Source of the DNA: Clostridiales bacterium
Lineage (GTDB): Bacteria > Bacillota > Clostridia > Christensenellales > Aristaeellaceae
Direction of reading: 5' to 3'
Assembly: GCA_015056205.1 (NCBI GenBank)
Contig: SVGS01000016.1
Location: 2,174 to 66,173 of the forward strand
DNA: 64,000 nt
Positions within the stretch are counted from its first letter, which is position 1; each line of letters opens with the position of its first letter. Shown in pieces: positions 1 through 64,000 of the stretch. The position numbers and the translations under genes are program-made. The notes under the pieces were generated by a model. It had not been told where the DNA came from. It made no database searches and worked only from the letters and a program-made list of their open reading frames with translations.

Positions 1-171
1 TTTGAGGCCGGCCGGACCGATCTGGTGATCGGCAGCCTGGCTGCCGGCGAATATGAAGTGCAGGCGCGCGCTTTTGTGGATAACACCAGCGCTGCTGCCG
101 ATGCGCCGGAGTATTACAAGCGGATCGAATACGGCGAATACGGCGATGTCAGCACCGTCGTTGTTCCGTAA
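1..171 (+). CDS. 3' end of a CDS that starts left of the window (last 56 aa, product unknown)
   Basis: Frame +1 is open from the window edge to TAA at 169-171 (FEAGRTDLVIGSLAAGEYEVQARAFVDN...STVVVP*). A hairpin follows. Confidence 0.55.
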   Translation, partial: FEAGRTDLVIGSLAAGEYEVQARAFVDNTSAAADAPEYYKRIEYGEYGDVSTVVVP

Positions 172-190
172 GGGCAGCCCCCTTCCGGGA

Positions 191-250
191 TAAGAAAAAC
201 AGCGGCTCTCAGATCGTCCCTGAGTGGAGGACGGTTGGAGAGCCGTTTGG
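191..250. terminator. Hairpin terminator between convergent genes, stronger on the minus strand
   Basis: Stem cggctctc (203-210) pairs with gagagccg (238-245), with inner stem cgtcc/ggacg. On the minus strand it is followed by CUGUUUUUCUU (complement of 191-201). On the plus strand only UUUGGGUUGG follows. Confidence 0.5.
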
Positions 251-382
251 GTTGGTGGGTGACTCATTTGTCTGTTCTCGATGATCATCCGTAACCGTCA
301 AGCGATCCGGCGTCAGCAGTTTTCCTGAGCCTGTTCGCTCCACGGCATCAGTTTTTCCAGAAACTCATCCGTGAAATTGTGG

Positions 383-1414
383 TTAGCAGCCGTAATCTGC
401 CGGAACAGCCAACTCAGATATTAAGAGTGTTCCGGTATCCCCGTCGATGCAGATGCTGCGCGCTTCAATCTGCTTTGGGCAGAAAGCCTCATCATAATTC
501 AGACAGCAGTAAACCGCATTCGGATTATCGTTTGTCATCTGCCAGAAGGGGTATTTGATGATCACCGGTGTGTTGCTGCCGACCCCAATCTCCAGAAACA
601 GCACGTGCTGTCCCTGATGCTGCCGGAGGTAATTGGCATAGGCAGCGGATGCCCGGTGCCAGCCTTCGTCCTCCACAAAAGAATCATCCGACCGGAGATT
701 GGGCATCACTTTGCGCTCGTCCTCCGGGCTGCGGGGGATCAATGCAGTCGGAATGCGCATGGCGACTTTCCTGCCTTCCGGCATAATAAACGAGCCGTCC
801 GTGTTCTTCACAAAGCCCTGCGCAGCCATGGCCTGCATGACCCATTCTTCGTTGTCCCAGGTCTTCTGTACAGTCGGGCGCTGGTTTTGGAAAAGGCCAT
901 AGTCGCCCTGGGTATAGAACAGGCGCTTCTTGTCAAAGCCCGCCTTCTGGAACATGTGATCCACATTGGTGGTGATCACAAAATAATCCCTGTCAGCTAC
1001 AAGCTTTAGAAGGTTCTCATAGACGGGCTTCGGCGCTTTCGCGTATCGATTGCAGTAGATATGTCTGCTCCACCAGGCCCAGTATGTCTCTTCATCCGGG
1101 AAGGGGTAGAAGCCGCCGGAATACATATCCGTAATCCCGAAGCGATCCGCAAAGTCCGAAAACCAGTACCGGAAACGTTCACCGCTGTAGACAAAGCCTG
1201 CCGAGGTGGACAATCCGGCTCCCGCGCCGATCACGACAGCGTCCGCCGTCTTCAGTTCCTTTTTTAACCGCTCAATCCGATCTGCACGGGTGCCGATGCC
1301 CAGGGACAAGCCGTCCCGGAAGCTCTGCACGCCATCCAGGCCTTGCTGAATGGTCTCCAGATAGCCGTTTGGCCGTTTATCGTAATTCCTGCTCATAGTA
1401 TTCTCTGTCCTCAT
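383..1414 (-). CDS. SIR2-family protein, class-M sirtuin (SirTM-like, putative protein ADP-ribosyltransferase)
   Basis: 343-aa ORF with NAD-binding motif GAGAGLSTSAGF and a TTNVDH motif. It has YTQGDYG where canonical sirtuins carry the catalytic His. Its start overlaps the stop of the upstream macrodomain gene. Alternative ATG at 1396. Confidence 0.85.
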   Translation of the reverse strand: MRTENTMSRNYDKRPNGYLETIQQGLDGVQSFRDGLSLGIGTRADRIERLKKELKTADAVVIGAGAGLSTSAGFVYSGERFRYWFSDFADRFGITDMYSGGFYPFPDEETYWAWWSRHIYCNRYAKAPKPVYENLLKLVADRDYFVITTNVDHMFQKAGFDKKRLFYTQGDYGLFQNQRPTVQKTWDNEEWVMQAMAAQGFVKNTDGSFIMPEGRKVAMRIPTALIPRSPEDERKVMPNLRSDDSFVEDEGWHRASAAYANYLRQHQGQHVLFLEIGVGSNTPVIIKYPFWQMTNDNPNAVYCCLNYDEAFCPKQIEARSICIDGDTGTLLISELAVPADYGC

Positions 1415-2183
1415 CCTTGAAAACGTTGAAGATCACCCGATCCACGACACCTGGATGCCTGAGCATCCAGTCTCTTACGGTTTTCACGGCAATTTCAGCC
1501 GCCCGTCGGCCCGGAAAGCGGAAGACACCTGTGGAAATGCAGCAGAAGGCCACGCTTTTCAGCCCGTTCTCCAGGCACATGTCCAGTGTGTTCGTGTAGC
1601 AGTCGGCAAGCGCCTTTTCCAGCGCCTGTGTCAGCCTGCTTTCAACGATCGGTCCGACGATATGAATCACCTTTTTTGCGGGCAGGTTATAGGCATCCGT
1701 CAGCATCGGGACAGCCGTCGGCTGCTCGTAATCCGGACCATACCGCATTCGCAGCGCTTCCATCTGCCGGTTGCAGGCGGCGCGGAGCTGGATGCCCGCA
1801 AAGGAGTGGATACAGTTGTCAATGCAGGCGTGCATAGGCACAAAGCATCCGAGCATTTGGGAGTTGGCCGCGTTCACAATGGCGTCCACTGCAAGCCTGG
1901 TGATATCGCCCTGCCAGATGGAGAGACCGTCATGCAGCACCGGAATATCGTCCGGCGTAACGATTCCTTTCTCCCTTGCGCGACCCTGCAGGTAATCATC
2001 CTGTACGCGCAGCACATTTTCCGGCATTGTGCCGGGCATGCGGATGTTCATCAGTGAGCGGAGGATGCGCTGCCTGCCGCTGGTATCTTTGGGCGTGGTC
2101 AAATTCTGATAATCGCCCGAATCTGCCTTGAAAGCCTCAACAAGGAAGTTCAGCCGCTGGTCCTGCGTCATCGTTTTGTCCAT
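1377..2183 (-). CDS. Macrodomain protein (protein-ADP-ribose hydrolase type)
   Basis: 268 aa with macrodomain motifs IVNAANSQMLGC and CCISTGVFRFP, plus an N-terminal extension of about 90 aa. The ATG lies 6 nt after the upstream stop, with AAGAGG inside the upstream gene's end. Confidence 0.9.
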   Translation of the reverse strand: MDKTMTQDQRLNFLVEAFKADSGDYQNLTTPKDTSGRQRILRSLMNIRMPGTMPENVLRVQDDYLQGRAREKGIVTPDDIPVLHDGLSIWQGDITRLAVDAIVNAANSQMLGCFVPMHACIDNCIHSFAGIQLRAACNRQMEALRMRYGPDYEQPTAVPMLTDAYNLPAKKVIHIVGPIVESRLTQALEKALADCYTNTLDMCLENGLKSVAFCCISTGVFRFPGRRAAEIAVKTVRDWMLRHPGVVDRVIFNVFKDEDREYYEQELR

Positions 2184-2189
2184 CGTACT

Positions 2190-2810
2190 TTACCTCTTTT
2201 GCACTGCCCCTGCAGGGCAGGCTGTCATACAGTTGCCGCAGTGCAGACAATGCGCCTGCTCGATGCGGAAAGGGATGCTGTCCGCGCTGATGCAATCCTG
2301 CGGACATACTTTCAGACAGCTTCCGCAGCCGATGCAGGCGTCTGTGATGATGAAGCCTTCCGTCTTCTCCTGAACGCCGCCGAAGGTGAAGGAGGCCCGC
2401 TCGATGGGTCTCTTTGAGAGATCGAACCATTCACCGGTACCCTCATAAACCTGAAAAACCGTCAGGGCGTGCATGGCTTCCTTCGTTGGATAGATCTGAT
2501 GCATGTACGGATTCTTTTCAAACAGCGCAGGGATCCGCTCATAGCCGAGCTCTCTGACTTTCCCTCGAACGGATACCGCGACGCTGGACATGGTGTCTTG
2601 CCCTTTGATCGCGGTCAGGGCCAGGAAACCGCGCTTCTTCAGCCGGTCATAAAAGCCCTTTCCCTTTGCGGTCAGGAAGTAGAGGCCGTTTTCATCGCTG
2701 TCCATCATGTCGATAGCGGCAGTGATTGGAAGGCCCTCATCATCCACCGTTGCCACGATGGTCGTATGGATTTCGCTCACGATAAAGGCCAGATAATCTT
2801 TCGCTTCCAT
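2190..2810 (-). CDS. Pyridoxamine-5'-phosphate-oxidase-like (FMN split-barrel) protein fused to a 2x[4Fe-4S] ferredoxin domain
   Basis: The C-terminus has two CxxCxxCxxxCP motifs (CIGCGSCLKVCP, CLHCGNCMTACP). The N-terminal ~150 aa look like a general-stress/PNPOx-type barrel. AAGGAG sits 6 nt before ATG 2810. The track start at 2849 is a GTG with no RBS. Confidence 0.8.
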   Translation of the reverse strand: MEAKDYLAFIVSEIHTTIVATVDDEGLPITAAIDMMDSDENGLYFLTAKGKGFYDRLKKRGFLALTAIKGQDTMSSVAVSVRGKVRELGYERIPALFEKNPYMHQIYPTKEAMHALTVFQVYEGTGEWFDLSKRPIERASFTFGGVQEKTEGFIITDACIGCGSCLKVCPQDCISADSIPFRIEQAHCLHCGNCMTACPAGAVQKR

Positions 2811-2864
2811 GTGCCGCTCCTTTGAAAGAGGCTCCGATGTCAACCGCACCGGAGCCTCCCTTGA

Positions 2865-3305
2865 TCAGTTTTCCTTTGCCAGAAGATCGTGCATGCCTTC
2901 CCGCAGATCCGCGAGGGTATACTTTTTCATTTCTTCTTCCATCGCGTTCTGGATCGCCTTCAGCTTGTCGTCCAGCAGGGCATGGATGTTCCGGCCCACC
3001 GGACATTTAGGGTTCGGCGCTTCGTGAAAGTGGAACAGGTCGCCGTTTTCCACCGGCTCGATGGCCTGATACACATCGTAGAAGCTGATCTCCTCCAGCG
3101 GCTTCGTCGGTTCGATGCCGCCCGTGCCCCGGGCTACTTTGATCAGTCCGGCGGTTTTCAGCTGCGTCAGGATCCGGCGGATGATGACGGGGTTGGTGTT
3201 GATGCTGCCCGCCAGGAAGTCGCTGGTGACCTTGTACTCGTCCTTGAAGGTTTCGACACAGGCGAAGATATGCAGCGCGATGGTAAACCGGCTTGATATC
3301 TGCAT
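2865..3305 (-). CDS. Rrf2-family transcriptional regulator
   Basis: 146 aa with an N-terminal winged helix (TSDFLAGSINTNPVIIRRILTQLKTAGLIKVARG). Only two Cys in total, so it is probably not a 3-Cys Fe-S-binding Rrf2. Confidence 0.9.
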   Translation of the reverse strand: MQISSRFTIALHIFACVETFKDEYKVTSDFLAGSINTNPVIIRRILTQLKTAGLIKVARGTGGIEPTKPLEEISFYDVYQAIEPVENGDLFHFHEAPNPKCPVGRNIHALLDDKLKAIQNAMEEEMKKYTLADLREGMHDLLAKEN

Positions 3306-3320
3306 GCGCTCACCTCCCTG

Positions 3321-3391
3321 CGTCTGCTGTCCTTATGCTGCAGACGCTTTCTTTCATGCCTATTATAGCCTTATTTGATGGGAGAAGCAAC
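3321..3391 (-). promoter_or_regulatory. Candidate promoter and inverted-repeat operator (or leader hairpin) of the Rrf2 operon
   Basis: On the minus strand: TTGCTT (3386-3391), 17-nt spacer, TATAAT (3363-3368). A perfect 8-bp inverted repeat GCGTCTGC-N12-GCAGACGC (3321-3348) sits just upstream of the RBS GGGAGGTG. Confidence 0.45.
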
Positions 3392-3814
3392 AGCTGTACC
3401 CTCGGCGGTTACAAAATTTCCGGTCTCAGCGTCCAGAGTCAGGGGATCGGCGTGACCGACGATAGCAGCGGCATTCTCCGCATCGTACCAGAAGATCACA
3501 TCGGAGTCCGCAACGCTCACGCCGATCAGGGCAGCTGCAGGAGCATCAAAGCGGTATCCTTCCGCGCCTTCTACCGCGCCGTCCTTGATGGCGGCAATCT
3601 CTTCGGCGGTGTAGGGAGCGTATTCAGGGTTGGTGGGATTCACAATGCCTTCCAGTTCATAGTAAGCGGCAGTGTAATAGATCGTTCCGACGTTCCCATT
3701 GTTCAGCGGCATCGCGCCGTAAGCCCAGTCCACAACAGTTTTTTCCTCAGCAAAAACAGTCATAGCCGTCAGCAGTATCATCGCGGCAAGCAGCATAGCA
3801 ACAAATTTCTTCAT
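3371..3814 (-). CDS. Small secreted hypothetical protein
   Basis: 147 aa with a signal peptide (MKKFVAMLLAAMILLTAMTVFAEE). No recognisable motifs. Confidence 0.7.
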   Translation of the reverse strand: MKKFVAMLLAAMILLTAMTVFAEEKTVVDWAYGAMPLNNGNVGTIYYTAAYYELEGIVNPTNPEYAPYTAEEIAAIKDGAVEGAEGYRFDAPAAALIGVSVADSDVIFWYDAENAAAIVGHADPLTLDAETGNFVTAEGTAVASPIK

Positions 3815-3843
3815 CGTGGTTTCCTCCTCAATTTACTTTGCGA

Positions 3844-4614
3844 TCAGAACTTTCCGTTCTGATTCTGCCAGGTTTCCTTCGCAGCAAGCGTCTCCATGAC
3901 GTCCCAATGCTCCGCAATAAATCCGTTTTCCACACGGAACAGGTCATAGTAGGTGGTCGGTACACCGCCGAAAGAGCCTTCGCTGCAGGCAAGCGCATAA
4001 TCCCCATCGGCAAGCACCATGTGCGTCTTATTGTAAACCATGGAAATGCCCTGCTCCGCCATGGCCGCAAGCGCCGCGCCAAGGCCCGAGAGTCCGTCAG
4101 CGATGGAGATGTTGTGCTGGATGTACCGATCACCATCGTAGTAGGAGGTCAGCTTATCCGGGTTTTCCCCGCGAAGCACGTCGCCCACAAAGCCTGCAAC
4201 GACTCGGCGGGTCTCTTCCTTATCAACGTTTTTCTTTTCAAGCGTACCGTCGATCTGGGTGTGGCCGGAGGGATTGGGATCAGCTTTGGCGGCCAGATTG
4301 TCCCAGTGCTCCGCGATCCTGCCGTCGGCATTGAAACGGAAGATATCAAAGGCCACCTGCTCACCGGCCCCGGCGAAGTTATAGACAGTCTGCAGGAACA
4401 CCTTGTCGCCGTCCTCGAAGGCGCGGATGTTCTGAACGGTGGTTTTCACAGGCGCGGAAGCCAGCCAGGCAACACTGCCCACAAAGGCGTCCCGGCCTGT
4501 TCCGTAGGCGATGTTGTGCTGGATATAACCTTCCGCCAGCAGAGAGGTGGCTTTTTCGGTGTCACCGGTTGCGAAGGTGTTGATGAGGGCGAGAGCCTTT
4601 TCGATGTTTGTCAT
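3844..4614 (-). CDS. Tandem SnoaL/NTF2-like domain protein
   Basis: 256 aa with an internal duplication: EGYIQHN and DRYIQHN, and IAEHWD twice. Confidence 0.8.
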   Translation of the reverse strand: MTNIEKALALINTFATGDTEKATSLLAEGYIQHNIAYGTGRDAFVGSVAWLASAPVKTTVQNIRAFEDGDKVFLQTVYNFAGAGEQVAFDIFRFNADGRIAEHWDNLAAKADPNPSGHTQIDGTLEKKNVDKEETRRVVAGFVGDVLRGENPDKLTSYYDGDRYIQHNISIADGLSGLGAALAAMAEQGISMVYNKTHMVLADGDYALACSEGSFGGVPTTYYDLFRVENGFIAEHWDVMETLAAKETWQNQNGKF

Positions 4615-4674
4615 GGTGGATTCCTCCTGATCGTTTGTTCGGATGTAACTATCATGGTTTCATCCGACGAGATG

Positions 4675-4703
4675 ATCATAACACAGCGTAGATGTAATGT
4701 CAA
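4675..4703 (-). promoter_or_regulatory. SigA-type promoter for the SnoaL-like gene
   Basis: On the minus strand: TTGACA (4698-4703), 17-nt spacer, TATGAT (4675-4680), about 60 nt upstream of ATG 4614. Confidence 0.6.
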
Positions 4704-4743
4704 TAGTTACAACAAATAATTTTCAAAATTTTTCTTCCCCTTG

Positions 4744-4796
4744 AAAAACAAAAAAGAGGCCTGCAGTCCGGCTCGTAAGAACCTGGCTGCAAGCCT
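4744..4796 (-). terminator. Rho-independent terminator on the minus strand
   Basis: A 15-bp imperfect stem (4757-4771 with 4782-4796) is followed on the minus strand by CUUUUUUGUUUUU (complement of 4744-4756). It lies about 145 nt downstream of the ATPase stop at 4939. Confidence 0.7.
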
Positions 4797-4938
4797 GCTG
4801 CATCCCGTAGCATAACGATGAACTCCCAAAAATCCGGGGACTTTTACACAAAGTACACTTTTGACAGTAGCCGGCCCGCTTTTCCGGAAGGTCAACTTAT
4901 AGGCAGTAGTCAGGCGGCTGTGTAATTCAGAACTGGCT

Positions 4939-6198
4939 TCAGATATACCAAGCCGGTATCTGAAGAATGTTTTCCCGGAGCATGCCAGGCTGGGGGCAGG
5001 CACATATAATTGCTCCTGTTCCACGCTTTTTATCATTGACCTTATCAAGCACGGTGAATGCCGCTGTTTCGTCAGCGGAAACAGCTGCGCTTTCTTTGAT
5101 CTTTATGGGATACAGAATGCCGTTTTCCTCAATGATCAGATCAATTTCACTTTCAACCTCTACTGTATCGCCGTTTTTCTTCTTTTTCAGTTTGTCTCTG
5201 CCTCTGTAATATGAAACGCAGTAGCGATAATCGATTCCCCGGTTCGCGTAGGACTTGAGGATTTCAGAAATGACATACGTTTCAAAAAACGGTCCGCTCA
5301 TCGCCCCGTTTGCCAGGGTTTCCGGCGTCAGCCACCTGGTCAGATATGCTGCCAGCCCTGTATCGCGGAAATATACCTTCGGTGTTTTGATTGCCCGCTT
5401 CAGTACGCTTGGAGTATATGCTTCCAGGAGATAAATGATCCCGGAAGCTTCCAGAATGGACATCCATGCCTTTACAGTTGTCTGGTCTTTGCTGATCTCA
5501 TCCGCAATATTGGCATAATTGACCATCTGTCCTGTCCGCGCGGCAACGGCGACCATGAACCGGCGGAAATCATTCAGATCCTGTACTGCTGTCAGTTTAC
5601 GAACGTCCCGTTCCAGATAGGTCTTGACATAGCTGGAAAAGAAAATTCCCCAATCAACATCAGGGTCCTGCAGTTCCGGGTATCCGCCGCGATGGATTCT
5701 TTCCCAAAGATTTCCGGGTTTTTTGACCGATTGATTGCGTTCGCTGATATATGCCATCGTTGGTAAAAAAGGCTGTGTAAAAGCGACCCTATCTATCTCC
5801 CTTTGCGACAGCGGCAGTAATTCAATAATACCAACGCGGCCGGAAAGTGATTCAGAGGCTTTTTCCATCAGTTCAAGGGGCTGGGAACCGGAGATGCAGA
5901 ACAGGCCTTTATCTGTACGCTCATCACAGGCAATTTTGATAAACCGGAAAAGCTCTGGAGCACGCTGCACTTCATCATAAATGACAGGTGGTTGATTCAG
6001 CATCATGAACATATTCGGATTATTGATCGCCTGATCCTCAATAAAGGGATCATCAATCGCCACATATTTTTTATCAGGGAAAAGTTCCTTGATCATTCTG
6101 GATTTTCCGGTTTGGCGTGCGCCGGTAATCAGAACACTTTTGAAGGTTTTGTCTGAATGAAGTACGATATCTTCAATCGCTCTTTGGATATACTCCAT
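4939..6198 (-). CDS. AAA+ ATPase (DUF4143-type ATP-binding protein)
   Basis: Walker A GARQTGKS and the typical AAA_14/DUF4143 layout. AAGGAGGG lies 7 nt before ATG 6198; the track start at 6288 adds 30 aa with no RBS. Confidence 0.85.
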   Translation of the reverse strand: MEYIQRAIEDIVLHSDKTFKSVLITGARQTGKSRMIKELFPDKKYVAIDDPFIEDQAINNPNMFMMLNQPPVIYDEVQRAPELFRFIKIACDERTDKGLFCISGSQPLELMEKASESLSGRVGIIELLPLSQREIDRVAFTQPFLPTMAYISERNQSVKKPGNLWERIHRGGYPELQDPDVDWGIFFSSYVKTYLERDVRKLTAVQDLNDFRRFMVAVAARTGQMVNYANIADEISKDQTTVKAWMSILEASGIIYLLEAYTPSVLKRAIKTPKVYFRDTGLAAYLTRWLTPETLANGAMSGPFFETYVISEILKSYANRGIDYRYCVSYYRGRDKLKKKKNGDTVEVESEIDLIIEENGILYPIKIKESAAVSADETAAFTVLDKVNDKKRGTGAIICACPQPGMLRENILQIPAWYI

Positions 6199-6314
6199 AG
6201 CGGAGCCCTCCTTGCGGCAATTCTGGGATTTTTTCCCACATTTGCCATAATTATAGCAGGCATCTGCAGCAAAAGCAATATGGAACATTTTTATACACGA
6301 CTTGCTTCCGCGAC

Positions 6315-7541
6315 CTAGTCTGTCATTCCCGGCGCGGTGAACAAGCCGTCAGCTTCCGGTGCTTTTTCCTGTTCCATGGGCTCCAGGTCCCGGATCGGGA
6401 CAAAGCCCCATACGACAGCTCCTCCGTCCGTAAACTTCCCGTTCTTTACTTCTGCTGTAACATAAGCATAGTTGCTATTATACAATCCCAGGCAGGAAAA
6501 CCGCGTTCCCTTCGGAACAGAAAACTGGCGGAACTGGCTGACATCGGGATCATCCGTCAGGAAGGTGTCTGCAGCCGCTTCCACATCAATATGGACAAAG
6601 AACCGGCCGGGCTCAGTGCGTTGCTCCGTGATCTCAGGAAGGCCGAGATCCCGGCACAGCGCATAGCCGATCCGCTGCGTGCGCTCGCTGACATTATACC
6701 GGATGCAGGCGTAGGATTGTCCATCCTCGTTTTTATACTGTGAAAGTACCCACAGGTCGCCATTCAGCCCGACTGCCGCTTTTCCTTTTCCGGCACGCCA
6801 TGCGGATTTCCCGTAAGGAGCGCTGTAAACGGCGGAAGTTCCTTTCTTCTTCGGCTGAAGGAGTTCTCCCGGATGATCGGGATTATATACGTCACCGGAA
6901 AAAGCTGTTCCCAGCACGTTTAGTCCGCCGGCAAACCGGGCACGCATATCATTCAGATGGCATACTTCGTCCACGGAATGCGGAAACAGATCAATGTTGA
7001 AATCTGCGAGCATGATCTTTTCCGGCCAGGCTGCGGGCGCGTCATGATCATCGTCTGTTGCCTGGTACCGCCAGGAAAAACCGGATTCACCAGGGATACC
7101 GGTCAGCTTAAATTCATTTACAACCGCTTCTGACAGCTGATACTCTCCGCTGCCCTCATCCCATTCACAAAATGTATAGTACTCAGACTCGCCATATGTA
7201 ATCGTCAGATAATGTCCGTCCCAATACAGCTTCGGTGCTTTTCTTTTTGCCTCCGGCTGAAAGACTGCCGTTGTATAGATATGAAGATGCTCCCGGCTGT
7301 CCACAAAAAACAGCGCATTGTGATAGCGTGATTGCATCACCGCGAAGGAACCTTCCTGATTGCTGAGGGTCGTATAGTCATCCCAGGTGTGATCCGCCAT
7401 GACAGCTGTCAGGAGTTTTCCTTTCAGCCCCCAGCTGTTGGCGGATGCTGTTCCGCAAAGAAGAAAAGAACCAGCCCGTAACGCAACGGCAAGGATACTG
7501 GAAATAATTATGCCAAGAAGGACTGCCATTATTCGTCTCAC
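6315..7541 (-). CDS. Hypothetical exported or membrane-anchored protein
   Basis: 408 aa with an N-terminal hydrophobic segment (MRRIMAVLLGIIISSILAVAL). No catalytic motifs recognised. The C-terminal part may hold SH3b-like repeats (weak). Confidence 0.65.
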   Translation of the reverse strand: MRRIMAVLLGIIISSILAVALRAGSFLLCGTASANSWGLKGKLLTAVMADHTWDDYTTLSNQEGSFAVMQSRYHNALFFVDSREHLHIYTTAVFQPEAKRKAPKLYWDGHYLTITYGESEYYTFCEWDEGSGEYQLSEAVVNEFKLTGIPGESGFSWRYQATDDDHDAPAAWPEKIMLADFNIDLFPHSVDEVCHLNDMRARFAGGLNVLGTAFSGDVYNPDHPGELLQPKKKGTSAVYSAPYGKSAWRAGKGKAAVGLNGDLWVLSQYKNEDGQSYACIRYNVSERTQRIGYALCRDLGLPEITEQRTEPGRFFVHIDVEAAADTFLTDDPDVSQFRQFSVPKGTRFSCLGLYNSNYAYVTAEVKNGKFTDGGAVVWGFVPIRDLEPMEQEKAPEADGLFTAPGMTD

Positions 7542-7786
7542 AGTTTATCACCGCCTTCAGAAATACAACGGGTCAGCAGTTAATCCCTGTCCCAATAAGC
7601 AAAGGAAATTCAAAATTGGAAACCCAAGGCTCACAGATTCTGAAGCCTTTGCCATTATACCATTACGGTGCCAATCCCACCACTGCAATTGTCCAATCTG
7701 TGAGACGATTCACGCGAAGCGATCAGAATCTTTGGAAAAGTCACCGGAAAATGACAAAACAGCCTGAAAAAGTAAGCGCCCGTTGC

Positions 7787-7815
7787 TTGAAGGGAGGCCG
7801 GGCGCCGTCTATAAT
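7787..7815 (+). promoter_or_regulatory. SigA-type promoter for the XRE/AbrB regulator and ABC operon
   Basis: TTGAAG (7787-7792), 17-nt spacer, TATAAT (7810-7815). RBS AAAGGTGGG follows, then ATG 7838. Confidence 0.55.
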
Positions 7816-7837
7816 ATTTCCGAAAGGTGGGAAATGT

Positions 7838-8254
7838 ATGATCGGCAAGAACATACAGACTTATCGGAAACAGATGAACATGACACAGGAAGCGCTGGCC
7901 GAGCTCGCGAGGGTTGCCCGGCAGACCATCGTCAAATGGGAATCCGGCGAGAGCACACCGGATCTGGAAACGGCCGGGCGGATCGCAGACGTGCTCCGGA
8001 TCTCGCTGGATGACCTGGTGAATACCCAGGAGGGGGAGGTTGAGAGCGACCGGAGCATGAAGGGCAAGCATCTATTTGGCCTGGTGACGGTCGGCGACAA
8101 GGGTCAGATCGTGATCCCCGCCCGGGCGAGAAAGGTATTCAACCTTCAGCCGGGGGATCAGCTGATGGTGCTGGGAGACGAGAACCAGGGACTGGCGCTT
8201 GTGAACGCGCAGTTATTTATCAGAGCAGCGGAGGAAATGAAAAATGGCAGATGA
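7838..8254 (+). CDS. XRE-family HTH fused to an AbrB/SpoVT-type DNA-binding domain
   Basis: N-terminal HTH (MTQEALAELARVARQTIVKWESGESTP). C-terminal swapped-hairpin motif (VTVGDKGQIVIPARARKVFNLQPGDQLMVL). The start was moved from the track's 7616 to the RBS-backed ATG 7838. Confidence 0.85.
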   Translation: MIGKNIQTYRKQMNMTQEALAELARVARQTIVKWESGESTPDLETAGRIADVLRISLDDLVNTQEGEVESDRSMKGKHLFGLVTVGDKGQIVIPARARKVFNLQPGDQLMVLGDENQGLALVNAQLFIRAAEEMKNGR

Positions 8255-9095
8255 TCAGGGAATCCTGCTTTCCGTACGGAAGCTGGCAAAAACATATCCG
8301 AAATTCCGGCTGAAGGAGATCTCCTTTGACCTGCGGGAAGGGATGATCACCGGGTTTATCGGCCGCAACGGGGCCGGAAAGACAACAACGATCAATTCCA
8401 TCCTGACTTTTGTGCAGCCGGACAGCGGGGAGGTGCTGTACCGCGGCACGCTGCTCGGAGAGGATGAACAGAACATCCGGAGAAAGATCGGCTTTGTTTC
8501 CGCGGGTATGACATATTATACCCGGAAAAAGCTGAAGGTGATCACCGGTGTGACGAAAAGCTTCTATCCGGAATGGGACGATGCCGCATATGAAAAGTAT
8601 ATGCGGGCATTCGGCCTGGAAGAGGACAAGACCCCGGCGGAGCTTTCCAACGGTATGAAGATCAAATACGCGCTGGCGCTGGCGCTGAGCCACGGGGCGG
8701 AACTGTTCATCCTGGACGAACCGACCAGCGGGTTGGATCCCGTGAGCCGGGAGGAGCTTGTGGAAGTCTTCCTCCGGCTGAAGGATGAAAGGAAAACAAT
8801 CCTTTTTTCCACGCATATCACGTCCGACCTGGAGAAGTGTGCCGACCGCATCCTTTTTCTCCAGCAGGGGGAACTGAAGGCGGATGACGATCTTGAGAGC
8901 TTCCGGAGGAGCTACCGGATCCTGGAGACGGCGCAGGTCTCCCCGGAGCTTGAGGCGGCGGCCAGGGGAAAGTGCAGGACGAAGGACGGCTATACGGTCC
9001 TTCTGGCCGGGGAGGACGGCCGGTTCGCGGAAACCCGGGAGGCTTCCCTGGAAGAGATCATGATCCACCTGGAGAAGGAGGCGGAGGAAAAATGA
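8244..9095 (+). CDS. ABC transporter ATP-binding protein
   Basis: Walker A GRNGAGKTT, signature LSNGMK, Walker B LFILDEPTSGLD. Overlaps the upstream gene by 11 nt. Confidence 0.92.
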   Translation: MADDQGILLSVRKLAKTYPKFRLKEISFDLREGMITGFIGRNGAGKTTTINSILTFVQPDSGEVLYRGTLLGEDEQNIRRKIGFVSAGMTYYTRKKLKVITGVTKSFYPEWDDAAYEKYMRAFGLEEDKTPAELSNGMKIKYALALALSHGAELFILDEPTSGLDPVSREELVEVFLRLKDERKTILFSTHITSDLEKCADRILFLQQGELKADDDLESFRRSYRILETAQVSPELEAAARGKCRTKDGYTVLLAGEDGRFAETREASLEEIMIHLEKEAEEK

Positions 9096-9742
9096 AACTG
9101 CTGATGAAGGAATGGAAGCTGTGCATGCATCCCTTCGGTTACATCGCGCCGCTGCTTTCCATGCTGGTGCTGGTGCCGGGGTATCCTTACGGCGTCTGCT
9201 GCTTCTATATGGCGCTGGCGATCTACTTCATCTGCCTTACGGCGCGGGAGAACCATGACGCCGCCTATACCCTGACGCTGCCTATCACGCGGCGGGAAGC
9301 CGTACAGGCCCGGATCCTGTTCAGCGCGCTGCTGGAGATCCTGCAGATGGTGTTCATGGGCCTGTTTATGCTGCTCAAGAAAGCGATCCTGGACGCGCCG
9401 AATCCCGCCGGCCTGAACGCGGGACTGGCGATGATCGGGGAAGGATTCCTGATCTTTGCGCTGTTCAACATGATCTTTTTCCCGGCATACTACAGGGACA
9501 TCAATAAGCCGGGCCGGGCGTTCGTCTTCGGGATGACGGCAGTCTTCCTCTGGATCGCGCTGGAGATCATTGCGACCTATACGGTTCCGTTCGTACAGTT
9601 TGTGCTGGACCGGCCGGATCCGGAATATATGGGAGAAAAGGGCCTGTTCACCCTGGGCGCGGCCGCGCTCTTCGCGTCGGGCACATATATGGCTGAGATC
9701 AGGAGCGCCAGGAGCTTTGAAAAGCTGGACCTGTCCCTGTAA
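9092..9742 (+). CDS. ABC-2 type transporter permease
   Basis: About 216 aa and multi-TM, starting MKLLMKEWKLCMHPF. ATGA overlap with the ATPase stop. Confidence 0.8.
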   Translation: MKLLMKEWKLCMHPFGYIAPLLSMLVLVPGYPYGVCCFYMALAIYFICLTARENHDAAYTLTLPITRREAVQARILFSALLEILQMVFMGLFMLLKKAILDAPNPAGLNAGLAMIGEGFLIFALFNMIFFPAYYRDINKPGRAFVFGMTAVFLWIALEIIATYTVPFVQFVLDRPDPEYMGEKGLFTLGAAALFASGTYMAEIRSARSFEKLDLSL

Positions 9743-9926
9743 GGACAGATCCAGCCGGGAAGAAACGGGTCTCGGGAACCCGGGCGGACAGGCGGGACTA
9801 TGTAAATGATCCTTTTCGCATGATACACATTACCTGCCCGGTGGAAGTCCTGAGGGAAAGAGACCGGGCGCCGGCGTTACCCCGGCTGAAAACAAAGATG
9901 CTGAAGAAATCAGGGAGGCAGACTGT

Positions 9927-10982
9927 ATGAAGAAATCCCGTCCTGTTCCATTCCGGTTTGTGCAGATCCTGGCAGTACTGGCCGTCATGTTTCTGGTTGT
10001 TTCGGCTGCGGCCGCGGAATCTGAATTTGAGCCCTGCTTCTGTTTCGATTCCGGTCTGAACGCACGGAAGAAGGCGCCCACGAACGCGCGTTTCCTGACG
10101 GAGGGCGCGTATACCCTCACGCCGCTGGATCCGAAGAAGGCGGATAAATACGGAGTGGATCCGGAATATATGCCGGACACAAAGGGAATGGATACCCTGA
10201 ACATTTCCGGCAGCGCGGAGTTTTCCGGGGATCAGTTCCGCGAACTGGCAAAGAGGCTCCGCGAACTGGCGAACGGAAAGGAGATCTATATCGTCGACTG
10301 CCGGATCGAGGATCACGCACTGCTAAACGGGATTTCCGTTTCCTGGTACGGCAAAAGGAACTGGGCCAACAAGGGCAAGACGCTGGCGGAAGCGGAGGAG
10401 GACGAACGCGCCCGCTTCGGAGCGCTGGAAGGATCCGTCGTTACCGTATACACGGTTTCGGGCGATACCCTGGGGAAATCTGTCGAGATGGAAGTCACGT
10501 CCGTGATGTTCGAAAAGGAATTGGTGGAAAACGAAGGCTTCCACTATCTCCGCCTCCCCTGCCTGGACCATAGCTGGCCGGATGAAGAAGCAGTGGATCA
10601 GTTTATCGGTTTTGTGCAGACCATCGATCCGGACCGGAGCTGGCTGCACTTCCACTGCCACGCCGGAAAAGGCCGGACCGCAATCTTCATGGCCATCTAC
10701 GATATGATGAAAAACCCGGACGTTGCGTTTGAAGATATCATGCTCCGCCAGGCCATGACCGGCGGCAGCTATCTGCCTTATGCCGATCCGGAAAGCGACA
10801 TCGCCGAGGTGCACGCAAAGCGGGCGAAGCGTATCCGGCAGATTTATGATTACCTGCAGGAAATGAACGGCAGTTATACGACGCCATGGAGCGAGTGGAT
10901 CGCAAATCAGGAAGCAGGTCAGGGAATGGGGAAACAACCAGGGAATTCTGTGAGCTATCAAAGCCATTTACTTCATGCCTGA
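9927..10982 (+). CDS. Secreted protein-tyrosine-phosphatase-like phytase (inositol polyphosphate phosphatase)
   Basis: Signal peptide, P-loop HCHAGKGRT (CX5R[ST]) and an upstream general-acid-like loop LDHSWPDEE. Confidence 0.8.
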   Translation: MKKSRPVPFRFVQILAVLAVMFLVVSAAAAESEFEPCFCFDSGLNARKKAPTNARFLTEGAYTLTPLDPKKADKYGVDPEYMPDTKGMDTLNISGSAEFSGDQFRELAKRLRELANGKEIYIVDCRIEDHALLNGISVSWYGKRNWANKGKTLAEAEEDERARFGALEGSVVTVYTVSGDTLGKSVEMEVTSVMFEKELVENEGFHYLRLPCLDHSWPDEEAVDQFIGFVQTIDPDRSWLHFHCHAGKGRTAIFMAIYDMMKNPDVAFEDIMLRQAMTGGSYLPYADPESDIAEVHAKRAKRIRQIYDYLQEMNGSYTTPWSEWIANQEAGQGMGKQPGNSVSYQSHLLHA

Positions 10983-11149
10983 AACCGTGTAAAATAAGAG
11001 CTGGAAAAATTATGCAGAAAGCCGGCTTCTTCCCCGCTGTGAACCGGGTCAGGGCGATGACAGGCGAGGAAAAACCGGCTGAGTTCATCAGAAAGAATAT
11101 GTTTTGCTGTGAAAAAAAACGCAGCCTGTCAGAGAAAGCGAGGAAAGAA

Positions 11150-11941
11150 ATGAGCTATTGGATTGTTTTCCTGGTCAGCATGGCCGCCTGTTCAGTCGGT
11201 TTCCGCATGTATATCTGGTTTTTCTCCGTCGGTTTCGGACTGGCCATCTCCGCCATCAGCGCGGCCCTGATGATCGCGTACCACGGGTCGATGGGCGCGG
11301 CGGAATGGATCGCCTGCCTGCTGCTGTTCTTCTACGGACTCCGCCTGTCCGGTTACCTGTTCCTCCGGGAAAGGAAGAGCGCTGCCTATCGCACGGTGCT
11401 GAATCCCGAAATGGAGCGCAGTAAAAAAATGCCCATGATTGCGAAGGTTTCGATCTGGGTTTCCTGCGGCTTCCTGTATACCCTGATGACCATTCCGCTC
11501 TATTTCCGGCTGGAGAACCACGCCGCGCCGGATCCCGCCCTCTGGATCGGCGTCGTCATCATGGCCGCCGGAATCCTTCTGGAGCTGGTTGCGGACATGC
11601 AGAAAAGCGCCGCCAAAAAGAAGAACAGCCGCCGTTTCGTGGATACGGGCCTGTACGGGGTGGTCCGCTGCCCGAATTACCTTGGCGAACTGCTCCTCTG
11701 GCTGGGTGTTTTCATCACCGGCATTCCCGCTCTGCGGGGCGTCTGGCAGTGGGTGCTTGCGATCCTCGGCTTTGTCCTGATCACCTGGGTCATGTTCAGC
11801 GGTGCGCGCCGGCTGGAAATCCGCCAGGACAGGAATTACGGCAGCGATCCGGCGTATCAGGAATACGTCCGGACTGTTCCCATCATCATTCCGTTCATCC
11901 CGCTGTACAGTGTGAAAAAATACAAATTCCTGGTCGCCTGA
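11150..11941 (+). CDS. DUF1295 / steroid-5-alpha-reductase-like integral membrane protein
   Basis: Multi-TM protein with the motif VRCPNYLGELLLWLG. GAGGAAAG RBS before ATG 11150; the track start at 10886 is unsupported. Confidence 0.75.
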   Translation: MSYWIVFLVSMAACSVGFRMYIWFFSVGFGLAISAISAALMIAYHGSMGAAEWIACLLLFFYGLRLSGYLFLRERKSAAYRTVLNPEMERSKKMPMIAKVSIWVSCGFLYTLMTIPLYFRLENHAAPDPALWIGVVIMAAGILLELVADMQKSAAKKKNSRRFVDTGLYGVVRCPNYLGELLLWLGVFITGIPALRGVWQWVLAILGFVLITWVMFSGARRLEIRQDRNYGSDPAYQEYVRTVPIIIPFIPLYSVKKYKFLVA

Positions 11942-11948
11942 CCTGCCG

Positions 11949-11977
11949 CCCGCGCCTCCATGGCGCGGGTTTTTTTT
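11949..11977 (+). terminator. Rho-independent terminator
   Basis: Stem cccgcgcc (11949-11956), loop tccat, stem ggcgcggg (11962-11969), then T8 (11970-11977). Confidence 0.85.
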
Positions 11978-12012
11978 CAGGCGAAGGCGTCACAGGCGGT
12001 TTCCGCAGCCGG

Positions 12013-14325
12013 TCAGCCGCAGGTCAGTTCTGTGCTCAGGTGATCCGGCCCTTCCGCGTAAACCTTTATTTCCCCGTTGCCGATACGCTGAATGTAGGCC
12101 GTCAGATGACCGTCCTTCACCGTACAGCACGGGCTGTGCGGATCGATCTCACGCATAAAGTCGCCATGATCCAGGCCGATCAGCCTGCCGTTCCCCTCCA
12201 CCCTGATCCGAATCTCAGGGCTGGTATGCACCCAGGGCTGCCGATACGCATCCAGCAGCCAGCAATCCACCTGCATCAGGCCGTCATCCATCGCCGGATC
12301 GCAGGAAAGCGTCAGCTGTTCCGGCTTTTCGCTGGTTTTCAGGACGGTTTCTATGACCTTCTGTCCGTTTTTCCAGCCTTCCGCCCGAAGCGTCCCCCGG
12401 CGGTAACGGACATACATATGGATCATGCGGTCGGGAGACCCGGAACGGCCCGTGCGAACAAAATCATCGTTCTGATACAGGCGAACCTCATCGCAGTTTG
12501 TCATGGCAACCACATGAAGAATACGGTCCTGCGGGGGGTAATTCCAGTGCCCTGTTACATTGGGGAACCCCCACATACTGCTGGCGCCGTCCCAGGGAAC
12601 CTGCTCGCCGTCCATGACGCCGAGCCTGAGCACCGGCTCCTTCAGCCATTGGGAGGCAAGATGCCATGCCCGCAGCTTCCAGGTGCCTGTGCTGTCGATC
12701 GGGCAGCCGGTCCAGCCCTTGCAGGGGTAGCCGGTGGATTCTCCCAGATAATCCACGCCGGCCCACACAAAGCCTCCGCAGACATACGGGCGTTCATCCA
12801 CATCCTTCCAGGGAGAAACAGCGGCAACCCCGGTGGCGGTCAGTTCTTCATGGCGGTAATAGCTGAACACTTCCGTGCCGATGATTGCCTTTTTCATTCC
12901 GGCTTCACGGAACGCGGTATAGTAATTCTCCATGTAATTGCCACAGAAAACGTCCACAATTTCAGAGTACCGGAGGGCGGCGCCAACCTTCTTCTCCAGC
13001 GGCGTTGCGTCACTGTAATCCCCTCCGCAGAAGCCAACAAGCACTTCCGTCACAGGGCGTGTGGGATCCAGCGCTTTACATGCCGCGATCATGATTTTCA
13101 GCTGCTCGTAGAAATAATCTGAAAACTGGACCTCAATCTCATTTCCGAGGCTCCACAAGATGACGGAGGGATGATTTCTGTCGCGCAGCACCATGGCTCT
13201 CAGATCATCCCGCCAGTCCTCTTCGAACAAATCGCCGAAGTACAGCTTACTTTTGCACCATTTGTCATAGACTTCATCTATCACCAGAAGCCCAAGCTCG
13301 TCGCACAGTTCATACATCGCCTCGTCATGAGGATTATGGCTGCACCGGATCGCGTTGCAGCCCATTTTCTTCAGCGCGGTCAGCCGGCGGCGAAGCACAG
13401 CCTTCGGAACCGCCGCGCCGAAGCAGACGCCTCCGTCATGATGCAGGTCGGCGCCGTACATTTTCATATTCCGTCCGTTGAGCGTAAACCCCGTATCCCC
13501 GTCAAAAGCAAAACTGCGGAAGCCGACGCTTTCCGAAACTCGGTCCACGCCATATTCGCTGCGCAGCGATACATCCAGGTGATACAGGCGCGGCGTTTCC
13601 ACATCCCAGCGCAGCACATGAGCGATCTCAAAAGGGACCGTCACGGTGCGGCTGCCTGCTTTCAGCCGCATTTCCGTTTTCGCCTGCCAAACCTGCTCGC
13701 CGGCCGCATCCTTCAGGGAAAGAGAGAGGCAGCTGCCGCTCTCCGTTTCGGCGGTATTCACACATCCGACTTCAATCTGCCCGTGTACGGCGTCGCCGTC
13801 CAGCTCATATTTTACGAAAACACTCCAGGGCGCAATATGAACTTTCTCATCCACCAGCAGCGACGCCATGCGGCACAGTCCGGCGCCGCTGTACCAGCGA
13901 TCCCCCAGATTCTTTTCACGATTGACCCGGATGGCCAGAATATTGCCCCGGCCGTACCGGAGCTGTGAATCGAGCGCGGTCAGGGTGGGAACATAACCGT
14001 AGCGATGGCCGCCGACACGCACTCCGTTCAGATAAATATCATAGAATCGCTGGCAGCCGTCCAGTTTCAGGCAGACACACCTGCCCAGCCAGTTCATCGG
14101 CGCGTCGAACCGCAGACGGTACCACCCTGTTTCATTGCGGGGATAATATCCCTGCGACCAGCCCATCTCCATGTCCGGATCCCGCTTTTCTGAAATCTGC
14201 CAGTCATGAGGCAAGGTGACCGGGATAAAGCCATGATCATCGTAATCAACGCGTTCAGCGCCTTCACAGCTTCCCTTGGCAAACAGCCATCCGTCCCTGA
14301 GCGGGATTTGATCCTGAAAGTGCAT
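12013..14325 (-). CDS. Glycoside hydrolase family 2 (beta-galactosidase/beta-glucuronidase-like)
   Basis: 770 aa with a GH2-type TIM-barrel region, including NHPSVILWSLGNE. No signal peptide. Confidence 0.88.
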   Translation of the reverse strand: MHFQDQIPLRDGWLFAKGSCEGAERVDYDDHGFIPVTLPHDWQISEKRDPDMEMGWSQGYYPRNETGWYRLRFDAPMNWLGRCVCLKLDGCQRFYDIYLNGVRVGGHRYGYVPTLTALDSQLRYGRGNILAIRVNREKNLGDRWYSGAGLCRMASLLVDEKVHIAPWSVFVKYELDGDAVHGQIEVGCVNTAETESGSCLSLSLKDAAGEQVWQAKTEMRLKAGSRTVTVPFEIAHVLRWDVETPRLYHLDVSLRSEYGVDRVSESVGFRSFAFDGDTGFTLNGRNMKMYGADLHHDGGVCFGAAVPKAVLRRRLTALKKMGCNAIRCSHNPHDEAMYELCDELGLLVIDEVYDKWCKSKLYFGDLFEEDWRDDLRAMVLRDRNHPSVILWSLGNEIEVQFSDYFYEQLKIMIAACKALDPTRPVTEVLVGFCGGDYSDATPLEKKVGAALRYSEIVDVFCGNYMENYYTAFREAGMKKAIIGTEVFSYYRHEELTATGVAAVSPWKDVDERPYVCGGFVWAGVDYLGESTGYPCKGWTGCPIDSTGTWKLRAWHLASQWLKEPVLRLGVMDGEQVPWDGASSMWGFPNVTGHWNYPPQDRILHVVAMTNCDEVRLYQNDDFVRTGRSGSPDRMIHMYVRYRRGTLRAEGWKNGQKVIETVLKTSEKPEQLTLSCDPAMDDGLMQVDCWLLDAYRQPWVHTSPEIRIRVEGNGRLIGLDHGDFMREIDPHSPCCTVKDGHLTAYIQRIGNGEIKVYAEGPDHLSTELTCG

Positions 14326-14447
14326 AGGTCATCCTCCCCTGATTCTGTTTTTCGTTCAGCGGCAGGGCCGGTTCATCGTTCCCCTATTCCGCCCTTCTTT
14401 ATCCCGGACCCGGATCATAGCATGGATAGTCTTCATCTTCCCAATCA

Positions 14448-15878
14448 TTATTCATCCGGAATCAGGCGGATATCGGGCTTCCAGTTTTTCATGGCCCGGC
14501 GCCCCTCCGCTGTGACCGGACGGATCCATTTTCCCCGGAACAGGTGCACCTGCATCATCACATAGCGGATCGGCTCATCCGCGTAGCAGAGCGCAAACAC
14601 GGCCAGCGTCGGCCATTTCAGAACCAGGCCGGATACGCAGACGCAGGGGATGACCATCACCCACATGAATACGATTTCCAGCACCGTTCCGTACGTAGCG
14701 TCGCCCGCAGCCCGGAATGTATCGTTGTGCGTCCAGTTTCCCATCCGGATGAATGCGGCTGCCGCATAGATGCACAGCATGCCGAAGGCAAGCCGGAAGC
14801 TTTCGCCCTTCATTCCCATAACGGACAAAATCGGCTGATGCAGCGCGATCAGCGCCACCCCGAGAAGACCGATGATTCCCTGGCACAGATAGATCAGCCG
14901 CCAGGCCCGCGCATAGGCGACATCCGGCTTTCCCGCGCCGACAACCGTTCCCACCAGCACGGAGGAGGCATTCGAGAATCCCGCGAAGAAGCCGATGACC
15001 AGGCCTTCCAAAGTACGGAATACGGCCAGCGCGGCAATGGCTTCCTCCGGCTGTCTGCCCAGCACGATGTTGATGACCATGTTGCCCACGCCGACCAGCA
15101 CTTCATTGCAGATGATCGGAAAGCATTTCTTCATATAGGCGCGGACGAGTATTCTGTCCCAGCGGAAATGCTTCCGGAATGCCAGCAGGTAGGGATGGCC
15201 CTTTCGCTGTGCCGCGACGATGACCACCGTGATGCTGACCAGCTGGGAGATGACCGTTGCCAGCGCCGCGCCGCGGACTCCCATCTTCGGCGCGCCCAGG
15301 TTGCCGAAGATCAGCACCCAGTTCAGCAGGATATTGGCAAGCACCCCGCAGACGGAACCGTACAGCGGCAGCCGCACCTGGCCCGTGCAGCGCAGCAGGG
15401 CGGCCATGGCCATGGAAAACACCATCAGCGGATAGGCAAAACCCGCAATACGGAGGTATTCCGTTCCGATCACCCGGATTGAATCCTTGTCCGTATACAG
15501 CCGCATGACGGCTTCCGGAAAACAGACGGCCATCAGGCCGAAAAGGATTCCCACCGTCATCATACAGGTCAGGGTCAGCCCGTAGGAACGGTTGATTCCG
15601 TCTTCATCCTTCGCGCCGAAGAACTGGGAGAAGAACAGCATACCGCCGCCGACAAAACCCCAGTATCCGGAAAACATCAGGGAGGAGAACTGGGCGCACA
15701 GGCCGACGGCGCCGACCTCCGCCTGCCCCAGGGAGGCGATCATCATGGTATCCACCATGGATCCGGTGGTGGTCAGCAGGTTCTGAAGGGCGACCGGAAT
15801 CGCGATCAACGCGATTTTCCTCAGGAAAGGCCGCCATGGATAACCGGTTCGGCGCATCGGGACATCCTCTGCTTTCAT
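14448..15878 (-). CDS. MATE family efflux transporter
   Basis: 476 aa, about 12 TM, with a typical MatE N-terminus (ALIAIPVALQNLLTTTGSMVDTMMIASLG). Its start codon shares one base with the upstream stop (TGATG). Confidence 0.9.
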   Translation of the reverse strand: MKAEDVPMRRTGYPWRPFLRKIALIAIPVALQNLLTTTGSMVDTMMIASLGQAEVGAVGLCAQFSSLMFSGYWGFVGGGMLFFSQFFGAKDEDGINRSYGLTLTCMMTVGILFGLMAVCFPEAVMRLYTDKDSIRVIGTEYLRIAGFAYPLMVFSMAMAALLRCTGQVRLPLYGSVCGVLANILLNWVLIFGNLGAPKMGVRGAALATVISQLVSITVVIVAAQRKGHPYLLAFRKHFRWDRILVRAYMKKCFPIICNEVLVGVGNMVINIVLGRQPEEAIAALAVFRTLEGLVIGFFAGFSNASSVLVGTVVGAGKPDVAYARAWRLIYLCQGIIGLLGVALIALHQPILSVMGMKGESFRLAFGMLCIYAAAAFIRMGNWTHNDTFRAAGDATYGTVLEIVFMWVMVIPCVCVSGLVLKWPTLAVFALCYADEPIRYVMMQVHLFRGKWIRPVTAEGRRAMKNWKPDIRLIPDE

Positions 15879-17806
15879 CAGTACAGGCTGTTGATATAAT
15901 TCGTCAGCGCTTCCCGGTCATAGAGGTGATCATAAGTTCGGATGACATAATCCGGTTCCACGCCCGGATCCACATCGTAGTACGCGCCGTTGATCATGAA
16001 GGAGATGCGCAGCGGCCCGGAGACAGAGAAGGAGGTTCCCCAGGCCGTGGTCAAGGGAAGAACCACGCAGCTGCCGCCGCGGGATTTGCTGCCGAGCAGT
16101 TTGACATTGCCGTCCATCTTGAAAGCCCACGGAACCAGGTTGCCGCAGGAGAAGGAGACCGGGGAGATCAGGCAGTAAAGGTTCAGCCCGCGCCCCGCCA
16201 GCGTATCCTGCTCATCAAACTCCCGGTCCAGATTGACATCCGCCCGGAAGACCGTGGTTGTTTCCGCCCCGCTGAAGGAATCCTTAACGGACAGCTTGGC
16301 ATCCCCAAGGAACCAGCACAGCAGGTAGACCGCCGCGGCCGCGGCGCCGCCGGTATTACAGCTCAGATCCAGCACGACGTTTTCAACAGGGCTGTTTTCC
16401 CGGGTGATCTGCCGGTGCGCATGGATGATCTGGCCGCAGGTATCGATTGCGGAAACGTGCGCTTCCGGATCGCCGTAATAGTCCGCGCCGGTGTATTGGA
16501 AGGTGTCCATCGTGACATAAGCAGTGTTTCCCACCTCATAATAGCCGGTGCCGGAGCCTTCCGTCATGGCGGGATACTGCTTACGGAGAGCGGTCAGCTT
16601 TTCCTGCAGGTTCAGGAAGGCGGCGTTGGAATAGCCCCTGCTGATCGCGGCGGTTGGCTTTTCCAGCAGGAAAGAGTCTCCGTAGTAAGTGGAATGGCCG
16701 TCGTCCAGCCACAGGCTCACCATGTCGCGAATCGCCTGGTCCGCTTTGACAGTATCCTCCCCCATCAGAGCCTCATACATGCCGGTTTCGAGAAAAAACA
16801 TCATGAAACTGTCGATATCGTGGGTTTCCCTGAGACCGTACAGGTGATCCAGCTCCATGGCCAGCTCCCGCACGGCAAAATCCCGCAGGGGCAGGCTGCG
16901 GCCGCCTTTTTCGCCGGCCAGATAGGTGTTCAGGAGGGACGGCTCCGCCAGCTTCTTCTCAACCATCTGCATCACCTGCACCATCACGGCCGCCTGGTTC
17001 TGTTCTGTATCAGCGCCGGAATCTGAATACACACCGCTTTCCGTCAGCTCCGCAAACACACTCATCAGGGCTGTGTTCCTGGCAACGGTTTCATTCATAG
17101 AATCCACATGGGCCAGGATCAGATTCTTCCCGTTGAAGAACAGACCCAGCCCCCGGTTGTTCAGGAAGAAAGCGGACAGCGTCTGGGCAGGGACCAGGTA
17201 CAGGCCGTCCTGCGCCAGCATCGGAATACCGTATTCCTTCAGGTCAAGCATGACCGGCTCGCCCTTGCGCTCGCGCGCGCTGACGCTGGTCAGCAGATAC
17301 GGACGGCCTTCCTTATCCGTTTTGTAGACGCTGCCGAGCACACCCAGATAATCCAGCTCTTTGCTGAAGTTCAGGAAACCATAATATTCCGGCCAGACGA
17401 TCCGGCTGTTTTCAAAGTTGAAGACCGTCGTGCTGCCGTTTTCCCGGGTGAACATGACAATGCCGGTATCCGGATTCACTTCCGCCGTGATCTGATAATC
17501 CGCATCCATGTTCACCCAGAGATAGTTCATGAACGCCATGAAATCTTTCAGATCCATGAAAGGAAGATCGTCCACCCCGTCCGCGAAGTACAGCGGGAAT
17601 TCCCCGGGCCAGAGGAAATCAAGGCTCGCCAGGTAAAAAGGGTAATCCTTTCGGACGAGCTGATGCTCCGCGCCGGTTTCCCACCGGGACGGAAGGACTT
17701 CTGTCTTTTCCGTTTCTTCAGCCAAAGATCCGTATACCGGGCACATCAGCGACAGTATCAGCAGGAAGGCGATCAGCTTCTTCACATCCATATCTCCTTG
17801 TTTCAC
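15878..17806 (-). CDS. Secreted S41-like peptidase family protein
   Basis: Signal peptide (KKLIAFLLILSLMCPVYGSLAEE). VVLDLSCNTGG resembles the S41 DLRxNxGG motif. The likely true start is GTG 17785, 8 nt after AAGGAG; 17806 and 17791 are alternatives. Confidence 0.65.
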   Translation of the reverse strand: MKQGDMDVKKLIAFLLILSLMCPVYGSLAEETEKTEVLPSRWETGAEHQLVRKDYPFYLASLDFLWPGEFPLYFADGVDDLPFMDLKDFMAFMNYLWVNMDADYQITAEVNPDTGIVMFTRENGSTTVFNFENSRIVWPEYYGFLNFSKELDYLGVLGSVYKTDKEGRPYLLTSVSARERKGEPVMLDLKEYGIPMLAQDGLYLVPAQTLSAFFLNNRGLGLFFNGKNLILAHVDSMNETVARNTALMSVFAELTESGVYSDSGADTEQNQAAVMVQVMQMVEKKLAEPSLLNTYLAGEKGGRSLPLRDFAVRELAMELDHLYGLRETHDIDSFMMFFLETGMYEALMGEDTVKADQAIRDMVSLWLDDGHSTYYGDSFLLEKPTAAISRGYSNAAFLNLQEKLTALRKQYPAMTEGSGTGYYEVGNTAYVTMDTFQYTGADYYGDPEAHVSAIDTCGQIIHAHRQITRENSPVENVVLDLSCNTGGAAAAAVYLLCWFLGDAKLSVKDSFSGAETTTVFRADVNLDREFDEQDTLAGRGLNLYCLISPVSFSCGNLVPWAFKMDGNVKLLGSKSRGGSCVVLPLTTAWGTSFSVSGPLRISFMINGAYYDVDPGVEPDYVIRTYDHLYDREALTNYINSLY

Positions 17807-17914
17807 TTTTCGGTGTTACCGGCCTCTATTATATAACAAAGCGCTGCTCCGCACAATAACGATTCCGGGCGGGAATCAGGCATTACGCCTCCGGCCTTTT
17901 CCGATCCCAAAAGG

Positions 17915-17943
17915 TTGATCTCTACTTCGCACGAGGTTATAAT
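17915..17943 (+). promoter_or_regulatory. SigA-type promoter
   Basis: TTGATC (17915-17920), 17-nt spacer, TATAAT (17938-17943), about 85 nt upstream of the CDS. Confidence 0.6.
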
Positions 17944-18027
17944 AATCGGGATATCAGAGGGATACTGATTTGCAATCCGGCCTGTAAGGAACCGGGAAAC
18001 GACTGACAAAAACAGAGGAGGATGTCC

Positions 18028-19770
18028 ATGAACCGGAATCGACTGTACGATGCGGCATTTGCCTTCCGGGCATTGAAACTTTGGGATAAGCTGGCGGATG
18101 ACCAGATTTTCGCGATTCAGATGAAGGATCAGATCTGCTATATCAGTATAACGGGAATGCTGGGGGAGCATTATTCCCTGGGGGTTTATCCGGGTCAGGA
18201 AGGCATCGACAGCTTATGGCGAATCTATCAGATGTCCGCTGTATCAGAAAGCGAAGAGATGGCCGCGTTTTTTGGACGTTCTGCACTGATTTGTGCATTT
18301 GTTCCCAGGGATGAACTTGAACCCGAATCGCTCGCGGTTCTTTCCCCTTATTTGAAAGCTCGCGGAATGTCCATACGCGGTAAAAAAGCTCTTTGGCCTC
18401 AGATTCTCCGGTGCCGTCCTTACCGTGAGTTCGTGTATGCGTATGGCGAAGCGGATGCGGAGACGATGACCGAAGCCCTCGAAGCCGCCTGCTGGCTGAG
18501 CGGAAACTCCGGACGGCCGATCGATACGCTGGCGCATCTGTCTGAACACGATCAGACGCTGCCCCTGCTGCGCCGGGAAGGGGATTCCTGGAAAATCGAA
18601 AATATGCCCATGCCGCCGGAGCCGGATATCTCCTATCCCATCGGGCATACTTTCAATGAGATGTATACAGCGCGGGTCCGAAAACTGGAAAAGACAGGAT
18701 CCTGGGCCTGCAAAATCAGGCTGGATCCTGTCCTGAGAGGAGCGGATGGCATAGAGGAGAAAGTACTGCCCTGGATGCTGCTGACTGTGGACCTGGATAC
18801 GGGAAGAGAGATTCCTGTCCAGCCGGTCCGGGACTACGAGACCCGGACAGAAGTGATGCTGGACAAGATGATGGAAGCCATGTTCCGGGAAAATGTCTGC
18901 CCGAAAGCCTTCTGCGTTTACGATGAACGAACCTTCTCGCTGCTGGAGGACTGGAGCGCTGAGATGGGTATAGCGCTTTCCATGGAAGAAGAAATCCCGG
19001 AAGAACTGGAAAATCTGGAAGACTTCGCGGATGCGCAGGCTTATATGGGCGAAGAGGATTCCATGCAGTTCATGGAGGAAATGCTGGATCTGATGCTCCT
19101 CCTTCCGGATCAGGAACTGTTTTTGAATCAGCCCGAGCTTGCGGAATATATCGCGCACTTCAGGGAGCTGCAGCTTCATCTGGATACGCCGGAAAGTATT
19201 CGCGCCAAAGTCAGCGAGATTCTGGAAAGATATGACAAATTTCAGAGCCGGCAGCAATCAGGAGCCGGCAAAGCCGGAAAAAGCACAGGTAAAAAAAGCA
19301 AAGGCAAAAAAGGCAAAAAAACAACCGTCCCGGAGAAATCCCTGGTGATCAGCGTATCTCTGGATACCGGGTGTTACCGGCATATCCGGATTTCCGATCA
19401 GGCGCTGCTGGAAGACCTGTCCCTGGCGATCCTGCGCGCTTTCAATTTCGACAACGATCATCTTCACGGCTTCTTTATGGATAATCAGGCCTACAGCCCC
19501 TGGGATGCCTACTACTCCCGCGGCAGTGAAGAGGGTCCGGCAACAGATCAGGTCACCCTGGCGGAAGCGGGAATGACGGCGGGGAAAAAGTTTAAATACG
19601 TCTTTGACTTCGGGGACGATTGGACCTTCCAGTGCAGGGTGCTGCGGGAGCTGGACGAAATCACTGCCGAGCCGGTCATTATCCGCAAAAAAGGCGAAGC
19701 GCCGCCCCAGTACCCGGAATGGGATGAAGAAGACTGGGATGAAGAGGACTGGGACGACGATGATGAATGA
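18028..19770 (+). CDS. Plasmid pRiA4b ORF-3-like (MM3350-like) domain protein
   Basis: The C-terminal domain includes HLHGFF and KFKYVFDFGDDWTFQCRV. There is a Lys-rich linker and an acidic, Trp-rich tail (EWDEEDWDEEDWDDDDE). GGAGG lies 7 nt before ATG 18028; the track start is 18022. Confidence 0.8.
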   Translation: MNRNRLYDAAFAFRALKLWDKLADDQIFAIQMKDQICYISITGMLGEHYSLGVYPGQEGIDSLWRIYQMSAVSESEEMAAFFGRSALICAFVPRDELEPESLAVLSPYLKARGMSIRGKKALWPQILRCRPYREFVYAYGEADAETMTEALEAACWLSGNSGRPIDTLAHLSEHDQTLPLLRREGDSWKIENMPMPPEPDISYPIGHTFNEMYTARVRKLEKTGSWACKIRLDPVLRGADGIEEKVLPWMLLTVDLDTGREIPVQPVRDYETRTEVMLDKMMEAMFRENVCPKAFCVYDERTFSLLEDWSAEMGIALSMEEEIPEELENLEDFADAQAYMGEEDSMQFMEEMLDLMLLLPDQELFLNQPELAEYIAHFRELQLHLDTPESIRAKVSEILERYDKFQSRQQSGAGKAGKSTGKKSKGKKGKKTTVPEKSLVISVSLDTGCYRHIRISDQALLEDLSLAILRAFNFDNDHLHGFFMDNQAYSPWDAYYSRGSEEGPATDQVTLAEAGMTAGKKFKYVFDFGDDWTFQCRVLRELDEITAEPVIIRKKGEAPPQYPEWDEEDWDEEDWDDDDE

Positions 19771-19805
19771 GAGGGAAAGGAATGCGGTCCGGGCGGAAAA
19801 ACAGC

Positions 19806-19834
19806 TTGACGGCGAAATCCGAAAAATGTATATT
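19806..19834 (+). promoter_or_regulatory. Strong SigA-type promoter of the partner-switching operon
   Basis: TTGACG (19806-19811), 17-nt spacer ending in TG, TATATT (19829-19834). AGGAGG RBS lies before ATG 19918. Confidence 0.65.
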
Positions 19835-19917
19835 ACCATTGGCATTTTATGTCAATCGCAACGGATTTCCAATACTCTGACCACAGGCAAGATTAATCAT
19901 CAGGAGGCCCGAACAGG

Positions 19918-21432
19918 ATGATCCGGAAGCTGAAAGAAAACCCTGCCATAATCGGACTGGTTTTTACGGTTGCCATCGCGCTGCTTGCGCTGGCCATGAC
20001 CGGGGTGGCCTACATCAATCCGGATGTTTTTTCGCGGATGCAGACTTTCCTGTTCGACTGCGGCGTGGATGCGATCGGGGCGCTGATTTCCGCAGGACTG
20101 TATTACGGATGCATGAAGCAGAAAGGGGAAGGGACGGACGCGTTCCGGAGACTGAATCTTTTTGTCAGCGCCGGGTTCGCCGTCAATTTCCTGCTTTATT
20201 TCACAGCGGGGATTCCGGGGCAGACCGTTTTTCCCTTCATCTTCGCGATGCTCAGCAAGCTGTTCGATCTGCTGATGATCTATTATTTCTATCAGTATGT
20301 GCGGAAGACCCTCGGCTTTGAAGGGAAGCTCGCTCTGTGGGCGGATAAAGGGATCCCGATCCTGATGGCGGGGGAAGCCCTGGTTCTCCTGACCAATATT
20401 TTCTATCCGCTGACTTTCTCCATCAATGCACAGGGATTCTATCAGTCCGCTGAACTTTCGATCATCGAGGATATCTGCCTCATCGTGACATCGGTCATTA
20501 CGGTGATCCTGATCTTCCGGTGCAAACGTCCGGTCAACCAGAAGATCGCCGGCCTGACGTTCATCATCCTGCCGCTGATCACTTACCTCATGGTCGGGGG
20601 AACCTTCGGCTACGCCTCCCAGTACGGAATGATCCTGGTCTCCCTGATTATTATGTACTGCATCATTTTTAACGAAAAGAGCAGCAAACTGGCCGCCACG
20701 GAAACCGAGCTCAACATGGCGACCCGCATTCAGCTGGACGCCCTGCCGCCCTTTACGCCGGAATTCCCGGATCATCCGAATGTGAACCTGCGGGCCAGCA
20801 TGCATACCGCCAAGGAGGTAGGCGGCGATTTCTTCGATTACTTCGCCATTGACGATAACCGGATCTGCTTCCTCATCGCCGATGTATCCGGCAAGGGCAC
20901 GCCGGCGGCGCTGTTTATGATGACATCCAAGACCATGATCAAGGACTACGCGCTGACCCAGGGAAGCACGTCGGGGATTTTCACCTCCGTCAACGCCCGC
21001 CTGTGCGAAAACAACGAAGCCGGGATGTTTGCCACTTCCTGGATCGGTATTCTGGACACGCGGACGATGACCCTCCAGTACACCAACGCCGGGCACAATT
21101 ATCCCATGATCCAGCGCAAAGGCCAGCCCTGTGAGGAAATCAAACAGAATCACGGACTGTTCCTGGGCGGAATGGAGTTTACGCGTTATAAGCAGGATGA
21201 GATTCAGCTCGAACCGGGCGACCGGCTGCTGCTGTTTACCGACGGTGTCGTGGAAGCCCACGATAAAGGAAAAAATCTTTACGGCAACGAACGCCTGCAG
21301 CAGGTGCTGGACGGCGCCAGGGACTGCCCGGGCGAGCAGGTGCTGGACCGTATTTTCGACGATGTGAACCAATTCGCCACGGGAGTTCCCCAGTTCGATG
21401 ACATCACCATGGTCATTCTGACCATTCAGTGA
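19918..21432 (+). CDS. Membrane-bound PP2C-family (SpoIIE/RsbU-type) serine phosphatase
   Basis: The N-terminal ~250 aa are polytopic. The C-terminal PPM domain has EVGGDFFDY, FLIADVSGKG, LLLFTDGVVEA and DDITMVIL. Confidence 0.9.
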   Translation: MIRKLKENPAIIGLVFTVAIALLALAMTGVAYINPDVFSRMQTFLFDCGVDAIGALISAGLYYGCMKQKGEGTDAFRRLNLFVSAGFAVNFLLYFTAGIPGQTVFPFIFAMLSKLFDLLMIYYFYQYVRKTLGFEGKLALWADKGIPILMAGEALVLLTNIFYPLTFSINAQGFYQSAELSIIEDICLIVTSVITVILIFRCKRPVNQKIAGLTFIILPLITYLMVGGTFGYASQYGMILVSLIIMYCIIFNEKSSKLAATETELNMATRIQLDALPPFTPEFPDHPNVNLRASMHTAKEVGGDFFDYFAIDDNRICFLIADVSGKGTPAALFMMTSKTMIKDYALTQGSTSGIFTSVNARLCENNEAGMFATSWIGILDTRTMTLQYTNAGHNYPMIQRKGQPCEEIKQNHGLFLGGMEFTRYKQDEIQLEPGDRLLLFTDGVVEAHDKGKNLYGNERLQQVLDGARDCPGEQVLDRIFDDVNQFATGVPQFDDITMVILTIQ

Positions 21433-21469
21433 CAAAGGGAGAGTATTTTTTTCGAAGGAGCGGAACGTG

Positions 21470-21880
21470 ATGTCTGAAGAATCTGTACTGAGAATCCCCG
21501 CGAAGACGGAAGGCATGGACCTCATTCTGGCCTTTGTCAGCTATCTTCTGGATCTGAACGGCTGTTCCGGCAAGGCCCGCACACAGCTGCGAACGGCCGT
21601 GGAAGAAATCTATGTCAACCAGACCCTTTACGCCTATCCGTCGGGAGACGGCTGGGTGGAAATTCGCGGCTGCGTGGAGAACGGCACGGCAGCCTTTACC
21701 CTGATCGACGGCGGAACGCCTTTCGACCCCCTGGCCAGGGAGGATCCGGACATCCTGCTTTCCGGGGAAGAGCGGGGCATCGGCGGCCTGGGAATCTACA
21801 TGGTGAAGACCATGGTGGACGAGCTGGCATACGAATACCGGGACGGATGCAACCGGCTGATGATGCGCAAACAGCTTTGA
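21470..21880 (+). CDS. Anti-sigma-factor-type GHKL serine kinase (RsbW/SpoIIAB-like)
   Basis: About 136 aa with an N-box region (EEIYVNQ), a G1-like motif (IDGGTPFD) and a G2 motif (GIGGLGIYMV). GTG 21467 is an alternative start. Confidence 0.85.
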   Translation: MSEESVLRIPAKTEGMDLILAFVSYLLDLNGCSGKARTQLRTAVEEIYVNQTLYAYPSGDGWVEIRGCVENGTAAFTLIDGGTPFDPLAREDPDILLSGEERGIGGLGIYMVKTMVDELAYEYRDGCNRLMMRKQL

Positions 21881-21923
21881 AAAAAGCTTTGAAACCAAAT
21901 TCAACAACAGGAGGAAACACAAA

Positions 21924-22220
21924 ATGACACTGACCACAGACAAAAGCGGGACGAAACTGACGGTTCACCTTTCCGGTGAGCTCAACACCATGACCGCGCC
22001 GAACCTGACCGCGCTCCTGGACAAGGAACTGGGCGGCGTAAAAGAACTGACCCTGGATTTCGCAGAGTGCGACTACGTTTCTTCCGCCGGACTGCGGGTT
22101 CTGCTGGCCACCTTCAAGCAGATGAAAGCGGCAAAAGGCACCATGGCGCTGGCCAACGTCGGGGAGAACTTCCAGGACGTACTGAAAAACACAGGCCTGG
22201 ACGCGGTGTTCGGCATCTGA
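21924..22220 (+). CDS. STAS-domain anti-sigma-factor antagonist (copy 1)
   Basis: 98 aa with the conserved phosphorylatable-Ser motif DYVSSAGLRVLL. Confidence 0.9.
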   Translation: MTLTTDKSGTKLTVHLSGELNTMTAPNLTALLDKELGGVKELTLDFAECDYVSSAGLRVLLATFKQMKAAKGTMALANVGENFQDVLKNTGLDAVFGI

Positions 22221-22263
22221 AACCACACAGCGCGCAGCTTCGGCTGACGGGAGAGACAGACAC

Positions 22264-23979
22264 ATGAAAAACGGCTTTTGCGAGAAGAAATTCAGCTCCA
22301 TGCTGATCTCCGGCACCTTCACCAAAGCGGTGATGTACCTGATGCTGCTCAGCGACAGCATCATTGCCGGACATTTTATCGGCCCGTCCGGCGTTGCCGG
22401 CATCAACGCAATCACACCGGTGACGGCCATTGTGACCTTTTTCGGGGACCTGGTATCCACAGGCGTCGGGATTGTCTTTACCCGGGAAGTCGGCGCCATG
22501 AAGAAGGACCGGGCGAATGAGATCTACAGCCAGGGCCTGATCATCAGCATCGGCATGGGCCTGCTCTCCGCGCTGCTGATCCTCGCACTGCAGAATACGT
22601 ATTTCGCCGTAAGCGGCATCACGGGCGAGATCCTGGACCGGGCGCTGGAGTACTACCGCCTGGTTCCGATCAACGCCTTCCTGACCATTGTCATCTTCTA
22701 CCTGGAGCAGATGGTCTACAGCGACGGCGACGAGCTGTGCAACAACATCTGTTACGGATTCCAGGTCGGCGGAAACATTATCGCTTCCATTCTTCTGACC
22801 CGAACCCTCGGCATGAAGGGTATCATCCTGGGCTCCGTGATCGGAAACAGCCTGGGAATCCTGACCTGCTTCTGGCACTACTTCCGGAAGGAAAACACGC
22901 TGCGCTTCAAATGGCACCTGTCCTTCAGGGACTTCCTGCTGACCTCCCGGTACAGCATCGTGGACTCTTCCGTCTATATCTGCTGGGGTATCATGGACTA
23001 TGTGATGATCGGCTTTGTATCCAGCCGCTTCGGCAATGCCGCGCAGGTCACCCTGGCGGTGGTGGTCAACCTGATTGAGTTCAGCGTCGTGATGGACGGC
23101 GTGGGCATGGCGCTCCAGCCGCTGATCAGCACCTACTTCGGGGAGAAGAACCATGTGCTGATCAAACGGATCATGAAATCGGGCGTCAAGGCCGCGGTCG
23201 CGGAGGGCGTGGTGGTAACCGTGCTGATCTGGATTTTCACGAAGCAGTTCTGCGGCCTGTTCGGAATCCGGGAAGAAGCGGCGCTGACCCCGGCGATCAC
23301 GGCGCTCCGGATTGTATCCCTCGGGTTTACCTTCTGCAGTATGGTGTCCCTGACGACATCGTACTATATGCTGGTGGACAAGATCGCCATGGCGACCACC
23401 TTCGCGTGCCTGCAGAACGGCATCCTGTATATTCTCCTGCCGGTCCTCGGAGGACTGGCCTTCGGGGTGAACGGACTGTGGGCAGGCTTTGTGGCATCGC
23501 CGATCCTGACGCTGATCATTGCCTTCACCTATGTGTATCTGCGGTTCGGGAAAGCGAATTTCCCGTACCTGCTGAAGGATATGGATTCCGAGATTGTGGT
23601 GATGGACGATACCCTTTCGCCGGAATCCGCGGTGCACCTGTCGGACAAGGTCCGGGACAGCCTGCTTGCCCATCAGTATAAGAGAACCGCAGCCAACAAC
23701 GCGGCCCTCTTTGTGGAGGAAATCGGCCTGACCATTCTGGACCGGAACAAAAAGGCGAAGAAACCGCTGCTGGTCGAACTGTCCCTCTTCTTTGAAAAGG
23801 AATCGGTTCTCATCATCATACGCGATTCCGGAATTCTGTTTAACCTGACGGAATCGGATGTCCAGGTCGGCGAGCTGAGCAGCTTCATCCTGAGCGGCCT
23901 GATGGAAGCGCACCGGGAAAAAGCCTATCTCATAACCACTGGCTACAACCGGAACATGATTCGCTTCGCGCAGGCGTAA
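22264..23979 (+). CDS. MATE-type transporter with a C-terminal degenerate GHKL (RsbW-like) domain
   Basis: Residues 1 to about 440 form a 12-TM MatE-like region. Residues 440-571 are soluble and align by eye with the neighbouring kinase, but the G2 box GxGxG is replaced by GELSSF. Confidence 0.8.
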   Translation: MKNGFCEKKFSSMLISGTFTKAVMYLMLLSDSIIAGHFIGPSGVAGINAITPVTAIVTFFGDLVSTGVGIVFTREVGAMKKDRANEIYSQGLIISIGMGLLSALLILALQNTYFAVSGITGEILDRALEYYRLVPINAFLTIVIFYLEQMVYSDGDELCNNICYGFQVGGNIIASILLTRTLGMKGIILGSVIGNSLGILTCFWHYFRKENTLRFKWHLSFRDFLLTSRYSIVDSSVYICWGIMDYVMIGFVSSRFGNAAQVTLAVVVNLIEFSVVMDGVGMALQPLISTYFGEKNHVLIKRIMKSGVKAAVAEGVVVTVLIWIFTKQFCGLFGIREEAALTPAITALRIVSLGFTFCSMVSLTTSYYMLVDKIAMATTFACLQNGILYILLPVLGGLAFGVNGLWAGFVASPILTLIIAFTYVYLRFGKANFPYLLKDMDSEIVVMDDTLSPESAVHLSDKVRDSLLAHQYKRTAANNAALFVEEIGLTILDRNKKAKKPLLVELSLFFEKESVLIIIRDSGILFNLTESDVQVGELSSFILSGLMEAHREKAYLITTGYNRNMIRFAQA

Positions 23980-24005
23980 AGCGCGCGGCGGAAGGAGACT
24001 GGCGG

Positions 24006-24641
24006 ATGAATGTATATGATTTTGACGGTACGATCTTTCCCGGAGACTGTTCCATCGGTTTTTTCTTCTGGTGTCTGAAAAGCCACCCGAAGCTGTGGTT
24101 CACCTATTTCCCGAAGACGATTAAAAACATCCTTCTGAGAAAAAAAGGAAAGATCAACGAAGCGCAGATGCAGCGGGAGTTCTTCGGCTATCTGACGCTG
24201 ATCCACGACTTTGATCAGCAGATTGAACGGTACTGGAACAAAAACGAAAAGAAAATCTCCGCCTGGTATCTGGCGCAGAAGCGGCCGGACGATCTGATTA
24301 TCAGCGCGTCGCCGAACTGCATCATCGAGCCGATCGCGAACCGGCTGGGCGTGCGGTTCATGGCCACGGATTTTGACCGGGAATACGGGGTTTTTCTCAA
24401 TAAAATGAAATACGCCAAGGAAAAAGCCAGGTATATCATCGACCAGGGCTTTCCGGTGATTGAAAATTTCTATTCCGACTCTCTCGCCGATACCCCGCTT
24501 GCCCTGTGCGCCGAAAAGGCGCATCTGGTCACCAACAACGCCAGCACCGTGACGGACTGGCCGAAGCTGGACGCGGAAACCATGGAGAAGGTTAAGCAGA
24601 AGATCGACACGGGCTGGAACAGTTATGTAAAAGAGGACTGA
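24006..24641 (+). CDS. HAD-IB family hydrolase/phosphatase
   Basis: N-terminal DxDxT motif (VYDFDGTIF), followed by IISASP and a late Asp motif (YSDSLADTP). Confidence 0.85.
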   Translation: MNVYDFDGTIFPGDCSIGFFFWCLKSHPKLWFTYFPKTIKNILLRKKGKINEAQMQREFFGYLTLIHDFDQQIERYWNKNEKKISAWYLAQKRPDDLIISASPNCIIEPIANRLGVRFMATDFDREYGVFLNKMKYAKEKARYIIDQGFPVIENFYSDSLADTPLALCAEKAHLVTNNASTVTDWPKLDAETMEKVKQKIDTGWNSYVKED

Positions 24642-24644
24642 CAA

Positions 24645-26234
24645 GTGTATATCGTCATTTACGACTTTGGCACCAGCACCGTCAAAACCTGCCTGTTTGA
24701 GATCGGTTCTGAGATCCGCCTTGAGGCAAGCGCCGCCGCAGACTACGGCCTCTACATTTCGGACGGCGGAAGCGCGGAACAGGATACGGAGGAATGGTGG
24801 GCAGCGTTGTGCTCCACCACTCGCGAACTGTTCCGGAAAACGGACGTCACCCCCCGGCAGGTCAAGGGCATGGCTTTCTGCTCCCAGATGCAGGGATCGG
24901 TTCTCGTGGATAAGCAGGGAAACGCCCTGCGGCGGCCGATGAGCTATCTGGATCAGAAGGGCGCCAAAGAATTCAAGGAATGTATGGGCTCGGGCGTGAT
25001 CAAAGTGTCCGGATGCAGCCTGTACAAGCTCGGGCGGAACCTGATCGTCAATTATGCCGGCTCAACCAGCGCCAAGGATCCGGTCTGGAAATACAAGTGG
25101 GTGGAAAACAACGAGCCTGAGGTTTTCAGAAGAATATACAAATGGCTGGATGTGGGCGACTATCTTACCTCGCGCTGCACAGGCAGGATTGTGAGGACGG
25201 CCGACACCGCTTTCGCGACTTTCCTTTATGACACGCGGAAGGGAAAGGAAGGCTGGAACAAGGGCCTGCTGAAAATGTATAAAGTCAACCCCGACCACAT
25301 GCCGGAGATCATTGACTGTACGGACCTGGCCGGCAGGCTCACCGGGAAGGCCGCGAAGGATCTGGGACTGCCGGAAGGCATTCCTGTTTACGGCGGAGGC
25401 GGCGACATGACTTTTGTCAACATCGGCGCCGGATGCACAAAACCGGGAGACACCCATATCTACATCGGAACTTCCGGATGGGTTTCCACCTTCATGAATC
25501 GCCAGGCCGTTGACATCAACGCGATGATCACCGGCGTCCTGTCGGCCAGAAAAGGATTCTTTAATTACTACGCGGAGCTGGAAACTGCCGGAAAATGCTT
25601 TGAATGGGTCGCGTATCACCTCGCGCTGGATGAAGTGGGCGTGTATATGAATCACACGAAAGTCACCGACCTGGAGAAGAAATGGCTGAGCCTGTACGAC
25701 TTTCTTTCCGCGGAAGTCGATAAAGTCCCTCCGGGGGCCAACGGCGTCATCTTTACCCCCTGGCTCCACGGCAACCGCTGTCCGTTTGAGGATTCCCGGG
25801 CGGGCGGGATGTTCTTCAACATCCGAATCGGGAACGGCAAGCGGGATATGATCCGGGCTGTTCTCGAAGGGATTTGTTATCACCTGCGCTGGCTGCTGGA
25901 GAACGTCATGAAGAAAGTGAAAACCTCCGATACCATCCGGTTTGTCGGCGGGGGCGCCCTGTCTCCCGTTACCTGCCAGATGCTGTCGGATATCACCGGA
26001 CGCAGAATCGAGACGATTTCCAACACCCAGGAGGTCGGCGCGATCGGCACAGCGCTTGTTGTGGCCGCGGGAATTCAGGGGACGGATGTGCTGGATCTGG
26101 CGCCCCGGCTGGTAAAAGTCCGCCATACCTACGTTCCCAACCCCGCGAACCGGGAAGTGTACGAACGCAACTACAGCGTTTTCAAAGGATTATACAAGGC
26201 CAACGCTGCCGCTTTCAGGAAACTGAACGCCTGA
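24645..26234 (+). CDS. FGGY-family carbohydrate kinase
   Basis: N-terminal IYDFGTSTVKTCLF (DxGT..K) and C-terminal FVGGGALSP. GTG start lies 3 nt after the HAD stop, with an AAGAGGA RBS. Confidence 0.88.
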   Translation: MYIVIYDFGTSTVKTCLFEIGSEIRLEASAAADYGLYISDGGSAEQDTEEWWAALCSTTRELFRKTDVTPRQVKGMAFCSQMQGSVLVDKQGNALRRPMSYLDQKGAKEFKECMGSGVIKVSGCSLYKLGRNLIVNYAGSTSAKDPVWKYKWVENNEPEVFRRIYKWLDVGDYLTSRCTGRIVRTADTAFATFLYDTRKGKEGWNKGLLKMYKVNPDHMPEIIDCTDLAGRLTGKAAKDLGLPEGIPVYGGGGDMTFVNIGAGCTKPGDTHIYIGTSGWVSTFMNRQAVDINAMITGVLSARKGFFNYYAELETAGKCFEWVAYHLALDEVGVYMNHTKVTDLEKKWLSLYDFLSAEVDKVPPGANGVIFTPWLHGNRCPFEDSRAGGMFFNIRIGNGKRDMIRAVLEGICYHLRWLLENVMKKVKTSDTIRFVGGGALSPVTCQMLSDITGRRIETISNTQEVGAIGTALVVAAGIQGTDVLDLAPRLVKVRHTYVPNPANREVYERNYSVFKGLYKANAAAFRKLNA

Positions 26235-26269
26235 AGACCGCCGAAGGCAAAGAACAGGAGGGAAAAAAC

Positions 26270-26569
26270 ATGATTATCACCAAAACTCAGCATAACGGAA
26301 GCCTGACGATCGCCCTGGACGGCCGGATGGACATCACCACCGCGCCGGACCTGGAGCGGGAGATCAAAAACCTGGACGGCGGCGTGACCGAACTGATCAT
26401 GGACTTTGAAAAGCTGATCTATATTTCCTCCGCCGGACTGCGCGTGCTGCTCCTGGCCCATAAGAAAATGCTCAAGCAGGGCGGCACCATGAAGGTGATC
26501 CATGTCGGTGATCTCGTGATGGAGGTCATGAAAGCCATGGGATTCGCGGATATTCTGACGATCGAATAA
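26270..26569 (+). CDS. STAS-domain anti-sigma-factor antagonist (copy 2)
   Basis: 99 aa with the motif IYISSAGLRVLL. About 38 of 98 positions are identical to copy 1 in a gapless hand alignment. The track ORF 25874 is over-extended. Confidence 0.88.
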   Translation: MIITKTQHNGSLTIALDGRMDITTAPDLEREIKNLDGGVTELIMDFEKLIYISSAGLRVLLLAHKKMLKQGGTMKVIHVGDLVMEVMKAMGFADILTIE

Positions 26570-26606
26570 CGCGCACGGGATAAAAGAATGAATTCCTTCA
26601 CAAAGA

Positions 26607-26638
26607 AAACGCCGGTGAGTCGTCACCGGCGTTTTTTT
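26607..26638. terminator. Bidirectional rho-independent terminator
   Basis: Stem aaacgccggtga, loop gtcg, stem tcaccggcgttt, then a T-run. An A-run lies upstream. It sits between the convergent STAS and MFS genes. Confidence 0.85.
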
Positions 26639-26642
26639 GCGT

Positions 26643-28037
26643 TCATCGGGAAACCGCCCTCCGGAACCGGATATGTCGCAGCCTTTCCAGGATCCCGGCC
26701 AGCATCTGCCGGGGCGTTCCGTCCCGGTCGTTTTCCAGCGGCGGAACCAGCAGCAGCGCCACCAGCAGCCGCAGCACAACGCCGATGATCACCAGGACCT
26801 GCAGACGGTCCGGCCTTCCGGAAAACAGGCCGGCGTTTTCCCAGAATTCCAGGAGCGCCCCGCCGCAAAGGGTGCCGAAGGCTACGCCCACCAGGGATGT
26901 GATGCAGGCAAAGATGGCGATATAGGAGGGACGCGCTTCATCCGGAGAGGCGGAAAGCTGCATGCTGTTCGCCGCCAGATTGCAGCCGCTCCAGCAGGCG
27001 GCGCCACAGAAATTGCGCAGCAGCACCGGCCAGATGCTTCCCGGCACGGAGAACAGATAGAACGCGTCCGTCAGAGAAGTCGCGACGGTGGAAATCAGCA
27101 TGACGCTCCGGCATCCGTAGTGATTCATGGCCTTGCCCCACCGGGACATCACCAGGATCGTGGCCACCGCGGCCGCCGCGGTGCCGAAAACCGTCATCTG
27201 CATGAAGGACAGGCCCATCTCATTGATGGAGTACCTTCCCAGATACGGCCCGGTCAGGTTGGAGGCAAAGCACCAGGCGGTCCACATCACAATCAGGCGG
27301 CAGAAGGGCCGCTCCTTCCGGATCCGCTTCAGCACGGCGCCCATGTGCAGCTTCCGGGGAGCGTCGCTGTATTTTTCCTCACACAGGCCGAAGCACAGCA
27401 TATCCAGCATGCCCAGAAAGCCCCCCAGGGCAAAGACGATGACGTACCGGGTGGGTACGGGCAGGGTATCCAGCATCCAGGCCGTCAGAAGGCCGAAGGC
27501 CAGATTGAATCCCGCGATCAGCATATCCCGGAAGGAGAACCATCTTCCCCGGAGCCGGGCCGGCGCCAGGTCGGAAAACCACGGGAGCCAGCAGACATTG
27601 ATGACCGCCCCGCAGCAGGAGGAAATCCCCAGCAGAAAAATCATGGTCCAGAGCGGGAGCCACGCGGGATTTGTCGGAATCACCAGGGGAATCAGGCCGA
27701 AGAGGATCCACAGGGCTCGGGAAAAAAGCCCCAGGGTCAGCATATAGCGTTTTCGCTGATGGGTACGGTTGACCAGCATGGAAAAGGGAATCTGCAAAAG
27801 GGCCGCGGCCTGCGGAATCCCGTTGATGAGCCCGAAGGCCAGATCGCCCGCGTGCAGCTCATTGGCCAGGCCGACCATGGCGGTCGTTCCTCCGCCGCAG
27901 ATAATGCCGTGCAGATTGCCGAAAAGATTGGCGAGCAGAATCAGATTCAGGCTCCGCCGAATGACCTTCGGCAGCTGAAATTCATCATAGAGGAGGGAGA
28001 GGGCCGACGTTCCCGGCTTCCGAAGATGAATCCGCAT
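26643..28037 (-). CDS. MFS transporter (possibly glycoside/oligosaccharide importer)
   Basis: About 464 aa and about 12 TM. The start is set at ATG 28037; the 46 aa upstream in the track ORF are Pro/Arg-rich and non-membrane. Confidence 0.8.
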   Translation of the reverse strand: MRIHLRKPGTSALSLLYDEFQLPKVIRRSLNLILLANLFGNLHGIICGGGTTAMVGLANELHAGDLAFGLINGIPQAAALLQIPFSMLVNRTHQRKRYMLTLGLFSRALWILFGLIPLVIPTNPAWLPLWTMIFLLGISSCCGAVINVCWLPWFSDLAPARLRGRWFSFRDMLIAGFNLAFGLLTAWMLDTLPVPTRYVIVFALGGFLGMLDMLCFGLCEEKYSDAPRKLHMGAVLKRIRKERPFCRLIVMWTAWCFASNLTGPYLGRYSINEMGLSFMQMTVFGTAAAAVATILVMSRWGKAMNHYGCRSVMLISTVATSLTDAFYLFSVPGSIWPVLLRNFCGAACWSGCNLAANSMQLSASPDEARPSYIAIFACITSLVGVAFGTLCGGALLEFWENAGLFSGRPDRLQVLVIIGVVLRLLVALLLVPPLENDRDGTPRQMLAGILERLRHIRFRRAVSR

Positions 28038-28158
28038 AACAACGATACCGCTCTTTCGATTCGTAATGTCAGGAATTATAATATGAATCCTGCCGGACGT
28101 CAACAGCGCAAACCGCCCCGGTCCGGGAGGCGGGAAAGATCGCGGCCACGGAGGAGAT

Positions 28159-31100
28159 TTATCCGCCGCAGGCAATCACTACGGACGCGACGGAGGCCCG
28201 CGTCAGGTCCTCCGCGCGGGACAGGCCGAACCAGGGCGTTCCGTCCGGCCGGAAATGCACCCGGCGGATTCCGTCGCACCGGAGGCTTTCCTTCAGGCCG
28301 GTCTCCGCGTGATAGGCGATCATCAGGTCCCCTTCCTCATCGGTATAAAAGGAATTATGTCCCGGGCCGTATTCGCCTTCCACGGAATAAAACGTCAGGA
28401 CCGGAACGGCGCTCTTCGTCCAGGAGGCCGGATCCAGCAGGTCGCTGCCGGTGTCCGCGGTCAGCAGACCCAGCGCGTAGGTATAGCTGTTGGCGGATCC
28501 GCCGGAATAGGTCAGATAAATCTTCCCGTCCCGCCCGAACGCGTGGGGGCCTTCGTTATTAATGGTTCCGGCCACGTTTTCCCAGCCGTACAGCGGCCGG
28601 GTCAGCAGCACCGGGTCGCCGGTCAGCCGCCAGGGCTCCCGCTCGTCCACGGAGGCGATATACAGCATGGAGCCGGAATCCAGGGGCGTGCCGATATGCT
28701 CCCGCCAGGACCAGACTACATAGGATCCGCTGCGCGCGGAGATATACGTCATATCCAGTGTGATAGCCGTATCCGCCAGCGGGGTTCCGTCCTTCCGCAC
28801 CACGCGAACCGGGTTTTCCCAGCCGTCCGGATCCGTGATCCGCCCGGTTTTTTTCTTTTTCATGATATGGCACTGGGGTCCCCATTCATGGCCGCTGACC
28901 GCGAAGAGAAGATACAGCTCACCGCCGATGACATGGAACTCCGGCGCCCAGAAGGTTTGCTCAAAGCCGCGCTCCGGGCTGAAGGGAAGGATCAGGTGCT
29001 CCGTGACGCCTTTTTCGAACAGTTCCTCCACCGTATCAGCCTCCCGGACATAGAGGCCGATATCATCCAGATTGTCGTTGGTCGAAATATAGTACCATTT
29101 CCCTTTCCAGGGGAAGAGAACGGGATCCCCGTAGCCTTCGGCCAGGGGGAAACGGAAGGACCGCTGGGAAACCGTGCCGCGCGCGGCGAAGCGGCCGGGC
29201 CCGCCGAAACGGACGGACGCCGGATCCCAGGCAATTTTCTTTTTCCGGACCGACAAGTCGCTGTAACGGACCAGGGCGGGAACCGCGTCCAGCGCCCGCG
29301 CGCTGTCCGCGCGGATTTCCTCCGGAACGCTGATTCCGGTATACACGACCGGGCTCCACCGGCGCAGGGCGGTTTCCGCCTCCGCCCGGCCAACCTTCAG
29401 GGACGTGGAGACGCAATCCGCGGGGAGCGAGTCCGCATCCACCAGGCCGGCGCACTCAAATCGGATCAGATCCCGGGTTTTCCACAGGAGCCGCTTCCCG
29501 GCGGCCTCTTCATCCGGCCTGCCGTCCTCGTGAATCCGCTCGGCGCAGATACAGACGGTACCGTCCTCCGCCCGGAAGATTCCGGGATTGCGGACGCCCA
29601 GCGGGACGATGGTATTTTCGGCGGAAACCCGGCCCTCCGCGAAGAGCACGCCATAGTTTTTATTGAAGGGAATCCGCCCGGTATCCTCCGTTTCGAGAGC
29701 CAGATGGACGCTGTTGGCCAGGCCGGCCGGATAATCTTCCTCGCTGACCGGCCGGGTACAGACATGAAGGACCGCCGGATCATCGCGCCAGGCTTCCCCG
29801 GCGAGCCCCTCCAGGATGGAGCCGCAGGCCCAGGGCATCAGCGCGAACCAGGTGGACGCCGGGGAGCCGTCGGGCCAGGTTTCCGTCAGCAGGCCCTCGC
29901 TGTGGCAGAAGCGCTCGGACATCCAGCCGGTTTTTCCGTATCCGTATTCCCCGTCCCGGGTATTATGGCACTGGCAGCTCCACAGCAGGGTATCCTCCAG
30001 GCGGCCTCGGATATAGGGGTCATCCCGGAAGCGCAGGTAATACGCCATTTCATCCATAACGGAAGAGGACATCGGATGGATATGCGGGTTGGTGACGGAG
30101 GTGATGCTGCCGCCGCAGCTGGACCAGCCGGCCGTGCTGAGGGGCGGCACCTGAATCGGGGAATTATAGCAGAACTTGAACGTGAATTCATAGTACAGCG
30201 CGTCCCGGAGATGGTCCAGCAGCGTTTCCCGCCGGGCCCGGTCCGCCGGATCCTCCGGATCCAGGACCGCGTGCAGATTCCGGACGGCGCGAATATAGCT
30301 CAGCACGCCTTCGGAATCGATATTTTTGTCAATATCCAACGGGCCGCCCCAGCACGCCTCATGGCGGATATAGGTTTCATGATACCAGGTTTCGCTTGCC
30401 AGCAGGGCGGGCAGATTTCCCCGTTCCCCTGTCAGGCGGACGTACAGGGCCGCGGCCGCCAGGCACCACGCGCCGGAGAAGGAATCATATTCCAGGCCGG
30501 CGCCGGTCTGGTCGGAAAAGATATAGGGATACTCGCCGTCGGCGTTCCGGCCCCGCTCCGCGCGGTCCAGCACCCGCCGCGCGAAAGCGAGCCAGTCCGC
30601 GTGTTCGGCGCCGCAGGCTTTTTCGCATTCATAAGCCTTCAGAATCAGATACACGCTCTGGCCGACCAGATACGCAGCGTGGCCGGGAACCGGCTGTTTG
30701 TCATACCACCAGCCGCGGTTGCTCCAGACGCCGTTTTCCTCCGCCAGGAAGGGCAGGCCGCTGCGGGGATTCAGGCTGCCGCCGACGATATGGCCGACGC
30801 AGTCCAGCGCCTGGGCGCGCATCGTTTCATCCCCCAGCCGCCGGGCGGCCAGAAGCATCGGCACCGCCGCCGCGAGCCCGTTGGTCCAGGCTACGGAGGG
30901 AAGAAGACGGGTTTCAAAATGCGTTCCCCGGTCGAACACAAAGCCGGCATAGCAGTGGGCGTCCGGAATCCAGGCGTCCCGGGCGACGGCGCCGGCGATC
31001 TCCCGGACGGTTTCACAGACGGTGCGCCGCCTGCGGGGCGGCTCATGCCAGAGGGCGTAAACCTGCTTCAGGACGCTGTGGATTTCCCGCTCATCCTCCG

Positions 31101-31761
31101 CCGGACGGTCAAAGCAGTGTAGCGTGACGGTGACCGTCTCCCCCCGGCGGAGGCGGAAGCTGTTTTCATCCAACGGCTTCCGGGGCAGGATATGATGGGA
31201 ATCAACGAACAGCCACGGCGCGTTTTCGTATCCCAGGGTATACCAGAGTTCGCCGTCCTCCAGAGAACAGCCGAACCCCGCGTAACCGCCGAACGCTCCG
31301 GAGAGCCCCGGCTGCCAGGCCCGGGATTCTCCGCCGCAGCGCAGCCGGTACGGCGCGGCGGACAGGCCCAGGAGCCTGTTTTTCAGAAACATCATCGCGC
31401 AGGGGTGGGACAGCCGGTCGCCGCGTACCATCCACCAGGGGGAAGCCGGGCAGCCGCCGTCCATGCGCAGGCGCGGGGTTTTGCTGTCCGTCACCAGCGG
31501 CGCGGCGCCGCGGTTCGTGCCGTACATGAAGCCGGGCAGGAAGAAACGGGCGGAAGGATCCGGCTCCTCCGCGCACAGGGCGATCCGGATGACGCCGTCG
31601 AAACCGGCGTCCGCCGTGATCCGGATCCGCGCGTCCGTCCTCTCCCCTGTTTCGGAAAAGAGGACCTCCCCGCGGAGGGAATGCCGTTCGAAGGATTCGT
31701 AGTTTTCCGGTCCGTCCTTGGCGCGGGCCGTCAGCCGGATGATCAGAGGGGACATGCTCAT
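28159..31761 (-). CDS. Large cytoplasmic glycoside hydrolase: uncharacterised N-terminal ~870 aa fused to a C-terminal GH43 domain
   Basis: The C-terminal ~330 aa have GH43 hallmarks (GYGDPVLF, FWAPEFH, NNEGPHAF). There is no signal peptide. The N-terminus is Cys/Trp-rich with no motif I can name. Confidence 0.8.
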   Translation of the reverse strand: MSMSPLIIRLTARAKDGPENYESFERHSLRGEVLFSETGERTDARIRITADAGFDGVIRIALCAEEPDPSARFFLPGFMYGTNRGAAPLVTDSKTPRLRMDGGCPASPWWMVRGDRLSHPCAMMFLKNRLLGLSAAPYRLRCGGESRAWQPGLSGAFGGYAGFGCSLEDGELWYTLGYENAPWLFVDSHHILPRKPLDENSFRLRRGETVTVTLHCFDRPAEDEREIHSVLKQVYALWHEPPRRRRTVCETVREIAGAVARDAWIPDAHCYAGFVFDRGTHFETRLLPSVAWTNGLAAAVPMLLAARRLGDETMRAQALDCVGHIVGGSLNPRSGLPFLAEENGVWSNRGWWYDKQPVPGHAAYLVGQSVYLILKAYECEKACGAEHADWLAFARRVLDRAERGRNADGEYPYIFSDQTGAGLEYDSFSGAWCLAAAALYVRLTGERGNLPALLASETWYHETYIRHEACWGGPLDIDKNIDSEGVLSYIRAVRNLHAVLDPEDPADRARRETLLDHLRDALYYEFTFKFCYNSPIQVPPLSTAGWSSCGGSITSVTNPHIHPMSSSVMDEMAYYLRFRDDPYIRGRLEDTLLWSCQCHNTRDGEYGYGKTGWMSERFCHSEGLLTETWPDGSPASTWFALMPWACGSILEGLAGEAWRDDPAVLHVCTRPVSEEDYPAGLANSVHLALETEDTGRIPFNKNYGVLFAEGRVSAENTIVPLGVRNPGIFRAEDGTVCICAERIHEDGRPDEEAAGKRLLWKTRDLIRFECAGLVDADSLPADCVSTSLKVGRAEAETALRRWSPVVYTGISVPEEIRADSARALDAVPALVRYSDLSVRKKKIAWDPASVRFGGPGRFAARGTVSQRSFRFPLAEGYGDPVLFPWKGKWYYISTNDNLDDIGLYVREADTVEELFEKGVTEHLILPFSPERGFEQTFWAPEFHVIGGELYLLFAVSGHEWGPQCHIMKKKKTGRITDPDGWENPVRVVRKDGTPLADTAITLDMTYISARSGSYVVWSWREHIGTPLDSGSMLYIASVDEREPWRLTGDPVLLTRPLYGWENVAGTINNEGPHAFGRDGKIYLTYSGGSANSYTYALGLLTADTGSDLLDPASWTKSAVPVLTFYSVEGEYGPGHNSFYTDEEGDLMIAYHAETGLKESLRCDGIRRVHFRPDGTPWFGLSRAEDLTRASVASVVIACGG

Positions 31762-31771
31762 CCCTCCTTGC

Positions 31772-32566
31772 TTATTTCATATGGATATCCATCTGCGGAT
31801 AGGGAATGGAGATTCCCGCCTCGTCCAGGGCGCGTTTTCCGTTATCCAGCAGGCGGAAATTCACCGGCCAGTAATCCGCCGAATTCACCCACACCCGGAC
31901 CGAAAAATCTAGGCTGCTGTCCGCGCATTTGCTCAGATTGACGGCCGGCGCCGGATCCGCCAGGACCGCCTTTTCTTCCGACACGATCCGGTTCAGCACC
32001 TCATAAACCTGATCCAGACTGCTCTCATAGCTGACGGAAAAGGTCAGATCCAGCCGCCGGGTGCCCTCCCGGCTGAAATTCACGATGGGGGCGTTGGTCA
32101 GGGTGCCGTTGGGCAGGCTGACATGCCGGTTGTCAAAGGTGACGATTTCCGTATAGAAGGTTCCGACGACTTTCACGGTGCCTTCGTTCTCCCCGATTTT
32201 GACATACTCCCCTGCCCGGATGGGCTTGAACAGGAGCAGAATGAACCCGCCGATCAGGTTGGTCAGAACGCCCTGCATGGCCAGGCTGATCGCCACACTC
32301 GCGGAACCGATGATCGTGATGATCGACGTCATGGGAATACCCATGGTGTTCACGGCCGTCATGATCACCACCACGTAGAGAACAATCCGGATCAGGTTTT
32401 TAATGAACCCCCTCAGCGTGGGTTCGAGTTTGATCTTTTTTTCATACCGGTCAAAAAACTTCATGACCCAGTGAACCAGGAACAGGCCCACCGCCAGGGT
32501 CAGCAGGCCGCGCAGCAGATCCACTCCGGCCGTGGTAAAGAAATTCTGAATCGCGTTCCAGTTCAT
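31772..32566 (-). CDS. Mechanosensitive ion channel (MscS family)
   Basis: 264 aa with three N-terminal TM segments, a pore helix (IGSASVAISLAMQGVLTNLIGG) and a beta-domain. Confidence 0.9.
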   Translation of the reverse strand: MNWNAIQNFFTTAGVDLLRGLLTLAVGLFLVHWVMKFFDRYEKKIKLEPTLRGFIKNLIRIVLYVVVIMTAVNTMGIPMTSIITIIGSASVAISLAMQGVLTNLIGGFILLLFKPIRAGEYVKIGENEGTVKVVGTFYTEIVTFDNRHVSLPNGTLTNAPIVNFSREGTRRLDLTFSVSYESSLDQVYEVLNRIVSEEKAVLADPAPAVNLSKCADSSLDFSVRVWVNSADYWPVNFRLLDNGKRALDEAGISIPYPQMDIHMK

Positions 32567-32607
32567 GCTGTTTCCCTCCGTACGCTGTTTTTTTCAGTTC
32601 GCTTTTT

Positions 32608-33684
32608 TCAGTTCGCCGTTTTTTCAGGCGGCGGCAGGTTTTCCCGCTCTTCCTTCAGCGCCTCTTCCGGAGCCGCCTTCGTTTCATTATAGAAATTCAC
32701 AATGACGGAGGTAATCAGGGCGACCACCACAATGCCGTAAACTCCCAGAACCACCCCCAGGATCCGGCCGATCGGGGCGTTCGTCGTCACATCCCCGTAG
32801 CCGATGGTAGTCACGGTGGCAAAGCAGAACCACAGCGCGTCCTCAAAGCTCCTGAAATTATCATCCATCGTGCACAGCAGAATGGAGAAGGCGATCATAA
32901 GCAGGAGCATTCCGAACAGGATTTCCGCGGCATAGGACTTGCGAATGACTTTCCGGAGCACATCCAGCCGGATCTGCGAAAAGGAAAGCTTCAGGATTTC
33001 CTTCAGGGAGATCAGGGAAATCAGAGCCAGCACAATATACGGGGACGTCGGTAAAACGCTGAACTGAACCGCGATCAGAATGAACAGCATCAGCGCCGGC
33101 GTGATATCCCGGATCCGGTGCTTTTCCTTCAGCCGGAGGGCCATTTTAACGATCAGCCTCAGACTGTACACGAGATTCATGATCAGGATGGAAATTCCCG
33201 TCACGCCCAGAAACAGGAAAGGAATTCCGCAGCCCAGATAAGCCGCGGCGTCGATTCCGTAAAGAAGGCGTTTCTTTTTCGCGCATTTTTCCCACGGCAG
33301 AGCGCCCGGAATCATCGCCGCGATCAGGAGCCCGAAGAGTCCTGCATAGATCATTCCGAAGATATCGGGGCGCTCCGTCATCAGGCGCAGAATCCGCTGC
33401 TGCAGGGAATCCGATCCGTCCGCCGGTTCCGCCGTGATTCGGACCGTCGTTTTCTCGTGCTCCGTTCCGGCGTTTTCCGCTCCATTCCCCGCCCCCGGCA
33501 GAGACTGCACGGTCAGCTGGATCGCCTCGAGGGCGGCGAAGGTTTCCGGCTCGGTTTCCTTCAGCTCCTGCATGCCCGTAGCCGCGAACAGCAGAATCGA
33601 CGCGGAAAACAGAAACAGCGAAATCATCAGGATCAGGGTTTGGCAGCTTCCCTGCACAAGCAGTTTTTTCATGTTTTCTTCCAT
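32608..33684 (-). CDS. Potassium channel family protein
   Basis: Selectivity filter TTIGYGD and multiple TM segments upstream. Confidence 0.85.
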   Translation of the reverse strand: MEENMKKLLVQGSCQTLILMISLFLFSASILLFAATGMQELKETEPETFAALEAIQLTVQSLPGAGNGAENAGTEHEKTTVRITAEPADGSDSLQQRILRLMTERPDIFGMIYAGLFGLLIAAMIPGALPWEKCAKKKRLLYGIDAAAYLGCGIPFLFLGVTGISILIMNLVYSLRLIVKMALRLKEKHRIRDITPALMLFILIAVQFSVLPTSPYIVLALISLISLKEILKLSFSQIRLDVLRKVIRKSYAAEILFGMLLLMIAFSILLCTMDDNFRSFEDALWFCFATVTTIGYGDVTTNAPIGRILGVVLGVYGIVVVALITSVIVNFYNETKAAPEEALKEERENLPPPEKTAN

Positions 33685-33885
33685 ACCGCGGACCGGGGCG
33701 GTATCTTCCTCCTTGTTTTCAGTCCCTTCTTATGATTATATATCCGCCCGGCAAGGCTTATCAAGAGTGTTTCTTGCGAAAAGCCCCGGCCGTGGGTTAT
33801 ACTTACCGGCAGGGGAAGACGGAACGGCCCGCCGGCAGGCGGCCACCGGTTCTTCGCCACACAAAAAAAGAGGAGGAAAACAGAA

Positions 33886-34308
33886 ATGAAAAAATGGATT
33901 GCAGTCCTGCTGGCCGTCATGACGGCGCTGGCCGCGCTTCCGGCCTTCGCGGAATCGGATTCCGGCGCGCCTGCGGCCGAAGCGGAGGAAAAGAAAGACG
34001 TACAGTACGTGCTTTTCCTGGGAACCAACGACAAGGACACCAACAAGCCGGTATTCACACAGGACGAAGCCATGGAAAAGGCCAGGGATATCCTGATCCG
34101 GCGTTTCGGTGGATACACCATTCAGGAAGCCCACGGCGGGTGGATCGACAACGGAAAGGTGTTTCAGGAATACACGCTGATCATCTATCTGAGCGATACA
34201 ACGCCGGAGCTGGTGCATGACGCCGCGGCGGAAATGGTGGAAACCTTTCATCAGAGTTCCGTGCTGATTCACGCGAACGAAACCACAACGGAGTTCTACA
34301 CGCCGTAA
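33886..34308 (+). CDS. Small secreted hypothetical protein
   Basis: 140 aa with a signal peptide (MKKWIAVLLAVMTALAALPAFAES). Confidence 0.7.
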   Translation: MKKWIAVLLAVMTALAALPAFAESDSGAPAAEAEEKKDVQYVLFLGTNDKDTNKPVFTQDEAMEKARDILIRRFGGYTIQEAHGGWIDNGKVFQEYTLIIYLSDTTPELVHDAAAEMVETFHQSSVLIHANETTTEFYTP

Positions 34309-34387
34309 ACGAAAAAGCCTTCGCTTTTTCGTTCCGGTACGAACGGTTATCCGCAATCCGGGGCTGGCGCCCCGGATGCTTTTTTTT
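34308..34387 (+). terminator. Two tandem terminator hairpins
   Basis: Hairpin 1: aacgaaaaagc, loop cttc, gctttttcgtt (34308-34333). Hairpin 2: atccgggg, loop ctggcg, ccccggat, then T8 (34356-34387). Confidence 0.8.
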
Positions 34388-34637
34388 GCCTCTCCGGAGG
34401 GCTTTTTTCGGAAGCGCGGGCCGCCCCCGGCGGATTTCGCGGCCGGGATTTTCGCGGGGGTCCGGGCAGGCGCAAAAATACTGCATATGCCGGAAGGAGG
34501 CCGCGGCCCTTATTTTTCAACGATACGCAAAAATTGTGCGTCTTCCTTCCCGCCCCCGTTTCGGCCATAATCGGGGTGAAAGAAAACAAGCCGGTCCAAT
34601 CTCACAGCCCCGAAGCCCATGAAGGAGGTTCTATTCG

Positions 34638-35591
34638 ATGAGTGTTTCAGCATCCGTCCAGCCCCGCTCCGGCGGTCTCCGGCGCAGAATGGCCCTGGCC
34701 CTGCGGCGGGACTGGCAGCTATGGGTTCTGATGCTTCCGTGCCTCGCGTTTTTCATCGTCTTCTGCTATTTTCCGATGTACGGGGTTCAGATTGCCTTCC
34801 GGGATTACAAGGCGGCCTTCGGAATCACCGGGAGCCAGTGGGTCGGGCTGAAATATTTCGAGAAATTCTTTTCCAGCTACTACTGCGGAAGAATGTTCCT
34901 GAACACTTTCCTGCTGAACCTGTTCGGCCTGGTTTTCGGCTTCCCGGTTCCGATCCTGCTGGCCATCATGCTGAACCAGCTCCGGGGGAAACGCTTCAAG
35001 GGCTTTGCCCAGACGGCGATCTACGTGCCCCACTTCATTTCCACGGTGGTGCTGGCCGGCATGATCTACCTCTTTTTCTCGCCGACCAACGGAATCATCA
35101 ATTCCCTGATTACCGCCGCCGGAGGGAAAAGCATTTACTTCATTATGGAGCCCGGCTGGTTCCGGCCGCTGTTCATCGGATCGGAAATCTGGCAGAACGC
35201 CGGATGGAACACGATCCTCTACATCGCCACGCTGACCAGCATCGATCCCCAGCTGTACGAGGCGGCCACGATCGACGGCGCCACCCGCTGGAACAAAATC
35301 CGGCATATCGACCTGCCCCATCTGGTTCCGATCGCGGTGATGATGCTGATCCTGAACTGCGGGTCGCTGCTGTCCTCCAACACGGACAAGGCGCTGCTGC
35401 TGCAAACCAGCGGAAACATGGCGACCTCCGACATTCTGGGGGTATACGTGTACAACGTGGGCATCGCCGCCTCCAAGGCGCAGTATTCCTACGCTTCCGC
35501 CATCGGCCTGTGCCTGAATGTGATCAACTTCGCCATCATCATGCTGGTGAACGGCGTATCCCGCAGGCTGAGCGAAATCAGCCTGTTCTGA
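34638..35591 (+). CDS. Sugar ABC transporter permease (LplB type)
   Basis: 317 aa and 6 TM, with the EAA-loop EAATIDGATRWNKIRHIDLP. Confidence 0.9.
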   Translation: MSVSASVQPRSGGLRRRMALALRRDWQLWVLMLPCLAFFIVFCYFPMYGVQIAFRDYKAAFGITGSQWVGLKYFEKFFSSYYCGRMFLNTFLLNLFGLVFGFPVPILLAIMLNQLRGKRFKGFAQTAIYVPHFISTVVLAGMIYLFFSPTNGIINSLITAAGGKSIYFIMEPGWFRPLFIGSEIWQNAGWNTILYIATLTSIDPQLYEAATIDGATRWNKIRHIDLPHLVPIAVMMLILNCGSLLSSNTDKALLLQTSGNMATSDILGVYVYNVGIAASKAQYSYASAIGLCLNVINFAIIMLVNGVSRRLSEISLF

Positions 35592-35607
35592 GAAAGGAGC
35601 GGTCGGG

Positions 35608-36516
35608 ATGAAACGCGTCCGCGAAACCCGGCAGGACCGGATTTTCAACGTCCTGAATCTCGTATTCTGGGGGATCATTCTGTTCATCGTGCTTTATCCC
35701 CTCTGGCTGATTCTGATCGCCTCCGTTTCGGATCCGGACGCGGTGCTGCAGGCCCGGGTGCTGATCTGGCCCGTGGATTTCTCCCTGATGGGATATGAAG
35801 CGGTTTTTCAGAACAGCGAGCTGCTGGGCAGCTATCTGAATTCCATTTTCTACACCGTCGCCGGCTCCGCCCTGAGCGTGATCATCTCCCTGGCGGCCGC
35901 CTACGCCCTTTCCCGGAAATTCGCCGGCAAGAAGCTGGTGAACCTGGCGATCACCTTCACCATGTTCTTCTCCGGCGGCCTGATCCCGATCTTCCTCAAC
36001 GTGCGGGATCTGGGGCTGTACAACACCCGGGCCGTGATGATCCTGATGAATCTGGTTTCCGTATGGAACCTGATGGTCGCCCGGACCTACATTCAGACCA
36101 GCATTCCCAACGACCTGTACGAGGCGGCCGTCATCGACGGGGCCGATCATTTCACCTATTTCTTCCGGTGCGTGCTGCCCCTTTCCGGCACCATCGTGGC
36201 GGTGCTGTCGGTTTACTACGGTGTCGCCCGCTGGAACGACTATTTCACCGGCCTGGTCATGCTGCGGGACCGCGGCCTGTATCCCCTGCAGCTGGTGCTG
36301 CGGGAGATTCTGGCCTCCCTCACCTCCACCGGTTCCTCGGATACCTTCTTCGCGGCCTACGCGGACAACCTGGGCGGCCTGCAGGCCGCGCTGCGCAAAG
36401 CGGAGGTCGCCAAGTACTGCTGCATCGTGGTAGCCACCGTGCCGGCCGTGGTACTCTACATCTTCATGCAGAAATATTTCGTGAAGGGCGTCATGATCGG
36501 CTCGCTGAAAGGGTAA
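35608..36516 (+). CDS. Carbohydrate ABC transporter permease (LplC type)
   Basis: 302 aa with the EAA-loop EAAVIDGADHFTYFFRCVLP. Confidence 0.9.
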   Translation: MKRVRETRQDRIFNVLNLVFWGIILFIVLYPLWLILIASVSDPDAVLQARVLIWPVDFSLMGYEAVFQNSELLGSYLNSIFYTVAGSALSVIISLAAAYALSRKFAGKKLVNLAITFTMFFSGGLIPIFLNVRDLGLYNTRAVMILMNLVSVWNLMVARTYIQTSIPNDLYEAAVIDGADHFTYFFRCVLPLSGTIVAVLSVYYGVARWNDYFTGLVMLRDRGLYPLQLVLREILASLTSTGSSDTFFAAYADNLGGLQAALRKAEVAKYCCIVVATVPAVVLYIFMQKYFVKGVMIGSLKG

Positions 36517-36580
36517 CGCCCGCACCCGCTTACGGATTCCGGGGCATCGGGCCCTGAAAATAGAAAAGGAGGAATCCCCT

Positions 36581-38086
36581 ATGAAGAAACTCGTTTCCCT
36601 GCTGCTGGCATGCTGCATGCTGCTCAGCCTGAGCGCCGCCTTCGCCGAAGCGAAGACGGAACTCACCGCCTTCCAGTACGCCCTGGAGAACCAGAACACC
36701 GACTTTAACGGCCTCTGGTTCTTTGAGGAGCTGGAGAAGAAGACCGGCACCCACGTCACCTTCCAGATGGTGAAGGACGCCGACTGGGCCACGAACGTCA
36801 ACCTGATGTTCGCCGTTCCGGACCAGATGCCCGACATGATCCTCCGCCACGCGGTGGACGTGGAGGAATACGGCGTATCCCAGGGCCTGCTGCTTCCGCT
36901 GGATGAATACCTGACCGAGGAGATCATGCCCAACTACGTCAGCCGCCTGCACATCAACAACGCCGGCGACTCCATTCCCGCCAGCGACGGCAAAACCTAC
37001 TACATCGGATTCCTGATGGCCCAGAACGTAAACCATACCGGCACCTGGTACGTGAATCAGAAGGAGCTGGACAAACTGGGCAAAGCCGTTCCGACCACCA
37101 TCGGCGAAGTCACCGAGCTGCTCCGGGCTATGAAGGCCGACGGGATCAAGTGGCCCTTCTCCGCCTCCTACACCCAGTTCGGGCCGGAAACCATCTGGAA
37201 TCAGTTCGCCTCCTTCGGCGTGCCGGAGAACACCTACTACTACTTCATCGACGAGAACAACAAGGTGCAGTTCACCTGCGCCCAGGACGGCTGGCGCGCC
37301 TGCGTCGAATGGCTGCATCAGCTGTATGAAGAGGAACTGATGGATCCGGAATCCCTGACCCAGGATTCCAACCTGTGGGCCAACAAGGTCAACGACGGCG
37401 AGGTCGGCTACTTCTGCTACCTGCGCCTGATCAACACCGCCATCAAAGCGGAGAACGTGGAAAACTTCAAGTCCATCCTGCCCCCCGCCGCGGACGGCTT
37501 CAAGGCCTGCGTGTCCCAGATTCTGGAAGTGCCCGAAGCCGGCGCCTACCTGACGAAGAACTGCAAGGATCCCGTGGCGGCCCTGAAGTGGATCGACGCC
37601 CAGCTGGAGACCGAAACCATGATGGTTTCCCTGAACGGCAAGGTCGGCGAGCAGATCGTGCTGAACGACCAGGGCAAGTACGAAGTGATCGATATCCCGG
37701 CGGACAACGGCCTGTATCAGTTCGTGCCGGTCACGATGGGCCAGTTCTTCGCCCCCGGCGACTACTACACCTCCATCTACCAGATGGCGCCCCACCGTGT
37801 GGAACGCTACGAGGACAGCAAGACCTACGCGGAAGCCGGCGTGCTGGAGAGCAAAAGCTTCCAGTATCTGCGGGATCTGAGCAAGATGAGCAACGAGGAC
37901 GCCACCGAAGCCGCGGATATCTATACCGAGCTGCAGAAGCTGGTCGAGGAATCCTTTGCCAACTTCGTGCGCAACGGCGTCACCGACGAGAGCTGGAACG
38001 CCTTCCAGGAGCAGGCGAAGGCCATCGGGGCGGAGCGGTATATCGCCCTGTATCAGAACGCGTACGACGCCTACCTGGCCAAGTAA
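36581..38086 (+). CDS. Extracellular solute-binding protein (LplA type)
   Basis: 501 aa with a signal peptide (MKKLVSLLLACCMLLSLSAAFA) and the large SBP family-1 layout. Confidence 0.88.
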   Translation: MKKLVSLLLACCMLLSLSAAFAEAKTELTAFQYALENQNTDFNGLWFFEELEKKTGTHVTFQMVKDADWATNVNLMFAVPDQMPDMILRHAVDVEEYGVSQGLLLPLDEYLTEEIMPNYVSRLHINNAGDSIPASDGKTYYIGFLMAQNVNHTGTWYVNQKELDKLGKAVPTTIGEVTELLRAMKADGIKWPFSASYTQFGPETIWNQFASFGVPENTYYYFIDENNKVQFTCAQDGWRACVEWLHQLYEEELMDPESLTQDSNLWANKVNDGEVGYFCYLRLINTAIKAENVENFKSILPPAADGFKACVSQILEVPEAGAYLTKNCKDPVAALKWIDAQLETETMMVSLNGKVGEQIVLNDQGKYEVIDIPADNGLYQFVPVTMGQFFAPGDYYTSIYQMAPHRVERYEDSKTYAEAGVLESKSFQYLRDLSKMSNEDATEAADIYTELQKLVEESFANFVRNGVTDESWNAFQEQAKAIGAERYIALYQNAYDAYLAK

Positions 38087-38203
38087 AAACCTTGAACAGG
38101 GCGGCCCGGGATGCTAAAATATCAGCATCCGGAGCCGCCGGGCACTGCCCCGGGAACCCGTTTTCCGGCGGCAGTGCCCGTTTTGTTTTCAGAAGGAGCC
38201 GCT

Positions 38204-39766
38204 ATGAATCATTCCGTGAAAAAGATCCGCCTGCTGACTTCCGTTTTGCTCTCTTTCCTCCTGCTGACGGGGTGCGCTTCCCCGCAGCCGGAGAAAAAGG
38301 CCGCCGCTCCCGGTGTATCGCTTTCGGCGCTGCAGTACGAAATCGAGAACATCGCGGTGGACTTCAGCAACATGTGGTTTTATCAGCAGATTGAAGCGCA
38401 GACGGGCGTCCACGTGGATTTTACGGAGGTCAAGGATTCCGAGTGGAGCAGCTCCGTCGGCCTGGCCTTCGTCCGGGGAAAAATGCCGGATATGATCCTG
38501 CGGGGCTCCCTGGACGTGGAAACCTACGGCGTAACCCGCCATCTGCTGATCCCGCTGGAGGATTATATCGACCGGGGCTTCCTGCCCAACTACGCCGCCC
38601 GGATGAATCAGGCCGGCCTGCGGGAACAGCTGACCGCTTCCGACGGGCACATCTATCAGCTGGGCTTTCTGATTTCCCAGGGCGTCAACACGAACGGCCA
38701 TTTTTTCATCAATCAGGCCTGGCTGGACCGGCTCGGGCTCCCCGTTCCCGAAACCGCGGAGCAGCTGACAGAAACCCTCCGGCATTTCCGGGACGACGAT
38801 CCCAACGGCAACGGACAGCGGGATGAAATCCCGCTGGAATGCACCTTTGACGACAACATTACCGGGATCTACAATCTGTTTTCCTTCTTCGGGCTGCCCC
38901 TGAACGAGGACTATATCTACGTAGACCGGGAGGGAAAGGTACGCTTCGCCCCGGAGGAGGACGCGTTTTTCGACGCGCTGGCCTGGCTGCACCAGCTGTA
39001 CCGGGAAGGGCTTCTGAGCGCGGACTTCATCAGCCAGGGAAGCAGCATCTGGGCCGCCCGGGTCAACGAGGGCAATACGGGGCTTTTCAGCTACTGGCGG
39101 CTGCAGAACACGGCGCTTTCCCCCGGCGTGGCCGAACAGTACCGGGTGATGCTGCCGGTTCACGCGGAGGGAAAAGAAGCGTGCCTGCCGCGAAACATGG
39201 ACATCATCGAGTTCGGGGCGGCGCTGACCGTCGACAATCGGAACATCGAGGCCAGCCTCCGGTGGCTGGACGCCCAGTTTGAAACGGAAAACATGCTCAT
39301 ATCGCAGAACGGCGCCGTCGGCGACACGCTGATCCGCCGGGAGGACGGCCGCTACGAGGTCCGCTATGTTCCCCCGGACAACGAGCTGTATCAGTCGGTT
39401 CCCGTCATCTGCGGCCAGTTTTTCGCGCCGGCGGAATACTATAATTCCGTATACGTTCCGGCAGCGCACCGGCAGGAAAAGGCGGGCTACTGCGCCCTGT
39501 ACGAACAATCCGGAGTACTTGAACCCGTATCCTGCAAGATTCTGACCTCCGTCGCGTCCAAGACCCTGGAGCAGTCCGCCGCGGTCTCCCGGCTGAAGGC
39601 AAAGCTGAAGGCGCTGACGGACGCCGGGATCGTCGCCATGGTTACCCGGGGCGTGACGGAGGAGCAGCGGGAAGCCTTCCGGAAGCAGCTGCGGGAAAAC
39701 GGAAGCGGGGACTATCAGCGGATTTACCAGCAGATATACGACCGCTGGAAGGAGAAGGAACCGTGA
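38204..39766 (+). CDS. Extracellular solute-binding lipoprotein (second LplA-type paralogue)
   Basis: Lipobox LLLTGC. Collinear similarity to the preceding SBP (for example MPDMILR, WLHQLY, WLDAQ.ETE). GAAGGAG RBS before ATG 38204. Confidence 0.88.
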   Translation: MNHSVKKIRLLTSVLLSFLLLTGCASPQPEKKAAAPGVSLSALQYEIENIAVDFSNMWFYQQIEAQTGVHVDFTEVKDSEWSSSVGLAFVRGKMPDMILRGSLDVETYGVTRHLLIPLEDYIDRGFLPNYAARMNQAGLREQLTASDGHIYQLGFLISQGVNTNGHFFINQAWLDRLGLPVPETAEQLTETLRHFRDDDPNGNGQRDEIPLECTFDDNITGIYNLFSFFGLPLNEDYIYVDREGKVRFAPEEDAFFDALAWLHQLYREGLLSADFISQGSSIWAARVNEGNTGLFSYWRLQNTALSPGVAEQYRVMLPVHAEGKEACLPRNMDIIEFGAALTVDNRNIEASLRWLDAQFETENMLISQNGAVGDTLIRREDGRYEVRYVPPDNELYQSVPVICGQFFAPAEYYNSVYVPAAHRQEKAGYCALYEQSGVLEPVSCKILTSVASKTLEQSAAVSRLKAKLKALTDAGIVAMVTRGVTEEQREAFRKQLRENGSGDYQRIYQQIYDRWKEKEP

Positions 39767-42036
39767 TCAGAAAAAGCAGATCCTCCGTTTTCATACGCTA
39801 CGCGTTTTCGTATATCGCGGTGGTGCTGCTGCTCTTTTTCAGCATCACGGGCTATCTGTATGTGCGGCTGAGCGCCCGGACCCGGGAGGATATCATCGAA
39901 AACCAGATCAACCGGCTCTCCCGGATTTCCGCGCAGCACGAAAGCTATCTCTCCGCCATGCTGAACACCGCGGAGGAAATCGGCCTCAGTCCGGACATCG
40001 GATTTTTCCGGTACGACGAGGAGCCCTGGAAGGCCTATGACCTGCAGCTGAAGCTGGTTCCCTACACCACCACCGCCAACACCTTCTGCGGCCAGGTTTT
40101 TCTGTATTTTTCCGGGGACGACCGGATTTATTCCTCCTCTTCCTCCATGGAGCTTTCCCTTTTCGCGCGCATGATGCGGTACGAATCCGTGCCCATGGAG
40201 CGCCTGACCTCCCTGATCAAGAGCGCCGACAGGCTGACGATCCTGCCGGCCCAGCAGGTATCCTCCACCCTCGTGGACAGCTCACGTGTGGTCACCTTTC
40301 TCGTTCCCCTGGGCACCAGCCCGGGAGCCGTCAGGGGCCTGCTGATTTTTCCGGTCAAGGACAGCGTATACCAGTCGCTCTTTGCCGACGCCATCGAGGG
40401 GCACATCAACACCTATATCCTGCAGGAGGAGGTGCTGCTGGCCTCCTCCGAGGAGCTGCCGGTGCCCCGCGACCGGCTGGAGCCCTCCCGGGAAACCGCC
40501 TCCCGGCTTTTCAGCTGGAACGGAGAGGACTGGACGCAGGTCACCTTTTCCGGGAAAAACCAGGGGCTCTGGTACGCCGCGGTTCTCCGGAACGCGGAGA
40601 TCGATTCCGCCGTGGGCCGGCAGCTGCTAAGCAACCTGGCCATTCTGCCGGTTTTTGTCTGCCTGAGCATTCTCCTGGCGCTGTGGATGGCCAGGCGCCA
40701 CGCCCAACCGATCCGCGAAATTACCGGCATGCTCTCCGGCGGGGAAAGCGAAACGCCCCGCGACGAGCTGCAGCAGATTTCCACGGGAATCCGTCAGCTG
40801 ACCACGCGGAACCAGGAGCTGACCTCCCGGCTGGACCGGGCCCTTCCCGTTCAGCGACATGATTTTGTGTTCCGGTTTGTCAAAGGCCGGTTCGCTTCAA
40901 AAGAGGAAGCCGCCGCCGCGGGCCGGGCCGTGGGACTGGAAATCGACCGGGCGGTCTACGCGGTGATTCTTTCCGGCGGCAGCGGGGGCGAGGATCACCC
41001 CGTGGACCTGGGCGCGCCCCTTTTCAGCGGTTTTAACGGTTACTCCGGAGCCGGGGTGGAGCTGGTCGCGCTGAAGGCGGCCCTGTATCTCATTTTCACC
41101 GACGAGCCCGCAACGATTTTCGGCATAGCCGAGGCCATCCGCCGGGAAGGAGAAGCCGGCGGCGGCCTCTGCGTGACCGCAGTTTCCCTTCCCCACGGCG
41201 ATTTTTCGGAGGCTCCTTCCGCCTATCTGGAGGCGTCCGCCGCCTATGAAAACCGCTTCGTGATGGGCAGCCAGAAGGTGCTCCGGTACAGCGATATCGC
41301 CTCCAACCTGCCGGAGGTTCTGCCCCAGGCGCGCCGGATCACGACCTCCATCAGCCAGGCGCTGACCCTCGGCAGCCGGGAGGTGCTGGACGGCCGGATC
41401 AGCGATCTGCTGCATTTCCTGAAGAACACCAATATGTCGCCCTTCGCCTTCCGGATGATTTACAGCGACGTGATCAATTCCCTGATTCACACCCATTCGG
41501 CCGCCCTGTCGGGCAGCGGCCCCGTGCATGAGCTTTACAATATCTTTTCCCTGACCTCCTGCCAGTCCATCGACGATCTGGACGAGCTCCTCCGGAGCCT
41601 GTGCGACCGCCTGCTCAGCGGGGAAATGGAAAGCGGCGGGCCGCCCGCCGAGGCGGATGAAATCAGCCAGGTGGTCCGCTATATGGAGGAGCACTTCCGC
41701 GATCCCGAAATCTCCATCACCGCGCTGGCCGACTCCTTCGAGATGTCCACGGCCCGCTTCAGCGTTTCCTTCAAGGAGAAGATGGGCATGTCCCCGCTGG
41801 AATACCTGACGCTTCTCCGGGTGGAATACGCCAAAGAGCTGCTGGCGACCACCGGGCTGACCATCCGGGAAATCAGCACGCAGAGCGGCTACTACGACCC
41901 GGGTTCCTTCATCCGCCGCTTCAAGCAGGTCACCGGCGAAACGCCGCTGCAGTACCGCCGCGGCCGGGACGGTCAGAGCGCCGCCTGCAGCCTGAGCCAG
42001 AACCGCGCGTCCCCGGCGGCTTCCCGGAACGGATAG
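39763..42036 (+). CDS. Membrane-anchored AraC-family transcriptional regulator (one-component sensor)
   Basis: 757 aa with two TM segments (about residues 10-35 and 290-312) flanking an extracytoplasmic region. The C-terminus has a dual AraC HTH (ISITALADSFEMSTARFSVSFKEKMGMSPLEYL...IREISTQSGYYDPGSFIRRFK). The GTG start overlaps the SBP stop. Confidence 0.85.
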   Translation: MIRKSRSSVFIRYAFSYIAVVLLLFFSITGYLYVRLSARTREDIIENQINRLSRISAQHESYLSAMLNTAEEIGLSPDIGFFRYDEEPWKAYDLQLKLVPYTTTANTFCGQVFLYFSGDDRIYSSSSSMELSLFARMMRYESVPMERLTSLIKSADRLTILPAQQVSSTLVDSSRVVTFLVPLGTSPGAVRGLLIFPVKDSVYQSLFADAIEGHINTYILQEEVLLASSEELPVPRDRLEPSRETASRLFSWNGEDWTQVTFSGKNQGLWYAAVLRNAEIDSAVGRQLLSNLAILPVFVCLSILLALWMARRHAQPIREITGMLSGGESETPRDELQQISTGIRQLTTRNQELTSRLDRALPVQRHDFVFRFVKGRFASKEEAAAAGRAVGLEIDRAVYAVILSGGSGGEDHPVDLGAPLFSGFNGYSGAGVELVALKAALYLIFTDEPATIFGIAEAIRREGEAGGGLCVTAVSLPHGDFSEAPSAYLEASAAYENRFVMGSQKVLRYSDIASNLPEVLPQARRITTSISQALTLGSREVLDGRISDLLHFLKNTNMSPFAFRMIYSDVINSLIHTHSAALSGSGPVHELYNIFSLTSCQSIDDLDELLRSLCDRLLSGEMESGGPPAEADEISQVVRYMEEHFRDPEISITALADSFEMSTARFSVSFKEKMGMSPLEYLTLLRVEYAKELLATTGLTIREISTQSGYYDPGSFIRRFKQVTGETPLQYRRGRDGQSAACSLSQNRASPAASRNG

Positions 42037-42107
42037 GGCGAGGGCCCGCCGGATCCCACAATCACATAAGAAAGCATCGCCGCAGCCCCTCCCCTTCCTG
42101 TATTTTG

Positions 42108-44849
42108 TCACGGATCTTCCGTTTTGATTTCCGCGGGTCCGGTCATGCCGAAGGAACGGATGTAGCGGCCGATCCGGATATGGTCCCGCATATAGCGGAG
42201 CAGAATCTCCGCGCAGGCGCGGCTGTCGCTGTCCGCCTGATGATGATCCAGCGGAATCTCGTACATCGCGCACAGGTCATTCAGCTTATGGCTGACCTTC
42301 GGAAGCTCCGCCCGGCCGATCCGGACCGTGCAGAGATACCGCACCAGGGGTTTCCACTGAATGCCGTAAGCCCGGAGGCATTTCTGCAGCACCGTCAGGT
42401 CGAAGGGCGCGTTATGCGCCACCAGAATCCCGCCGGACAGAATGGGCTCGATCCGCGGCCACAGCTCCCCGAAGGTCGGCGCCCCGGCGACCTTTTTTTC
42501 GTCAATTCCGGTTAACCGGACGTTGAAGTAATCGAAGGGCTGCTCGGGATTCACATAGCTGAAAAACTCCCGCACCACGCGGTCGCGCTCAATCACGGAG
42601 ATGCCGATGGCGCTCATGCGCTCGTTGGCCGCGTTGGGCGTTTCCACATCGAAGCAGATGTAACGCTGGTTTTCGGGCAGCCGGTCCGTTTTTCCGTTCA
42701 GCCGCTCCGCCAGCAGGGTATTGCGCCGGCTGACGTTCATATTCCGCACGCAGCATCCGACTGCCTTTTTCTGGCCGACCAGCACGATCGCCTTTTTCGC
42801 TCTCGTGACGCCCGTATACAGCAGGTTCCGCTGGAGCATCATGAAATGCGTCATCATGACCGGCATCACCACGATCGGGTATTCCGCTCCCTGCGCTTTA
42901 TGGATCGTGGTGGCATAGGCCAGCACGACCTCATCCAGCTCCATGGCGTCATAGGCCACGGAGCGGTCGTCAAAGCGGATCGTCAGCGTCCGCTCCGCCG
43001 GATCCAGGCTGTCAATGACGCCGATATCGCCGTTAAACACTTCCTTGTCATAATTGTTTTTAATCTGCATGACCTTGTCCCCGGGGCGGAACAGATATCC
43101 GCCGCGGCGCAGCTCCGCGGGTTCGCCGTCCCGCGGCGGGGGAACCGGCGGATTCACCGCCGCCTGGAGAAGCTGATTCAGGTTCATCGCACCGACCGCT
43201 CCCCGCTGCATGGGGGTGAGAACCTGAATCGCCCGGGGCTCCGTATGGAAAAACTTCGGCAGGCGGTCCCGGACCAGGCTGACGATCGTCTGCGCCGCCT
43301 GCTCCGGATCCTCGGAAGCCTGGAAAAAGAAATCCGTTCCCTTTCCGTTGGAGAGATCCGGGAACTCGCCGTGATTGATCCGGTGCGCGTTGGTGATGAT
43401 CCGGCTGGAGGCGGCCTGGCGGAAGATTTTCGTCAGCATGATCACCGGAAAAACGCCGCTGTCGATGATATCCCGCAGCACGTTGCCCGCCCCGACGGAG
43501 GGCAGCTGATCCACGTCTCCCACCAGAATCAGGCGCATGGAATCCGGCACCGCGCGCAAAAGCGCGTTCATCAGGATGACATCCACCATGGAGCATTCAT
43601 CCACGATGAGCACATCCCCGTCCAGCGGGGTGTTTTCGTTTCGCTTATATCCCTCCGGCGGCTTGAACTCCAGCAGCCGGTGAATCGTTTTGGCCTCCAT
43701 CCCGGTCACTTCGGCCAGCCGTTTGGCCGCCCGGCCGGTGGGCGCGCACAGCAGAATCCGCTGCCCCGCAAAGGCATGGATAATCCCAAGGGTGGTGGTG
43801 CTCTTGCCGGTGCCCGGTCCTCCGGTCAGGATCATCACCTTGCTGCCGGCTGCCGTCCGGATCGCCCGGAGCTGGGTCTCGTCATATTCGATCCCGGGAA
43901 ACATTTCCTGCTGCTCCGCGGCCGGGCGCAGGGCTTCGGCGCCGGCAATCCGGCTGAGCCGGCTCTGCACGCCGACCTCCGCGTAATAAAAAGGCGGCAG
44001 ATAGATCGCGATCTGGTCCGTATCGGGAATCTGCGCCGTGATCACATCCTGCACCTGGGTCATATCCTCCAGGGCGGCCGAGAGAAGCGCCTCCTCCACC
44101 CCCAGCAGCTGACTGCCGGTTTCCAGCAGCTGATCCCGGGTCCCGTAGCAGTGGCCCTCCTCGGCCAGCTTATTCAGCGTATAAATCAGGCCGCTGCGCA
44201 GCCGGACAAACTGATCCTTTCCGAAGCCCAGCTTCGCGGCAATGGTATCCGCCGTTTTAAACCCGATCCCCCAGATATCGTCCGCGAGCCGGTAGGGATT
44301 CTCCTGCACGATTTTCAGGCTGTCCGCGCCGTACTGTTTATAAATCCGGGTGGCGTGGGCGGTGCTGACATCATGCCCCTGCAGAAAGAGCATGATATTT
44401 TTGATTTCCTTCTGTTCGGTCCAGCTCCGGGTGATCTGCTCCACCCGTTTGGCACCGATTCCCGGCACCTCGAACAGCCGGCCGGGATCCGTTTCGATCA
44501 CGTTCAGGGTATCCGCCCCGAAGCGGTTCACGATCTGTCTGGCGAACTTCGGGCCGATCCCCCGGATCAGGCCCGAGCCCAGATATTTTTCCATTCCGTA
44601 TACGGTTGCGGGAAGCGTTTCCTCAAACGTGATCACCTGAAACTGGCGGCCGTACCGGCTGTCGATCTTCCAGATTCCCCCCAGGGACAGCACCGATCCG
44701 ACATGGGCGTCCGGCATGGTGCCGACGACGGTCACCAGATCCGTATAGCCTTTCGCGGCGCACCGGAGCACGCTGTATCCCTCGGACTGATACGTAATCC
44801 GTTCCACCACGCACCGAAGGCGGTCCAGCGGTTTGCTGGGTTCCGGCAT
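42108..44849 (-). CDS. recD2: RecD2-type SF1B DNA helicase fused to a C-terminal DEDDh 3'-5' exonuclease domain
   Basis: Typical RecD2 N-terminus. Walker A GGPGTGKST, then LILVGDVDQLPSVGAG and TIHKAQGAEYP. The last ~184 aa (42108-42662) carry Exo I (FDVET), Exo II (HNAPFD) and Exo III (HHQADSD). Confidence 0.88.
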   Translation of the reverse strand: MPEPSKPLDRLRCVVERITYQSEGYSVLRCAAKGYTDLVTVVGTMPDAHVGSVLSLGGIWKIDSRYGRQFQVITFEETLPATVYGMEKYLGSGLIRGIGPKFARQIVNRFGADTLNVIETDPGRLFEVPGIGAKRVEQITRSWTEQKEIKNIMLFLQGHDVSTAHATRIYKQYGADSLKIVQENPYRLADDIWGIGFKTADTIAAKLGFGKDQFVRLRSGLIYTLNKLAEEGHCYGTRDQLLETGSQLLGVEEALLSAALEDMTQVQDVITAQIPDTDQIAIYLPPFYYAEVGVQSRLSRIAGAEALRPAAEQQEMFPGIEYDETQLRAIRTAAGSKVMILTGGPGTGKSTTTLGIIHAFAGQRILLCAPTGRAAKRLAEVTGMEAKTIHRLLEFKPPEGYKRNENTPLDGDVLIVDECSMVDVILMNALLRAVPDSMRLILVGDVDQLPSVGAGNVLRDIIDSGVFPVIMLTKIFRQAASSRIITNAHRINHGEFPDLSNGKGTDFFFQASEDPEQAAQTIVSLVRDRLPKFFHTEPRAIQVLTPMQRGAVGAMNLNQLLQAAVNPPVPPPRDGEPAELRRGGYLFRPGDKVMQIKNNYDKEVFNGDIGVIDSLDPAERTLTIRFDDRSVAYDAMELDEVVLAYATTIHKAQGAEYPIVVMPVMMTHFMMLQRNLLYTGVTRAKKAIVLVGQKKAVGCCVRNMNVSRRNTLLAERLNGKTDRLPENQRYICFDVETPNAANERMSAIGISVIERDRVVREFFSYVNPEQPFDYFNVRLTGIDEKKVAGAPTFGELWPRIEPILSGGILVAHNAPFDLTVLQKCLRAYGIQWKPLVRYLCTVRIGRAELPKVSHKLNDLCAMYEIPLDHHQADSDSRACAEILLRYMRDHIRIGRYIRSFGMTGPAEIKTEDP

Positions 44850-44910
44850 CGCTGATCCCCTCCTTCATTCTCAGGGCATCCTTCATCCCTCTTTTTTTCA
44901 GAACCGCCCC

Positions 44911-44939
44911 ATTATACAATATCCGCCCGGTTCTCTCAA
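44911..44939 (-). promoter_or_regulatory. SigA-type promoter upstream of recD2
   Basis: On the minus strand: TTGAGA (44934-44939), 17-nt spacer, TATAAT (44911-44916). Confidence 0.55.
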
Positions 44940-44956
44940 TACGGCGGCCCCGCGGT

Positions 44957-45841
44957 TCATTCCGGAAGATTTATTCCGGGGACGGCGTTCCCCGGCTCCC
45001 CGGGGCGATCCTCCTGGGGCGCGAAATAATGATCGCAGGCATACTGAAAATGCTTCTCAAAGGTTTCGATCGCCTGTCTGGATTCTTTCTTCGCCGGGAA
45101 GAGGATATCATAGGCATGGAACCAGCCGGGATAAACATCCGCCTCCGCGGGAATACCGGCCTCCCGGAGATGCCGGACGTAGTCCAGCGTTTCGCAGTAA
45201 AAGGGTTCAATCTCCCCGACATAGGTATAGCACGGCGGCAGCCCGCTGTAATCGGTTCTCCGCGCCGGCGCCGCGTAGCAGGACACGATGTCCGTCCCAT
45301 AAGCCTCCCGCAGATAGCGCTTCCACGCCTTGTGATTGCGCTTCGTGTTCCAGTTCAGCGCGTGATTGTCGCGGGAGGAAGGCGTATCCCGGTCATCCAG
45401 CATCGGATAAAGCGGCATCTGGAAGGCGATCCGCACTTTCCCCCGGTCATGCGCCAGCATGCACAGGGCGGCGGTCATGCCTCCGCCGGCGCTTTCCCCG
45501 CCGACCATAATCTGGTCCGGCCGCGCCCCGAGCTCCCCGGCATGCTCCTTCAGATACAAAAGGGCGGCATAGCAGTCCTGAAGGCCGGCGGGATACGGAT
45601 GTTTCCGGGAAAGCCGGTAATCGGGGGCCACCAGCACCGCGCCGAATTTCGTGACCAGGGACAGGGCGCGCGTCGCGAAGACCTCCTTCGCGGATCCCGA
45701 CTGATAGCCCCCGCCGTGAACCCACAGCACGCCGGGCGCCGGTCCGGCGGAGCGGTTCAGCGGGCGCAGAATCAGAATGCCGACGGAATGATCCCCCGCC
45801 GGAATTTTTCGCTTCTCGATCAGAAAAGGGTGTTTTTTCAT
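44957..45841 (-). CDS. Alpha/beta hydrolase (esterase/lipase, HSL-like)
   Basis: Oxyanion motif HGGGY and nucleophile elbow GESAGG. Confidence 0.9.
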   Translation of the reverse strand: MKKHPFLIEKRKIPAGDHSVGILILRPLNRSAGPAPGVLWVHGGGYQSGSAKEVFATRALSLVTKFGAVLVAPDYRLSRKHPYPAGLQDCYAALLYLKEHAGELGARPDQIMVGGESAGGGMTAALCMLAHDRGKVRIAFQMPLYPMLDDRDTPSSRDNHALNWNTKRNHKAWKRYLREAYGTDIVSCYAAPARRTDYSGLPPCYTYVGEIEPFYCETLDYVRHLREAGIPAEADVYPGWFHAYDILFPAKKESRQAIETFEKHFQYACDHYFAPQEDRPGEPGNAVPGINLPE

Positions 45842-45857
45842 ATCGGTCTCCGCCGCC

Positions 45858-46544
45858 TTAATAGAAAAAGCGCTTCTTCATATGCTGATGCATGGCGGGA
45901 ATCAGTCCGGACACGAGCAGAAAAACCCCGCAGATTCCGCAGACCGCCACGGTATACAGGCTCCACTGGAACATCCGGGTTCCGAAGGTAATGGATTCAA
46001 AGAACTCAATCAGGATCGTGAAACCGCCCAGCAGGATCATGAAGCCGCCGAGAATGATCAGCTTTCCTCCCCGGGCATACTTCAGCAGGCAGACCAGGGC
46101 GGTCATCAGCAGGCAGCTGATTCCCGTGACCGGGAAGGCAAAGGACAGAAACCACCGCCCGCCGGATTTCAGGCAGGTATAGAGCAGGAAAAGCGCGATC
46201 GCCGCGTGGTCCACCGGCACAAAAACCTCCGCCGGCGCGTTTCTGAACCATCGCGGGAGGACGAACAGGATATATCCCAGCGCGATTCCGGTCAGGGCAT
46301 AGCCTCCCCAGCGCAGCTCCCCGTACCGTTTCAGGCAGGCGATGAAGATGATCAGCGCCGCCAGGACGCACAGCACCGTCAGCGCGATGGCCGCGGGCTT
46401 GCCCGATTCCTCATGCCGGACGGGCAGCGCCGCCGGAAAATTCTTTTCCTCCGTCATCTGATCCGGATTCCATACCGGCGTCCCGCAGAGGGGGCAGGTG
46501 TTCACGCCCTCCCGCAGCCTGACGCCGCATCTGACACAGTACAT
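45858..46544 (-). CDS. Zinc-ribbon domain membrane protein
   Basis: N-terminal CVRCG...CPLCG followed by about 5 TM segments. Confidence 0.75.
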   Translation of the reverse strand: MYCVRCGVRLREGVNTCPLCGTPVWNPDQMTEEKNFPAALPVRHEESGKPAAIALTVLCVLAALIIFIACLKRYGELRWGGYALTGIALGYILFVLPRWFRNAPAEVFVPVDHAAIALFLLYTCLKSGGRWFLSFAFPVTGISCLLMTALVCLLKYARGGKLIILGGFMILLGGFTILIEFFESITFGTRMFQWSLYTVAVCGICGVFLLVSGLIPAMHQHMKKRFFY

Positions 46545-46613
46545 ATTTCCCTCTTTCCGTCCTTCGCGGCCTGACCGGCCGCCGGGGCGATCGCATATTC
46601 TGATCCGCCGCTT

Positions 46614-47891
46614 TTACCGGTTGCTTTCCACCGTAACCCGGATGCCCAGCTCCACCAGTCTGGAAAAGAACTGCCGCTCCAGATCGGATTCCCGGATATT
46701 CCGGATCATGCTGATACAGGTTTTTCCACCATAGCTGACCACCGAGCAGTTGTTCGGGTAGCTCCGCTGGGGGCCGATAATGAAGTCCAGCCGTTCCACA
46801 TAGGGTTCCATTTCCTCCGGCAGGGCGGTGTCCCCCAGATTGGAGATATTGATGCTTCCCCCGGTTTCCCCACTCTGCCGGTAGATCAGCGACATGACCG
46901 CGTTCTTCAGGGCGACCGGAGCGATTCGCAGAATCGGGTTTTTCTGCGGAATCACGTTGGCCGCGATCATTCCGGCCATATTCTGCCGGGTGGCGCCGGC
47001 TTTCAGCTGGTGATCCAGGCTCCGGCAGAGCTCCTCCAGCGTGTATTCCCCGAACCGGGGATCCACGCCGACGTTGAGCGCCAGCGCGAAATTGCGCAGC
47101 GTTTCGCTGTGAAACAGGCGCCGGAGATTGACCGGAACGGTGATTTTGACCGGAAGCCGGCGCCTGAAGGGCCGGTTCATTTCCTGCACCGTGATCAGGC
47201 TTTCCGTCATCACAGCCGAGAGAAAAACAGTTACGGAAACACCGAAGCGGTGCGCGGCGTCCAGCAGCTCCCCGGTTTCCACGATGCCCGCGGTCCAGTC
47301 CTTAAACCCGTCCGGGCTGCGGTGTCCCCGCAGGTGAAAGGACCGCTCCTCCCGGCGCCCGGCGCCCGCTCCGGCGGCGTTTTTCAGGAAGCTGTCCTCC
47401 GTTTCTTCTTTCCGCGGAGGCTCATCCAGGCTTCGGATGATCTCATTCCGGGAAACGCGGAGGCCGTGCCGGAGTTCAAGATACCGGGCCACCAGATTGC
47501 ACAGAAAGATTCTGGCTCCGCTTCCGTCCGTGACCGAATGAAAAAACTCCACCGCGATCCGGTTCCGCCAGCCGATGATCCGAAGGCAGCTTTTCTTTCG
47601 CTCCGCGCGGCTCATAAAGGTCAGCGGATAGGCATATTCCGGACGGAGAATCTCTTCGCGGCTTTCCCCGGGCTTCATTTCCTCCAGATAGTACCAGAAA
47701 AAGCCTTTCCGGAGCGTGACATAAAAGGTCGGAAAGCGGGGGCGCAGATCCTCCGCGGCCTGCCGCAGGATGCCGGGATCCACCGTCTCCCGGAGCGTGG
47801 CGGAAAACCGGAACACATTGCTCCAGTTTCGGCTGGCAATCGCCGGAAAGATCAGCGCCGCGGTATCCAGCCGGTACCATTTCTTCTGCAC
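46614..47891 (-). CDS. Condensation-domain-like acyltransferase (alcohol acetyltransferase / WS-DGAT-like)
   Basis: 425 aa with an HxxxDG active-site motif (HSVTDGSG). Confidence 0.75.
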   Translation of the reverse strand: MQKKWYRLDTAALIFPAIASRNWSNVFRFSATLRETVDPGILRQAAEDLRPRFPTFYVTLRKGFFWYYLEEMKPGESREEILRPEYAYPLTFMSRAERKKSCLRIIGWRNRIAVEFFHSVTDGSGARIFLCNLVARYLELRHGLRVSRNEIIRSLDEPPRKEETEDSFLKNAAGAGAGRREERSFHLRGHRSPDGFKDWTAGIVETGELLDAAHRFGVSVTVFLSAVMTESLITVQEMNRPFRRRLPVKITVPVNLRRLFHSETLRNFALALNVGVDPRFGEYTLEELCRSLDHQLKAGATRQNMAGMIAANVIPQKNPILRIAPVALKNAVMSLIYRQSGETGGSINISNLGDTALPEEMEPYVERLDFIIGPQRSYPNNCSVVSYGGKTCISMIRNIRESDLERQFFSRLVELGIRVTVESNR

Positions 47892-48055
47892 AGACCGTTC
47901 CTCCTTTCATTCATCCGGGATACGGGAACCCCGTCCTTCTTCCGTTCCATTATACACCCGGTCTTCTTCCGGCGAAAGCTCTTCCCAAAGATGCCTTCCT
48001 CCACTTGCAGGCGCTCCCCGGATGATGTACAATATAAAAAAAGGGGGGAATCCTG

Positions 48056-48904
48056 ATGAAGAAGCCCTTGTTTCATTCTGTGCTGACACTGTGCGTCTTC
48101 TGTATTCTGGCTGTCTTTGCCGCCGCCGCGGCGGAGGATTCCCTCCATACCCTTCCCGTCGAGATCATCCGCGTGACCCCGGGGAAGGACGCCGGCTTTG
48201 TGATGAGGAACCGCGGCACGGATGAGATTACCTCCCTCAGCTTCAGGATCCGCGGTACGGACGGGGAAGGAAAGTCCGTTTCCTTTCCCGCGGGAGATGC
48301 GGAAGCCGGCGGGGAAGGCAGCCTGAACGTGGCGCTGTTCAACGCCCCCGTTACCTCGGTTGTTCTCCCGGGGGACATCCGGGACATCCGGATTGAAAAC
48401 GGATATCAGTCCGCCTTCGCCAGCACCCTGGAGATCGCCCTGCAGCAATACACCACGCTGGACGGGAAAACCTACCGGGTTCCCGAATCCCAGCTTTGCT
48501 GGTTTTCCTCCCGGGACGGATACGCGGCGGCCGCGCCCTGTTCCTTCCGGTACGATTATCCGGACGCCTCCGTTTTTCGCAAAAGCTACAGCTTCAGCCT
48601 GGGCGTGAGCATCGAACGGATCTATCCGGAGATGACGGAAGCCCGCCGGGTCAGCAAAGCCGGATATCTGGTTACCGGCATCCGCGGCGGAATTCTGGCC
48701 GGACGGGAGATTCAGGTCGGCGATCTGATCTGGGCGGTCAACGGCATCCCGATTGTGGAGGATCCCTGCGCCATGGAAAAAGCCAAGGCTTCCCTGATCG
48801 ACGGGGCGGAGATGACCCTGTCCCTGCTCCGGGAGGATCAGCCGATGGAGCTCCTGGTCACGCCCGGGGATCTGATTACCTACAAATCATACATCCGGCA
48901 CTGA
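48056..48904 (+). CDS. Secreted protein with a C-terminal PDZ-like domain
   Basis: Signal peptide (MKKPLFHSVLTLCVFCILAVFAAAAAE). The C-terminal segment GYLVTGIRGGILAGREIQVGDLIWAVNGIPI is PDZ-like. Confidence 0.7.
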   Translation: MKKPLFHSVLTLCVFCILAVFAAAAAEDSLHTLPVEIIRVTPGKDAGFVMRNRGTDEITSLSFRIRGTDGEGKSVSFPAGDAEAGGEGSLNVALFNAPVTSVVLPGDIRDIRIENGYQSAFASTLEIALQQYTTLDGKTYRVPESQLCWFSSRDGYAAAAPCSFRYDYPDASVFRKSYSFSLGVSIERIYPEMTEARRVSKAGYLVTGIRGGILAGREIQVGDLIWAVNGIPIVEDPCAMEKAKASLIDGAEMTLSLLREDQPMELLVTPGDLITYKSYIRH

Positions 48905-48930
48905 AATGAGACGCTGAGACGAAAGAAGAA

Positions 48931-48968
48931 GAGACCGGGACGCTTTCTTCCCGGCCTCTGTTTTTTTT
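48931..48968. terminator. Hairpin terminator between convergent genes
   Basis: Stem gagaccggga (48931-48940) pairs with tcccggcctc (48949-58) with one mismatch, then TG and T8. T-rich on the minus side as well. Confidence 0.75.
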
Positions 48969-48973
48969 CCGCA

Positions 48974-49309
48974 TTACAGCAGGGCGGCCAGTTCCGCCCG
49001 CTTTTCCAGCACGGTCTTCAGCAGCGGGGCATAATCCATCTCCTCGCCGGCCCGCAGATGTTCCGTCATCTCGCCCACCGGCTGCGCGATCGGCGTCAGC
49101 GCCAGGGTCGCCATGACGCCCTTCAGGGCATGCGCATCCTCAAAGGCGCCCTTCAGATCATGCTCCGCCAGATGCTTTTCCAGCGCTTCAAAATGGGCGT
49201 CCGCCACGCCCGCCCGCACCATGCGCAGATAGAAGTCCTCCCTGCCCAGGCACCGCCCCAGGCCTTCCTCCGTATTGGCTCCAAAGGCTTTCAGCTGATC
49301 TATCGTCAT
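48974..49309 (-). CDS. Stand-alone Hpt (histidine phosphotransfer) domain protein
   Basis: 111 aa, predicted helical, with the phospho-His motif DAHALKG. Confidence 0.85.
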   Translation of the reverse strand: MTIDQLKAFGANTEEGLGRCLGREDFYLRMVRAGVADAHFEALEKHLAEHDLKGAFEDAHALKGVMATLALTPIAQPVGEMTEHLRAGEEMDYAPLLKTVLEKRAELAALL

Positions 49310-49403
49310 GTTGATTCCTCCGTTCCTTCTCTTCCGCCCGGGTTTCCGGCAGGATTATACCATCTCCGGACGAAGCTGACAAGAATCCGGTCCGCGCTCC
49401 GGA

Positions 49404-50813
49404 TCAGGCTTCTTCCGTTCCGTTCTGATCCGCCGGAATCCGGATTTTCACGGTACAGCCTTCGTCCTTTTTCCCCGTCACGGTCAGGGTTCCCTGGCAC
49501 AGGAGCTCCAGCCGGGTCCGGACATTGGCAATGCCGATATGATCCGGCCCTTCCGGCAGCGTATCGAACCCCACGCCGTTATCCTCGATCCGGATTTCAT
49601 AGGCGTCCCCCACGGTTTCCGAAGTGAGCCGGATGGTTCCGGCGCTTTTCCGCCGCTTGCAGATTCCGTGCTTCACCGCGTTCTCCACCAGGGGCTGCAG
49701 GGTCATCCTCGGCAGCTGAAAGTTCGTTACCTTCAGATCGTATTCCATCCGGATATTGGGAAACCGTTTTTCTTCAATGGAGATATAATGCTTCAGGTGA
49801 TTCAGTTCCTCTTCGAAGCTCGTCAGATTCGGCTTGCTGAGATCGGAAAAATTATCGTGCAGATAATCGCTCAGCTGATAAACCATTTCCTGCGCGGCGG
49901 TCGGATCGGAATCGCACAGGCTGGCCACGGAGCTGAGCGCATTATAAATAAAGTGCGGATTAATCTGGGCCTGAAGCGAGCGCAGCTTGCTTTCCGCCAG
50001 CGCCTGCTCCCGCTGGGCGGTCACCTGCTGCACCCGGACATAGACGTTCGTATAATGAAAAATCACCGCGCTGCACATCGCCAGCGGCAGCAGCGACGGG
50101 CCCCAGTCCCCCGCCATGCGCTGAATGAGCAGGCAGACAAAGGGAACCAGCGGATGAATCATCAGTACCATCTTCGTCCGTATGCTTTCCCGGTTTCGCA
50201 GAATCCGGATCAGGACCAGAACCACCATGACGGAGGGATAGACCACTGAAATCCAGTGCCCCGGTCCCCTGTGGTACAGGCCAGTCTCCGGGTCCACCGT
50301 AAACAGCCACCCGGTGAAGGTACCGGCCAGAATGATCAGCGCATACAGGACCGAAAGCACCTGCATGATCCGTTCCAGTTTCCGCTCCCTCGCGGTATAT
50401 TCATGAATCCAGCTCCTGAGCAGCTGCCAGAAAATCACCGTCATCACCGGCTGCAGAAGCTCATACCCCATTCCGGTCAGGATGATCAGCGGCCTCTGTT
50501 CCCGTATGCCATGCACATGCCAGAACAGGCCGTCGCAGAAAAGATAGAGCGCGCAGCAAAATACCTGGCTGCGGTACTGATTGCTGAACTTTTCCCTGAA
50601 TCCGCTTCGCAGAATACTCAGGTCAATCAGCGTCAGCAGAAAAACCCCGTAGCAGGTCACCGCGATATTGACGTGCTCCGGTTTCGTATTGTCGTGATCG
50701 TACTGCAGGCTGATCAGAAACAGCGTCACAAACGCCGCCACTTCCGGAACAAGGGTCAGGAAGTGCGCCCGTTTCCTCAGCCCTGTCTGGATCCGCATTC
50801 CGCCTTCAGACAT
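49404..50813 (-). CDS. Sensor histidine kinase, LytS/YehU (His_kinase) type
   Basis: Polytopic N-terminus. Motifs QINPHFIYNALSSV, LVENAVKHG, EDNGVGF and HIGIANVRTRL. Alternative starts at 50864 and 50798. Confidence 0.88.
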   Translation of the reverse strand: MSEGGMRIQTGLRKRAHFLTLVPEVAAFVTLFLISLQYDHDNTKPEHVNIAVTCYGVFLLTLIDLSILRSGFREKFSNQYRSQVFCCALYLFCDGLFWHVHGIREQRPLIILTGMGYELLQPVMTVIFWQLLRSWIHEYTARERKLERIMQVLSVLYALIILAGTFTGWLFTVDPETGLYHRGPGHWISVVYPSVMVVLVLIRILRNRESIRTKMVLMIHPLVPFVCLLIQRMAGDWGPSLLPLAMCSAVIFHYTNVYVRVQQVTAQREQALAESKLRSLQAQINPHFIYNALSSVASLCDSDPTAAQEMVYQLSDYLHDNFSDLSKPNLTSFEEELNHLKHYISIEEKRFPNIRMEYDLKVTNFQLPRMTLQPLVENAVKHGICKRRKSAGTIRLTSETVGDAYEIRIEDNGVGFDTLPEGPDHIGIANVRTRLELLCQGTLTVTGKKDEGCTVKIRIPADQNGTEEA

Positions 50814-50847
50814 GTTTTTCTCATCCTTCTGCCGCGTGAGCGGATCC

Positions 50848-51648
50848 TCAGCGCCTGCTGACATACCGTTCTGTCAGCCAGGCACAGGTTGGCTCGCTCC
50901 AGCTGTATTGATCCATGTATTCCCCGAAAAAGCTCCGCCGGGCCCGGGCATCGCCGTCCAGCAGATGATAGTAATCGCAGTCGATTTTCTGCGTGTCCAC
51001 GGCATAGCCCCGGCCGCGGCTGAGCACCGCGTCCGGAAAGCCGGCGTCCTTCAGCGTTTTTTTCAGATCGCTGAACAGATGATACAGATAATCCCGCTTC
51101 CGTTCGTCATCCGTTTCATCCGGCCAGAGAACGGCGCAGAGCGTGTTGACGCTGGTCTCCGCTCCCCGCCGGTCGATCATATACGCCAGCAGCTCCTTTG
51201 TCTTGGTCCGGCGGAAAACCAGCGGGGTTTTATCCGCGTACACCTCAAAGGACCCGAAGGTCACCGCCCGAAGCTTCTTCCGGCGCTCCACCCGGTACTT
51301 GAAATAATCAATTTCCGCCTGCACCTGGGACACCCGGAAGGGTTTAAGCAGATAGCTGACATCCTGATGCATCCGCAGCGCCGGAAGGGCATACCGCTCG
51401 TATCCCGTGCAGAATACCACCGCCAGCCTGGGCCACAGGGCGATCATCTCCCGCGCCAGGTCCAGCCCGTTGATCTCATGCAGCTCAATATCGAGGAAAG
51501 CAATATCCACCCGGTGCCCCCTGCACCAGGCCAGTGCCTCCGCTCCGTCGTCAAAAGCATAAACCGCCTGGATATCCGGCGATTTTTCTACCGCCCTCTT
51601 CAGCGCGTCCAGCTGCAGTTTTTCATCATCCACACATACCGCGATCAT
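50848..51648 (-). CDS. Response regulator: receiver domain plus OmpR/SARP-like winged-helix output
   Basis: REC motifs (VDDE, FLDIEL, LLKP). The C-terminus (FGSFEVYADKTPLVFRRTKTKELLAYMIDRRG...VLW) resembles a SARP/OmpR wHTH. AGGAG lies 7 nt before ATG 51648. Confidence 0.85.
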   Translation of the reverse strand: MIAVCVDDEKLQLDALKRAVEKSPDIQAVYAFDDGAEALAWCRGHRVDIAFLDIELHEINGLDLAREMIALWPRLAVVFCTGYERYALPALRMHQDVSYLLKPFRVSQVQAEIDYFKYRVERRKKLRAVTFGSFEVYADKTPLVFRRTKTKELLAYMIDRRGAETSVNTLCAVLWPDETDDERKRDYLYHLFSDLKKTLKDAGFPDAVLSRGRGYAVDTQKIDCDYYHLLDGDARARRSFFGEYMDQYSWSEPTCAWLTERYVSRR

Positions 51649-51734
51649 ATATCTACTCCTGTCCGGCAACTCATTATCATACACTTTTCCTTATATTTTA
51701 CAATAAGCTGCTGACAATGTTCTGACAATTCGGA

Positions 51735-51783
51735 CACAAAAAAAGACTTCCGGAAGGATTCCCGTGATCCGTTCCGGAAGTCT
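51735..51783 (-). terminator. Rho-independent terminator ending the MacB-type operon
   Basis: An 11-bp stem, agacttccgga (51744-54) with tccggaagtct (51773-83), followed on the minus strand by a T-run (UUUUUUUGU, complement of 51735-43). Confidence 0.8.
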
Positions 51784-51801
51784 CTGTATTTTTTCTGTTT
51801 T

Positions 51802-53049
51802 TTACTCGCTGACGCCGTTTTCGACGGCGGTTTCCGCGGGCTTTTCCCCTTCCGGCGCGGTTCCGCGGTCACCGGGCCTCTGCCGGGTCTTTCCCCCCGT
51901 GCTTTCCTTCTGTTCCGTTTCCGCCGGTTCCTGTGTTTCCTCCGTCCGGTCCGCCTCTCCGGCGGTTTCCGTCTCTGTTTTCTGCTCCGGTTCGGCGGTA
52001 ATTTCCATGCTCATGCCGAAGCTGATGTATTCATCCGGCGTAAAGTCAATATACACCCGGTAGCTGATTTCCTCCGTCCCTTCCTCCGCCAGGGCGGAAA
52101 TCCGGGAAATCGTTCCCGTATACTGCCGGCTTTCATCCGCGGCCAGCTCCAGCTGCACCGTATCCCCGATTTGCAGCTCCTTCAGATCATCCGCGGCGAT
52201 CACCGCCTCCACCCGCATCCCGCTGATGGGATAGATTTTGATCATCGCGCCGCCTTTGGAAACGGTATCCCCCTGCGCCACGGAAACCTCCGCCACGACG
52301 CCGTCCGTTTCCGCGAGAATCCGGGTACCGGTCATCTCATACGCGTCCCAGCTTCCCTCCAGGGTTTCCATCAGAAGATCCCCCTTCCGGACCTGGTCCC
52401 CGTCCTGAACCGCCACGGAAACCACCGCGCCGGCGGCGCTGACCGCCACAGGGCTGACCCGGCTGACGCTTCCGCCGCCGATCCGGGTTTCCGTCGCATA
52501 GGTTCCGTCCCGGTAGATATACACGCTGTCCCCGACGATGAAGCTGCCCTCCGTAACCTGCACTGTATAACTGCTTCCGTCCACCGCGGTGATCACGCCC
52601 ACGCCGGTGCGGGTCTTGGCCTTGCGGCACTGCAGATAGACGGTCTCGCCCACGTGGACCAGCGTGGTCTCAACGGAGCTGTAGGCCTTGCCGGTCGAGG
52701 CGCTGACGGTATAAAGGGTGCTGCCTTCCAGATACATCACCGCACCATAGCTGTTCACCGCTTCTTCCGCGTCATCCCCGGGCCGGACAAAGATGCCCGT
52801 GATCTTTCCGTCCGCCGGAGCATAAACCTTTTCGGTTTTCATTTCCGCCAGGATTTCCCCGGCTTCCACCTTCATGCCCTTCTCGACCTTGACGCTGCCC
52901 ACCTTCCCGCCGATCGGCGCGAAGATCGTCACCGTCTCTCCCGGCTCCACCGTGCCGCTGGCGTTCAGCGTATCCGCCGCCGCGGCTCCGGTCAGCAGGC
53001 ACAGCGCTGACAGCAGCGCCAGCATTTTCTTCCATCCCGGTTTCTTCAT
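51802..53049 (-). CDS. Efflux transporter periplasmic-adaptor-like (HlyD/MacA family) protein, copy 2
   Basis: Signal peptide and barrel-sandwich/beta-barrel-type repeats (for example GGKVGSVKVEKGMKVEAGEILAEM). Acidic low-complexity C-terminal tail. Confidence 0.75.
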   Translation of the reverse strand: MKKPGWKKMLALLSALCLLTGAAAADTLNASGTVEPGETVTIFAPIGGKVGSVKVEKGMKVEAGEILAEMKTEKVYAPADGKITGIFVRPGDDAEEAVNSYGAVMYLEGSTLYTVSASTGKAYSSVETTLVHVGETVYLQCRKAKTRTGVGVITAVDGSSYTVQVTEGSFIVGDSVYIYRDGTYATETRIGGGSVSRVSPVAVSAAGAVVSVAVQDGDQVRKGDLLMETLEGSWDAYEMTGTRILAETDGVVAEVSVAQGDTVSKGGAMIKIYPISGMRVEAVIAADDLKELQIGDTVQLELAADESRQYTGTISRISALAEEGTEEISYRVYIDFTPDEYISFGMSMEITAEPEQKTETETAGEADRTEETQEPAETEQKESTGGKTRQRPGDRGTAPEGEKPAETAVENGVSE

Positions 53050-53148
53050 GATCGTACCCTTCCTTTCTTCGCGCCTCTCCGGCCGCCTTTCGTTTTTGAA
53101 ACTCCTTCCGTTTTCCCTGTCCGTGATTCCCGTATTTTTCTGACCCCG

Positions 53149-54360
53149 TCAGATTGCCCGCAGCGCGTCAATCGGATTCAGCCGGCTGGCTTTCCGGGCC
53201 GGCGCCCATCCGAAAATAATGCCCACCGCGGCCGAAAAGCCGACGCCCAGCAGGACGGCTCCCCCGTTGAAGACGAAGGAGGTTCCCAGCACCTGGCACA
53301 GAATATAGCTGAGGATCAGCCCCATGGCTGCCCCGCAGAGGCCGCCGAAGAGGGAAAGCATGAAGCTTTCCAGCAGGAACTGGCTCTGAATCTGCCAGGG
53401 AATGGCGCCGAGCGCCTTTTTCAGGCCGATTTCCATGGTACGCTCCGTCACCGTGGTCAGCATCATGTTCATAATGCCGATTCCGCCCACCAGCAGCGCG
53501 ATGCTGGCGATGCCGGCCAGCAGGCTGGACATCATGGTGGTCATGGTTTCCATGCGCTCCTCAATGGTTTCCATCGAGGCCACGGTATAGCAGTCCTCCT
53601 CGAAATCGAAGATCACATCCATGGTTTCCTCGATCTGGGACTGGGCGGCCGAGGACTCCGCCCCCTCCTTCAGATAGACGGTAAAGGAGGTCACCTCATT
53701 GCTGTTGTTCACCTTCAGCCCCGTGGTATACGGCATGATCACATCAGGGGAGCCGCTGAAGATGGAGGCGATTCCGCCTCCGCTGTCCTCATCAAAACGC
53801 CCGACGATCGTAAAGGGCAGGCCCGCCACATAGAGGGTTTCCCCGATCGGATTCACGCCCAGGAAGAACGCGTCCACCACATTCTGGCTGATCACGCAGA
53901 CATAGCTGCGGTTGTCATCATCCACGAAGTTCAGGCTCCGGCCCTGGACGATCAGGTCCTCATTGACCTGGAAATAATAGGCGTTCCGTCCCGCGACCGT
54001 GAAGGTCGTCTGCACATTCCGTCCGTAGCTGACCCTTCCCATCAGGGAGACGTTCGGCACGACGCCGTCCACCGTATCCAGCGCGGCGATCCGGCTCAGA
54101 TCCTCCGGCGTCATGCCCGTCTTCAGATCGCTGCCGGTCACATTCACCGTCAGGGTCCCGACCCCCAGGCTGGAAAAGCTGGAGGAAATACTGCCGCTGA
54201 CTCCGCTGACGGTGGTGATCAGCGTAATGACCGCCATCACCCCGATCATGATTCCCAGCAGCGTCAGAAAGGAGCGCACCTTGTTGCCCCGGATATTGTC
54301 CAGCGCCATCCGGATGCTCTCGCCCCACATCACCAGAGCTGAGCGGATTTTCCTACGCAT
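53149..54360 (-). CDS. ABC transporter permease, MacB/FtsX type
   Basis: An N-terminal TM segment, an extracytoplasmic domain of about 220 aa, and three C-terminal TM segments. ATG 54360 overlaps the ATPase stop by 8 nt. Confidence 0.88.
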   Translation of the reverse strand: MRRKIRSALVMWGESIRMALDNIRGNKVRSFLTLLGIMIGVMAVITLITTVSGVSGSISSSFSSLGVGTLTVNVTGSDLKTGMTPEDLSRIAALDTVDGVVPNVSLMGRVSYGRNVQTTFTVAGRNAYYFQVNEDLIVQGRSLNFVDDDNRSYVCVISQNVVDAFFLGVNPIGETLYVAGLPFTIVGRFDEDSGGGIASIFSGSPDVIMPYTTGLKVNNSNEVTSFTVYLKEGAESSAAQSQIEETMDVIFDFEEDCYTVASMETIEERMETMTTMMSSLLAGIASIALLVGGIGIMNMMLTTVTERTMEIGLKKALGAIPWQIQSQFLLESFMLSLFGGLCGAAMGLILSYILCQVLGTSFVFNGGAVLLGVGFSAAVGIIFGWAPARKASRLNPIDALRAI

Positions 54361-55048
54361 CCTGCAGGCCCCCTTCCGTAATCTCCCCGTCGATGATATG
54401 CACCACCCGGCGCGCGTGGCGGGCAATATTCAGATCGTGGGTAATCATGATCACGGTCCGGTGCTCCTGATTCAGTTCCCGAAACAGTTCCATAATCTGC
54501 GCGCCGGTTTTCTGATCCAGGGCACCGGTCGGTTCATCCGCCAGCAGAATGCTGGGATTCCCGATCATCGCCCGCGCGATGGCCACCCGCTGCTGCTGGC
54601 CGCCCGAAAGCTGGCTGGGCAGATGCTCCATCCGGTCGCTGAGCCCGACCCGCTCCAGCATGGCCTCCGCCCGCTTCCGCCTTTCCCGCGGTGAAACGCC
54701 CGCGTAGATCAGGGGAAGCTCCACATTCTTCCGGGCCGTCAGCCGGGGCAGCAGCTGGCTGTTCTGAAAAATGAACCCGATTTCCCGGTTCCGCAGCGCC
54801 GCCAGCTCTTCCTCATCCAGATCCTCCACGGCCCGGCCCCGCAGAATATATTCCCCGGCCGTCGGGGTATCCAGACAGCCGATGATATTCATCAGGGTGC
54901 TTTTTCCGCTTCCGGAAGGGCCCAGAACCGACAGGTAGTCTCCCTCCGCCAGATCCAGGTTGATCTTTTTCAGCACATGGACGCTTTCTCCCGCCAGGAG
55001 ATAGTCCTTGTCAATCCCCCGCATCCGGAAAAAAATTTCACCGTCCAT
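54353..55048 (-). CDS. ABC transporter ATP-binding protein (MacB-type)
   Basis: Walker [10 protein letters not shown], signature [14 protein letters not shown], Walker [12 protein letters not shown]. The start was trimmed to ATG 55048, 1 nt after the upstream stop. Confidence 0.92.
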
Positions 55049-55049
55049 C

Positions 55050-56210
55050 TCAGTATCCTCTCGATCCGCTGCCACCGCTACCGCCGCTGCTGCCGCCGCT
55101 GCTGCCGCCGGTTCCGTTGCTGTTGCGCTGGCGGGTGCCCCAGTTTCCGTTCTGTCCGCTTCCGGGGCGCATCGCGTTCTGCGGCTGGTTGACCTGCTGG
55201 CTGCCGAACAGGCCGCTGAAGAGGCCGGCCAGGCCGGTCTGGGTTTCCGTCTTTTCCGCCACCTTATAGACGGTTTCGCCCTCGGTGAGGCCGGATTTAA
55301 TCTCCACATAATTGCCGTTGGAGACGCCCACGGTCACCGGGCTTTCGGTCATGGTGCCGTCCGCCGCCTGCTTGTAGACATAGGCGGTATTATCCCGGGC
55401 GGTGCTCAGCGCTTCCATCTTCAGAACGATGACATTGTTCGCCTCCTCCTGGGGCACCGTCACCGTGGCCTGCATGCCCGGATAAACGTTCGCGGCTTCG
55501 CCGGTGTCCACCAGCACCGTGGCCGTATAGTACGCCACGTTATTGCCGGTATAGGTGGAATAATCAATCGCGTCGATGGCGGCGTCAAAGGCCGCGCCCG
55601 CGGAGCTCACCGTGACCCGGCAGGCCTCCCCCACCGATACGGAGGAGATATCGCTCTCTCCGATCCGGACGGAAACCTTCATATGGTCAAAATCCGCCAG
55701 CGTCAGAAGCGCGGCGCCGGAGGATACCTCCTCCCCGGCTTCCACCTCCACCGCGCTGACGGTTCCGTCGAAATCCGCCGTCAGCGTTTCACCCCCGCTC
55801 AGGCGGATCAGCTTTCCGCCTTTGGCCACCTTCTGGCCCACGGAGACATACACTTCCTTCACCTTCTGATCCCCGGAGGCCGTATAGGCCTTGCTGTTGA
55901 TCAGCTGCATCGAGCCGCTGAAATTCAGGCTGTTGGAAATGGATCCCGTCGTCGCGGTATAGGCGTCATAGGTCACCTGATAATCCGCCCGCAGCTTGCT
56001 GTAGCCCAGCCAGGCTCCCGTTCCGAGAAGAGCCAGAAGGACCACCGTCCAGATGATCCGGCGCACCGTCTTTTTCCGGCTTCTTTTCTTTTTCTTCGTC
56101 CCGGCGGCGCTCTCCGCCTTCTGCTGCGGAATTCCCTCCGCACGGATTGTTTCGCTCACGGCTGAAGCCTCCCTTCCGCTTCCGTCTTTCTCATTCACGG
56201 GGTTTATCAT
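55050..56210 (-). CDS. HlyD-family efflux adaptor protein, copy 1
   Basis: N-terminal TM anchor (IIWTVVLLALLGTGAWLGY), a lipoyl-like hairpin domain, and a Gly/Ser-rich C-terminal tail. Confidence 0.8.
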   Translation of the reverse strand: MINPVNEKDGSGREASAVSETIRAEGIPQQKAESAAGTKKKKRSRKKTVRRIIWTVVLLALLGTGAWLGYSKLRADYQVTYDAYTATTGSISNSLNFSGSMQLINSKAYTASGDQKVKEVYVSVGQKVAKGGKLIRLSGGETLTADFDGTVSAVEVEAGEEVSSGAALLTLADFDHMKVSVRIGESDISSVSVGEACRVTVSSAGAAFDAAIDAIDYSTYTGNNVAYYTATVLVDTGEAANVYPGMQATVTVPQEEANNVIVLKMEALSTARDNTAYVYKQAADGTMTESPVTVGVSNGNYVEIKSGLTEGETVYKVAEKTETQTGLAGLFSGLFGSQQVNQPQNAMRPGSGQNGNWGTRQRNSNGTGGSSGGSSGGSGGSGSRGY

Positions 56211-56250
56211 AATCGCCGAAACTTAACTGAACCTTAACTGAGACCGAAAT

Positions 56251-56289
56251 CAAAGAAAAAGCGGAGAAGGCGCCTTTTCCCTTCTCCGC
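56251..56289 (-). terminator. Rho-independent terminator
   Basis: A 10-bp stem, gcggagaagg (56261-70) with ccttctccgc (56280-89). On the minus strand it is followed by UUUUUCUUUG. Confidence 0.8.
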
Positions 56290-56321
56290 TCCGCCGGCAG
56301 GCCGGCAGAATTTTTATTCGC

Positions 56322-58010
56322 TTAATGCGTCGTATAGTATTTTTCGCCCGTTTTCATCAGATACCGGTGCGCCGCCGCGCAGCCGGCCGCCAGCAGCACC
56401 GCCATCACGGCAAAGTAAGTCCATCCGTTTACGGAAAACTTGTCGATCAGCAGGTAGCTGATGCCTCCCAGCAGCACCAGGATGCCCAGGGACAGCAGCA
56501 TTCCCATCAGCACGCCCGTGTTCTGCTTCACCGCCTCCTGCTCCGTAACCCAGTTCAGTTTCGGCTTTTTCACGTCTCTCGCGAGGGAAAGGCAGCAGGT
56601 GATATAGGTGAACAGAACGCACAGCAGGCAGGCCAGCACGGCCTCCAGCGCGATCGGGGTAAACAGGACGACCAGGGCGATCCCCGTGGCCAGAATCCCG
56701 ATCAGGGTCAGTCCGTATCCGACCAGCAGCTTGGACAGGAGATGCGTCCTCACGGGAACCGGCAGGGACAGCATCAGATCGTGTCCTTTGCCCTCCCGGG
56801 TCACCGCGGTGGATAAAGCGGGATTCAGATCCGCCACGAATCCGACATAGACCGCGACCACGGCGATGGTCAGAGGCATCGGAAGATGCTGCAGCAGCAC
56901 CTGGATGCTCTCGCTGTTATCCCCCATGTGCCGGCCGATAAACAAGCCCATCATAACCACCATCAAGGCGGGCATCAGGCAGACCGGCAGGATATTCGTC
57001 GCGTAAGCGGGAACCCGGAGAATCTGGCGGATTTCCCGCGTCATCAGGGCCGTCAGGCTGCCGCCGCCGGAGTGGGCAAACGCGTCTTTCTGAATGCCTT
57101 TTTTCCCGGAAGCCGCCGGCGCCTCCGCCTGAATCAGGGAAAGCGCGCGATAGCGGAAGCCCAGCAGGTACACCAGCAGCGCGATAACGCCCAGGTTGGC
57201 CGCCGCGAAAAGCAGCAGCTGTCCCCAGTCGCCCAGCATGCCCCGGGTTCCCCAGCCCGCCGGCGGAAAGATGTTGGCAAAGCCCTGAATCCGGGCGGAA
57301 TTGGAGGTGATCAGATTCGCCAGCATATCTCCGCCGGAACCGGTATTCCCCGTCAGACTGCCGAAGGACATGGAAACATAGAAATAAGCAACCATCAGGC
57401 CCAGGCCGCCCACCGTCATGATCGCCTCGCGGTGCCTGAGCAGCGCGGAAGCTCTCACCAGCAGCGTGGCCAGCATCGCGCCGATACTGACCGGAATCAT
57501 CGGCGCAAAGAGCCATACGATCACCATCCGGACATAGAACAGCGCGTCCTGCCCCGTTCTGACGCCGAAAAGAATGCAGGCCGGCAGCAGAATCAGGGCG
57601 TTAATCGCCAGCTCCGTCAGCAGGATCTGGGTCATTTTGGCCGCCAGAACCACGTGGGACCGGACCGGCAGGGAGGCCGTAAACACCGCGTCCCGCCCCA
57701 GATACAGAGAGCTCATCACGGAGAAGAAGGACAGGATCAGCGTACCCACGGTGGAAATGCCCACCGCGGAAATCACCATCAGATCCGCCAGGCCCATCGG
57801 CGGCTGGCCCATGCGCAGCAAAAGATCAATCGCCTTGGTTTCCAGGAAAAACATCGCGCCGCCCAGATACAGCAGCAGGAAAACGTACAGAAAGGCTCTG
57901 CCGATGGAGCGCTTCCGCTCCTTCGGACCCAGGTTCTTCCAGTTCTTCGGCTTCAAATCGGAATAGCGGGAAAGCAGCTGCAATCTCAGCAGCGCCATGA
58001 ACTGCTTCAT
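56322..58010 (-). CDS. Putative ABC exporter permease (large polytopic protein)
   Basis: 562 aa, at least 10 TM. Overlaps the upstream ATPase stop by 4 nt. Confidence 0.8.
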   Translation of the reverse strand: MKQFMALLRLQLLSRYSDLKPKNWKNLGPKERKRSIGRAFLYVFLLLYLGGAMFFLETKAIDLLLRMGQPPMGLADLMVISAVGISTVGTLILSFFSVMSSLYLGRDAVFTASLPVRSHVVLAAKMTQILLTELAINALILLPACILFGVRTGQDALFYVRMVIVWLFAPMIPVSIGAMLATLLVRASALLRHREAIMTVGGLGLMVAYFYVSMSFGSLTGNTGSGGDMLANLITSNSARIQGFANIFPPAGWGTRGMLGDWGQLLLFAAANLGVIALLVYLLGFRYRALSLIQAEAPAASGKKGIQKDAFAHSGGGSLTALMTREIRQILRVPAYATNILPVCLMPALMVVMMGLFIGRHMGDNSESIQVLLQHLPMPLTIAVVAVYVGFVADLNPALSTAVTREGKGHDLMLSLPVPVRTHLLSKLLVGYGLTLIGILATGIALVVLFTPIALEAVLACLLCVLFTYITCCLSLARDVKKPKLNWVTEQEAVKQNTGVLMGMLLSLGILVLLGGISYLLIDKFSVNGWTYFAVMAVLLAAGCAAAHRYLMKTGEKYYTTH

Positions 58011-58759
58011 TTCGCCTCGCCTCCGTGACCGTCCTCATCCATATCCGTCAGCTCGAGGAACAGATCCTCCAGGCTGGCGCCCACTTCGCCGGACCGCAGC
58101 TCATCCAGGGTTCCCAGCGCCTTCAGGCCGCCCTCGGAAATAATACCGATCCGGGTGCAGAGCTTTTCCGCCACCTCCAGCACATGGGTGGAGAAGAACA
58201 CGGTATTTCCCTCCCGGCAGTGGCGCTGCATTTCCTCCTTCAGCAGGTGAGCCGCCCGGGGATCCAGGCCGCCCAGCGGCTCGTCCAGAATCCACACCGG
58301 CGGATGATGAATCAGCGCGCCCATCACCAGCAGCTTCTGCTTCATGCCCCTGGAATAGGAACGGATCTGGTTGTTGATCGCGTCCTCCAGGGAGAACAGA
58401 TCCAGATATTTCTCGATATGCGCCTTGCGGTGCGCGGTATCCACCTGATAGATATCCCCCATGAAGTTCAGATACTCCATTCCGGTCAGCCGGTCATACA
58501 GATCGTTCCCGTCCGGCACAAAGCCGATCTGCCGCTGCGCCGCCAGCCGGTCCCGATCCATCCGGTGCCCGGCGATGGTCACAGTCCCCTGATCCGGGTT
58601 CAGAATCCCTGTCATCAGCTTGATGGTGGTCGTCTTGCCGGCGCCGTTCGGCCCGATAAAACCGAAAAGCTCTCCGCCCTCCACATGAAGGGTCAGATCA
58701 TCCACCGCCTTTTTATTTCCCTTCGTATAGACTTTTGTCACCCTGTCCAACTGAATCAT
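58007..58759 (-). CDS. ABC transporter ATP-binding protein
   Basis: Walker A GPNGAGKTT, signature YSRGMKQK, Walker B WILDEPLGGLD. AAAGGAGA RBS before ATG 58759. Confidence 0.92.
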   Translation of the reverse strand: MIQLDRVTKVYTKGNKKAVDDLTLHVEGGELFGFIGPNGAGKTTTIKLMTGILNPDQGTVTIAGHRMDRDRLAAQRQIGFVPDGNDLYDRLTGMEYLNFMGDIYQVDTAHRKAHIEKYLDLFSLEDAINNQIRSYSRGMKQKLLVMGALIHHPPVWILDEPLGGLDPRAAHLLKEEMQRHCREGNTVFFSTHVLEVAEKLCTRIGIISEGGLKALGTLDELRSGEVGASLEDLFLELTDMDEDGHGGEAK

Positions 58760-58860
58760 TGTTCCCTGTCTCCTTTTCAGCGTCTGAGGTTTTCCGCGGA
58801 TTGTCTTCCGGATAACGGGGTCATCATAGCATAGATGACCGTACAAATAAAGCTGTTTCG

Positions 58861-58895
58861 AAGAAAAATAGCACTGCTTATTTGGCGGTGCTATT
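58861..58895 (-). terminator. Terminator hairpin after gyrA
   Basis: Stem aatagcac (58867-74) pairs with gtgctatt (58888-95). On the minus strand it is followed by UUUUUCUU. Confidence 0.6.
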
Positions 58896-58909
58896 CTTCC
58901 GGATTCTGT

Positions 58910-61504
58910 TTATTCCAGGGAATCCTCTCCGTTTTCCGGCGGCGTGTCTTCGCCGGCTTCCTTCTCTTCGCCGGCTTCCTTCTCTTCGCCGGCGGCTTCC
59001 ACCGTCTCCGGCGCTTCTCCGGCCTCCGTCCGGTTCTCCTCTGTCCCGTTTTCTTCCGTCCGGGTCTCCTCCCCGGGGTCTTCCTCTTCCTTTTCGGCCC
59101 GGCAGACGCCCACGACGGTGCTGCCTTCGCTCAGCCTCATGATGCGCACGCCCTGCGTGGCCCGCCCGCACAGGCGGATATCCGAAGCCCGGCTGCGGAT
59201 GATGGTTCCGTCGTCCGTGATCAGGAGAATATCCTCGTCCTCATGGACAAACATCAGAGCTGCCAGATCACCGGTCTTATCCGTCAGATTCATGGCCTTG
59301 ATTCCCAGGCCGCCCCGTCCCTGCTCCCGGTATTCCTCCGGATCCGTCCGTTTTCCGTAACCCAGGGTGGTCACCGCGAGCACCGTGGTGTCCGGCTCCA
59401 CCGCCGCGATATCGATAACCTCATCGTCCTCATTGAGCCGCATGCTGCGAACACCGATGGAGTTCCGGCCCACGTTCCGGACATGGCGCTCATTGAAGCG
59501 GATCGCCTTTCCCTTCCGGGTGGACACCAGCATCTCGTCGTCTCCGGTGCTCAGCCGGACGCCGATCAGCTCGTCTCCCTCCCGCAGCACGATCGCGATC
59601 AGGCCGTTCTTCCGCAGATTCCGGAATTCCTCCAGCGCGGTCTTCTTGATCATGGCGTTCCGGGTAGCCATCACCAGATTGTATTCCTGCTCTGTCTCGC
59701 GGGGCATGGGCAACATCGTGCTGACCTTTTCCCCGCCGGCGATCTGCAGCAGGTTGATAATCGCGGTTCCCCGGGCCTGCCGGCCCGCTTCGGGAATCTG
59801 GTAGCACTTCAGGCTGTACACCCGGCCGAGATTAGTGAAGAACATGATCTCCTGGTGGGTGCTGACCACAAAGAGCTGGGTCGTATAGTCCGTATCCTTC
59901 ACGTTCATGCCGCTGACGCCCCGGCCGCCGCGGTGCTGCGCCCGGTATACGCTGCTGGGCACCCGCTTGACATAGCCGTCATGGGTCAGCGTGACCACCA
60001 TATTTTCTTCCTGAATCAGATCCTCGACGTCGATCTCGCCCTCGATCACCGTCAGCTCGCTGCGGCGCTCGTCCGCGAACTTGTCCCGGATCGCGGTAAT
60101 CTCCGTCTTGATCACATCCATCAGCAGATGCTCATCCGCCAGGATCGCGGTCAGGCGGGCGATGGTTTTCTCCAGCTCCTGATATTCCTCCATCAGGCGC
60201 TCCCGCTCCAGACCGGTCAGGCGGGCCAGGCGCATATCCAGAATCGCCTGGGCCTGCTTATCCGTAAAGGCGAAGCGGCCGATCAGCGCTTCCTTGGCCG
60301 ACGCCGTATCCTTGCTGGCCCGGATGATGGCCACGATTTCATCGATATGATCCAGCGCCTTCAGGAGGCCTTCCAGAATATGAGCCCGGGCATTGGCCTT
60401 GTCCAGCTCGAAGCGGGTCCTCCGGGTCACGACATCCTTCTGGTGTTCCAGATAATAATAGATCATCTCCCGCAGGTTCAGCACCCTGGGCTTGCCGTCC
60501 ACCAGGGCCAGCATATTGGCGCCGAAGTTCTCCTGCAGGCTGGTATGCTTATACAGATAGTTCAGCACCACCTGGGGATAGACGTCCTTCTTCAGCTCGA
60601 TGACGATCCGCATGCCGTTCCGGTCGCTCTCGTCGCGGACGTCGCTGATCCCCTCCAGCTGCTTGTCCCGCACCAGGTCGGCGATCTTCTCCACCAGCTT
60701 GGCCTTGTTCACCATATAGGGGATTTCCGTCACCACAATCCGGCTGCGGTTGCTGGACATTTCCTCGATATTGGTCCGGCTGCGCACGGTGATTTTTCCG
60801 TGGCCGGTATAATAGGTCTCCCGGATTCCCGCGCGGCCCAGAATCAGCCCTCCGGTGGGGAAATCCGGCCCCTTGATATGCTGCATCAGATCCTCAATGG
60901 AACAGTCCGGATTGTCGATCATGCAGACGACGCCGTTGATTACCTCCGCCAGATTGTGCGGCGGGATATTGGTCGCCATTCCGACGGCGATGCCGTTGGA
61001 GCCGTTGACCAGCAGGTTCGGGAAGCGGGAGGGAAGCACCGCCGGCTGCTGCAGGGTTTCATCGAAGTTCGGATAGAAATCCACCGTATCCTTTTCGATG
61101 CCTTCCAGCATGTGCATGGTCAGCTTCTGCATCCGGGCTTCCGTATACCGCATGGCGGCCGCGCCGTCTCCGTCCACGCTGCCGTAGTTGCCCTGGCCTT
61201 CCACCAGCGGATAGCGGATGTTGAAGGGCTGCGCCAGACGAACCATGGCGTCATACACGGAGCTGTCTCCGTGGGGATGATATTTACCCAGCACGTCGCC
61301 CACCAGGCGGGCGCTCTTGCGGAAGGGCTTGTCCGGCGTCATGCCCAGCTCGTTCATATCGTACAGAATCCGGCGGTGTACCGGCTTCAGTCCGTCCCGC
61401 ACGTCCGGCAGGGCCCGGTCAATGATGACCGCCATTGCGTAGGAGATAAAGCTCTTCTTCATCTCCTGTTCCAGATTTACCGGGATCAGTTTATCCTGAA
61501 TCAT
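58910..61504 (-). CDS. gyrA: DNA gyrase subunit A
   Basis: 864 aa with [31 protein letters not shown] and [11 protein letters not shown]. It has beta-pinwheel CTD repeats and an acidic tail of about 60 aa. Confidence 0.98.
58948..59000. repeat. 18-bp tandem repeat (about 2.9 copies) inside the gyrA acidic tail
   Basis: cttcgccggcttccttct at 58948-58965 and 58966-58983, then a diverged partial copy. It encodes (EEKEAG)n. Confidence 0.85.
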
Positions 61505-61514
61505 AATCTACCTC

Positions 61515-63533
<2,019 letters not shown>

Positions 63534-63576
63534 TCAATCCCGGAACCCCTTGAAAAATCAAATACTCAACCGATTT

Positions 63577-63605
63577 ATTATACCACTTTTTGTCCATTTT
63601 GGAAA
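63577..63605 (-). promoter_or_regulatory. Extended -10 promoter upstream of gyrB
   Basis: On the minus strand: TTTCCA (63600-05), 17-nt spacer, TGgTATAAT (-10 at 63577-82), about 90 nt upstream of the gyrB start. Confidence 0.55.
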
Positions 63606-63721
63606 GGTTTTTCTTGCCCTTCCGCCCTGTCCGGACGCCTCTCCGGCCTTCGTTTTTCCTTCCGAAAAAAAGCCGCCCCGGGGTTTTCCCCCCGGAGCGG
63701 CAGCTGGTCGCGCGTACCCGC

Positions 63722-64000
63722 TCAGAACTCGAATTCATCCTCCGCTTCTTCCGGCTCCTCCGGCACGTAGTCGCTCAGATAGGCTTCCGTGATCACCGTG
63801 GACCAGGAGGAAGTCGTCGTGGGATGATAGTTGCGCAGCGCCTGAATGTGGAAGTCGAGGTAGGCGTTGCTGTAAAGCGGAATCTCGGAGGCAATCGCCG
63901 TCCGGTATTCCTGCATGGCAATCCATTTCCGGCAGTAGCCGACCGTGTCTCCGGGCTCCGTCTGCCGCAGATCCCGGCACAGGGCGGCCAGCTGCGCGTC
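63722..64000 (-). CDS. 3' part of a CDS that starts right of the window (unknown product, acidic C-terminus)
   Basis: The frame stays open upstream of the track's Met to the window edge (...DAQLAALCRDLRQTEPGDTVGYCRKWIAMQEYRT...YVPEEPEEAEDEFEF*). Confidence 0.5.
   Translation of the reverse strand, partial: DAQLAALCRDLRQTEPGDTVGYCRKWIAMQEYRTAIASEIPLYSNAYLDFHIQALRNYHPTTTSSWSTVITEAYLSDYVPEEPEEAEDEFEF

Follow-up and report, generated by a model that had tools for sequence, protein, structure and literature searches.

What does a partner-switching gene set control when it is joined to a MATE transporter and no sigma factor is encoded with it? The question is raised by seven same-strand genes (+, positions 19918-26569) of a rumen Clostridia host, analysed here within a window of 64 kb, the whole stretch of DNA under study.

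Gene content and expression signals of the operon

The sequence-only reading had listed seven genes in order, with gaps of 3-43 nt, and all seven were found as placed, on the + strand. The gaps are, in order, 34, 43, 43, 26, 3 and 35 nt, and a purine-rich Shine-Dalgarno sequence precedes every gene. Pfam and NCBIfam searches assigned a family to each of the seven proteins; the tail of the g4 product alone had no Pfam match, even at E<=10. The features are as follows:

19806-19834, +: promoter-like site, sigma-70-type TTGACG-17-TATATT, 10 of 12 consensus positions (consensus match only)
19918-21432, +: g1, membrane SpoIIE/PP2C phosphatase (Pfam SpoIIE, 1.1e-48)
21467-21880 (or from the ATG at 21470), +: g2, RsbW/SpoIIAB-type GHKL serine kinase (Pfam HATPase_c_2, 5e-19)
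21924-22220, +: g3, single-domain STAS protein 1, 98 aa (Pfam STAS, 7e-16; TIGR00377 above cut-off)
22264-23559, +: g4, N-terminal part, MATE membrane domain, residues 1-432 (Pfam MatE, 9e-21, two stretches)
23560-23979, +: g4, C-terminal domain (CTD), residues 433-571, RsbW/SpoIIAB fold (hhalign, jackhmmer, AlphaFold, Foldseek)
24006-24641, +: g5, HAD-IB-type hydrolase (Pfam HAD, 4e-10)
24645-26234, +: g6, FGGY-family carbohydrate kinase (Pfam FGGY_N, 1e-38; FGGY_C, 6e-24)
26270-26569, +: g7, single-domain STAS protein 2, 99 aa (Pfam STAS, 2.5e-12)
26603-26638, no strand assigned: intrinsic terminator hairpin (fold -31.2 kcal/mol, z = -4.15, U7 tail)

The promoter-like site lies 84 nt upstream of the g1 ATG. 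It had been described as a strong promoter; the site is present, but the number of such sites across the region (8 vs 4.5 +/- 2.2 in shuffles) was not clearly higher than in the shuffles, and the description is therefore reduced to a consensus match. The proposed bidirectional terminator was borne out. The hairpin (16 predicted pairs, a 10-bp GC-rich core and a 4-nt loop) was equalled in stability by 0 of 200 shuffles, and its core is lengthened by flanking A- and U-runs that pair together. The stop codon of a convergent MFS gene is 5 nt away, and because of the A-run on its 5' side the hairpin can serve this gene as well. A pattern scan did not pick it up at these positions; folding did.

The switch proteins were recognizable by their motifs. 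The g1 translation carries GDFFD, DVSGKG, TDG and DDIT, with the catalytic domain at residues 312-503. Its N-terminal domain (about seven TM segments by hydropathy, residues 1-260) matches no known sensor family, and is of a type common to 18 of the 22 PP2C genes found near genes for MATE transporters with such a CTD (MATE-CTD genes). In g2 (136-137 aa) the N box (EEIYVN), G1 (DGGTPFD) and G2 (GIGGLG) are intact and align with those of RsbW 6m36, its closest solved relative by sequence, while its scores are far under the NCBIfam equivalog cut-offs (RsbW, 31 vs 155 bits; SpoIIAB, 18 vs 135 bits). The two STAS proteins, 39% identical, both carry the predicted phospho-acceptor Ser54, which lies within YVSSAGLRVL in g3, where it aligns with RsbV Ser56 and SpoIIAA Ser58, and within YISSAGLRVL in g7; MlaB is a weak NCBIfam match of g3. 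The motif Y[IVL]SS[AV]GLRV was present in 26 of 29 STAS matches near MATE-CTD genes, two of the others having F for Y and one being listed with an unrelated motif match.

As had been claimed, the unit encodes no sigma factor, and none was found within +/-10 kb in the precomputed Pfam annotation of an identical contig (L001). The Pfam-annotated MATE-CTD neighbourhoods held no sigma gene except a 52-aa ORF with a weak Sigma70_r4 match (L093). Crude searches with query fragments found no sigma factor in the six frames of the 64-kb window and no sigma gene beside a switch gene in about 1 Mb of related loci; the fragments gave 1 positive in that ~1 Mb, so these two results carry low assurance of sensitivity.

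The RsbW-like tail of the transporter

The whole g4 gene (22264-23979) encodes a membrane domain with 10-11 hydrophobic segments by hydropathy, followed by a tail of about 140 aa that should be cytoplasmic, by analogy with the standard 12-TM MATE topology. The NCBIfam MATE models gave 113 bits, under their cut-offs, and the best of them was the VmrA-like PRK09575. A CTD profile aligned with a profile of g2-like kinases over 109 columns (hhalign probability 89.8%, E 1.8e-6), jackhmmer from g2 reached MATE CTDs, and the best PDB sequence match of the CTD profile was RsbW. The AF2 model of the CTD had a pLDDT of 84.4, and its best 18 Foldseek matches were all SpoIIAB, RsbW or UsfX (TM 0.6-0.83), several of them taken from complexes with STAS partners; the model of the full-length transporter was unusable (pLDDT 48). 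By profile and predicted structure, the CTD is a RsbW/SpoIIAB homologue with that fold.

The tail had been called kinase-like. The fold is real, but the kinase motifs are degenerate: Thr replaces the N-box Asn and the G2 glycines are gone. All rumen-type CTDs have Thr or Ser at the N-box position. In none of 64 aligned CTDs (that of the window and 63 full-length cluster representatives) is this position Asn; the residues found there are Leu, Val, Thr, Arg, Ile, Ser, Ala and Met. The G2 glycines are lost throughout. Considering that both features are missing from 64 of 64 sequences, the CTD is probably a pseudokinase. This domain family is a large one, comprising 362 clusters at 50% identity, and has invariant residues (E53, G91 and N130), which indicates that it is under selection.

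Gene neighbourhoods and the proposed output

The order of the seven genes was not conserved. Only one locus, a 90%-identical relative (L004), shares genes 1-6, and its downstream end then differs, as far as the contig shows. The most common block was MATE-CTD/HAD/FGGY, occurring in 40 of the 80 species loci, and 28 of those 40 have no switch genes nearby. Judged from these neighbourhoods, the HAD and FGGY genes are co-inherited with the transporter and are no part of the switch. The g5 product has motifs I (DFDGT) and IV (SDSLAD), its TIGR01490 and TIGR01488 matches fall under the cut-offs, and no solved sequence relative was found in the PDB. The g6 product is nearest to xylulokinase, under the equivalog threshold (TIGR01312 XylB, 280 bits vs the 380 cut-off), with a xylulose kinase (2itm) as its best PDB match. 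The suggested export of a possibly phosphorylated sugar-derived compound is speculative, the FGGY protein scoring below the XylB cut-off.

In 20 of 80 species-level loci, PP2C, kinase or STAS genes were located no more than 3 kb from the MATE-CTD gene, and their shuffled arrangements argue for selection on proximity, not for one inherited operon. Within 1 kb there were 13 PP2C genes, whereas the density at 5-10 kb predicts 0.4, with related loci counted as independent. Four loci (L016, L017, L019 and L063) have the order STAS-PP2C-MATEctd-HAD, followed by FGGY in L017 and L019, and two (L024 and L036) have PP2C-MATEctd-FGGY-STAS-HAD. None of these operons has a separate kinase gene, and the CTD is the sole RsbW-like partner that they encode; since PP2C is kept, either the kinase is elsewhere or the CTD retains a non-canonical activity, which would contradict its reading as a pseudokinase. 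Among distant family members without HAD/FGGY, switch genes flank 3 of 9, at a CTD identity of about 35%, and the phosphatase carries a sensor different from that of g1. Examples are dCache_1-HAMP-SpoIIE/HATPase_c_2/STAS/MATEctd (L088), STAS-SpoIIE-HATPase_c_2 adjoining MATEctd (L089) and STAS/HATPase_c_2/STAS-APH/MATEctd (L092). In L084 a STAS gene directly precedes a remnant consisting of the last two TM segments and the CTD. Two thirds of the MATE-CTD loci have no switch genes nearby; there any switch proteins would have to act in trans, or the CTD has another role.

We hypothesized that the operon encodes a partner switch that works independently of sigma factors and has the MATE transporter itself as its output, with a probability of roughly 0.55. 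The first reading of the unit as a sigma-less partner-switching gene set physically joined to a MATE transporter was supported. Based on the sigma-less set, the tail homology and the recurrent linkage, post-translational control of the transporter is the most economical output, but nothing marks the HAD/FGGY pair, the other output suggested, as switch targets. Because the tail appears to be a dead copy of the switch kinase, direct control of the transporter, not of transcription, is the most likely function of the switch. Unphosphorylated STAS would dock on this tail, as RsbV does on RsbW, and since the tail would be incapable of phosphorylating it, the complex would be stable and transport activity altered. 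The soluble kinase g2 would phosphorylate STAS at Ser54, upon which STAS would leave the transporter; the membrane phosphatase g1, whose polytopic N-terminal domain would sense a signal, would dephosphorylate STAS-P and thus re-arm it. The HAD-IB and FGGY proteins probably interconvert phosphorylated and free forms of a putative sugar-like substrate on the cytoplasmic side.

Other arrangements of the same parts can be envisaged. SpoIIAB and RsbW act as dimers, and so do the solved relatives, anti-sigma factors that alternate between sigma and STAS. With the transporter in the place of sigma, g2 could bind or heterodimerise with the homologous tail of the same fold and lock the transporter in one state until unphosphorylated STAS removed g2, so that the kinase, not STAS, would contact the transporter. 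Genes of the g2 type do adjoin MATE-CTD (L004, L046, L088, L089 and L092), but at least six operons contain PP2C, STAS and MATE-CTD without one, and the kinase adjoins the transporter gene no more often than STAS or a STAS fusion does, which makes this arrangement unlikely. It is doubtful, too, that an ordinary sigma switch merely shares the operon, with g2 sequestering a sigma factor whose gene is elsewhere and with the CTD being a relic or decoy without regulatory role. The g1, g2 and g3 proteins show every sequence feature of RsbU/RsbW/RsbV-type proteins, g2 could bind a sigma factor from outside the window, and the majority of MATE-CTD loci are without switch genes. Against this stand the selection on the CTD family, the strong enrichment of switch genes beside MATE-CTD, which extends over many independent arrangements and to distant members, the absence of a sigma gene beside any of these modules in the neighbourhoods and ~1 Mb searched, and the low equivalog scores of g2.

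The least probable of these alternatives is that the CTD is a docking platform to which STAS tags bring small-molecule kinases, as APH fusions or perhaps, for FGGY, via free STAS; substrate phosphorylation would then be coupled to passage, and STAS phosphorylation would only tune assembly. STAS-APH fusions directly beside MATE-CTD (two in L048, and L049, L062 and L092), a gene for a threefold STAS-APH-HATPase_c_2 fusion some 1.8 kb upstream of it (L081), an FGGY or APH small-molecule kinase gene as the most frequent neighbour of the transporter, and STAS genes adjoining FGGY (g7 directly after it; L024, L036 and L035) are in line with such a platform. However, no FGGY-STAS fusion was seen among the loci, the APH domains may phosphorylate proteins rather than metabolites, and free STAS that comes with its own PP2C and kinase is the hallmark of a reversible switch.

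Relation to known systems

RsbU-RsbV-RsbW (sigma B) and SpoIIE-SpoIIAA-SpoIIAB (sigma F) are the partner-switching modules of Bacillus. Like them, the operon combines a PP2C/SpoIIE phosphatase, a GHKL serine kinase and single-domain STAS proteins with a conserved phospho-serine, and the closest solved relatives of its kinase and STAS proteins are RsbW, RsbV and SpoIIAA/AB. It differs in having no sigma gene in operon or window, two STAS paralogues, a kinase far under the RsbW and SpoIIAB equivalog cut-offs, and a MATE transporter to which another RsbW-like domain, one that is catalytically degenerate, is fused.

SiaABCD of Pseudomonas is a sigma-independent partner switch with STAS as effector. 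SypE/SypA of Vibrio fischeri and BtrU/V/W of Bordetella are further switches with a STAS effector and no sigma dependence (PMC8256260), and HenR/All4160 of Anabaena is another of this kind (bioRxiv 10.64898/2026.04.08.717354). In the logic proposed here, as in these systems, a kinase and a PP2C would set the phospho-state of STAS, and unphosphorylated STAS would act post-transcriptionally on a non-sigma target; in contrast, the proposed target is a membrane transporter recognized via a fused dead kinase copy. Since such switches have already been described, the term undescribed, applied earlier to the whole system, is limited to the transporter-fused output; the literature searches found no described system with a transporter as target or a fused dead kinase as docking site.

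With its two MatE repeats and about 12 TM segments, g4 resembles the MATE exporters of the NorM, DinF, VmrA and YeeO types. Unlike canonical members, it scores well under every curated MATE cut-off, bears a 140-aa RsbW-fold domain predicted to be cytoplasmic, and is encoded in tight linkage with HAD-IB and FGGY. Transporters paired with STAS or anti-sigma signalling components are also known elsewhere: SLC26/SulP anion transporters bear a C-terminal STAS domain, and the STAS protein MlaB is bound to the ABC transporter MlaFEDB. In the operon the polarity is reversed, in that a transporter of the MATE/MOP family carries the anti-sigma-kinase-like domain, while STAS is free, predicted to be phosphorylatable, and provided with its own kinase and phosphatase.

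Gene content and signals of the operon

The seven genes that had been read from the sequence were all recovered in the same order on the forward strand by the ORF listing combined with Pfam and NCBIfam searches. They are given below, together with the flanking signals.

Features of the partner-switching operon (window coordinates)
19806-19834, + strand: promoter-like site TTGACG-17-TATATT, 10 of 12 consensus positions
19918-21432, + strand, g1: polytopic N-terminal region of about seven hydrophobic segments plus a full SpoIIE/PP2C phosphatase domain (Pfam)
21467-21880 (possibly from the ATG at 21470, the start annotated on identical contig L001), + strand, g2: RsbW-type kinase, HATPase_c_2, E 5e-19
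21924-22220, + strand, g3: single-domain STAS protein
22264-23979, + strand, g4: MatE transporter, then about 140 C-terminal residues without a Pfam match
24006-24641, + strand, g5: HAD protein, probably subfamily IB
24645-26234, + strand, g6: FGGY_N plus FGGY_C; XylB is the top model, 280 bits against a cut-off of 380
26270-26569, + strand, g7: second STAS protein, 39% identical to g3
26603-26638: terminator hairpin, -31.2 kcal/mol, z = -4.15, with U7 directly after

The intergenic spacings are 34, 43, 43, 26, 3, and 35 nt, and a purine-rich Shine-Dalgarno sequence lies 5' of every start. The site at 19806-19834 had been called a strong promoter. Its consensus match stands, but promoter-like sites around the operon were not clearly more numerous than in shuffled sequence, so it is only a plausible promoter. 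The bidirectional terminator is reasonable, because only 5 nt separate the hairpin from the stop codon of a convergent MFS gene. No riboswitch or leader RNA was found in the whole window (Rfam, gathering thresholds). Directly 5' of the operon, a gene at 18022-19770 (+) encodes DUF7309, DUF6930, and a PRiA4_ORF3-like domain with an acidic, DE-rich tail at its end; it probably lies outside the unit, since the promoter-like site falls between it and g1. The surroundings (12013-17806 and 26643-33684) are made up of carbohydrate-use and membrane genes, with GH2, a plain MatE transporter without a tail, and an S41 peptidase on one flank, and the MFS transporter, a 1200-aa GH43 protein, an MscS channel, and an ion channel on the opposite one. 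Elsewhere in the window are a PTP-like phytase gene (9927-10982) and a 913-aa protein (42108-44849, -) in which a complete RecD2-type helicase (OB_YrrC, HHH, AAA_30, SH3_13, and UvrD_C_2) is followed by a C-terminal RNase_T-family exonuclease domain.

Judging from their motifs, g1, g2, g3, and g7 look like functional switch proteins. The phosphatase g1 matched Pfam SpoIIE at 1.1e-48 over positions 1-191 of 192, and its translation contains GDFFD, DVSGKG, TDG, and DDIT, the motifs of active SpoIIE-family phosphatases. In g2 the N box (EEIYVN), G1 (DGGTPFD), and G2 (GIGGLG) are intact when aligned with the motifs of RsbW and SpoIIAB. Of the SpoIIAB and RsbW reference sequences used for this alignment, that of RsbW agrees with the PDB alignment. 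Both STAS proteins scored above the TIGR00377 cut-off (NCBIfam). Ser54 of g3 corresponds to the phospho-acceptors RsbV Ser56 and SpoIIAA Ser58 in HMMER alignments to solved structures, and Ser54 of g7 occupies the same position by the shared YxSSAGLRVL motif.

The remaining enzymes could be assigned at family level. The HAD protein g5 scored 40.8 bits against Pfam HAD (cut-off 27), with matches to TIGR01490 and TIGR01488 below their cut-offs; it carries DFDGT and SDSLAD motifs and has no solved relative among PDB sequences. Pfam places g6 in the FGGY family. Its score falls below the equivalog cut-off of the xylulokinase XylB (TIGR01312), and the AI-2 kinase LsrK was rejected, since that model gives only 142 bits where 528 are required, fewer than XylB gives.

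The C-terminal domain of the MATE transporter

The membrane part of g4 matched Pfam MatE at 9e-21 in two stretches, above the gathering score. A crude scan gave 10-11 hydrophobic peaks, the MATE class having about 12 TM segments, and the best score against curated NCBIfam MATE models was 113 bits, short of the cut-off of 445. A MurJ/Wzx-type flippase was rejected, the top matches being MatE and MATE-efflux models. The AlphaFold model of full-length g4, built from a shallow alignment of close relatives, was unusable (pLDDT 48, pTM 0.42).

The C-terminal tail (CTD, residues 433-571) alone had no Pfam match at E<=10, and its BLASTP match to g2 was only marginal (E 0.03), so profile methods were needed. 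When the ORFs of 83 related loci were searched by jackhmmer with g2 as the seed, the CTD tails were recovered. A profile of 32 diverse CTDs had RsbW (6m36) as its top match among PDB sequences, in the expected register, and hhalign of the CTD profile against a profile of g2-like kinases gave a probability of 89.8% (E 1.8e-6, 109 columns). Moreover, for the AlphaFold model of the CTD (32-sequence alignment, mean pLDDT 84.4) the best 18 Foldseek matches in the PDB were all SpoIIAB, RsbW, or UsfX chains, led by 1l0o, 6m37, 8ih8, 1tid, and 1th8 (E about 1e-6, TM 0.63-0.83). We classify the CTD, as modelled, as a Bergerat/GHKL alpha-beta sandwich of the anti-sigma kinase type.

The sequence-only reading had called this domain kinase-like, the least secure point of that reading. 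Its homology to the RsbW/SpoIIAB family holds, but it is degenerate in the N and G2 boxes. In the window CTD the N-box Asn is replaced by Thr, and GGLG of the G2 box by (K/E)GLS(G/S). Thr or Ser occupies the Asn position in the CTDs of 80 rumen loci; among 64 aligned CTDs (that of the window and 63 full-length cluster representatives) Asn does not occur there (0/64), its place being taken by Leu, Val, Thr, Arg, Ile, Ser, Ala, or Met, and the preceding Glu is invariant. Because the N-box Asn and the G2 glycines are missing, the sequence points to a probable pseudokinase, and we do not class this RsbW/SpoIIAB homologue as a kinase. The tails of three paralogous MATE proteins, L049:368-2122(-), L048:8915-10651(-), and L035:17969-19822(-), resemble genuine HATPase_c_2 domains much more closely (jackhmmer E 1e-27 to 1e-35). 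In two of these three the N-box Asn is still present, and an ATP-binding kinase domain may therefore persist in some MATE fusions.

An exhaustive HMMER search found the CTD in at least 362 clusters at 50% identity, and full-length matches always came last in proteins about 570 aa long. In public annotation such proteins appear as "MATE family efflux transporter" or "hypothetical." A search of metagenome proteins with the CTD profile gave almost nothing but partial genes on short contigs; a few of the CTD fragments bear the JGI label "anti-sigma regulatory factor."

Gene neighbourhoods of MATE-CTD transporters

One genome per GTDB species was scanned, which gave 80 loci with MATE-CTD proteins 70-90% identical. 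Wherever a MAG title names an animal source, it is a ruminant gut sample; the MAGs are labelled Lachnospiraceae, Oscillospiraceae, Ruminococcus, or Eubacterium, and the cultured strains are Ruminococcus flavefaciens MC2020, [Clostridium] aminophilum DSM 10710, and Ruminococcaceae bacterium FB2012. The seven families were mapped by tblastn and iterative HMM searches on MAG contigs of uneven length.

We found that a HAD and/or FGGY gene lay within 3 kb of the MATE-CTD gene in 40 of the 80 loci (30 of the 54 with at least 2.5 kb of downstream sequence), and a PP2C, small kinase, or STAS gene in 20. Where at least 3 kb was available on both sides, 12 of 36 loci had neither HAD/FGGY nor switch genes. 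Within 1 kb, 13 PP2C genes were observed where the density at 5-10 kb predicts 0.4, an enrichment with only nominal significance, since shared phylogeny makes the loci non-independent. Of the 29 STAS matches near MATE-CTD genes, 26 carry Y[IVL]SS[AV]GLRV and two more have F for Y; the last is listed with an unrelated motif match.

The seven-gene order is not a conserved operon. Only L004, a 90% identical locus, shares it within the extent of its contig, for genes 1-6 and with a different end downstream of FGGY, and outside L004 the parts are shuffled. An inverted PP2C-STAS-STAS-kinase block lies upstream in L005 and L009. Separate kinases are absent from L016, L017, L019, and L063, which are arranged STAS-PP2C-MATE-HAD(-FGGY) with FGGY in L017 and L019, and from L024 and L036 (PP2C-MATE-FGGY-STAS-HAD). 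In L009, L046, L048, L049, and L035, two or three MATE-CTD paralogues stand in tandem around one switch block. Nine contigs carry distant members with about 30-37% CTD identity. Among them, L088 has the order dCache_1-HAMP-SpoIIE, HATPase_c_2, STAS, MATE-CTD, which is genes 1-4 of the window with another sensor and without HAD/FGGY; in L089 the MATE-CTD gene adjoins STAS-SpoIIE-HATPase_c_2; and L092 reads STAS, HATPase_c_2, HD, STAS-APH, MATE-CTD. Besides these and L086, four of the other five have no relevant neighbours, and in L091 the sole relevant gene is of the SpoIIE family, about 5.5 kb away on the opposite strand. At L084:7632-8618, and alike in L085, a 98-aa STAS gene directly precedes a 205-aa ORF consisting of the last two TM helices and the CTD (5 contigs); this ORF is either what remains after a deletion or a STAS receptor in its own right, anchored in the membrane.

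The HAD/FGGY pair had been proposed as a possible target of the switch, which would govern export of a possibly phosphorylated sugar-derived compound; neither idea found support. Switch genes were lacking in 28 of the 40 loci with HAD and/or FGGY, and in many of the 80 loci HAD and FGGY are 64-88% identical to the window copies while PP2C, kinase, and STAS reach only 32-53%, so the two enzymes are linked to the transporter and not to the switch. They probably act on the transported compound, which is xylulose-like at best. In a Coriobacteriia MAG (GCA_030537355.1; L086:8001-14062), a MATE-CTD gene with 37% CTD identity stands in line with genes for a Zn-dependent alcohol/polyol dehydrogenase, a 576-aa protein that lacks annotation, and FGGY, and this row has no switch genes. 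It looks like a set of genes for polyol or pentulose catabolism, which may be a hint that the substrate belongs to one of these classes. Across MAGs of different families or orders, MATE-CTD, HAD, and FGGY remain 64-90% identical and the adjacent PP2C, kinase, and STAS often only 32-53%. This difference suggests that the transporter cassette spread horizontally within the rumen and that the switch module was shuffled separately.

In four loci, genes for fusions of an N-terminal STAS domain to an aminoglycoside/choline-kinase-like APH domain immediately adjoin MATE-CTD genes, and a fifth locus has a chain that unites STAS, APH, and an RsbW-like kinase. We found no description of this STAS-APH(-HATPase_c_2) architecture.

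STAS-APH fusions near MATE-CTD genes (locus coordinates)
L048:490-1677 and 1984-3177: STAS-APH
L049:3304-4479: STAS-APH
L062:11753-12997: STAS-APH
L092:5750-6937: STAS-APH
L081:6643-8244: STAS-APH-HATPase_c_2 triple fusion (HATPase_c_2 C-terminal), about 1.8 kb from the MATE-CTD gene

Proposed output of the switch and known systems

The most economical explanation would be a partner switch whose output is the MATE transporter, through docking of STAS on the CTD. Three facts favour it: the CTD is a homologue of a STAS-binding protein; genes of the switch are grouped with the transporter gene in many independent layouts, with or without HAD/FGGY; and in some operons that encode STAS and PP2C, no RsbW-like partner other than the CTD is present. 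The transporter had already been suggested as an output from the sequence, and both the homology and the clustering support that suggestion. Unphosphorylated STAS would dock on the dead-kinase tail and thereby alter transport; the active kinase g2, or a paralogue in trans, would phosphorylate STAS at Ser54 and release it from the tail; and the membrane PP2C would reset STAS on a signal sensed by its variable N-terminal domain.

There are alternative explanations. The partner of the CTD could be g2 instead of STAS, in the manner of a GHKL dimer; the operons in which the CTD is the sole RsbW-like partner argue for STAS docking. The module could also still control an unlinked sigma factor. As had been read from the sequence, no sigma gene is present among the seven genes, and none was annotated by Pfam within 10 kb on either side on the identical contig. 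A crude six-frame search of the 64-kb window with region-2 and ECF query fragments, which is a weak test, gave none; the same fragments, in an equally weak test, gave one ECF gene, away from switch genes, in about 1 Mb of related loci. The annotated neighbourhoods of MATE-CTD loci contained no sigma gene save a 52-aa ORF with a weak Sigma70_r4 match (L093). Finally, the STAS-APH fusions beside MATE-CTD genes, with the triple fusion near another, prompted the idea that the CTD is a scaffold for STAS-tagged enzymes. We tentatively propose, at a probability of roughly 0.4, that a large unnamed MATE family (at least 362 clusters, found in Clostridia and in at least one MAG of Coriobacteriia) is gated by STAS proteins that switch by phosphorylation and dock on a fused dead anti-sigma-kinase domain, and that this tail also recruits STAS-tagged APH-type kinases, as a general STAS receptor at the membrane.

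If true, regulation by fusion to a duplicated and disabled kinase would be a simple evolutionary route for rewiring a switch to a new target. The cassette is abundant, is 70-90% identical across rumen Lachnospiraceae, Oscillospiraceae, and Ruminococcus, and lies near hemicellulase and sugar-transport genes, so the regulated flux may matter for rumen carbohydrate handling or toxin tolerance. The role of the STAS domains in SLC26/SulP transporters is a long-standing question, on which a testable case of STAS-dependent transporter regulation would bear.

Partner switching is a textbook route to the control of sigma factors, and to our knowledge only a handful of other outputs are known (diguanylate cyclases, a glycosyltransferase, and type III secretion). 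Our full-text literature search found no paper on a MATE-RsbW fusion or on a partner switch acting on a MATE transporter; for MatE with HATPase_c_2, anti-sigma antagonists, or partner switching it returned only incidental co-mentions. Since sigma-independent partner switching is established, the novelty is the transporter target, not the category. The logic of STAS as effector has already been described for SypA and All4160, and BtrV is another non-canonical case (PMC8256260; bioRxiv 10.64898/2026.04.08.717354). The system proposed here would share the effector logic of SypA and All4160 with a new kind of target. The PP2C, GHKL kinase, and STAS proteins of the RsbU/V/W and SpoIIE/AA/AB systems are all matched by g1, g2, and g3/g7; however, the cognate sigma factor is usually encoded in the same operon there, in contrast to the unit described here. 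In SLC26/SulP proteins STAS is fused to the transporter, whereas here STAS is separate and the fused domain is RsbW-like. If the proposal is right, these MATE proteins would mirror the SLC26/SulP-STAS transporters, and theirs would be the first partner switch to have a transporter as its output.
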